From the NCBI RefSeq assembly GCF_000007185.1, contig NC_003551.1:660001-692000 (forward strand): 32,000 bases of DNA, in the 5' to 3' direction. The notes under the pieces were generated by a model. The model did not search any database. It was not told the origin of the DNA and saw only the letters and a list, made by a program, of their open reading frames with translations. The first letter of the stretch is position 1; each line of letters starts with the position of its first letter. The position numbers and the translations under genes were made by a program. Shown in pieces: positions 1 to 32,000 of the stretch. The stretch comes from Methanopyrus kandleri AV19. Lineage in GTDB: Archaea > JAADCQ01 > Methanopyri > Methanopyrales > Methanopyraceae.

Positions 1-1821
1 CGCGATGGTAAGACTGGAATACCGGTCAAAGGCTCCCTAGCGACTGATCTCAGCAGGAACAAGAACCCTGACCCTGTCACGAACTTCGCCGACTGGTACG
101 GGGAAGATGTGGACAAAGATCGGCTGGAAAATCCTGACGAGAACCCCGTAATCACCGTCAAAGACCTGGTTATGAGAATAGGTAGGGTCTTTGGTAACTG
201 GAGACCGTGGACTCCGGTGGGAACCGGTCCTTACCGTGAGTATTACGATAAAAGTGATGGAACCGTCCACAAACTGGAGGACGCGAAAGACCCGAACGGT
301 GACGGGGCCGATGGTATAGTCCTGACGCGTCACGGTGCTCAGATCGACGATTCGTACCATCTGTTCGCGGCGTACGTGATGATGCCCAGGACGTTCTCGT
401 CTGTATGTCCGCTGGACGCTCCGATACTCGCGTTAACAACACAGCGTAACGGTCCCCCCGAGTTCGTAGTGTACGCTAACGTCAGAACCCCCCAAGATAT
501 AGCGAAGATCGACTGGGCTAACGTGGACGAGTCGTTAGGAGCGTCCAACATAGGAACGAACACCACCTACAGATGGAATAAGACTGAGGACCTTGACTTC
601 TACAATGACGAGCTGAAGTACTACAAGTACTACGATGACTGGTACTCGAGGAGCATAGGCATTCCGGCCGATTACCTCTACGGTGCTTCGGGATACAGCC
701 ACCTGGTCGTGATCGACCCCGAAGCTCAGTGGCCCATTACTCCCGCAGGAGGATTGATAGGCACATCGTCGACGGTCGAGCAGGTGCTGAGGACGCACAG
801 TGTCCTGTATGCGTATCTGAGGTTACCGAACAGGAGTCACGGAGTGCACACGCACTTCAACTACGACACCACTCATGGTTACTACTGGTACTTCAAGTTC
901 CCCGGCGGCATTCCCGTTCAGGGAGGCCCTCAGCCCCGTATCGTGGCCATCTGGATTAAGGCGCCCCACTGGCTCTACCAGTGGGCTCCGTGGGCCGACT
1001 CCGTGAGCGCATCGCTTGGATTCGCCAATACCAGGTTCAATAACGTCCCCGGTGACGGCCGCAGCGACGAGCTCGATATGACCATCAACATCCAGAGGCC
1101 CCCCGACATGCCTTCGGTGATCAAGAACTGGGCAGTTCAGGACGTGTACATGTTCGGCAACCTGGACGAGGATCCCGACAACTTCTGGATCTACATCGAT
1201 GATGAGGAGGTCTGGCCCGACGATTGGGTTCCCCCGTCGATCGAGGACCTGAAGTCGCTCTCCGGTGGTAAGATCGCCACTCCGGGAACCCACACGATCA
1301 GGGTCAGGGAGTACGAGCAACCGTCTCCTGAGGCCGTCGAAATCGGTCCGTTCAACGTCCTAGTCCTGTACAAGGGCACCATGTACCTGTACCTCCCCCG
1401 CCTCAAGAGGAGCAAGGAGGACGCCGTGAACGCTCTCAGGCAGGAGTTCGAGAGACTGGGGATCGACCCGGACGATCCCAGGGTCAGGATTACGGTCGCG
1501 CCGTCTCGGGGTTACGACAAGCCCCACAAGTTCAGACTCGTAGCCTGGCAGGAAGAACGCGTACTGTACACACCTGAGTATCTCCGACGGCTATCGACCG
1601 AAGCCCTCTCTCAGCTGCAGTCCTCGGGTGCCCTCAGCTACGTGGCCATGGAGTGGGAGTACTACCAGGACACGGGAGACGCAACGAAGCTGCGTCGGGC
1701 CCTGCAATCGTTACAGCCATTGCTGAGCTCCGTCCTGGGAGTGCACTTCAAGCTGGAGGTCTGGGACGAGAAGAACAAGCAGTGGGTGACGCTGCTCACG
1801 GATCAGGGTCCAGCGATTTAA
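1..1821 (+). CDS. Large hypothetical protein, 5'-truncated by the window edge (at least 606 aa)
   Basis: The track ORF 109..1821 begins at a GTG. However, frame 1 has no stop codon from nt 1 to 108, so the gene probably continues upstream of the window. Stop TAA at 1819..1821. The protein is W/Y/D/P-rich with several N-X-S/T sequons (NTT, NKT, NRS). No family recognised. Confidence 0.55.
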   Translation, partial: RDGKTGIPVKGSLATDLSRNKNPDPVTNFADWYGEDVDKDRLENPDENPVITVKDLVMRIGRVFGNWRPWTPVGTGPYREYYDKSDGTVHKLEDAKDPNGDGADGIVLTRHGAQIDDSYHLFAAYVMMPRTFSSVCPLDAPILALTTQRNGPPEFVVYANVRTPQDIAKIDWANVDESLGASNIGTNTTYRWNKTEDLDFYNDELKYYKYYDDWYSRSIGIPADYLYGASGYSHLVVIDPEAQWPITPAGGLIGTSSTVEQVLRTHSVLYAYLRLPNRSHGVHTHFNYDTTHGYYWYFKFPGGIPVQGGPQPRIVAIWIKAPHWLYQWAPWADSVSASLGFANTRFNNVPGDGRSDELDMTINIQRPPDMPSVIKNWAVQDVYMFGNLDEDPDNFWIYIDDEEVWPDDWVPPSIEDLKSLSGGKIATPGTHTIRVREYEQPSPEAVEIGPFNVLVLYKGTMYLYLPRLKRSKEDAVNALRQEFERLGIDPDDPRVRITVAPSRGYDKPHKFRLVAWQEERVLYTPEYLRRLSTEALSQLQSSGALSYVAMEWEYYQDTGDATKLRRALQSLQPLLSSVLGVHFKLEVWDEKNKQWVTLLTDQGPAI

Positions 1822-1960
1822 AAGCCTGCGGACCATACCTCGTAACCGAGCGCCCCGACCCCGTGAATCCGAGCTCGGTAAGGAGATCACCGCCGCGTCG
1901 TGGCTTGCTCGTGGGAAACCTCGCGTCTTCGAGGTCAGCTAACAAAGGTGAAGGTGTGTG

Positions 1961-3658
1961 TTAGGGCCACACCCGGATGACTCTGCCGTTCTTCAGCACC
2001 ATGTCCGTGTTGGTACCCGGCAGCAGGAACCACTTCAGTATGTCGGCACCCGGGAGCGCGAACCCCTTCCTCCGGTCCGCGTCCGTGGCCAGCTGGAGCC
2101 CGATCCCCGCCAACAAGCTGTTGATTTGTCGAACCACGGGATCGTTCGAGTTGAAGCCGTACAGTCTGAAGAGTCGCACCGGCTCCCCCCGATCGTCGTA
2201 ACGCTCAGGCGGTCCGAACTCACTGGCTCGAACTCCGTTTATCACTCCTCTGAGCTTACCGCTCCTCGACGCCAACACCTCCATCCACGCCATCCAGTCG
2301 ACGGTCCCGAAGGGACCGTGTGCCCACACGTCCACCTCCTCCGCCGGCAGCGCGGGGATCAGCGTCTCCATACCGGCCTCGCACCTTTGGATAACATCCA
2401 CATCCGGGTCCTCGATGCCGTCGACCGAGACCACCCGGTTACTCGGGAGCACGTACAGTATCCCCGCGGCCCTCTCGATGAAGTTCGGGGGCCGACCCAC
2501 GTCGTCACCGAGCACGTTCTCCCTGGTCGGGAAGTAAGGAAGTATCACCCACTGGCTCTCCGTCTCACCGTCCACCTCGTTCTCGTTCAGGAGTTTCGTG
2601 TCGTCCCAGGGGAGCATCTTGCCCGGTATAGAGAGTACGTGGGCCAGCCTGAGCTTGTCCTCGTCGGCCTCACTGTTCCTCCCGTCACCGTTCACCTCGT
2701 TCAGGTACGCCGAGTAGAACCTTATCACGTCGGACTGCCCTACCCGTTCCCCTCCGATGGATCCGCCCTGCCCCACGGCCACCTGATAGTTGCCCATCAC
2801 GATCATCGGCTTGAACCTCAGCGGGCCGTCGCCCCACCGGTCCTTCGAGACGTAGTACGCCCAGATCGGGAGCGGATCGAACACGGCCTTGTTTTCGTTC
2901 CCCGAAGGAGCGTATCCCTGAATCGAGGCCTGGACGGTCGTCTGTCCGAGGTGGAGGTTGAATTGCTCCCATCCCGGTACCTGCGCGATGAGGTAGATGT
3001 CGAGGTGCACGTAAATCGTGAACGGGTCGTGGGCGTCGGGCACGATGGGTGTCCTGCTGACGTCCTTGGGATCAGAGCGCCCATACCAAGAGAGCCTTAC
3101 TTTCGGATGTTCGGGATCGCTCGTGTCCCAATACAAACTCCCATCACCAACGTAGCACCTGGGTACTATCCACACCTCTGCCCCTTGGGTCTGCTTGATC
3201 GAGTCATGAACGTCCACCGCGAGCTTCGCGAGCTCGTAGTCGATGTAGTAGCGCAGCGACTCTATCACGGTGCGGTACGAGTCGTAGTCCCCTTTCAGCC
3301 GCCCGACGTCGACGATGTCGTAAGGTGCAAGCAGCCCGGTGGGCGACGCCACCCACTCGATGTTAGTACCTCCCGCGTGGACGGCGATACGGCCGTATCG
3401 GTAACCGTTCTTCTCGCCGCCCGGCAGTTCGGTCCCGTTCAGGAAGTCCACGACGCCCAGGTACACGGCCCGGCTCAGCTGCTGATGCGTCATGGAGAGT
3501 ATGGCCTCGTTGATGACGGGCTTGATGTACTCGCATCGGATCAGGTACCCGGACTCCCTACCCCGGTACGACAGGTACGAAACGGACAGCAGCAACAAGG
3601 CCAACGCTAGTGCCACCGCCGGAGTGAACAGGAACCCCCTCTCCCCTCGGGGGATCAT
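1961..3658 (-). CDS. Hypothetical 565-aa protein with an N-terminal hydrophobic anchor; last gene of the pilus cluster (TadG-like position)
   Basis: Track ORF 1961..3709. The internal ATG at 3658 forms an ATGA overlap with the stop (3655..3657) of the upstream pilin-like gene, so I prefer it as the start. The N-terminus is MIPRGERGFLFTPAVALALALLLLSV: a charged stretch followed by one hydrophobic helix. The rest looks extracellular and includes an NGT sequon. No family recognised. Confidence 0.6.
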   Translation of the reverse strand: MIPRGERGFLFTPAVALALALLLLSVSYLSYRGRESGYLIRCEYIKPVINEAILSMTHQQLSRAVYLGVVDFLNGTELPGGEKNGYRYGRIAVHAGGTNIEWVASPTGLLAPYDIVDVGRLKGDYDSYRTVIESLRYYIDYELAKLAVDVHDSIKQTQGAEVWIVPRCYVGDGSLYWDTSDPEHPKVRLSWYGRSDPKDVSRTPIVPDAHDPFTIYVHLDIYLIAQVPGWEQFNLHLGQTTVQASIQGYAPSGNENKAVFDPLPIWAYYVSKDRWGDGPLRFKPMIVMGNYQVAVGQGGSIGGERVGQSDVIRFYSAYLNEVNGDGRNSEADEDKLRLAHVLSIPGKMLPWDDTKLLNENEVDGETESQWVILPYFPTRENVLGDDVGRPPNFIERAAGILYVLPSNRVVSVDGIEDPDVDVIQRCEAGMETLIPALPAEEVDVWAHGPFGTVDWMAWMEVLASRSGKLRGVINGVRASEFGPPERYDDRGEPVRLFRLYGFNSNDPVVRQINSLLAGIGLQLATDADRRKGFALPGADILKWFLLPGTNTDMVLKNGRVIRVWP

Positions 3659-4569
3659 CCGGCGGTCACCCCTACCCGGAGTTTCACGGGGAACAGCCCG
3701 GCCGTCCACTGGTTCCAGAAGATCTCGTTCTCCGACCCGCTCAGGGTGACGGTGAACGGCCTCCCTCCGATCGCGATGATAGTCAGGGACAGTCCCGAAC
3801 CCTCACCCTCCGCCACGATCCTCCTGACGAGCTCCACGGGATCGTCGGTGGCCCAACCGGACGACGAGTAGAACACTATCCTGTTGCCTCCCGAGTTCAT
3901 GGAGATGGCCTCTCGGGCTAGCTCCTTGTACGCTTCCTCCTCCGACAACCCCGACTGGATCAGCTGGTTGTAGCGCTTGTGCAGCCACCTCACCCAACCG
4001 TACAGCCCGTCCCCAGATACGGTCACCCACACCACCTTAACCCCGGGGACGTTTCCGGAGTAGCTCACCGTGTTCCCCCAGACCTGCGGTAGGTTCTCGT
4101 CGTAGACCCACGTATCTCCACGCTTCACCAACATGACGTCGTAGGACTTGACCACCGCCTCGCCCGAGACGTTCAGATCGTCGTTGGGAAAGACCAGGTC
4201 CGCCATCATCCGGCCGTCGTTCACCTTAATGGGAGAGTCCAGCGAGCCGCCCTCGGAGTAGCGCGTCCACTTGTACGCGTCGACGGCCAGGTACATCCGG
4301 ACCCCCGTCCTCAGCGGCGCGCCTCCCCAGGTCCACTGCAAGGGCTCGCTCCACAGCCACACGATGTCGTACGACGTTAGATTGGCTCCCACCCAGGACG
4401 GTGAGGTCAACGAGGCCGCGAACCTGTCCACCGAAGCGTACAGCTCGTAGGTTCTAAGGGAGGTGATCCCGTGGGCTGTCACCACCCGGGCTACGTCGGT
4501 CACCAGGAGCAGGATGATGGCGGATATAAGTCCCGCGGCGAGCGCGTCGACGGTGATCTGGCCCCTCAA
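3655..4569 (-). CDS. Pilin-like protein with a class III (type IV prepilin) signal peptide, 304 aa
   Basis: The N-terminus MRG/QITVDALAAGLISAIILLLV has G-1, Q+1, an acidic residue at +5 and then a hydrophobic helix. The TTG start at 4569 overlaps the upstream stop as TTGA. Sequons NLT and NVS are present in the large C-terminal domain. Confidence 0.7.
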   Translation of the reverse strand: MRGQITVDALAAGLISAIILLLVTDVARVVTAHGITSLRTYELYASVDRFAASLTSPSWVGANLTSYDIVWLWSEPLQWTWGGAPLRTGVRMYLAVDAYKWTRYSEGGSLDSPIKVNDGRMMADLVFPNDDLNVSGEAVVKSYDVMLVKRGDTWVYDENLPQVWGNTVSYSGNVPGVKVVWVTVSGDGLYGWVRWLHKRYNQLIQSGLSEEEAYKELAREAISMNSGGNRIVFYSSSGWATDDPVELVRRIVAEGEGSGLSLTIIAIGGRPFTVTLSGSENEIFWNQWTAGLFPVKLRVGVTAG

Positions 4570-4811
4570 GGCGTGGCCGCCCTCCGTACTACCTCGCTAC
4601 CCAGCTCCTTCATCCCGGCGGCCCATCCCGAGCCCGTGGTCGACACGAACCCACTGTTTGAAGCGTTAAGGGCGATACCTAAGGCGAACACGGCCGCTAT
4701 GACGGTCATCAACAGTATCGTCCACTCGACCGACACCTGACCGGAGCTACATCCATTTCGTAGCGAGCTCGTGACAAACGTTGGAAATCTTCTCGTTTTG
4801 GGCTCGGGCAA
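4566..4811 (-). CDS. Small pilin-like protein with a class III signal peptide (81 aa)
   Basis: Contains ...CSSG/QVSVEWTILLMTVIAAVFALGIAL, which fits QxSxExxxL. The only ATG/GTG/TTG start upstream of the motif is the TTG at 4811. That start implies a 65-nt overlap with the preceding gene, so the start is uncertain. Confidence 0.5.
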   Translation of the reverse strand: MPEPKTRRFPTFVTSSLRNGCSSGQVSVEWTILLMTVIAAVFALGIALNASNSGFVSTTGSGWAAGMKELGSEVVRRAATP

Positions 4812-4935
4812 CGTCGCCCAGCCCCGAAGAGGATTTCTTGAGGGGCATATAATAGCCTATGACCGCCGCCATGATGGCGACGGCGGCCACGAGCACTCCC
4901 AACACCAGCAGTTCTATGTTGGCTTGACCGCTCAC
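4747..4935 (-). CDS. Small pilin-like protein with a class III signal peptide (62 aa)
   Basis: Track ORF 4747..5061 would overlap most of the upstream pilin gene. The GTG at 4935 forms a GTGA overlap with that gene's stop (4932..4934). It gives MSG/QANIELLVLGVLVAAVAIMAAVIGYY. No other canonical start codon lies between 5061 and 4935. Confidence 0.6.
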   Translation of the reverse strand: MSGQANIELLVLGVLVAAVAIMAAVIGYYMPLKKSSSGLGDVARAQNEKISNVCHELATKWM

Positions 4936-5126
4936 AGTTTCTTGGCGGACGAGGCGAACCTTTCGAACCCCCCTGAGACGGCCGATCCCACGTCCTTCAG
5001 ACCCTGTTTCCCACCGCTGATCGGTAAATAGTACGCGATGACACCGACGGCTATGGCGCATCCCGCCACGATCGCTATGATCAGGAGGTACTCGACACCT
5101 CCCTGCCCTCTCACCCCCAGAGCCAT
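4932..5126 (-). CDS. Flp-like mini-pilin (64 aa)
   Basis: MALGVRG/QGGVEYLLIIAIVAGCAIAVGVIAYY has G/XXXXEY followed by a hydrophobic helix and a short G/S/A-rich tail. ATG at 5124..5126. It overlaps the peptidase gene's 3' end by 16 nt. Confidence 0.75.
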   Translation of the reverse strand: MALGVRGQGGVEYLLIIAIVAGCAIAVGVIAYYLPISGGKQGLKDVGSAVSGGFERFASSAKKL

Positions 5127-6085
5127 GACAGCGGGCTCCCCTGCAGCATGTAAGTGACCACGTACCCGGCGGCGATGGCCGGTGCGAAGGGAGTGGTGTG
5201 TCCCACCCTTATCCTATCTATCCCGAGTCGTTTCAACTTTTCGAGCTCCTCCTCGGTGAACCCGTCCCCGGAGGGCACGACCACGGGTTCCGCCCTACCG
5301 GTAGCAACCAGAAGCGCGCCTTTTAACCTACCGACACGCTCGGTCCCCTCCTCCGTTCGAACCACGATCTCCAACGGGATCTCTCCTTCCCTCAGTTCCT
5401 CTACGTTCCGTTCCTTCCCAGCCCATCGGTACGTGGTGAAGGCCGTCGAGAGGGCCACGGCGATGCCCACCTCCCAGAGGACGGCGATCGGAGACGCCCT
5501 GAGGTTGAGTAAAACCGCGGGGACGACGAGGGCGGGTAGGACGATCTTCAGCTTGGACTCGTACGACCTGGCGACCTTCCAGACCGCCAGGATCAGGAGG
5601 ATGCCTACCACCGAGGAGATCACGGTCCCCAGGATCGTCGCCACGCCTCCGGCGATCAAGCTCGCCAGAACCAGGATCGTGGTGTTCAGGCACAACTCCT
5701 TGAGGAAGGGGCGCCCACGGTCCAGCGCCGTACTGACGGTCAGGTACAGGAGTGCGAACGGTGCGTACAGCAGGATCGAGTTGAAGAGGACGTCGATACC
5801 CGTCGTGATACGATCGCCTCGATGGAGGAAGAGGGTGAGGGACGGTAGGAGCTTGACGTCACCACCTCCCAGCACGCCCAGCACGTTGAGGACGAGGGTC
5901 ACCCCGAACGCGACTCCGGCGTCCAACAGTGCGTAACCGAGGTGGGACGGATCGATGACCGCGGCGTAGATCGCCCCCGCGACGATCGCGGGATACGTAA
6001 GCCGGTTCGGTACGATCCCCCACTTGAGGTCGGTGATCGCGGCGACCGTGGCGACCGCCAGACCCGCCAAGAAGCCCACGTCCAT
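5111..6085 (-). CDS. Type IV prepilin/preflagellin peptidase, aspartic peptidase family A24 (FlaK/EppA/TadV-like)
   Basis: Polytopic membrane protein with the two catalytic-Asp contexts AAITDLKWGIVPN and LGGGDVKLL (GxGDxK). A soluble insert of about 75 aa (REGEIPLEIVVRTEEGTERVGRLKG...) precedes the last TM helix. The start is either the ATG at 6085 (324 aa, preferred, 5 nt after the upstream stop) or the GTG at 6124 (337 aa). Confidence 0.8.
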   Translation of the reverse strand: MDVGFLAGLAVATVAAITDLKWGIVPNRLTYPAIVAGAIYAAVIDPSHLGYALLDAGVAFGVTLVLNVLGVLGGGDVKLLPSLTLFLHRGDRITTGIDVLFNSILLYAPFALLYLTVSTALDRGRPFLKELCLNTTILVLASLIAGGVATILGTVISSVVGILLILAVWKVARSYESKLKIVLPALVVPAVLLNLRASPIAVLWEVGIAVALSTAFTTYRWAGKERNVEELREGEIPLEIVVRTEEGTERVGRLKGALLVATGRAEPVVVPSGDGFTEEELEKLKRLGIDRIRVGHTTPFAPAIAAGYVVTYMLQGSPLSWLWG

Positions 6086-6090
6086 CGTCG

Positions 6091-7089
6091 CTACCCCGAC
6101 AGGACCGATAGGATCTCGTTCCACCCCTCGATCGGCCTGTCCTGAGCGAGCATCCTGATGCCCCTGTCGATGGCCTCGACCCGCCGCTTAAGCTCCTGTA
6201 CCCTGAGCCGTTCGTCTTCCTCCTCCATCTCGATCTGGAAGCGACGACTCAGCTTCCGAAGGGCTCCGATCACGATCGGCCGCTTGGAGACCCGGGCGAG
6301 CCTCTCCGTGTACTCGCTACCCAGCTCCTCGGCGAACCTCTTACACACGGTCAGAACCCGTTGCGGGTTCCTGAAGCTTTCGGACGCCAGATGCGCCAGG
6401 ATCAGTTCCCTATCCCCGACCTCTTCGCTGAGCTCGGAGTGGAGCCTCCAGACCTCGGATAAGGCGGTCAGTAGGAGGTGTTCCCGTTCGGTGAGTATAC
6501 CCCGATCGTTGAACTTCGCCCGTACACGACCGTCCGCTTCCTCCAACACCTCCGAGAGCGGCGCAACGGACAGCGAGCTGGCTATCTTATCCACGATCTT
6601 GAAGTGTCGGTTCCCGGGGATCTCGGACCCGGAGCGGAGCACCACGACGTCGTACGAGTCCAGCCTGCTCAACACCTTGTTTAGGAACTTCCTGTCCATG
6701 ACGTCGCAGACGATCGGGGCCTCGGTGACCTCGTACAGCCTGCCCACGCGACCCTTCCTGCTCCAGCCGGAACTGTCCGCGTCGAACCCGAGTTCCGGGA
6801 GCTTCCTCAACAGCGCCTTGTTCACGGCCAATGCCGGTGCGCGGAAGCATTCTCCGAACTCCGAGGACAATTCGATGTGTGCTTGAGCGTCCTCTTCCGG
6901 TACGTACGTGAGCGGTACGTCGGAATACGTGGTACAGTGGATGTCCCAGTCCACCGCCTCGAGCGCGTCACGCATCTCCAAAATCGACAAATAGTCCGTA
7001 AAAACCGTGAGGTGGGCGTCTCGGGGTAAGGCTCCGAGCCTGTGGTGTCCTCTCTCTCCGAAGAGATCCACCGTGATCACCAGTTTCAC
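6091..7089 (-). CDS. Hypothetical cytoplasmic protein (332 aa) embedded in the pilus cluster
   Basis: The GTG start at 7089 is preceded by GGAGGT 7 nt upstream. No TM segment or signal peptide is visible. The C-terminal third is charged and helical (EMEEEDERLRVQELKRRVEAIDRGIRML). No family recognised with confidence. Confidence 0.65.
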   Translation of the reverse strand: MKLVITVDLFGERGHHRLGALPRDAHLTVFTDYLSILEMRDALEAVDWDIHCTTYSDVPLTYVPEEDAQAHIELSSEFGECFRAPALAVNKALLRKLPELGFDADSSGWSRKGRVGRLYEVTEAPIVCDVMDRKFLNKVLSRLDSYDVVVLRSGSEIPGNRHFKIVDKIASSLSVAPLSEVLEEADGRVRAKFNDRGILTEREHLLLTALSEVWRLHSELSEEVGDRELILAHLASESFRNPQRVLTVCKRFAEELGSEYTERLARVSKRPIVIGALRKLSRRFQIEMEEEDERLRVQELKRRVEAIDRGIRMLAQDRPIEGWNEILSVLSG

Positions 7090-7153
7090 GTTCAGACCTC
7101 CGTTTGAGCGTTGGTCCGGCGGTCTTGGGCGTGGTTCACGTAGTGATCACGAA

Positions 7154-7405
7154 TCACGTGATGCTGTTAGCATACGACTGTGCGGCGCTAGACGACGCCT
7201 TTGTGGCGGCTTCGGCTGCCGATTTCGTAGCTCCGGGTGGTGCGGCCGACTCGCCGGCCGCGCTGGCGAAACTCCACCAGTAGTACGCGACTAGGATTCC
7301 CAGTCCTATGAGAGCCGCGATGAGTATGAGGTACTCTACCCCTCCCTGCCCCTCCGCACCGGCGGACACTCTTCGAATAGTTTTAATTATTCTCCTAGCG
7401 GGCAA
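7154..7405 (-). CDS. Flp-like mini-pilin (83 aa)
   Basis: ...AGAEG/QGGVEYLILIAALIGLGILVAYYWW followed by an A/S/T/G-rich tail ending in SYANSIT. Start is the TTG at 7405 (GGTG about 9 nt upstream) or the GTG at 7369. Confidence 0.8.
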   Translation of the reverse strand: MPARRIIKTIRRVSAGAEGQGGVEYLILIAALIGLGILVAYYWWSFASAAGESAAPPGATKSAAEAATKASSSAAQSYANSIT

Positions 7406-7480
7406 CTCTCACACCAACCAACCGCCACTACTGACGTGACACCTGTCGACCGACCGATCAGTATGAATAGAGAAAGAAAG

Positions 7481-7490
7481 ATAATTTAAT
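7481..7490 (-). promoter_or_regulatory. Candidate TATA-like element upstream of the 7154..7405 pilin gene
   Basis: The minus strand reads ATTAAATTAT within an AT-rich stretch, about 75 nt upstream of the TTG at 7405. No transcription start data are available. Confidence 0.25.
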
Positions 7491-7540
7491 CTGCCAAGGG
7501 AGATAAGTGCTGGGGCGTGGGGTCGCCTGGATTGCTGGGC

Positions 7541-7768
7541 TTACGAGATCTTATTCGCATACGTCGACGCCATTTCAGTACCCTTCGACTTCGCCGTGCT
7601 ACCTGCCGTCGAGGCGCCACCCGAAGCTGACTTACCGGCTGCCTGCGCTGAGGTCCACCAGTAGTACGCGATCAGGATTCCCAGACCGATCAGCGCGGCG
7701 ATCAGCAGTAGGTACTCGATACCACCCTGACCGCGCTCAGACTTTACGAACTCCTTCAGAGCGCGCAT
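7541..7768 (-). CDS. Flp-like mini-pilin (75 aa)
   Basis: MRALKEFVKSERG/QGGIEYLLLIAALIGLGILIAYYWW followed by an A/S/T/G-rich tail ending in TYANKIS. I prefer the ATG at 7768 over the track's GTG at 7777. The gene has its own upstream AT-rich element. Confidence 0.85.
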   Translation of the reverse strand: MRALKEFVKSERGQGGIEYLLLIAALIGLGILIAYYWWTSAQAAGKSASGGASTAGSTAKSKGTEMASTYANKIS

Positions 7769-7803
7769 TTTACCCACTCCCCGGGAGTAAACCTACTCCT
7801 TTT

Positions 7804-7818
7804 CAATTTTTTAACTTT
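7804..7818 (-). promoter_or_regulatory. Candidate BRE/TATA element for the 7541..7768 pilin gene
   Basis: The minus strand reads AAAGTTAAAAAATTG and ends about 36 nt upstream of the ATG at 7768. A G-rich SD-like GGGGAGTGGG lies in between. The core AAAGTTAA[A/T]AA is shared with the element upstream of tRNA-Leu. Confidence 0.35.
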
Positions 7819-7858
7819 TCTCTTTCCGATTCACCCGACGTGCGTCGTTCTCAGTATG

Positions 7859-8047
7859 TTATACCCTAGACCACACTTCCGTAGCCTTACTCGCGGCGAC
7901 GTTAATCGAGTACGATCCGGTCTCCTTGGCGGCCGTCGCGGTGGACTTGGAGGAGGTCCAATAGTAATACGCGATCATTATCCCAAGACCCGCGAGAGCG
8001 GCGATTAAAATAAGGTACTCTATACCGCCTTGGCCGGAGCTCCTCAA
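7859..8047 (-). CDS. Flp-like mini-pilin (62 aa)
   Basis: MRSSG/QGGIEYLILIAALAGLGIMIAYYYW followed by an S/T/A-rich tail. The TTG start at 8047 directly abuts the TAA stop (8048..8050) of the TadC-like gene. Confidence 0.8.
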   Translation of the reverse strand: MRSSGQGGIEYLILIAALAGLGIMIAYYYWTSSKSTATAAKETGSYSINVAASKATEVWSRV

Positions 8048-9043
8048 TTACATTCCCCCTGCTGCGAGGAACGATGGCATCACCGACACTATCGCCAAGT
8101 ACACACCGGCGGCGGCAGCACCCAACGGTAGCCCGAATACCAACCCCCTTTTCATGTTTCCGTACCTGATGATTCCTATTGCCATTCCCGACAACAACCC
8201 CAACACAAGCGGATACGAAGCCAGAGGATCCTTCGCTTGAAGGTACATCGGGAGCATGGCGTAGGTGGGGCCCATCCTCTCCATCATCGCCACTCCTATC
8301 ACGGCTCCGATCGATACTCCGACTGGGAGTCCTGAAATAAGCCCTCCCAGCGCCAGTGCGAGGCAGGGCATGGTCGTGATGGCTTTCCGTTCCAGTTCTA
8401 TCCTACGCACCTCTCGGATATCGTTTTCGACGGCTTCAAGCACGTCGGCCAGCGCTCCACCGGACATAGAGATCCTGACCGTCAGACGGACTGCACGTGT
8501 TAGGAGCTCCGAATTCACGCGCTCGGCCATGTCCAAGATGGCTTCCTCGAACGTTTTGCCCGTATCCATATCCCGGACGACTATCCGGAACTCTCGTGAT
8601 AGTTCCCCGTAGTCCGACTCGGCTACGTTCCGAATGGTTTCGAATATAGAAAGACCCGCGCGGAGCTCCTCTACCATTTGTCGTAGAGCATCTGGCAGGT
8701 TTTCTTCAATATCTTTAATTCTCAAACTCTGAACTATACGGGGGTGTATTAATAAGTATAACGGCATTACTGCGAGTAAGAACGCGGTCGATCCTAGTTT
8801 TGGAATTAATGGTCCTGAGATCGACATTCCTATAAGTACGTAAATGAGTGATGCGGATAGATATATCTCATAGGGTACGTCGATATTGCTTACTTGGAGG
8901 AGATAATCCATTCTTCTAAGGTATTCAGGAGACATGCGAATGACTAAAATTCGGGCTAGCGGTAGTGCGAGTGGATACAATATGAGTACAATTAGACGTA
9001 TCACAGGTCCTATATTCCTCAACATCGGTAGCAGTGGGAGCAC
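8048..9043 (-). CDS. Pilus platform membrane protein, TadC/FlaJ-like (single T2SS-F-type domain), 331 aa
   Basis: Has TM helices at both ends and a cytoplasmic helical domain LPDALRQMVEELRAGLSIFETIRNVAESDYGELSREFRIVVRDMDTGKTFEEAILDMAER. That domain is clearly paralogous to the one in the neighbouring 424-aa protein. GTG start at 9043. Confidence 0.8.
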   Translation of the reverse strand: MLPLLPMLRNIGPVIRLIVLILYPLALPLARILVIRMSPEYLRRMDYLLQVSNIDVPYEIYLSASLIYVLIGMSISGPLIPKLGSTAFLLAVMPLYLLIHPRIVQSLRIKDIEENLPDALRQMVEELRAGLSIFETIRNVAESDYGELSREFRIVVRDMDTGKTFEEAILDMAERVNSELLTRAVRLTVRISMSGGALADVLEAVENDIREVRRIELERKAITTMPCLALALGGLISGLPVGVSIGAVIGVAMMERMGPTYAMLPMYLQAKDPLASYPLVLGLLSGMAIGIIRYGNMKRGLVFGLPLGAAAAGVYLAIVSVMPSFLAAGGM

Positions 9044-9055
9044 GATAATGGCCCC

Positions 9056-10330
9056 CTAAACCTTAGGCTCCGCCGATTTGAATATGAACAGGAATATCCC
9101 CGCCATCACGCCGACCATTCCTGCTATCATTGGCCCGAATAGAGGCGGTGGCACTAGGAAGGCCCCGGACAGGTTCGCCGCCAGGAGCATCGCGACCGTT
9201 ACGAGGGTCGGTATTACGAGGGTCAGCATTATGTACGGGAACGCCAACGCTTGGAGTTTGTGTCCGTACTCCCTGTAACGTTGACGTAGCTCGTGGGCGA
9301 TCTCATCTGCGAGGGTCATCAATGTCTTCGCGATATTCGCGCCTGATTCCATGGCTTGGGTGATGAATCTGACCATAGTTCTTAGTCCATCTACGTTCCA
9401 TCGGTTGGCCATCCGCTGCAAGGCGACATTAATCGGGGTTCCGCTGTTGATCTCTCGGATTACCCTTTCGAACTCCTCGGAGAGCGCTCCGTAGTCGGAT
9501 TCCGAGATACTCTTCATGGATTCTATAAGCGACAGTCCAGCCGACACCTCGGTGGCCATTTGGCGGATGGCGTACGGGAGTTGCCGCGCGATCTCGCCTT
9601 CTCGTCGCCTGATGAGGATAGTGACCATCATCCTCGGTACCACCATGCCCAGGAGGAAGCTCATGATCGGGCCCAGCACCTTGAGCGGTAGCGGTAACGG
9701 GAAGAGCGCCGCCGGAACCGACGTCAAAACGACTCCCATCAAGCCGCTGATGATCATGAACGTCGCGAAGGCCGCGGGAGATATCCTGAGTCCGGCCTTC
9801 TGTAGGACCTCTCTGTCGGGTGCCAATCCCCTGAACCTGTTTCCGAGTGTTGGGCTGAGGGACTGCACCATTTCGATCAACGTTTCCAGGACGTTAGCCC
9901 GCTCCCTGCACAGCCTGCGTAGCCTCTCGTTGATTTCCTCGGCGGTCCGGTCCCGCTCTCCTTCCTCCTCTATGCCCAGGACTATCCGCTTGATCTTCTC
10001 GACGTCCTCTCCCTGTTCCCCGCGTACCGCGTGCCGGGCTGCCCTGACCTTGGCCGTGAGACTAGACTCGAGACGTCCTCCTAACATTCTGCTCGTACTC
10101 TCACGGAGCTTCTCAGCTAGTCCAGAGAACGACGGTAAGCTCAGCGGGAGTCCTCCACCCGCCCCGGACGGTGTCGACTCCTTTACCTTCTGTACCTGTC
10201 TAGTTACCATGAACACGACGTACTCCGCGTACAGACCTACGCGTTCAGCCACTCCCGTCACGTAGAGGACTACCGCGCCGCCGACTCCCACGCCGATGAT
10301 CGTGAGTAGAGTCTCAGGGGACGGGAGCAA
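9056..10330 (-). CDS. Pilus platform membrane protein, TadB/FlaJ-like (single T2SS-F-type domain), 424 aa
   Basis: Contains the domain LPYAIRQMATEVSAGLSLIESMKSISESDYGALSEEFERVIREINSGTPINVALQRMANR flanked by TM helices. TTG start at 10330, 3 nt after the ATPase stop. Confidence 0.8.
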   Translation of the reverse strand: MLPSPETLLTIIGVGVGGAVVLYVTGVAERVGLYAEYVVFMVTRQVQKVKESTPSGAGGGLPLSLPSFSGLAEKLRESTSRMLGGRLESSLTAKVRAARHAVRGEQGEDVEKIKRIVLGIEEEGERDRTAEEINERLRRLCRERANVLETLIEMVQSLSPTLGNRFRGLAPDREVLQKAGLRISPAAFATFMIISGLMGVVLTSVPAALFPLPLPLKVLGPIMSFLLGMVVPRMMVTILIRRREGEIARQLPYAIRQMATEVSAGLSLIESMKSISESDYGALSEEFERVIREINSGTPINVALQRMANRWNVDGLRTMVRFITQAMESGANIAKTLMTLADEIAHELRQRYREYGHKLQALAFPYIMLTLVIPTLVTVAMLLAANLSGAFLVPPPLFGPMIAGMVGVMAGIFLFIFKSAEPKV

Positions 10331-10333
10331 CGT

Positions 10334-12142
10334 TTAGTACCCCGAGATGCCCACCTTCTCCAGCACCGACTCTCTGTTCTTGTAGAACTCGTGTATGAAC
10401 TCCCCGACCTCCCTCACGTGCCTGATATTATTGTCGACCAAGTACTTCAAGATTCGCTTACGTATCTCAATTTCATGGAGTATTTCGTCCATACTCATTC
10501 CGGTTTTCTCCTGAATCTTCTTGAAGACCATGCTAGGTACTTCGGTACTCGTAACCTCATCAGTTTCAGGCTTCCACTCGAACACCGTGTTCAGCTGGAC
10601 GGTGTCACCCTCCATTCCGGCGATTTCCGAGATCTCCGTGATACGTCGAATTGATCCGGACCCACGCTGGAGGAACCTATTCTGCATCACTATAATGTCG
10701 AGCGCTGGGATCATAATCTTTGGGACGTTCATGGGTTCATTGGTGAGTCTGGTGATAGTTTCACGAGCTGTGTTAGCGTGTAAGGTACCCATACAACCGT
10801 CATGTCCCGTATTCATAGCGGTGAACAATGTACGTGCTTCGGGACCTCGCACCTCTCCCACTATAATCCTATCAGGCCGCTGTCGGAGTGTGTTCTTTAC
10901 GAGATCATCCATAGTAATTTCGCCACGACCTTCAACGTTAGGTGGTTTGGTCGTCAGTCGTACCCAGTGTTCGTGAGGAAGTTGGAGCTCGAGAGTGTCC
11001 TCAATAGTGATCACTCTCTCCTCCGGAGGGATGAAAATACAGAGACAGTTTAAAGTCGTAGTTTTACCACTACCTGTACCTCCAGCAATTAGAATGTTCG
11101 CCCCATATTCAACGGCTAGCCACAAATATGCCGCAGCTTCATAACTCATAGTTCCAAACTTGATTATGTCAGTTATCGTCAGTGGATCCTCTCTAAACTT
11201 ACGAATTGTAAGCGTGGGACCGTCCGGACTCACCGGAGGGATAGTGGCATTCACTCGACTGCCATCCGGTAAATGCGCATCGAGAAGTGGGTTTTCCTGA
11301 TCTATTCTTCGACCTGATTCTCGCGAAATCCGCTCGATCACCGTGCGAATTGAACGTGAAGTGACTCGGAAATTGCATAGACACATTCCATGATCACGGT
11401 CATATACGTAAATGAAGCAATGCTTGGCAGTACCACCGAGTACGACCTCAGGTACTACCATTATCTCCTCTAGATTGTCGTCTTTCAACAGCGGATGTAT
11501 CTCCTTGTACCCAACCATTTCATACATAAGTAAATGGGCTAAATCATCCTTAACAACTTCAAGTTCTGGGTACTCCTCTAACACTGCGTCGAAGTTCTCC
11601 TTCACTAGCTCGACAAACGCCTTTTCTCTCTCTTTAAGGGTCGCGTATTCCGTCGGATCGAAGTCGATATTCATCGATAGAATATCCTTAATCTCGTCAA
11701 GAACTTTCCGAAACTCTTCGTCATCACGGGCGTACGGTGGAGCCTGTGATCCCAGGCGTTTTAGAACTTGTGTCCTAATACGTTCGAAGTTGTAGTACTG
11801 CTCGTACTCTTTCGATATGTATACTGGCACCGGTTGATCCGGGTACTCCACGATCCTGCGGATGTTGTCGTCACACAGTATCTTCCCTTCCCATCCCTCC
11901 CTCTCCGCCAGTTCGTGCGCTTCCAGGACCTCCGCGGCTTTCTCGGATGACAGTGGGGAGATCTTCGATTCCTCAGCCTCGTAGTGCTCTCCACTGGCTT
12001 CGGCGGTTTCCTCGACGGTCTCGGGGCTTTCCGACTTCGACTCTTCCTCCTTCTCCCCTAATATGTCGCGGAGGAGGTCGTCCTCCTCCAGGCCCCCGAT
12101 CAGGTCTTTGATGTTCCTTTTCCGGGGCACCGTCCACACCAC
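10334..12142 (-). CDS. Type II/IV secretion-family ATPase (TadA/FlaI/VirB11-like), 602 aa
   Basis: Walker A is AGGTGSGKTTTLN and Walker B region is RVITIEDTLELQL. Also has GEVRGPEA and the His box TGHDGCMGTLHAN. The N-terminal extension is acidic. GTG start at 12142. Confidence 0.9.
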   Translation of the reverse strand: MVWTVPRKRNIKDLIGGLEEDDLLRDILGEKEEESKSESPETVEETAEASGEHYEAEESKISPLSSEKAAEVLEAHELAEREGWEGKILCDDNIRRIVEYPDQPVPVYISKEYEQYYNFERIRTQVLKRLGSQAPPYARDDEEFRKVLDEIKDILSMNIDFDPTEYATLKEREKAFVELVKENFDAVLEEYPELEVVKDDLAHLLMYEMVGYKEIHPLLKDDNLEEIMVVPEVVLGGTAKHCFIYVYDRDHGMCLCNFRVTSRSIRTVIERISRESGRRIDQENPLLDAHLPDGSRVNATIPPVSPDGPTLTIRKFREDPLTITDIIKFGTMSYEAAAYLWLAVEYGANILIAGGTGSGKTTTLNCLCIFIPPEERVITIEDTLELQLPHEHWVRLTTKPPNVEGRGEITMDDLVKNTLRQRPDRIIVGEVRGPEARTLFTAMNTGHDGCMGTLHANTARETITRLTNEPMNVPKIMIPALDIIVMQNRFLQRGSGSIRRITEISEIAGMEGDTVQLNTVFEWKPETDEVTSTEVPSMVFKKIQEKTGMSMDEILHEIEIRKRILKYLVDNNIRHVREVGEFIHEFYKNRESVLEKVGISGY

Positions 12143-12150
12143 CTTCGGTG

Positions 12151-13917
12151 TTATAGCTCCAGGTCCTTAAGTAGGTCGTCTACGTCTTCGATGTCCTCCG
12201 TTTCTTCCTCAATGATCTCTGTCTCTCGCTCTTCTTTCCCAGTTTCGGGTTCTACTCCCACGCCTTCGGTGGTCTCTTCCTCCTCGGCGCCTTCCATGAG
12301 CTCTTCCATCGTCGTTGCCTCCGCGAGGACCGAGGCCCGGAACGTACCCACTACTTCGACGTCGGTGAACTCTATGCCCCACTCACGCAGGAGACTGATG
12401 AACCGTGTCGGGGTCGTTCCCTCCAAGTCCACGTATACGTCGGTCCCCATGGGCGAAACCGTACGGACACCCGGAATTTTCTCGATCTCGTTCACGTCCT
12501 CTTCAGTCACTCCTTTCACCACTATCGTCGTCACCGGAACCTCCGTCTCCTCGGTGCCGAACTTGTCGAGGTCCGCACCTTTACGCTGCAGGGTCAATAC
12601 GATGTGCTTTCTCAGCGCCTTCTCGACGATCTCGCCGTCTATGACGTCTTTACCCTCCTGAATGCGGATCGCCTGGGCGAGCTGTGCGATGTCTCGGGCG
12701 TAGGCGAAGGTAGGTTTCAAACCCCAGCCTCCCTCTTCTTCGGGCGTGAACGCCCGGCGGTAGGTCTCCAGTGCGTCCTCGGTGTATTCCTCGCCCATCT
12801 CATCAAGCCGCTTTCTGAACAGGTTCACGGCTTCTTCCAGGGGTGGGTGGGACAGATGCACGAACAAGGGGGCACGACGCAGGTGCGCCTCGTCGAACAC
12901 CGTGATCGGTAGGTTCGTCGAGAACGCCGCGATGAAGTCGCAGAACACCTCGACCGCGGTGCCGCCGACGTGGACGATGTCCTTCTTGTTCTCCATCGGT
13001 ACGATCAACCTGTTCAGGATGGCGATGTGAGAGTCCCTCTGACGCCCCACGTCGTCCACGAGGAACACGCCACCGTGGGCTTTCACGTGTGGCGGTACCT
13101 CGTAGACGCCCTTCTCCGCGTCGTACCGACCTTGGAGGTCGTCGAGGGTGAGTTCCGCGCCAGTGAACACGAACGGGGCGTGGATCTTTACCCAGCGCTC
13201 GTCCCCGGGCTGCTCCCGTCGGGGCCTCGGCTCGTGGAAGTCCGGGTCGTAGAGCTGCAGCACGCTACCCGCCACGTACACGGCTTTCGGGATCACGATA
13301 GGGGGTAGTAACTTCGCCATTCGGCTGAGCGTGAACGTCTTACCCGTACCCGGTGGTCCGAAGACGACGAGACCCCTCCCGCTGGTCGCCGCGAGGTAGT
13401 ACGTCCGCTTGGCTTCCTCCGCTCCGATTACGTCGTGGAAGGCGTACTCGTACACCTCCTCGGGGATCTCGATGGGGTATCGACCCTCCACTTGGTCCCC
13501 TACAACCTCTTGGTACATGTCGTAGGGGACGGGACACACGCCGATGTACGGGTCTTCGCTCATGATGTTCGCGGCCAGCTCGCGCCCCTTAGGAGTCACG
13601 TCGAAAGTGGTGTTCTGGAACATCGGCCCTCCACCGGTGTGACCCACCAACTTCCGATCCTGAAGCTCGTCGACGATCTCCTCCAGGATGGGGATCGGAA
13701 TCCGTGTGACTTCGTAGATCTCCCTCCCTTCCACCGGTCCTCGGTCCGCGATGACCTTGAGCACGAGGTTCTCGATGTACTCCTCGGGTAAGCCCAGATC
13801 CTCTATCGATTTGGGTTTGGCCAACGACTCCACTACTTCGACTATTTCCGGCCGGTTGTAATACTCCTCGACGGCCTTGAGGATCTCGGGGGGTAGGTCC
13901 TCGGCCAACCCGTTCAC
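12151..13917 (-). CDS. AAA+ ATPase (ChlI/Mg-chelatase-like pattern) with an N-terminal wHTH-like region and an acidic C-terminal tail, 588 aa
   Basis: Walker A is GPPGTGKTF and Walker B-like is GGVFLVDDVG. The downstream pattern LNRLIVPMEN...VHVGG...FIAAFSTN resembles the ChlI/MCM-type helix-2-insert AAA+ clade. The N-terminus has a MarR-like pattern (REIYEVTRIPIPILEEIVDELQDRKLV...FDVTPKGRELA). The C-terminus is EEETEDIEDVDDLLKDLEL. The GTG start forms a GTGA overlap with the upstream stop, and the stop lies 8 nt before the TadA-like start. Confidence 0.75.
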   Translation of the reverse strand: MNGLAEDLPPEILKAVEEYYNRPEIVEVVESLAKPKSIEDLGLPEEYIENLVLKVIADRGPVEGREIYEVTRIPIPILEEIVDELQDRKLVGHTGGGPMFQNTTFDVTPKGRELAANIMSEDPYIGVCPVPYDMYQEVVGDQVEGRYPIEIPEEVYEYAFHDVIGAEEAKRTYYLAATSGRGLVVFGPPGTGKTFTLSRMAKLLPPIVIPKAVYVAGSVLQLYDPDFHEPRPRREQPGDERWVKIHAPFVFTGAELTLDDLQGRYDAEKGVYEVPPHVKAHGGVFLVDDVGRQRDSHIAILNRLIVPMENKKDIVHVGGTAVEVFCDFIAAFSTNLPITVFDEAHLRRAPLFVHLSHPPLEEAVNLFRKRLDEMGEEYTEDALETYRRAFTPEEEGGWGLKPTFAYARDIAQLAQAIRIQEGKDVIDGEIVEKALRKHIVLTLQRKGADLDKFGTEETEVPVTTIVVKGVTEEDVNEIEKIPGVRTVSPMGTDVYVDLEGTTPTRFISLLREWGIEFTDVEVVGTFRASVLAEATTMEELMEGAEEEETTEGVGVEPETGKEERETEIIEEETEDIEDVDDLLKDLEL

Positions 13918-14513
13918 CCCGGCGCCCGAAGTACCCAGTAACCCCCTCCCCTCGCGGCGACCTCCGCCGACCCGAAAACAGTACGCATCTCAGACAAAAT
14001 CCTTTTCGAGCCCATTTTACGGCGAACCACCAGCCAAAGCTCGCCGTCTTCGGTTAGATGGTTCGGAGCTTCTCTCACTATTCTCAGAACTAAGTCCAAT
14101 CCCTCGCGAATGGGTGGGTTGGACACGATCCTGTCGAACTCCTCATCCTCAACGGGATCGTAGAGGCTACCCTCCCGCACCTCGGTGATATCCTCCACGT
14201 CGTTCAGCCGACGGTTCTCATTCGCAAGCCATATAGCCCTCCGGTTCACGTCCGTCATCACCACGTGCCCTTCTCCCAGCTCTTTGGCCGCCACGATCCC
14301 TAAAACTCCGTATCCACAACCCAAGTCCAGGACGCTGTGTACTCCTTCGAGGTCCATGTTCTCCGCGAGAAGTTGCGTCCCTGGATCGATCCTCCTCCAC
14401 GAGAACACGCCGGGGGCAGTGAGGAACCTGTACTCCCGCCCTCGAATACGCGCGATGATCATCCCTAGTTCTTCTCTGCTCGGCTTTCCACGCCCGGAAT
14501 AGGGCGCTCGCAA
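13914..14513 (-). CDS. Class I SAM-dependent methyltransferase, small-domain RsmC/RsmD/MJ0882-like (199 aa)
   Basis: Motif I is VLDLGCGYGVLGI and motif IV is NPPIREG. The N-terminal YSGRGKPS...APGVFS resembles the YYSEKPS...SGVFS start of this family. The track ORF (to 14600) runs into the tRNA gene, so it is too long. I prefer the TTG at 14513, which has GGTGGAG 6 nt upstream. Alternatives are the GTG at 14522 and the ATG at 14462. Confidence 0.8.
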   Translation of the reverse strand: MRAPYSGRGKPSREELGMIIARIRGREYRFLTAPGVFSWRRIDPGTQLLAENMDLEGVHSVLDLGCGYGVLGIVAAKELGEGHVVMTDVNRRAIWLANENRRLNDVEDITEVREGSLYDPVEDEEFDRIVSNPPIREGLDLVLRIVREAPNHLTEDGELWLVVRRKMGSKRILSEMRTVFGSAEVAARGGGYWVLRAPG

Positions 14514-14555
14514 AGTCTCCACCCTTTTCGTTACAATTATCGTAACGATCTCCGG

Positions 14556-14645
14556 TGGTGCGGGGGCCGGGATTTGAACCCGGGACGGCCCTACGGCCAC
14601 GGGATCCTAAGTCCCGCCCCTTTGACCAGGCTCGGGCGCCCCCGC
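14556..14645 (-). tRNA. tRNA-Leu: tRNA-Leu, anticodon UAG, class II (long variable arm), CCA encoded
   Basis: The reverse complement folds as a cloverleaf:
- acceptor stem GCGGGGG/CCCCCGC;
- D arm CCC-GAGCCTGGTCAAA-GGG, with A14 and G18G19;
- anticodon stem CGGGA/TCCCG with loop CTTAGGA (anticodon TAG);
- 16-nt variable arm TGGCCGTAGGGCCGTC;
- T arm CCGGG-TTCAAAT-CCCGG;
- discriminator A followed by CCA.
Position 8 is C. Confidence 0.9.
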
Positions 14646-14674
14646 GCCGGTCGAGCTCCTACCTCCTTCTAGCT

Positions 14675-14686
14675 CTTATTAACTTT
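14675..14686 (-). promoter_or_regulatory. Candidate TATA-like promoter element for tRNA-Leu
   Basis: The minus strand reads AAAGTTAATAAG and ends 30 nt upstream of the mature tRNA 5' end (14645). This spacing fits an archaeal TATA box plus a short leader. Confidence 0.35.
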
Positions 14687-14960
14687 ATCCCCCGGCTGTT
14701 TCCCCAAGAAGTGGGAGTCCATGATCGGCCACCCGTAGCCGCTCCAGCCTGTGTTATATAATTGTGATTCGAGGAACATTAAGCCAATTTTATAGTGTAT
14801 AATTAGGATTAAAGAACAGCTTCTGTCCCCTAACGACTTATGTTTACAACGCTTGTTGATTTCATGATCTCTTAACCTACTAGACACTTCTTTGACGGAA
14901 ATATCATCACCAATATGATGCATCATTACACTATAATGAAGATGTAACAATCGGATAGGC

Positions 14961-15017
14961 TAACTGGAAACCCGTAATAAAACCGATCGCAAACTGGCGG
15001 TGGGCAAAGATAACTGG
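14961..15017. repeat. Three direct copies of the heptamer WAACTGG (TAACTGG, AAACTGG, TAACTGG)
   Basis: Copies lie at 14961..14967, 14991..14997 and 15011..15017, with start-to-start spacing of 30 and 20 nt. They sit in the non-coding stretch downstream of aspS. Confidence 0.4.
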
Positions 15018-15104
15018 GGCACGTGGACGCGAGAAACATTACGGAGCCCGGGAGGAACAGCGCGAGTCTGAGACGGCAACCGTCGCGGATCACCGCACCC
15101 CACC

Positions 15105-16409
15105 TCACGGGTGCAGGCGTTTGCGGTCCCGCGGGAACAGGGTTACCTCACGGATGTTCTCGGCGCCCGTGATGGTCATCAGGGTGCGCTCCAGTCCGAG
15201 ACCCCACCCGCCGTGCGGTGGCATACCGTACTTGAAGGCCTCCAGGTAGTGCCGGAAGTCCTCGGGGCTCAGCCCCTGCTCTTCGATCTGCCGGACGAGC
15301 ACGTCGTAACGGTGTTCCCGCTGGGCCCCGGAGGCGAGCTCCAATCCCTGATACATCAGGTCGAACGCCGTCGTCACCTCGTCGTCCTTGGCCATCGTGT
15401 AGAAGGGTCTGGTCTCCCTAGGCCATTCGGTGATGAAGAACGGCTCCTCAAAGATCTCCCCTAGCTTGCGCTCGGCCTCGGTAGGTAGGTCCTCGCCCCA
15501 CTCGACCTCGATACCGTGCTCGGACAGCAGGTCTAGGGTCTCCTCGTACGTTATACGCTCGAACGGTGTCTCCAGCTCCGGTAGCTCCCGATCCAATGCC
15601 TCAAGCTCCTTCTCACATTCCTCCCGCACCTTCCGGAAGACGTGCGCCAGGAGCTCCTCGAGTACCCGCATCACGTCCTCCTCGCTCTCTATGAACGACA
15701 TCTCGATGTCCACGGAGATGGCCTCGTTGAGGTGTCGCCGCGTGTTGTGCTCCTCCGCGCGGAAGATGGGCCCGATCTCGTAAACGCGCTCGAAGCCCGC
15801 GGCCATGAGCATCTGCTTGTAAAGCTGTGGGCTCTGCGCCAGGTACGCATCCCTCTCGAAGTACACCACCGGGAACAGCTCGGTACCACCTTCCGTCGCC
15901 GAGGCGATTATCTTCGGCGTGTGAACTTCGATGAACCCGCGCTCCTCGAGGAACTCCCGGATCGCGGTGGTCACCACGTTCCTGATCTTGAAGATCGCCT
16001 GGGGTTCCTCGCGACGGAGATCCAGTACCCGTGCGTCGAGTCTGGTATCGAGGTCCGCGTCTACCTTACCGGTCGGGTCCAGGGGCAGGTGCGTGTCCGA
16101 CTCCGAGAGTACCTCGATACGTTGCGGGATGACCTCGACGCCTCCCGGAGCCTTCTCGTTCGCCTGGACCGTACCCTCGACACGGATTACCGATTCCTTA
16201 GTGAGCTTCGGCACCTTCTCGAACGTTTCCTTCGGTACCTTCTGCTTGGGAAGCGTCAGCTGTACGATCCCCGTACGATCGCGCAGGAGGACGAACTTGA
16301 TCCCTCCTAGGTCCCTTACCTCGTGCACCCATCCCGCCAGTCTCACCTCCTCTCCGTCCCGCTCGGGAGTGACGTCGGCCGTGTACGCGTCCTTGAGCAC
16401 CTTCCACAC
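15105..16409 (-). CDS. aspS: Aspartyl-tRNA synthetase, archaeal/eukaryal type (434 aa)
   Basis: N-terminal OB-fold region ([26 protein letters not shown]). Class II motifs [14 protein letters not shown] and [15 protein letters not shown] start at 16409. Confidence 0.92.
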
Positions 16410-16443
16410 CCCCGTCCGCGCACGTGGCTGCCCTTAAGAACCC

Positions 16444-17739
16444 TCAGGACCTGCGCGCCCTCACCGCCTCCGCGTGGTTCGGTAGGCCCTCACGCTCGGC
16501 CAGCTCCTCGACGATCGGAGCCAGACGCTCCACGTCCCCCTCCCGTAACCGCTGGATCGGGATGATCTTCACGAAGTCCCACGTACCTAGGGCCCCCCTG
16601 GCCCGTGCGAACCCGCCGGTCGGCAGCACGTGGTTGGGGCCCGTGGCGTAGTCCCCGAAGGGTACCGCGGTCAGGTGGCCCACGAAGACGGCGCCCGCGT
16701 TCTCCACGTCCTGTAACAGCTCTTCCGGGTTCTCCACGCACAGCTGTAGGTGTTCCGGGGCGTACCGATTGGCCAGTCGGACGCACTCCTCCAGCGAGTC
16801 GAGCACGACTATCCATCCGTTCCTGTCGAGCGCCTTCAGGACGATCTCCTCCCGCTCTATTCCCGCGTCCAGCAGCTCCTCGACACGCTCCTTCACCGCA
16901 CGGGCTATCTCCTCCGAGTCGGTGGCCAGTACCGCCGCGGCGTGGGGATCGTGTTCCGCTTGGGCGATGAGGTCCCGCGCCAGCCAGTCCGGGTTGGCCG
17001 AGTCGTCCGCGATCACGAACACCTCGGAGGGACCCGCCGGCATGTCCACGTCGGTTAGCCCTCTGGAGTATGCCAGGAGCTTAGCCGCGGTCACGTAGAC
17101 GTTCCCGGGACCCACGATCTTATCGACCCGGAGCACGGTCTCGGTTCCCGCGGCCAGCGCCGCGATGGCCTGCGCGCCGCCGACACGATAAACGGCATCC
17201 GCGCCGGCTATCTCGACCGCCACCAGCACCTCCGGCGAGGCCCGCACGTCGTTATCCGCGGGAGGTGTACACACGACCACCTCGCGACATCCCGCGACGC
17301 GTGCCGGTATCACGGTCATGAGGGCCGTTGACGGGTAGGCCGCGCGCCCACCGGGCACGTAGCACCCTACCCTCGGGATGGGTCGGAGCGTGAGACCGCA
17401 CTCCGTCCCCTCCACGTCGAAGGTGATCCTGTCCACGCGGGGTAGGGTCTTCCTGTGGAACTCCTCGATGCGGTGGGCCGCCTCCTCGAGGGCCTCCACG
17501 GTACGCTCGTCCACGAGCTCGCGGGCGACCTCGAAATCGTCCTCGGATACCCGGAGGTCCTCGGCTTCCAGCTTCACCCCGTCGAACCGTTCGGTGTACT
17601 CCAGTAGCGCCTCGTCACCGCGTTCGACTACGTCCTCGAAGATCCGCTCGACGTCGGGTAGGACCTCCGTCACGTCCATCTCCGACCTGCGTAGGACGCG
17701 TTCCAGCTCTTCCTCTTCAGGTCGCACCAGCAGCCTCAT
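16444..17739 (-). CDS. hisD: Histidinol dehydrogenase (431 aa)
   Basis: Motifs seen are ERGDEALLEYTERFDG, GGAQAIAALAAGTETV, VDKIVGPGNVYVTAAK and AQAEHDP. The track ORF extends to 17913, but that extension overlaps the upstream gene and is not protein-like. The ATG at 17739 gives MRLLVRPEEEELERV. Confidence 0.9.
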   Translation of the reverse strand: MRLLVRPEEEELERVLRRSEMDVTEVLPDVERIFEDVVERGDEALLEYTERFDGVKLEAEDLRVSEDDFEVARELVDERTVEALEEAAHRIEEFHRKTLPRVDRITFDVEGTECGLTLRPIPRVGCYVPGGRAAYPSTALMTVIPARVAGCREVVVCTPPADNDVRASPEVLVAVEIAGADAVYRVGGAQAIAALAAGTETVLRVDKIVGPGNVYVTAAKLLAYSRGLTDVDMPAGPSEVFVIADDSANPDWLARDLIAQAEHDPHAAAVLATDSEEIARAVKERVEELLDAGIEREEIVLKALDRNGWIVVLDSLEECVRLANRYAPEHLQLCVENPEELLQDVENAGAVFVGHLTAVPFGDYATGPNHVLPTGGFARARGALGTWDFVKIIPIQRLREGDVERLAPIVEELAEREGLPNHAEAVRARRS

Positions 17740-18481
17740 CGGCCAACACCCGCAGCCGCTCTCGGATGTGGTCCAGAACCCGGGCCAGCACGCGCCCGTT
17801 ATCGTACTCCCGGAGCACACCCTTCGCACGATCCGGGTCCATCCGCTCGTACTCCCGCGTGATCTTTCGGACGCAGCGTACGACGTTGTCAACGATGGTG
17901 ATATCGGCATCACGGGCCGTGCGGGAGAGCGGGTTCAGGTCGATGGCCACGACGGTCTTCCCGAGCTCCTTCAGGGCGCGGGTCCGGTCCCCGTCCTCCA
18001 GGGGTACCAGGACCACGTCCGCCCGATAGATCCCACGATCGTCGACCACGGCCCGATGCGAGGACAGGTTCGGGAGCCTGACAAGGTGCTCCGGGTCGGC
18101 GCCTAACACCCTGTCGGCACCGGCTTCCCTCAGGGTCTCGGCTATCTTCTCCACGCGATCTTCCGTCCGGTGGAATAGGTTCACCTCCAGCGGAGCGCCC
18201 GTGACCTCGGAGAGCTCTACGAGGTCCTCCGGGCATAGGGCGGCGGTGTTCCCGTTCACCGATATCACTGGGTGTTCGGCGAGCTTGAACGCGGCTGCCG
18301 CCGCCTTGATCGCCTCCCGTGCGGGTGGAATCGTCTTCTCGCCGATCAGGTAGTCGAACACCTCGCCCCTGCCCTGGGCGATCAGTCCTTGAGGCACCAC
18401 GTAGCCGTCCTCGAACCCCCGCACGAGGCGCTCACGGATCTTCAACGCCTCCGCCCTGGGGTGATCGGGTGGTATCTTCAC
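17717..18481 (-). CDS. Archaeal phosphopantothenate synthetase (4-phosphopantoate--beta-alanine ligase) (254 aa)
   Basis: Family-typical blocks are GLIAQGRGEVFDYLIGE, ISVNGNTAAL, VVLVPLEDGDRTRAL and DLNPLSRTARDADITIVDN. The GTG start forms a GTGA overlap with the coaBC stop. Confidence 0.8.
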   Translation of the reverse strand: MKIPPDHPRAEALKIRERLVRGFEDGYVVPQGLIAQGRGEVFDYLIGEKTIPPAREAIKAAAAAFKLAEHPVISVNGNTAALCPEDLVELSEVTGAPLEVNLFHRTEDRVEKIAETLREAGADRVLGADPEHLVRLPNLSSHRAVVDDRGIYRADVVLVPLEDGDRTRALKELGKTVVAIDLNPLSRTARDADITIVDNVVRCVRKITREYERMDPDRAKGVLREYDNGRVLARVLDHIRERLRVLADEAAGAT

Positions 18482-19608
18482 CCGCGGTCACCCCGGAGCA
18501 GTTTCGAGAGAGCGTCTACCAACTTCCTGGCCAGCTCCCGCTTGTCCCCTTTCACCCGCTCGATGACCTCGCCGTCTCCGTCCAATATCCACCACTCCGA
18601 TCCCTCGGCACCGGCGGTCTCCGGAGGATTGGCGACGACGAGCTCACACGGGACTTCGTCCAGAAGCCGTCGGGCCCCTTCCACCGGCTCGGGATCTAGC
18701 TTGAATGCCACCCTAACTCCGTCGAAATCCGGAAACACTTCCCGTACTATCTTCTCGGTAGGGATCAGACGGATCTCGTGCTCACGTCGCGAGTCCAGCT
18801 TCCCGTCGGCACGCTCCGCCGGTCGGAAGTCCGACGGTGCCGCCGCCATCACGATAGCGTCCACGTCGTCGATCCTCTTCACGACCTCCTCGAGCATTTC
18901 GCGGGTGGTTTCCACCTCCACACGCTCGTCCATCGGGGGCGGGTCCACTCGGAGCGGCCCATGGACGAACACGACCTCGGCCCCACGCGCACGGAGCTCG
19001 CGGCAGATCTCACACGCCGTCCGTCCCGAGCTCCGGTTGGTGATCACCCGGACATCGTCCAAGGGCTCCATCGTCGGCCCGCCGGTGACCAGGACCCTAA
19101 AGCCCGACAGCTCTCCCTCCACGGCCTCTACTATTTCCTCTATCGAGGCCAGTTTGGCCTTCCCTTCCTCGATTACAGGTCCCACGACGGTGACGCCCAT
19201 ATCCTCCAGCTGGCGTAGGATCTCCCGAGCCGGTGGCGACCGGTACATGTGCAGGGACATCGCGGGGGCGACGACTAATCGTTTTCCGGCCCCTAACGAT
19301 GTCACGGCCGTGAGGGGGACGGGGGCGTCAGCTACCCCGCGCGCGATCTTGGCGAGGGTGTTCAGCGTGGCCGGTACTACCGCCACCACGTCGGCCCACT
19401 CGGCCAGCTCTACGTGCTCCGCCCGTGATGTGAGCCGGAAGATGACCTCCTCGGCCGCGAACCCCAGTGCGTCCTTACCTACGAACCTCAGGGCCTCCTC
19501 CGATGCGACGACCCGGACGCGATGACCCCGACGTACCAGTTCCCGGCAAACGTCCGGGGCGCGATACGCGGCTACGCTACCCGTCACGCATACGACCACG
19601 TTAACCAA
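18478..19608 (-). CDS. coaBC: Bifunctional phosphopantothenoylcysteine decarboxylase / phosphopantothenate-cysteine ligase (376 aa)
   Basis: N-terminal flavoprotein block VCVTGSVAAYRAPDVCRELVRRGHRVRVV. C-terminal CoaB block VLVTGGPTMEPLDDVRVITNRSSGRTA. TTG start at 19608 (GTG three codons later is an alternative). Confidence 0.87.
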   Translation of the reverse strand: MVNVVVCVTGSVAAYRAPDVCRELVRRGHRVRVVASEEALRFVGKDALGFAAEEVIFRLTSRAEHVELAEWADVVAVVPATLNTLAKIARGVADAPVPLTAVTSLGAGKRLVVAPAMSLHMYRSPPAREILRQLEDMGVTVVGPVIEEGKAKLASIEEIVEAVEGELSGFRVLVTGGPTMEPLDDVRVITNRSSGRTACEICRELRARGAEVVFVHGPLRVDPPPMDERVEVETTREMLEEVVKRIDDVDAIVMAAAPSDFRPAERADGKLDSRREHEIRLIPTEKIVREVFPDFDGVRVAFKLDPEPVEGARRLLDEVPCELVVANPPETAGAEGSEWWILDGDGEVIERVKGDKRELARKLVDALSKLLRGDRG

Positions 19609-20227
19609 AGGTTACCTCCACCTCCATCCCCGTGAGCTCCTTCACGGCCTTCTCGAGCTCCTCGGTGTCCGCGGGCACGCGGTGCCGGTCCCGGTGATGG
19701 ATCACCGCCTTGTAACGCTCGCCGTCCGGCTCGTAGACTACGTTCACGCTGAGCAACCGAGCCGGTAGGATCAGATCCTGTATGAGTTTCCTCAATTGGC
19801 GTACGTCCTTGGGATCCTCTACTTCTTCCACGACGCGCACCTTCTTACCTAAGTGGTCCGACAGGGCCCTCGAGATCCTACCCCGCTTGCCGATGAGCTT
19901 CCCAGCCATCCCCTGTTTCGTCACCAGCACCACCAGGTTTCCCGTGTCTATGGTCCTCAGCAGCGCGACGTCTTCGAGCGACGGGTGGTCTTCCTTCAGT
20001 TCTACTAGCTTTTTGGACACTTCAACGTCGGTCTCCGTGATCTCTCCCTGTTCCAGTCTTTCCTCACAGCCCGGGCATAGAAGCCCGGTCTTCGCGCACA
20101 CTTCACAGATCGGTAACTCCAACTTCAAACCCCCGAGAATCAGGTTCGGGAGGCCGCCGTGGGAATCGTCCGTTAAAAAGTTGACCCGTAGGGCACCCGG
20201 TCCGTGTGGCGCGTTCCCGAAACTCAT
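19601..20227 (-). CDS. KH-domain RNA-binding protein with an N-terminal four-Cys zinc ribbon (NusA-like KH)
   Basis: CEVC...CPGC ribbon followed by the KH GXXG motif GKLIGKRGR. The first 33 codons from the ATG at 20227 look non-protein-like. The TTG at 20128 ([11 protein letters not shown]...) lies downstream of an AACTTTTTAAC element and a GGGGG SD-like run, so it is a plausible true start. Confidence 0.6.
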
Positions 20228-20260
20228 TTACCAGATCCACGGCACTGCGCACGGTCCAGC

Positions 20261-20270
20261 CCTATAATCA
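20261..20270 (+). promoter_or_regulatory. Candidate TATA box for albA (leaderless or near-leaderless transcript)
   Basis: CCTATAATCA, with TATAAT at 20263..20268, about 26 nt upstream of the albA ATG (20294). Confidence 0.35.
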
Positions 20271-20293
20271 GCGAGCTAGCGGGGGTACACACC

Positions 20294-20575
20294 ATGGCAG
20301 AGGAGGAGAACGTGGTATACGTCGGCAGTAAGCCCGTCATGAACTACGTTCTGGCCTGTATTACGCAGTTTAATGAGGGCGCCAACGAGGTCCGGATCAA
20401 GGCGCGTGGCCGTGCGATCAGCCGTGCAGTCGACGTCGCGGAGATCGTCAGGAACCGCTTCATGCCCGAGGTCGAGGTCAAGGACATTAAGATCGGTACC
20501 GAGGAGCTAGAGACGGAGGAGGGCGACACCGTCAACGTGTCTACGATCGAGATCGTGCTCGAGAAGCCCGTGTAA
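20294..20575 (+). CDS. albA: Chromatin protein Alba (Sso10b family), 93 aa
   Basis: [26 protein letters not shown]...[24 protein letters not shown] is the typical Alba signature. The track ORF start (20204) is an upstream extension. ATG at 20294. Confidence 0.92.
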
Positions 20576-22889
20576 TCGGGCTTTTTAACCCTGTCATTCT
20601 CCTCTCAGTCCTTCTAATTCTCACGCGAACCGGGACCGGTACCGGGAGCGCTACGCCCGGATGACTCTCAGATTCCCTCGATGGTGTCGCCACTCCGAGT
20701 CCGGGAGGAATGTACTCGGTGGGCCCCGATGACGGTGCCTGAGACGGTGTTCGGACTCTCCTCACCGTGGTCGTAGTCACGGCTTCTTCTCCCATCAACC
20801 AACCTAGAGCATCGGCGAAGAATACCTCGACGGTGTAGAAGCCGGAGCCCCCGGTTTTCACCCACACGTCTATCACCGGGGATATATCCCCCGATTTGAC
20901 TTCCACTCCCTCCAAGTCGCCCTCTACGACAGGGTGGTCGGGTTCCGATAACTTCACCAGTGCTGCTCCGACTACCTGGTTACGCCGGCTCACTACTATC
21001 ACTACGGAGAGTCCCTCTCTGATAGTTGGAAGGTTAGAGAGTTGTACTCGGTAGTGGACTTCCTCGCTGCTCGTGATAGTTGGTCCAGAGATGTTCACAG
21101 CGATCTTCAGCATCCTGTACCTCAGGGGGATGACCGGTAGGTATCCGCCGATTAATGTCAAGGACCGTAAGCACGCGATAGGAACCGACGGCAGCGCGAA
21201 CACACGTTGTTCGGTCCCTTGTTCAGTCTGGTATATCATTACCACCATCTTGCCGATGACGTACCCCTCGCCCGTGGGTACCCCGGGCGGTGTCATGGTT
21301 TTGCCTGTCGGTATCACTACGACTGATTTCACTCCCTCTGCGGTTATGGTTAATGTCGATGCCCACGGCTCCCATAGTCTGATATCGTTGAACTCGTCTG
21401 TGGGTAACACCACGTTGGGCACGAACTTCGGATCTCTAGCCCTAGTGTCGGATGTCCCGAGCACCCACAGGAGTTCCTCGCCGGATTTCCCTTCGGATTC
21501 TTTTTCCTCGGTCGTCCGGACTGCCACCGCGAGCACGCACGGTGTCGCGTATACAGTATCTCCTTCCCGTTCTACCGCTACGGGAATTGGGAACGATCGG
21601 ATGCCGTCACTCTCGACGACGTCCAACCAGAACATGGCCGAATCTTCCAGCCCCTTGATCCCTATCAGGGACACCGGCTTAGAGCCCTTCGGAACGATGG
21701 CTGCCGGCTTGTTCCTGATGCTCGCCAAGATCCTCGGGTTGGCGCATATCTCTAGGACGGCGGGTTGGCACCAGATCACATCGCCATCGAAGATTACCTC
21801 ATCCGTCGGCGAGGGGTTCAGGAGGTCCTTCAGATAAGAGATCGGGTCCCTTCCGTCCGTCCAAGCGGTCAGGAACACCACCGTGCCGTCACTCAAGGTA
21901 GTGTGGGCCAGTAGCAGATCTCCGATCGGAAGTGAGCAAGCTTCGTCGGACAACCTCGTGTGTGCGATGGGTAGGTATGTGTCGTCGACCGGCGAGTACC
22001 CGAGGAGGGTGAGATAAACGCCGCATTCCTTCCATTGCTTGGCGTACGCGACGGCTACCCAATTCGCCAGGATCCTCCGGTCCTTGAGTCGATACTCACA
22101 GTATCCAGGCACTTTCACGACGTCGGCGTCGAACGTGGTCACGTACTGGAAATCGCTGATGACGGACCCTGGGACGACTTCGAGGCTGAGGTTACTCGGA
22201 TCCACTCGGACGAGTGCGGAGTACAGGTCCGCACCGTACTCCTCGACTGGTTTCCCTTGCACGCTCACGGTGTACAACACCAGGAACAGGGGCCTCTCCA
22301 CGTTGCCGGAATATTCGTAGCCCACGTGCAAGACACGGATTCGGCCGACTTTTCCTGGGGCTCGGATTGCATACTTATTATCGGCTTCCAGCTCGGGCAC
22401 GTACAGGGCTTCACTTCCGGGTAGGTTCAAGTAAGTCACGAACGACAGACGGAACGCGTGCAGGAGGACGCCGTCGCTGCTCGGGCTTACGAAGAGGACG
22501 ATGCCGCCGTCATTAGAGGGGGCGTAAGCGGCGTCGGTGGGAGTTTCCCCCTGTACGGATTTCAGCTTACGAGCCCAACCGTTCCAGTTCACGAACCATA
22601 TGTCCGCGCCTGACTTGGTACTCGTCGCGACCAGGACGCCTTCCGCTTCCACCCCAGGTTGTACCTCCACGTGTTGTCTCGTCGTGACCTCACACGCGCA
22701 ACACACCTTGGCGCCGGTCAGCTTCACGTCTCCAGGGGTCGAGGTATCGAAGTGTGGGAAGTAGTCGGAGAACATCGTTCGTAGTTCTTCTCTCCACTGC
22801 TCGTACGGATCGCTCGGAGGTTCCAACGAGGCCACGGGCGCCGTCACGGCAAAAAACATTATAAGTACAGCGGGGACGAGGTGGTGCAC
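20541..22889 (-). CDS. Large secreted or surface hypothetical protein (782 aa)
   Basis: The GTG start at 22889 gives a signal-peptide-like [25 protein letters not shown]. The body looks beta-rich. The C-terminus is P/V-rich and then strongly basic ([16 protein letters not shown]...RASRARSRS). The last 35 nt overlap the albA 3' end. No family recognised. Confidence 0.6.
20578..20590 (+). terminator. Candidate oligo-T terminator after albA
   Basis: GGGCTTTTTAACC sits immediately after the TAA stop, with a T5 run at 20582..20586. It lies inside the 3' coding end of the convergent 782-aa ORF. Confidence 0.3.
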
Positions 22890-22946
22890 GGTTCGGGTTC
22901 CCCCGAAACTGGTTTCGGGAAAGCCGTAAGGTCGGGTGGTTAGGGA

Positions 22947-25229
22947 ATGTCCCCGTTCGAGCTCGAGTTCGAGGGGTTGAAAGTCCAGATAGGCTCCATC
23001 GAGGGCTTCGAGCCCAGGGGAGAGGGGCCGCTACCCTGCCCGACCGTCTCAGATCTCGCGGACTGGGATAGAAAGCTTTTCGCCCGGTATCGGGTGATCG
23101 CGTTTCCCATCTGTGACATGTGTTGTATGTGCACCTACGGCCGTTGTAATCTGGCCGAGGGCAGGCGAGGAGCTTGTGGAATAGATATCCGCTCCAACAC
23201 GGCCCGGTTCACCGCGCTCAAGACCTGCATCGGTGCGGCCTGCCACGCGGCCCACGCACGCCACCTCGTCGAGTACATCTTGGAAAAGCTCGGTGACGTT
23301 GAGATCGATCTGGGCTCCGAGGTCGACGTGATGACTCCGATATTCGAGACGCTCGTGGGATTCAAGCCGAAGACGGTTTCGGACCTCGAGAAGGGGCTTG
23401 AGTACATCGAGCGCGAGCTCACGAAGGTCCTATCGTCCGTGCATGTGGGTCAGGAGATGGATCCCCACGATTACGAGTCCAAGGCCCTCCACGCAGGCAT
23501 GATCGACAACCTCGCGCTCGAGATCGCCGACGTGGCGCAGATCGCGGCCTTCGATATGCCGAAGGGTGAGGCACCCCTCGTGGAGTTCGGACCGTTCGCG
23601 GCGGACGACTCCAAGCCGTGTATACTGCTCGTAGGTCACAACGTGGCTCCCGGCACCGAAGTTCTCGATTACCTGGAAGAGCGCGGTCTCGACGAGGAGG
23701 TCGAGGTTCTCGGGATCTGCTGCACGGCCTGGGACGTCAGCCGTGTGGACGACCGTTCGAAGGTGATCGGGCCCCTATCGAGGCAGCTCCACTACGTGAG
23801 GATGGGTATCGCGGACGTGGTAGTGCTCGACGAGCAGTGCATCCGCGCGGACATCGTGGAGGAAGCCAACGAGGTGGGATCTAGAGTCATCGCCACGCGC
23901 GATCTAGTGATGGCCGGACTGCCGGACGTCACGGACGAGCCCACGGAGAAGATCATCGAGAAGATGGTATCCGGGGAGTGGATGGGGGTCTTCATCGAGG
24001 ACCTGGAGAAGGCCGCCGAAGTCGCGGTCGAGGTCGCGATAAGGGTTCACGAGCGGCGGAAGAAAGAGATCCCACAACCTGACCCGAAGAAACTCCAGAA
24101 GGAGGCCAAGCGCTGTTTGGGATGTGGCGACTGTGAACGGGTATGCCCCAACGACTTACCGATCGTCGAGGCTATGGAGAGGGCGGCGAACGGCGACTTC
24201 GAGGGACTGGCCGACTTGTTCGACCGGTGCGTGGGTTGTGCCCGGTGCGAGTCCGAGTGTCCGACGAAGCTCCGTGTTATGAACATGATCGAGGACGCCT
24301 GGAGACTGAGGACTAAAGAGGAAAAGTACAAAGTGCGTACCGGCCGCGGTCCGATTAAGGATGTCGAGATACGGCAGGTAGGAGGTCCTATCGTGATGGG
24401 GGATATTCCGGGTGTAGTTGCCTTCGTAGCGTGTCCGAACTATCCTGATGATGTGAAGCAAGTGGGTAAAATGGTGGAAGAACTTCTGGAACGAAATTAC
24501 ATCGTACTGACTTCGGGTTGCACTGCGATGGCACTCGGTATGTACACGGATGAGGATGGTAAGACCTTGTATGAAAAGTACGAAGATAGGTTCGATGCAG
24601 GTTGTCTCGTGAACACTGGCTCCTGTGTCTCGAACGCTCACATACTCGGCGCATGTATTAAAATTGCCGCCATCTTCGCGAAGAAGCCACTTAAAGGGAA
24701 CTTCAAGGAGATTGCTGATTACATCCTCAACAGGATCGGAGCTTGTGGTGTACTGTGGGGTACGATGAGTCAGAAGGCCCTCGCGATATCCACGGGCTTC
24801 ACGCGGTGGGGTATTCCGATAGTTTACGGTCCGGCTGGTCTCAAATATCAAACCTTATACATCGGCGACCTCGACGGGGATTGGACGGTGTACGACGCAC
24901 GCACGGGTAAGGAGTGCAAAGAGTACTGTCCCATTCACCTGAAGTACGCAGCGGAGGACTGGAGGGAGGCGCTCGTTCAGGCGGTGAAGCTCTGCATCCG
25001 CCCCAACGATACACCGCAGGGACGACAGACGAAGCTTCAGAACTACATCGAGCTGTACAAGGAGTTCTACAACGAGCTCCCACCGGACCTGCCACTGTAC
25101 GTCCGTGACAAGAACGACGTTCCGATCACCCTGCGCGACGAGGTGATGGAGTACCTGGAGGAGGTCGGTTGGAAGCCCCGGAAGGGTATCACCGAGCCGA
25201 CCTTACTGGAGGAGAACGTGCGGGGTTAA
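22947..25229 (+). CDS. cdhA: CO dehydrogenase/acetyl-CoA synthase complex alpha subunit (760 aa)
   Basis: Motifs seen:
- N-terminal Cys cluster region ICDMCCMCTYGRCNLAEGRRGACG;
- C-cluster contexts LLVGHNV, LGICCTAW, SGCTAM, GSCVSNAH;
- a ferredoxin-like insert with CLGCGDCERVCP and CVGCARCESECP.
The ATG is preceded by GGTGGT. Confidence 0.93.
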   Translation: MSPFELEFEGLKVQIGSIEGFEPRGEGPLPCPTVSDLADWDRKLFARYRVIAFPICDMCCMCTYGRCNLAEGRRGACGIDIRSNTARFTALKTCIGAACHAAHARHLVEYILEKLGDVEIDLGSEVDVMTPIFETLVGFKPKTVSDLEKGLEYIERELTKVLSSVHVGQEMDPHDYESKALHAGMIDNLALEIADVAQIAAFDMPKGEAPLVEFGPFAADDSKPCILLVGHNVAPGTEVLDYLEERGLDEEVEVLGICCTAWDVSRVDDRSKVIGPLSRQLHYVRMGIADVVVLDEQCIRADIVEEANEVGSRVIATRDLVMAGLPDVTDEPTEKIIEKMVSGEWMGVFIEDLEKAAEVAVEVAIRVHERRKKEIPQPDPKKLQKEAKRCLGCGDCERVCPNDLPIVEAMERAANGDFEGLADLFDRCVGCARCESECPTKLRVMNMIEDAWRLRTKEEKYKVRTGRGPIKDVEIRQVGGPIVMGDIPGVVAFVACPNYPDDVKQVGKMVEELLERNYIVLTSGCTAMALGMYTDEDGKTLYEKYEDRFDAGCLVNTGSCVSNAHILGACIKIAAIFAKKPLKGNFKEIADYILNRIGACGVLWGTMSQKALAISTGFTRWGIPIVYGPAGLKYQTLYIGDLDGDWTVYDARTGKECKEYCPIHLKYAAEDWREALVQAVKLCIRPNDTPQGRQTKLQNYIELYKEFYNELPPDLPLYVRDKNDVPITLRDEVMEYLEEVGWKPRKGITEPTLLEENVRG

Positions 25230-25234
25230 GCCCG

Positions 25235-25714
25235 TTGCCGCTACCGAGGGACCCCACACTGATTTACACGGACAAGGCCGAGGTGGCCCGAGCGCCGGTG
25301 CTCAAGATGGTGTTCCGTCGCGCTAACGATTCGCTGATGATCGTCGGCCCGAGGGCCGTGGAGGACGAGGAGTGGCGAGAACTCCTGATGAAGCTGCGCG
25401 AGGAGTTCAGGATGAGCGCCGTCTGCACGGCCCCGTACAAGGGCAATGACCTGGGTCGCAAGATGGGCATCGTCGAGGCGGCGACCCTGCTCCAGCGGGA
25501 CGCCCCGGTGCTCGGAGTTCACCCGGATCTTGTCGTGTTCACGGGCTCCCGCACCGACGTAACCGACCGCGTGCTTCAAGGACTTCGTCATGCGCGGCCG
25601 GACCTGGTGAAAGTATCATTGAACCCCGAGTACTGTCCCAGCGCAGATTACTCGCTACCTACAGTGAAGAGGGATCAGTTCCTCCAAGAGTTGAAGGCTT
25701 TAGTGGGAATCTAG
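25235..25714 (+). CDS. cdhB: CODH/ACS complex epsilon subunit (about 159 aa)
   Basis: The gene's position after cdhA and the block PVLKMVFRRANDSLMIVGPRA match the epsilon-family pattern (..KMI.KAKRPLL.VGP). The start is uncertain. I prefer the TTG at 25235, just after the cdhA stop. Alternatives are the TTG at 25169 (61-nt overlap) and the ATG at 25307. Confidence 0.78.
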   Translation: MPLPRDPTLIYTDKAEVARAPVLKMVFRRANDSLMIVGPRAVEDEEWRELLMKLREEFRMSAVCTAPYKGNDLGRKMGIVEAATLLQRDAPVLGVHPDLVVFTGSRTDVTDRVLQGLRHARPDLVKVSLNPEYCPSADYSLPTVKRDQFLQELKALVGI

Positions 25715-25724
25715 GGGTGAGAAG

Positions 25725-27623
25725 TTGGGCATAGAATGGGAGGGAGTCAAAGTCGAGATAGGAGAGCTCGTGGTGGAAGGAGACTCCGAAAGTGAGATGG
25801 AGGGGCCGACCCGCCGCGAGTTGCTCCCGTGGGATCGGACGTTGGCGTCGGTCTACGACCTGGCCGTGGTTCCCGGTGATTCGGAAGAGGAGCGACGAGA
25901 GGTAGCTCGTACGATAGTAACGCTCTGTTGCGAGGGGACGGCAGGGCTCATCTCCACGGCCCGACTCGTGGTGGAACTGCTGCGTCAAACGGGGGAGAAC
26001 CTGGACCCTGGATTCGACGCGGAGACGCCGCTCCCCCTCTACGAGACGCTACTGGGGAGTTCCCCCGAGTGTGCAGATGACCTCGAGGCCGGATTATCCT
26101 ACGCGGAGCGGGAACTAACGTCCTCGGTTTCGGAGCTCCTGCGGTCGCATTCCCTAAAGGGTTACGAGTCCGTGGCCATGCACGCCGGTGCGATCGGTCT
26201 CCTCGCGATGGAGATAGCCGATGCGACCCCCTCCACGCTGATGGAGGTCACGGAGTCGGAGGAAGTGTTTGAGATCGGGACGGATGATCTGCCGAGACGT
26301 CCCACGGTGTTACTGGTCGGTCATCTACCGCTCTTGGGGCACATCATCACCGAAGAGCTAGGAACGCTCGCGAGACAGGTGGAGCTCGTCGGACTAACAC
26401 ACACCGCGTGGCCTAACCGAGAGGACCACGTCAGGGTCGTAGGTCCCCTGTCTATGTACCATGAATACCTCTCTTCCGGGTTCGCGGATGTGGTAGTGGT
26501 CGACGGGGCGTGTCCGGGAGAAGACGTGATCGAAGCGGCACGTGAGGGCGGATCCAAGCTCGTCGCCACCGTCGGGGCCCGCGTGGCGGACCTACTCGAC
26601 GTCACCGACTACCCGGTTGAGGAGGCGGTCGAAGTCCTCGTCACCGAGGAGGACGCCGTTTACGTGGAGGAACCCATCAAGGCCGTGGAAATCGCCGCGT
26701 GGGCGGCGCTTCGAGTCGAGGGATCGCGCGACCGAAGAGAACCTCCTCGGAGGGCTTTCCGGGTCGGCCCGCCGACTCGCCTCACGGACGTAGTGATCCG
26801 AAACGTAGGTGTTCCGGTAGTAGCCGGCAACATTCCGGGAATCGTCGTCTTGGTATCCTGCCCCGAGAAATCCGCGGACGTCGAAGAGCCCGCCAAGATC
26901 GCCGAAGTCCTCCTGGAGCGCGGGTACCTCGTGCTGGTTCCGGGTTGTCTAGCCGTCGCGCTAGGTTCGTACCTGGACGACGATGGTAAAACTCTGTACG
27001 AACGGTACCCCGACACGCTTCTCAACACCGGTCCCTGTACCTCCGCCGCGCACTTAGTCGGGGCTTGCATCCGTGTGGGGGTCATCTTCGGTAAGCTCCC
27101 TATCAGAGGGGAGTTCGTGCGGGTCGCCGATTACGTACTCAACCGGGTCGGGGCTTGCGTAATAGCCTGGGGTGGCGAGTACTCGGAACACCTGGTTTCG
27201 GCCGCCTACGGGGTCACTCGATGGGGTATTCCGGTGGTACTGGGTCCCGACCCGGAGGCTGGTTCGTTGTTGGTCGAGAAGAACCCGAAGGTTATCGACG
27301 CTTGCTCGGGAGAGGAGGTGGAGGATCCCACCCCGGAGCACCTGAGGTGCGTGGTTTCGGATTGGAAGGAGGCGGCGATCACAGCCGCGCGGCTTTGTAT
27401 GCGTCCCAACGATACCCCGGAAGGCCGCCAGAACAAGGTCGAGTCGTACGTCGAGCTGTACCGGGAGTTGTACGGAGAATTACCCCCCGATCTTGACCTG
27501 CTCATCCGGGATGAGAGCGATATCCCGGTGACGCTCAGGTCCGAGATACGGGAGCTGCTGGAGGAGACCGGGTGGACACCTAGATCGCGCGCATCCGATC
27601 CTACCCTACTACCCGAGGGGTGA
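25725..27623 (+). CDS. Degenerate CdhA paralog (CODH alpha-like, 632 aa) lacking the N-terminal Cys cluster motif and the ferredoxin insert
   Basis: Collinear with CdhA at both ends, for example LCMRPNDTPEGRQNKVESYVELYRELYGELPPDL versus LCIRPNDTPQGRQTKLQNYIELYKEFYNELPPDL. The TTG start is preceded by GGGGTGA. The stop TGA overlaps the cdhC GTG. See the corresponding finding for the cofactor-ligand comparison. Confidence 0.8.
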   Translation: MGIEWEGVKVEIGELVVEGDSESEMEGPTRRELLPWDRTLASVYDLAVVPGDSEEERREVARTIVTLCCEGTAGLISTARLVVELLRQTGENLDPGFDAETPLPLYETLLGSSPECADDLEAGLSYAERELTSSVSELLRSHSLKGYESVAMHAGAIGLLAMEIADATPSTLMEVTESEEVFEIGTDDLPRRPTVLLVGHLPLLGHIITEELGTLARQVELVGLTHTAWPNREDHVRVVGPLSMYHEYLSSGFADVVVVDGACPGEDVIEAAREGGSKLVATVGARVADLLDVTDYPVEEAVEVLVTEEDAVYVEEPIKAVEIAAWAALRVEGSRDRREPPRRAFRVGPPTRLTDVVIRNVGVPVVAGNIPGIVVLVSCPEKSADVEEPAKIAEVLLERGYLVLVPGCLAVALGSYLDDDGKTLYERYPDTLLNTGPCTSAAHLVGACIRVGVIFGKLPIRGEFVRVADYVLNRVGACVIAWGGEYSEHLVSAAYGVTRWGIPVVLGPDPEAGSLLVEKNPKVIDACSGEEVEDPTPEHLRCVVSDWKEAAITAARLCMRPNDTPEGRQNKVESYVELYRELYGELPPDLDLLIRDESDIPVTLRSEIRELLEETGWTPRSRASDPTLLPEG

Positions 27624-29035
27624 ATGTAACATTGACGAGTCTTGCGGATCTACCCGTGGACGTGAGCCCGAGGCACGAGGGCGAGCGGATACGAAGCGGC
27701 GACATGTACGTCGAGCTAGCGGGCCCAAAGAGCTTCGGTGCCGAACTGTTCAAGGTGGTGGATCCGGACGAGATCGAGCCGGACAAAGTGGAAGTCATCG
27801 GCCCGGATATCGATGAGATGGAGGAGGGAGGGAGATACCCGTTCGCCATCTACGTGAAGGCGGCGGGCGAGGAACTCGAGGAGGACGTGGAAGGTGTGCT
27901 AGAGCGACGTATCCACGAGTTCTGCAACTACGTCGAGGGTTTCATGCACCTGAACCAGCGAGATCAGATCTGGTGTAGGGTCTCCAAGAACGTCACGGAG
28001 AAGGGCTTCCGGCTGGAACACCTCGGCATCGCGCTCCGAGAGCTGTACAAGGAGGAGTTCGGCAACGTCATCGACTCCGTGGAAGTCACGATAATGACGG
28101 ACGAGGAGAAAGTGGAGGAGTTTTTGGAGTACGCCAGGAGAGTCTACAAAAAGCGTGATGAGCGTGCGAAGGGACTCTCGGAGGAGGACGTCAACGAGTT
28201 CTACGTGTGCCTGATGTGCCAGTCCTTCGCGCCCACTCACGTGTGCGTAATCACACCGGACCGGCCGAGCCTCTGTGGATCGATCACCTGGCACGACGCC
28301 AAGGCGGCCTACAAGATCGATCCAGAAGGCCCCATATTCCCGATCGAGAAGGGAGAGTGCCTCGATCCCGAGGCCGGCGAGTACGAGGGTGTGAACGAGG
28401 CGGTCAAAGAACACTCACAGGGCACTGTGGAGCGGGTTTACCTGCACTCCTGTCTCGAGTACCCGCATACGAGCTGCGGCTGCTTCCAGGCCGTCGTGTT
28501 CTACATCCCCGAGGTAGACGGATTCGGAATCGTCGACCGCGAGTACCCGGGTGAGACCCCGATCGGGCTCCCGTTCTCGACCATGGCGGGTGAAGCCAGT
28601 GGCGGTGAGCAGCAGCCGGGCTTCGTCGGCGTAAGCTACGGTTACATGGAGTCCGATAAGTTCCTACAGTACGACGGCGGCTGGGAGCGCGTGGTTTGGA
28701 TGCCTAAGGCGCTGAAAGAACGCATGAAGCACGCCATCCCCGACGAGCTGTACGACAAGATAGCCACCGAGGAGGATGCGACCACCGTGGAAGAGCTCCG
28801 GGAGTTCCTCGAGAAAGTCGAGCACCCGGTCGTCGAGCGCTGGGCCGAAGAGGAGGAAGAAGAGGAGGAGAAGGCTCCGGAAGAGGAAGCGCCGGCCGAA
28901 GAGCCGACGATGGAGGTGAAGGAGCTCCCGATCGCGCCCGGTGGTGGTCTGAACGTGAAAATCGTGCTGAAAAACGCGAAGATCTACGCTGAGAAGGTCA
29001 TCATCAAGCGCGCCGACCGGGAAGATAAGAGTTGA
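27620..29035 (+). CDS. cdhC: CODH/ACS complex beta subunit (acetyl-CoA synthase, A-cluster), 471 aa
   Basis: Contains CLMCQSFAPTHVCVITPDRPSLCGS and the Cys-Gly-Cys context HTSCGCFQ typical of the A-cluster. The C-terminal extension is acidic. The GTG start overlaps the upstream TGA. Confidence 0.93.
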   Translation: MNVTLTSLADLPVDVSPRHEGERIRSGDMYVELAGPKSFGAELFKVVDPDEIEPDKVEVIGPDIDEMEEGGRYPFAIYVKAAGEELEEDVEGVLERRIHEFCNYVEGFMHLNQRDQIWCRVSKNVTEKGFRLEHLGIALRELYKEEFGNVIDSVEVTIMTDEEKVEEFLEYARRVYKKRDERAKGLSEEDVNEFYVCLMCQSFAPTHVCVITPDRPSLCGSITWHDAKAAYKIDPEGPIFPIEKGECLDPEAGEYEGVNEAVKEHSQGTVERVYLHSCLEYPHTSCGCFQAVVFYIPEVDGFGIVDREYPGETPIGLPFSTMAGEASGGEQQPGFVGVSYGYMESDKFLQYDGGWERVVWMPKALKERMKHAIPDELYDKIATEEDATTVEELREFLEKVEHPVVERWAEEEEEEEEKAPEEEAPAEEPTMEVKELPIAPGGGLNVKIVLKNAKIYAEKVIIKRADREDKS

Positions 29036-29805
29036 TCATAGCCTTCACTGGGAAGGGAGGCACGGGGAAGACTCTCCTCGCCGCACTCACAGTACTCGAG
29101 CTCCTCGACCGACACCCCGACGCCGACCTGCTGGTGGTCGACGCCGACCCGGATGCTAACATGCCCGACGTGCTAGGGGTAGAGGTCGACACCACGCTCG
29201 GTGAGGTCAGGGAGCACTTCAAGCGCGAGATCGAGGGAGGAGAGCTCCCACCCGGCTTCGATAAACAGGCCTACATGGAATACTTGGTGATGACCGCGCT
29301 TCAGGAGTCCGACGACTACGATTTGCTAGTGATGGGTAGATCTGAGGGTAAGGGCTGCTACTGCGCCGTGAATCACTGGCTCCGTCGGGTTATGCGGGAG
29401 CTCCTCCCCAACTACGATTACGTGGTGATGGACTGCGAGGCAGGGCTCGAACACATCAGTCGTGGTATCATCGAGGGTGTCGACACGGTATTGACCGTCG
29501 TGGATCACTCCTACAAGGCGCTCCGGACCGCGGTCAGGATATCCCGGCTGATCGACGAACTCGAATCCGACGTCGGTGAGATGTGGGTCGTGGCGAACCG
29601 CGTGACCGAGGGGGAATACGCGGTCATACGCGAGAAGGGTGAGGAGCTTGGTCTTAGGTTCGCGGGATTCGTGAGACCCGACGACGAGGTAGTTCGACTC
29701 GAGCTTCATGGTCGCCCTCTGACCGAACTCCCACCGGACGCCAAGGTCCGCCGTGATATGCGCGCCGTGCTTACGCGGGTGGGGGTGCTCCTATCCGATG
29801 GCTGA
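29032..29805 (+). CDS. cooC: CooC/AcsF-type nickel-insertion ATPase (MinD/ParA family), 257 aa
   Basis: Deviant Walker A FTGKGGTGKT and the CxC motif GKGCYCAVN. It lies between cdhC and cdhD, as in other archaeal cdh operons. TTGA overlap with the cdhC stop. Confidence 0.85.
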   Translation: MIIAFTGKGGTGKTLLAALTVLELLDRHPDADLLVVDADPDANMPDVLGVEVDTTLGEVREHFKREIEGGELPPGFDKQAYMEYLVMTALQESDDYDLLVMGRSEGKGCYCAVNHWLRRVMRELLPNYDYVVMDCEAGLEHISRGIIEGVDTVLTVVDHSYKALRTAVRISRLIDELESDVGEMWVVANRVTEGEYAVIREKGEELGLRFAGFVRPDDEVVRLELHGRPLTELPPDAKVRRDMRAVLTRVGVLLSDG

Positions 29806-31000
29806 GGATAAGGGCGTGAAGAACATGCTTGAGCACCTCGTGAAGAACCTATTAGTGGAAGATGTTGAGGAGATCGAGCTGCGGAACGTGACGATCGAGT
29901 TAGACGAGCTGGAGCTGGACCTCAAAACCGTGGCCCAAACTCTGCCGGTTGAGATCTGGGAACGCATACTCAAGCCTGAGGTTGAAGAGAAGGAGAGAGA
30001 GGTCGAGGTCCCGGAATACGAACCACCGGTTGAGGAGTACGAAGGCTGTGTGGCCGAGGTGCAGATCGGGGCGACGCGGTCCGACGGCGGTTCTCGGGAT
30101 CGGGTCGTCGTCCTGGGTGGTGAGCGCGCCTACTTCCCGTTCGAAGAACCACGACCGAACCCTCCCGTGGTCACGTTCGACGTGTTCGACACCCCGGATG
30201 TGGGTATCCCCGGACCTATTCGGGAGGAGCTGGGCGACGTCATCGAAGACCCCGTGGACTGGGCAAGAACTGTCGTCAAGCGCTACGGCGTCGATATCGT
30301 CACCGTCCATCTGGTCAGTACGTCCCCCAAGCTCCATGATGCTCCTGTCGAGGAGGCTATGGAGACACTGGAGGACATCCTCGATGCCGTGAAGGTCCCG
30401 ATCATCGTGGGCGGATCCGGCGACCCCGAGAAGGATGTGGAGGTGTTCGTGAAGGCGGCCGAAGTCTGCGAGGGAGAGCGGGTGATGCTATCCTCGATCA
30501 ACGAGGACATGGACTTCGAGCGGGTGGTTGAGGCGGCCAAAGAACACGGTCACGTGGTACTGACCTTCGCCCCGGTCGATGTGAACCTCATGAAGTCCCT
30601 GAATAAGAAAGTACTGAATAGAGGCCTCTCGAAGGAAGACGTCGTCATGGACCCGACGACCTGCGCTCTGGGTTACGGTATCGAGTACACGATCGACGTT
30701 ATGACCAGGATCAGGCTCGCCGCGCTGAAGGGTGATGAACACCTGCAGATGCCGATCTCCAGCGGTTCCACCAACGCGTGGGCCGCGCGGGAGGCTTGGA
30801 TGAAGGAGGAATCTTGGGGACCGCGTGAGTACCGCGGACCGCTGTGGGAGGCGGTAACGGCGACCACGGTGGCACTCTGCGGTGCCGACCTGTTGATGAT
30901 GTTCCACCCGTGGGCCGTGCAAGTGGTTATGGAGGCTATGGAGTACATGGCCGAAGGACGCGTCACCGGAGACGCGTACGTGACCGACGTGATCGCCTGA
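29798..31000 (+). CDS. cdhD: CODH/ACS complex delta subunit (corrinoid Fe-S protein small subunit), 400 aa
   Basis: Operon position fits, and the TIM-barrel-like body (VVTFDVFD..., IVTVHLVSTSP, PIIVGGSGDPEKD, VMDPTTCALGYG) is typical of CdhD/AcsD. The ATG at 29798 (MAEDKG...) overlaps the cooC stop by 8 nt. The track start at 29753 is an extension. Confidence 0.88.
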   Translation: MAEDKGVKNMLEHLVKNLLVEDVEEIELRNVTIELDELELDLKTVAQTLPVEIWERILKPEVEEKEREVEVPEYEPPVEEYEGCVAEVQIGATRSDGGSRDRVVVLGGERAYFPFEEPRPNPPVVTFDVFDTPDVGIPGPIREELGDVIEDPVDWARTVVKRYGVDIVTVHLVSTSPKLHDAPVEEAMETLEDILDAVKVPIIVGGSGDPEKDVEVFVKAAEVCEGERVMLSSINEDMDFERVVEAAKEHGHVVLTFAPVDVNLMKSLNKKVLNRGLSKEDVVMDPTTCALGYGIEYTIDVMTRIRLAALKGDEHLQMPISSGSTNAWAAREAWMKEESWGPREYRGPLWEAVTATTVALCGADLLMMFHPWAVQVVMEAMEYMAEGRVTGDAYVTDVIA

Positions 31001-31013
31001 GGGGGAGACGCTC

Positions 31014-32000
31014 GTGGCCCAGCTCAGCGCGATGGACGTGTACAACCTGCTACCCAAGGCCAACTGCGGGGCGTGTGGCTGCAAGACCTGCATGGAATTC
31101 GCTACGAAGCTCGTCAATCGGGAGGCGAAGCCCGAGGATTGCCCGAAGCTCGACGATGAGAGCCTAGAGAAGCTTCAGGAGCTGCTAGCGCCGCCAGTCA
31201 AGGAGCTGACGATAGGGGAAGGGGACCGCGAAGTCACCGTCGGCGGCGATGAGGTGATGTTCCGACACGAGCTCTCGTTCTTCAACCCACCGCCGGTGTT
31301 CGTCACCGTTTACGACGACATGGAGGAGGACGAAATCGCCGGAAAGACGGAGGAAATTCAGGAGTTTCAAGTCGAACGCGTTGGAGAGGTCCTGAAGCTT
31401 GACGGCGTCGCGGTGGTATCCCGAACGGGGGACCCCGAGAAGTACGCTCGGGCGGTTGAGATCGCGGTGGAGCGCTCTGAGGACCTCGCCGTGGCGTTGA
31501 TCACCACTGATCCTAAGGTGATGGAAGCTGGTCTCGACGTTTTCGACGAACGTCCGCTGCTTTATCCGGCGACCGAGGAGAACGTCGAGGACCTAGCGAA
31601 GCTAGCGGCCGATGGGGACTGTCCCCTGGGACTTCACGCCCGTGACGTCGAAGACCTCGTACCCCTGGTCGTCGAGGCGCAGCAGTACACGGACGATCTG
31701 CTCCTGGACCCGGGTACGGAGTTCGGTCCCCACGACGTGGTTTCTACCACGGACAAGCTGGCGGAGATCCGCAAGGCGGCTATCGAGGAGTTCGAGAGCT
31801 TCGGTTACCCGACCCTCGTTACGACGTTTCCCTACGCGTTCCTCGAAGATGATCCCGTAAAAGCCGCTAGACGGGAATCGTACCTAGCGTCCGCCTGTGT
31901 GCTAAGGTACGCCGACATCCTTATCATGGACACCGTAGAACCTTGGGCGCTCCTTCCGGTGCTAACCCAGCGTCAGTGCGTGTACACCGACCCACGGGAG
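31014..32000 (+). CDS. cdhE: CODH/ACS complex gamma subunit (corrinoid Fe-S protein large subunit), 3'-truncated by the window edge
   Basis: Not in the supplied ORF track because it has no stop in the window. The frame is open from the GTG at 31014 to nt 32000 (329 codons). The start is preceded by GAGGGGGAG. The N-terminus is MAQLSAMDVYNLLPKANCGACGCKTCMEFATKL, which carries the [4Fe-4S] motif of CdhE/AcsC. Confidence 0.88.
   Translation, partial: MAQLSAMDVYNLLPKANCGACGCKTCMEFATKLVNREAKPEDCPKLDDESLEKLQELLAPPVKELTIGEGDREVTVGGDEVMFRHELSFFNPPPVFVTVYDDMEEDEIAGKTEEIQEFQVERVGEVLKLDGVAVVSRTGDPEKYARAVEIAVERSEDLAVALITTDPKVMEAGLDVFDERPLLYPATEENVEDLAKLAADGDCPLGLHARDVEDLVPLVVEAQQYTDDLLLDPGTEFGPHDVVSTTDKLAEIRKAAIEEFESFGYPTLVTTFPYAFLEDDPVKAARRESYLASACVLRYADILIMDTVEPWALLPVLTQRQCVYTDPRE

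Follow-up and report, generated by a model that had tools for sequence, protein, structure and literature searches.

The genome of the hyperthermophilic methanogen Methanopyrus kandleri AV19 contains a single type IV pilus (T4P) gene cluster, which lies within the 32-kb stretch of DNA analysed here (the window) and forms a complete example of an archaeal family that had been described before. The locus very probably encodes an Epd-like pilus, a family also designated 'clade 1' by Makarova or 'System 1' by Albers (Makarova 2016; Denise 2019; Sivabalasarma & Albers 2026), which is the archaeal sister of the bacterial Tad/Flp pili. The 14 minus-strand open reading frames (ORFs) reported between positions 1961 and 13917 in a previous sequence-only reading were all found in place, and the description of a complete Epd/Tad-like locus with a split platform and Flp-sized pilins was borne out on every test run. 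The novelty implied at the time was nevertheless overstated: the locus was already annotated in the 2002 genome, and both the kind of system and this particular member were known because its ATPase is listed as Clade_1 in a published census (Makarova 2016). New detail is provided by the two-module structure of the locus and by a likely major pilin with a conserved promoter-like element. Module A consists of the motor and three Flp-like pilins; module B brings together the 332-aa protein and the peptidase with three small pilins and two further proteins of 304 and 565 aa (Table 1).

Table 1. Features of the pilus locus and of its upstream neighbour, in window coordinates; a slash marks the predicted processing site.
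Feature	Position	Strand	Remarks
AAA+ ATPase, 588 aa, upstream neighbour	12151..13917	-	Mg_chelatase/YifB match 1.8e-9; pilus membership doubtful
Pilus assembly ATPase, TadA/CpaF/EpdL-like, 602 aa, AAM01921.1	10334..12142	-	PF00437 T2SSE E=4e-50
Platform protein 1, TadB/EpdJ-or-K-like, 424 aa	9056..10330	-	One PF00482 T2SSF domain, 3.5e-24
Platform protein 2, TadC-like, 331 aa	8048..9043	-	One PF00482 T2SSF domain, 8.9e-22
Flp-like mini-pilin p62, mature 57 aa	7859..8047	-	MRSSG/QGGIEY; Class_IIIsignal 4.6e-4
A/T-rich element CGGAAAGAGAAAAGTTAAAAAATTGAAAAGGA	7797..7828	-	29-60 nt upstream of p78 ATG; putative archaeal BRE/TATA promoter
Flp-like mini-pilin p78, mature 62 aa	7541..7777	-	..SERG/QGGIEY; probable start ATG 7768
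T-rich run 3' of p78 stop	7466..7483	-	Putative archaeal terminator
Flp-like mini-pilin p83, mature 64 aa	7154..7405	-	..GAEG/QGGVEY; Class_IIIsignal 4.9e-4
332-aa cytoplasmic protein, first gene of module B	6091..7089	-	No TM segment
EppA-type class III signal (prepilin) peptidase, ORF 337 aa	5111..6124	-	PF01478 Peptidase_A24 9e-18; PF06819 Arc_PepC 1e-5
Mini-pilin p64, AAM01916.1 'MK-19 family'	4932..5126	-	..GVRG/QGGVEY; Class_IIIsignal 5.4e-5
Mini-pilin p62b, 62 aa	4747..4935	-	MSG/QANIEL; GTG start overlaps p64 stop (GTGA)
Mini-pilin p81, 24-aa leader	4566..4811	-	..CSSG/QVSVEW; 65-nt overlap with preceding gene
304-aa pilin-like protein with extracellular domain	3655..4569	-	MRG/QITVDA; TTGA start/stop overlap
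565-aa N-terminally anchored protein	1961..3658	-	MIPRGERG/FLFTP..; ATGA start/stop overlap at 3658

Profile searches returned significant matches for the ATPase (PF00437), both platform proteins (PF00482) and the A24 peptidase (PF01478), in agreement with the roles first proposed. The ATPase is an exact match to the AV19 protein of Table 1. Comparison with PDB sequences yielded 290 bits for A. fulgidus GspE2, 281 bits for Caulobacter CpaF/TadA and 217 bits for FlaI, which places this TadA/FlaI-type enzyme nearer to GspE2/CpaF than to FlaI. The top raw NCBIfam score is that of the FlaI model (338.8 bits, below the equivalog cutoff of 550), largely because this model also covers the N-terminal domain. 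Outside Methanopyrus, the named proteins closest to it belong to the 'CpaF family' of Thermococcus and are themselves clade 1 ATPases. In the census of Makarova 2016 the same protein is assigned to Clade_1/arCOG01819, and Table S3 of that work gives for M. kandleri one clade 1 ATPase and none in clade 2, clade 3 (archaellum) or clade 4; the genome therefore has no T4P-type motor other than this enzyme. The expected split of the platform was recovered as well, with a single T2SSF domain in each protein. When aligned with a two-domain platform (the UpsF model, 484 positions), platform protein 1, which displays five hydrophobic segments, covers the N-terminal half (positions 39-246) and platform protein 2 the C-terminal half (positions 230-405), as predicted by the gene-fission model for Epd/Tad platforms (Denise et al. 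2019).

The AAA+ gene had also been counted as a member of the cluster. It is separated from the pilus ATPase by a gap of 8 nt kept in four Methanopyri lineages, and occupies the place of TadZ in Tad loci, just upstream of the main ATPase. The order MTase, AAA+, ATPase is found in all four, including one (L013) with different genes further upstream. Moreover, the locus contains no FleN/MinD (TadZ-like) ATPase, though such a gene is usual in clade 1 loci; the best PDB match of the AAA+ protein is ComM, and natural transformation in M. maripaludis requires clade 1 pili. The protein could on these grounds be a true part of the machine, either as a lineage-specific stand-in for the secondary ATPase (TadZ/FleN/MinD or FlaH) or as a ComM-like factor for pilus-dependent DNA uptake, but such a role appears unlikely. 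Methanobacteriales carry clade 1 pili too, yet their AAA+ orthologues (~45% identical) always reside away from the pilus genes, in an unrelated but conserved S8e/PolB-fragment/HAD neighbourhood seen in three contexts, and no AAA+ gene adjoins the pilus ATPase in the Thermococcus and Hydrothermarchaeales loci. The conserved adjacency does not imply a shared function, since the upstream MTase is equally conserved and is an orthologue of the housekeeping MJ0882. The ComM/YifB similarity is confined to about 60-75 residues around the P-loop (the Walker-A region), far below family cutoffs, and a stand-alone arCOG00589 MinD-type gene exists elsewhere in the M. kandleri genome (Makarova 2016). The AAA+ protein is accordingly considered as probably not a pilus component.

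Seven proteins of the locus display a prepilin-type N-terminus (Table 1), with E or D at +5 in every case and a 17-residue stretch of mean Kyte-Doolittle hydropathy 2.3-3.0. When all six frames of the entire window were scanned for [GA]Q...[ED] associated with a hydrophobic 17-mer, precisely these seven N-termini and no others were returned, against a mean of 0.005 matches expected by chance from composition-matched shuffles. According to published work, EppA substrates are marked by Q+1/E+5. The Pfam Class_IIIsignal model detects four of the seven at E<=5e-4 (one of them at gathering score) and a fifth, p81, at E=0.56, and misses the other two; the claim that all seven match the class III signal is therefore true at the motif level, not at the HMM level. 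Position -2 is an uncharged Ser in 3/7 prepilins, whereas K or R is found there in the processing sites of M. maripaludis.

The order of the pilus genes is kept across Methanopyrus spp. In another genome of the genus (L006) the six small ORFs and the two large ones (304 and 565 aa) are all conserved in synteny; a more distant genome (L003) retains the large pair and five of the small ORFs. In module A, the start codon of p62 directly adjoins the stop of the platform gene, and its L006 orthologue is 77% identical. The p78 pilin (75/78 aa) gives the strongest Class_IIIsignal match (4.2e-5, at gathering score) and, among the small pilins, the best counterpart match in L003 (71 bits). The A/T-rich element upstream of p78 has hardly changed between the window and L006, although the intergenic DNA around it has diverged, and L006 likewise has a T-rich run. 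Since p78 would thus apparently possess its own putative promoter and terminator, it is the likely candidate for the major pilin. The TTG start context of p83 (GGTGxGAGAGTTGCC) is kept in L006; this gene is absent from L003, where two tandem Flp-like copies are found instead of three.

Module B is characterized by start/stop overlaps at four gene junctions, among them GTGA, TTGA and ATGA, and is found on its own, as a separate block, in a deeper lineage of Methanopyri. Its first product, initially listed as an 'unknown cytoplasmic protein', kept this description: the 332-aa sequence gave no match in Pfam, NCBIfam or PDB searches, and its AF2 model (pLDDT 71) produced no significant fold match. 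Only three clusters were retrieved among 1.84 billion representatives, all confined to the class Methanopyri. The gene is always located immediately upstream of the A24 peptidase, even in the Methanopyri sequences L009, L010 and L012, where the pilus ATPase is missing, and belongs to module B. The peptidase, annotated from ATG 6085 as a 324-aa protein, contains both catalytic motifs (DLK at D32 and GGGD at D89) and at least seven hydrophobic segments, in support of its A24 assignment. The NCBIfam EppA model aligns with it end to end (4-331 of 334, 2.8e-9), with a score of 36.8 bits that is far below the equivalog cutoff of 450.

Among the small pilins of this module, p64 has an alternative start at GTG 5114 yielding MRG/Q and an 83% identical orthologue in L006. 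The true start of p62b is GTG 4935, which shortens a 104-aa ORF to 62 aa; this protein has no Pfam match, and its L006 orthologue is 76% identical with VSGQASIEL as N-terminus. The leader and motif of p81 are kept in L006, L003 and L009, as is the N-terminus of the 304-aa protein, for which no Pfam match was obtained. The 565-aa protein has one TM segment (residues 8-26) and a motif, ERGF[LI]FTP, that is invariant down to 40% identity. As it lacks Q+1 and E+5, it may not be cleaved by the EppA-type enzyme. Its resemblance to TadG holds for gene position and not for sequence, as Pfam, NCBIfam and PDB sequence searches gave no match; it is a candidate tip or base component. The tight coupling of five pilin-type genes to two large extracellular proteins, together with the published proposal that archaeal TFF machineries are functionalised by SPIII-bearing binding proteins, could also be read as a short pseudopilus or a secretion-and-display device (T2SS- or bindosome-like) exporting or presenting the 304-aa and 565-aa proteins at the cell surface. 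This reading is highly improbable: no substrate-binding-protein or other domain is detectable in these two proteins, an abundant filament subunit is suggested by the three Flp-like pilin genes in tandem, of which one has its own promoter-like element, and the characterised homologues are published to form long pili.

The assembly of an Epd-like pilus from these components may be envisaged as follows. The seven prepilins would be inserted into the membrane through their class III signal peptides and cut after Gly-1 by the large EppA-type aspartyl peptidase (D32, D89), leaving Gln+1. The module B products would be made in fixed proportion because start and stop codons overlap at four gene junctions, and p64, p62b, p81, the 304-aa protein and probably the 565-aa protein would form a priming or tip complex. 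A hexameric TadA/CpaF-like ATPase, working via the TadB-like/TadC-like platform pair, would then polymerise at least one of the Flp-like pilins from the three tandem genes (57-64 aa when mature, without globular domain), most likely p78, into a thin filament. By analogy with the homologous pili of M. maripaludis, which have roles in attachment and transformation, this filament would most likely serve in surface and cell-cell attachment, and possibly in DNA uptake.

Several features are common to the locus and the Epd family. The ATPase is of the arCOG01819 type, the platform is encoded by two adjacent genes with one T2SSF domain each, and a large, dedicated peptidase of the EppA type goes with Q+1/E+5 substrates. 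Further shared are proteins of major-pilin size (about 60-70 aa, no globular domain), a number of minor pilins and large accessory proteins of the class III type. In contrast to that family, it lacks a FleN/MinD gene, a transglutaminase-like peptidase and a DUF2341 adhesin, and its leaders can be as short as 3 aa. The accessory 332- and 565-aa proteins, those covered by the global search, were detected in Methanopyri only, and the 304-aa protein was seen in Methanopyri. All parts are gathered in one 10-kb locus, whereas M. maripaludis distributes them over at least three loci plus a stand-alone major pilin gene, such a stand-alone gene being that of the Epd family. As to the Tad/Flp pili (type IVc; Aggregatibacter tad, Caulobacter cpa), CpaF ranks second among the solved relatives of the ATPase, the platform shows the same TadB/TadC-type split and the peptidase is likewise devoid of a methyltransferase domain. 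Flp processing occurs at the motif G/XXXXEY, which is fitted by four of the Flp-sized pilins (G/QGG[IV]EY). The order ATPase, platform 1, platform 2, minor pilins and large anchored protein parallels the tad order, tadA-B-C-(D)-E-F-G. Unlike Tad, the locus has no secretin (RcpA/CpaC), TadD, RcpB/C or TadZ, its ATPase falls under the TadA NCBIfam cutoff (250.7 versus 373), the Flp_Fap Pfam model reaches only E=0.027 on its pilins (p78), its peptidase is EppA-like, with roughly 330 aa and multiple TM segments, no TadG similarity is detectable in the 565-aa protein, and its archaeal host has no outer membrane. The archaellum (ArlI/ArlJ/ArlB) has an ATPase, a platform, an A24 peptidase and class III signal peptides of the same superfamily. 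It differs by a single ArlJ platform; no archaellins and no ArlC/D/E/F/G/H/X are encoded in the window, and M. kandleri has no archaellum-clade ATPase (Makarova 2016).

Two papers state that M. kandleri was originally described as motile with polar tufts of 'flagella' but has no arl/fla genes, a discrepancy that stands in the literature, and no link between these tufts and the pilus locus was found in the literature searched. With 'flagella' reported and archaellum genes missing, the locus becomes a candidate for these filaments. Holding the sole T4P-type motor of the organism, it could conceivably build them as a motility organelle, rotating or retracting, from Flp-like pilins. There is only a slim chance of this, as the archaellum-specific components are absent from the window, the ATPase scores under the FlaI cutoff, no retraction ATPase is evident, and the Epd pili of M. 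maripaludis are published to function in attachment, not swimming; the original motility report may also be wrong, or the filaments of a non-T4P type. An Epd-like pilus is the preferred reading, and the locus is chiefly of interest because M. kandleri has no other candidate machine for its unexplained 'flagella'.

The locus consists of 14 closely packed ORFs on the minus strand, whose coordinates are listed in the table together with those of neighbouring features. HMM searches recognised the ATPase, both platform proteins and the peptidase, and the assignment to an Epd/Tad-like type IV pilus made in the sequence-only reading is supported by the ATPase, the split platform, the A24 peptidase and the short pilins carrying Gln+1 and Glu+5.

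Features of the pilus locus and of its surroundings (window coordinates; a slash in a motif marks the predicted processing site or, in the 565-aa protein, the corresponding position)
Feature	Position	Strand	Module	Domain, motif or remark	GenBank entry
Pilus locus	1961-13917	-			
AAA+ protein	12151-13917	-			
T2SSE-family ATPase, 602 aa	10334-12142	-	A	PF00437, E=4e-50	AAM01921.1 (exact match)
Platform protein 1	9056-10330	-	A	exactly one PF00482 T2SSF domain, E=3.5e-24	
Platform protein 2	8048-9043	-	A	exactly one PF00482 T2SSF domain, E=8.9e-22	
Flp-like pilin p62	7859-8047	-	A	G/QGG[IV]EY	
A/T-rich element	7797-7828				
Flp-like pilin p78	7541-7777	-	A	G/QGG[IV]EY	
T-rich run	7466-7483				
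Flp-like pilin p83	7154-7405	-	A	G/QGG[IV]EY	
332-aa protein	6091-7089	-	B		
A24 prepilin peptidase	5111-6124	-	B	PF01478, E=9e-18; archaeal C-terminal PF06819, E=1e-5	AAM01917.1 ("Prepilin-cleaving (Type IV) signal peptidase")
Mini-pilin p64	4932-5126	-	B	G/QGG[IV]EY	
Mini-pilin p62b	4747-4935	-	B	G/QANIEL	
Mini-pilin p81	4566-4811	-	B	G/QVSVEW	
304-aa protein	3655-4569	-	B	G/QITVDA	
565-aa protein	1961-3658	-	B	RG/F[LI]FTP N-terminus	
Convergent large gene	1-1821	+		runs off window start	
Methyltransferase, long ORF	13914-14600	-			
tRNA-Leu (anticodon TAG)	14556-14645	-			
Low-GC stretch	14646-15104				
Membrane-protein gene remnant	15093-14968				
782-aa ORF	20541-22889	-			
CODH/ACS (cdh) operon	22947-31000	+			
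MinD/CbiA-like gene	29032-29805				

Among proteins of known structure, A. fulgidus GspE2 is the best match to the ATPase (290 bits), followed by Caulobacter CpaF (TadA) at 281 bits, whereas Sulfolobus FlaI reaches 217 bits. The closest relatives of the ATPase outside Methanopyrus (52-56% identity) are proteins of Hydrothermarchaeales and the "CpaF family" proteins of Thermococcus, the nearest named ones being the Thermococcus clade-1 ATPases (53-56%). The NCBIfam equivalog cutoffs of both FlaI (338.8 bits vs 550) and TadA (TIGR03819, 250.7 vs 373.15) are missed, as is expected of an ATPase belonging to a separate archaeal clade. On the two-domain UpsF model, platform protein 1 covers positions 39-246 in the N-terminal half and platform protein 2 positions 230-405 in the C-terminal half, a pattern which fits gene fission rather than duplication. 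The peptidase has 324-337 aa and no fewer than 7 hydrophobic segments. It displays both catalytic motifs, DLK (D32) and GGGD (D89), and its alignment spans the NCBIfam EppA model over practically its whole length, but with a score of 36.8 bits, far under the cutoff of 450. It is thus a candidate counterpart of the dedicated, large EppA-type peptidase with 9 TM segments (arCOG02300) that is typical of clade 1.

The M. kandleri AV19 proteins of the locus are exact matches to GenBank entries, among which AAM01912.1 and AAM01913.1 are labeled "Uncharacterized secreted protein". Judging from accession numbers, several genes of the locus seem to have been overlooked when the genome was first annotated in GenBank in 2002: only later WP_/HII accessions exist for the platform proteins (8048-10330) and for the 62-aa pilin (7859-8047), and platform protein 2 has 225 aa instead of 331 aa in one of its RefSeq models.

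Seven proteins share Gly-1/Gln+1 and an acidic residue (Glu or Asp) at +5, together with a helix of strong hydrophobicity; the six small ones measure 57-64 aa in mature form. When all six frames of the 32-kb window were scanned with our own motif and hydropathy routine, exactly these seven signature sites were retrieved, where shuffled sequence gives 0.005. The seven class III signals claimed previously are thus all confirmed at the motif level, but not at the HMM level: Pfam Class_IIIsignal recovers four (E<=5e-4), of which one attains the gathering score, a fifth appears at E=0.56 and two are missed. Position -2 is occupied by Ser instead of a charged residue in three of the seven, and several leaders are just 3-5 residues long. 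The Flp processing motif G/XXXXEY is found in four mini-pilins, of which p78 gives a weak Pfam Flp_Fap match (E=0.027, 14.7 bits vs a gathering score of 32.2). The presence of Gln+1 and Glu+5 in EppA substrates has already been published as a rule; processing of the M. kandleri prepilins by the peptidase and their assembly into surface filaments are predicted.

Among these proteins, p78 scores highest with Class_IIIsignal, and no other small pilin matches a counterpart in the distant Methanopyrus genome L003 as well. Its gene is preceded by a gap of 81-90 nt holding an A/T-rich element that is nearly unchanged in a second Methanopyrus genome, L006, within a spacer that diverges, and is followed by a T-rich run. 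From these features we infer that p78 is the likeliest major subunit and probably has its own, putative promoter. Within the genus, the number of tandem Flp-like pilin genes varies, with three in AV19 and L006 and two in L003 (14163-14661). These genes evolve much more rapidly than the motor, with 54-77% identity in L006 as compared to about 90%.

The locus belongs to the Epd-like / clade 1 family, which is already known, and does not represent a new kind. The novelty implied by the sequence-only reading is consequently overstated, as the ATPase is already part of a published census and the relationship between Epd-like and Tad systems has been published as well. Makarova et al. 2016 reported clade 1 ATPases in methanococci, methanobacteria, M. 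kandleri and thermococci, and their tables list the 602-aa protein of M. kandleri AV19 as Clade_1 / arCOG01819. Two single-domain platform genes and short pilins were described by Denise et al. 2019 as common to Epd-like systems and bacterial Tad, with the conclusion that Tad derived from an Epd-like archaeal system. Besides its arCOG01819 ATPase, the M. kandleri locus shares with the archaeal family two contiguous single-T2SSF platform genes and short pilins without globular domain (57-64 aa in mature form, against ~60-70 aa for the major pilins of the family), displaying Gln+1 and Glu/Asp+5. It differs by the lack of the FleN/MinD ATPase (arCOG00589) which is frequent, not universal, in clade 1; a stand-alone arCOG00589 gene is located elsewhere in the genome (Makarova et al. 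2016). The window's only MinD/CbiA-like gene belongs to the CODH/ACS operon, which also encodes two Prismane/CODH-type subunits, CdhC and CdhD; it codes for the CooC-like ATPase of this operon and is no TadZ candidate. With regard to bacterial Tad/Flp, the ATPase is CpaF-like yet remains under the TadA equivalog cutoff, and no Secretin (RcpA/CpaC), TadD or TadZ/ParA-type match was obtained with any protein of the locus; the M. kandleri system would function in the manner of a Tad pilus, although it is not itself one. The split platform also distinguishes it from the archaellum with its single two-domain ArlJ, and no archaellin or other Arl family (ArlF/G/H with ArlCDE or ArlX) was matched in the window.

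The gene order is wholly kept in L006 (about 90% ATPase identity), where all six small pilin genes are present, and in L003 (about 80%). What the loci of Thermococcus and Hydrothermarchaeales have in common with that of M. kandleri is limited to the ATPase and both platform genes, the Hydrothermarchaeales locus encoding in addition one 76-aa pilin. In a deeper Methanopyri lineage (L009, L010 and L012), a free-standing block composed of a 344-aa homologue of the 332-aa protein, an A24 peptidase, three small G/Q pilins, a 304-aa protein and a 545-aa protein is found among unrelated genes, without ATPase or platform. The M. kandleri locus therefore consists of two modules, A and B, distributed as indicated in the table. 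Start and stop codons overlap at four module B junctions (GTGA, a 65-nt overlap, TTGA and ATGA). Peptidase and p64 overlap as well, by 16 nt from ATG 5126 or as GTGA from an alternative start at 5114. This arrangement suggests that the module B products may be synthesized in fixed ratio as parts of a multi-protein complex. Since minor pilins form tip complexes in other type IV filaments, we infer by analogy that module B may play a priming or tip role. In that case the clear split between a motor/major-pilin and a peptidase/minor-pilin module would single out a putative priming or tip set which is specific to the lineage and has an orphan cytoplasmic protein among its members.

The comparison also revealed that the ~1040-aa ATPases of Hydrothermarchaeales (L004 10001-13123, our P0141, together with P0136-P0155) contain two complete TadA/CpaF-like modules fused in tandem. 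These modules, residues 71-520 and residues 583-1037, each give a full-length alignment at 52% identity and each have an intact Walker A. An intein, expected from the literature, was thereby ruled out in favor of a tandem duplication. Such a covalent double ATPase would turn the hexamer into a trimer of dimers.

The orphan component is the cytoplasmic 332-aa protein, whose family is confined to Methanopyri, with 3 clusters retrieved when 1.84 billion representatives were searched exhaustively with a HMMER profile. No family was assigned to any of its members by Pfam and NCBIfam, nor to the protein by a PDB profile search, and Foldseek comparison to the PDB yielded no significant fold match (two AF2 runs, pLDDT-71 model). 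Its motifs TVDxFG, FRAPxLA, DSSGW and VVLRxGSE recall by eye the CE4 polysaccharide deacetylases; a deacetylase function is not claimed, the only hints being 2qv5, which is divergent and deacetylase-like (TMq 0.30, E=4.8), and a GH57 enzyme (E=0.67). For the 304-aa and 565-aa proteins, homologues were sought in local comparisons and in a single pattern scan of GTDB genomes, with which the 565-aa protein was found in Methanopyri only. This protein, whose start is ATG 3658, combines its conserved N-terminus with a single N-terminal membrane segment; since both Gln+1 and an acidic residue at +5 are lacking, it may escape cleavage and perhaps be no substrate for an EppA-type enzyme. The likeness to TadG proposed earlier is one of position only; the protein has an N-terminal anchor, but no sequence similarity to any entry of Pfam, NCBIfam or PDB was detected. 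Convergent on the cluster at this end is a large gene without Pfam match, whose orthologues (847-862 aa) occupy the same position in L003 and L006; it is seen without its N-terminus and hence without view of any signal peptide.

At the opposite end, the AAA+ protein had been counted as a component of the cluster. Its stop lies 8 nt from the start of the pilus ATPase, and the order methyltransferase, AAA+, ATPase is conserved in four Methanopyri lineages; this adjacency is nevertheless weak evidence, because the housekeeping MJ0882-type methyltransferase is equally conserved beside it. Only the P-loop region of the AAA+ protein matches Mg-chelatase/YifB/ComM models. Its orthologues in Methanobacteriales (about 45% identity) are situated away from pilus genes in three contexts, within a conserved S8e / PolB-fragment / HAD neighbourhood, and the gene is absent from the other clade 1 loci (Thermococcus, Hydrothermarchaeales). 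Its inclusion by default was rejected on these three contexts, and it is unlikely to be a true pilus component. The methyltransferase, envisaged as a pilin N-methylase by analogy with PilD or HemK, was dropped, as it proved to be the orthologue of MJ0882 (PDB 1dus, 153 bits). The tRNA-Leu gene overlaps the 5' part of its long ORF, so that the real methyltransferase has about 199 aa and starts near 14513. Between this tRNA and AspRS, the low-GC stretch retains the first ~42 codons of a gene for a 411-413-aa membrane protein, intact there in L003 and L006; the rest of the stretch is without homology, which indicates a deletion or replacement in AV19. Further along, the 782-aa ORF, without Pfam match, lies between a KH-domain gene and the cdh operon.

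As a kind of system, the M. kandleri locus adds little, Epd-like / clade 1 pili being already published. It is however the most compact version among the loci compared: about 10 kb of one strand encode the motor and platform, the peptidase, six mini-pilins and the two large accessory proteins. These genes would be a convenient minimal set if a hyperthermophilic Tad-like pilus were to be reconstituted in vitro or in a heterologous host. It also bears on the reported flagella of the organism. M. kandleri is described in reviews as motile with polar tufts of archaella, yet without arl/fla genes, and isolation of the filaments is considered necessary in order to resolve this discrepancy; no paper connecting the tufts with the pilus locus was found in the library searched. 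Table S3 of Makarova et al. 2016 gives for M. kandleri one clade_1 ATPase and none of clade_2, archaellum or clade_4, so the locus is the only known candidate among type IV filament machines for building the tufts. We give about even chances to the tufts being simply Epd-like pili of an organism that is not truly motile. Much less likely, and a separate matter from tuft building, is that the filaments confer motility: that the Epd/Tad-like machine builds the polar tufts and Flp-like filaments drive movement without archaellum genes is quite improbable, and the weaker form is much more likely. If true, the motility reading would amount to a second, independent route from type IV pilus to motility organelle. 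The 'flagella' of M. kandleri have been without genetic explanation since 2002, and the locus provides six candidate subunits for their identification by mass spectrometry.
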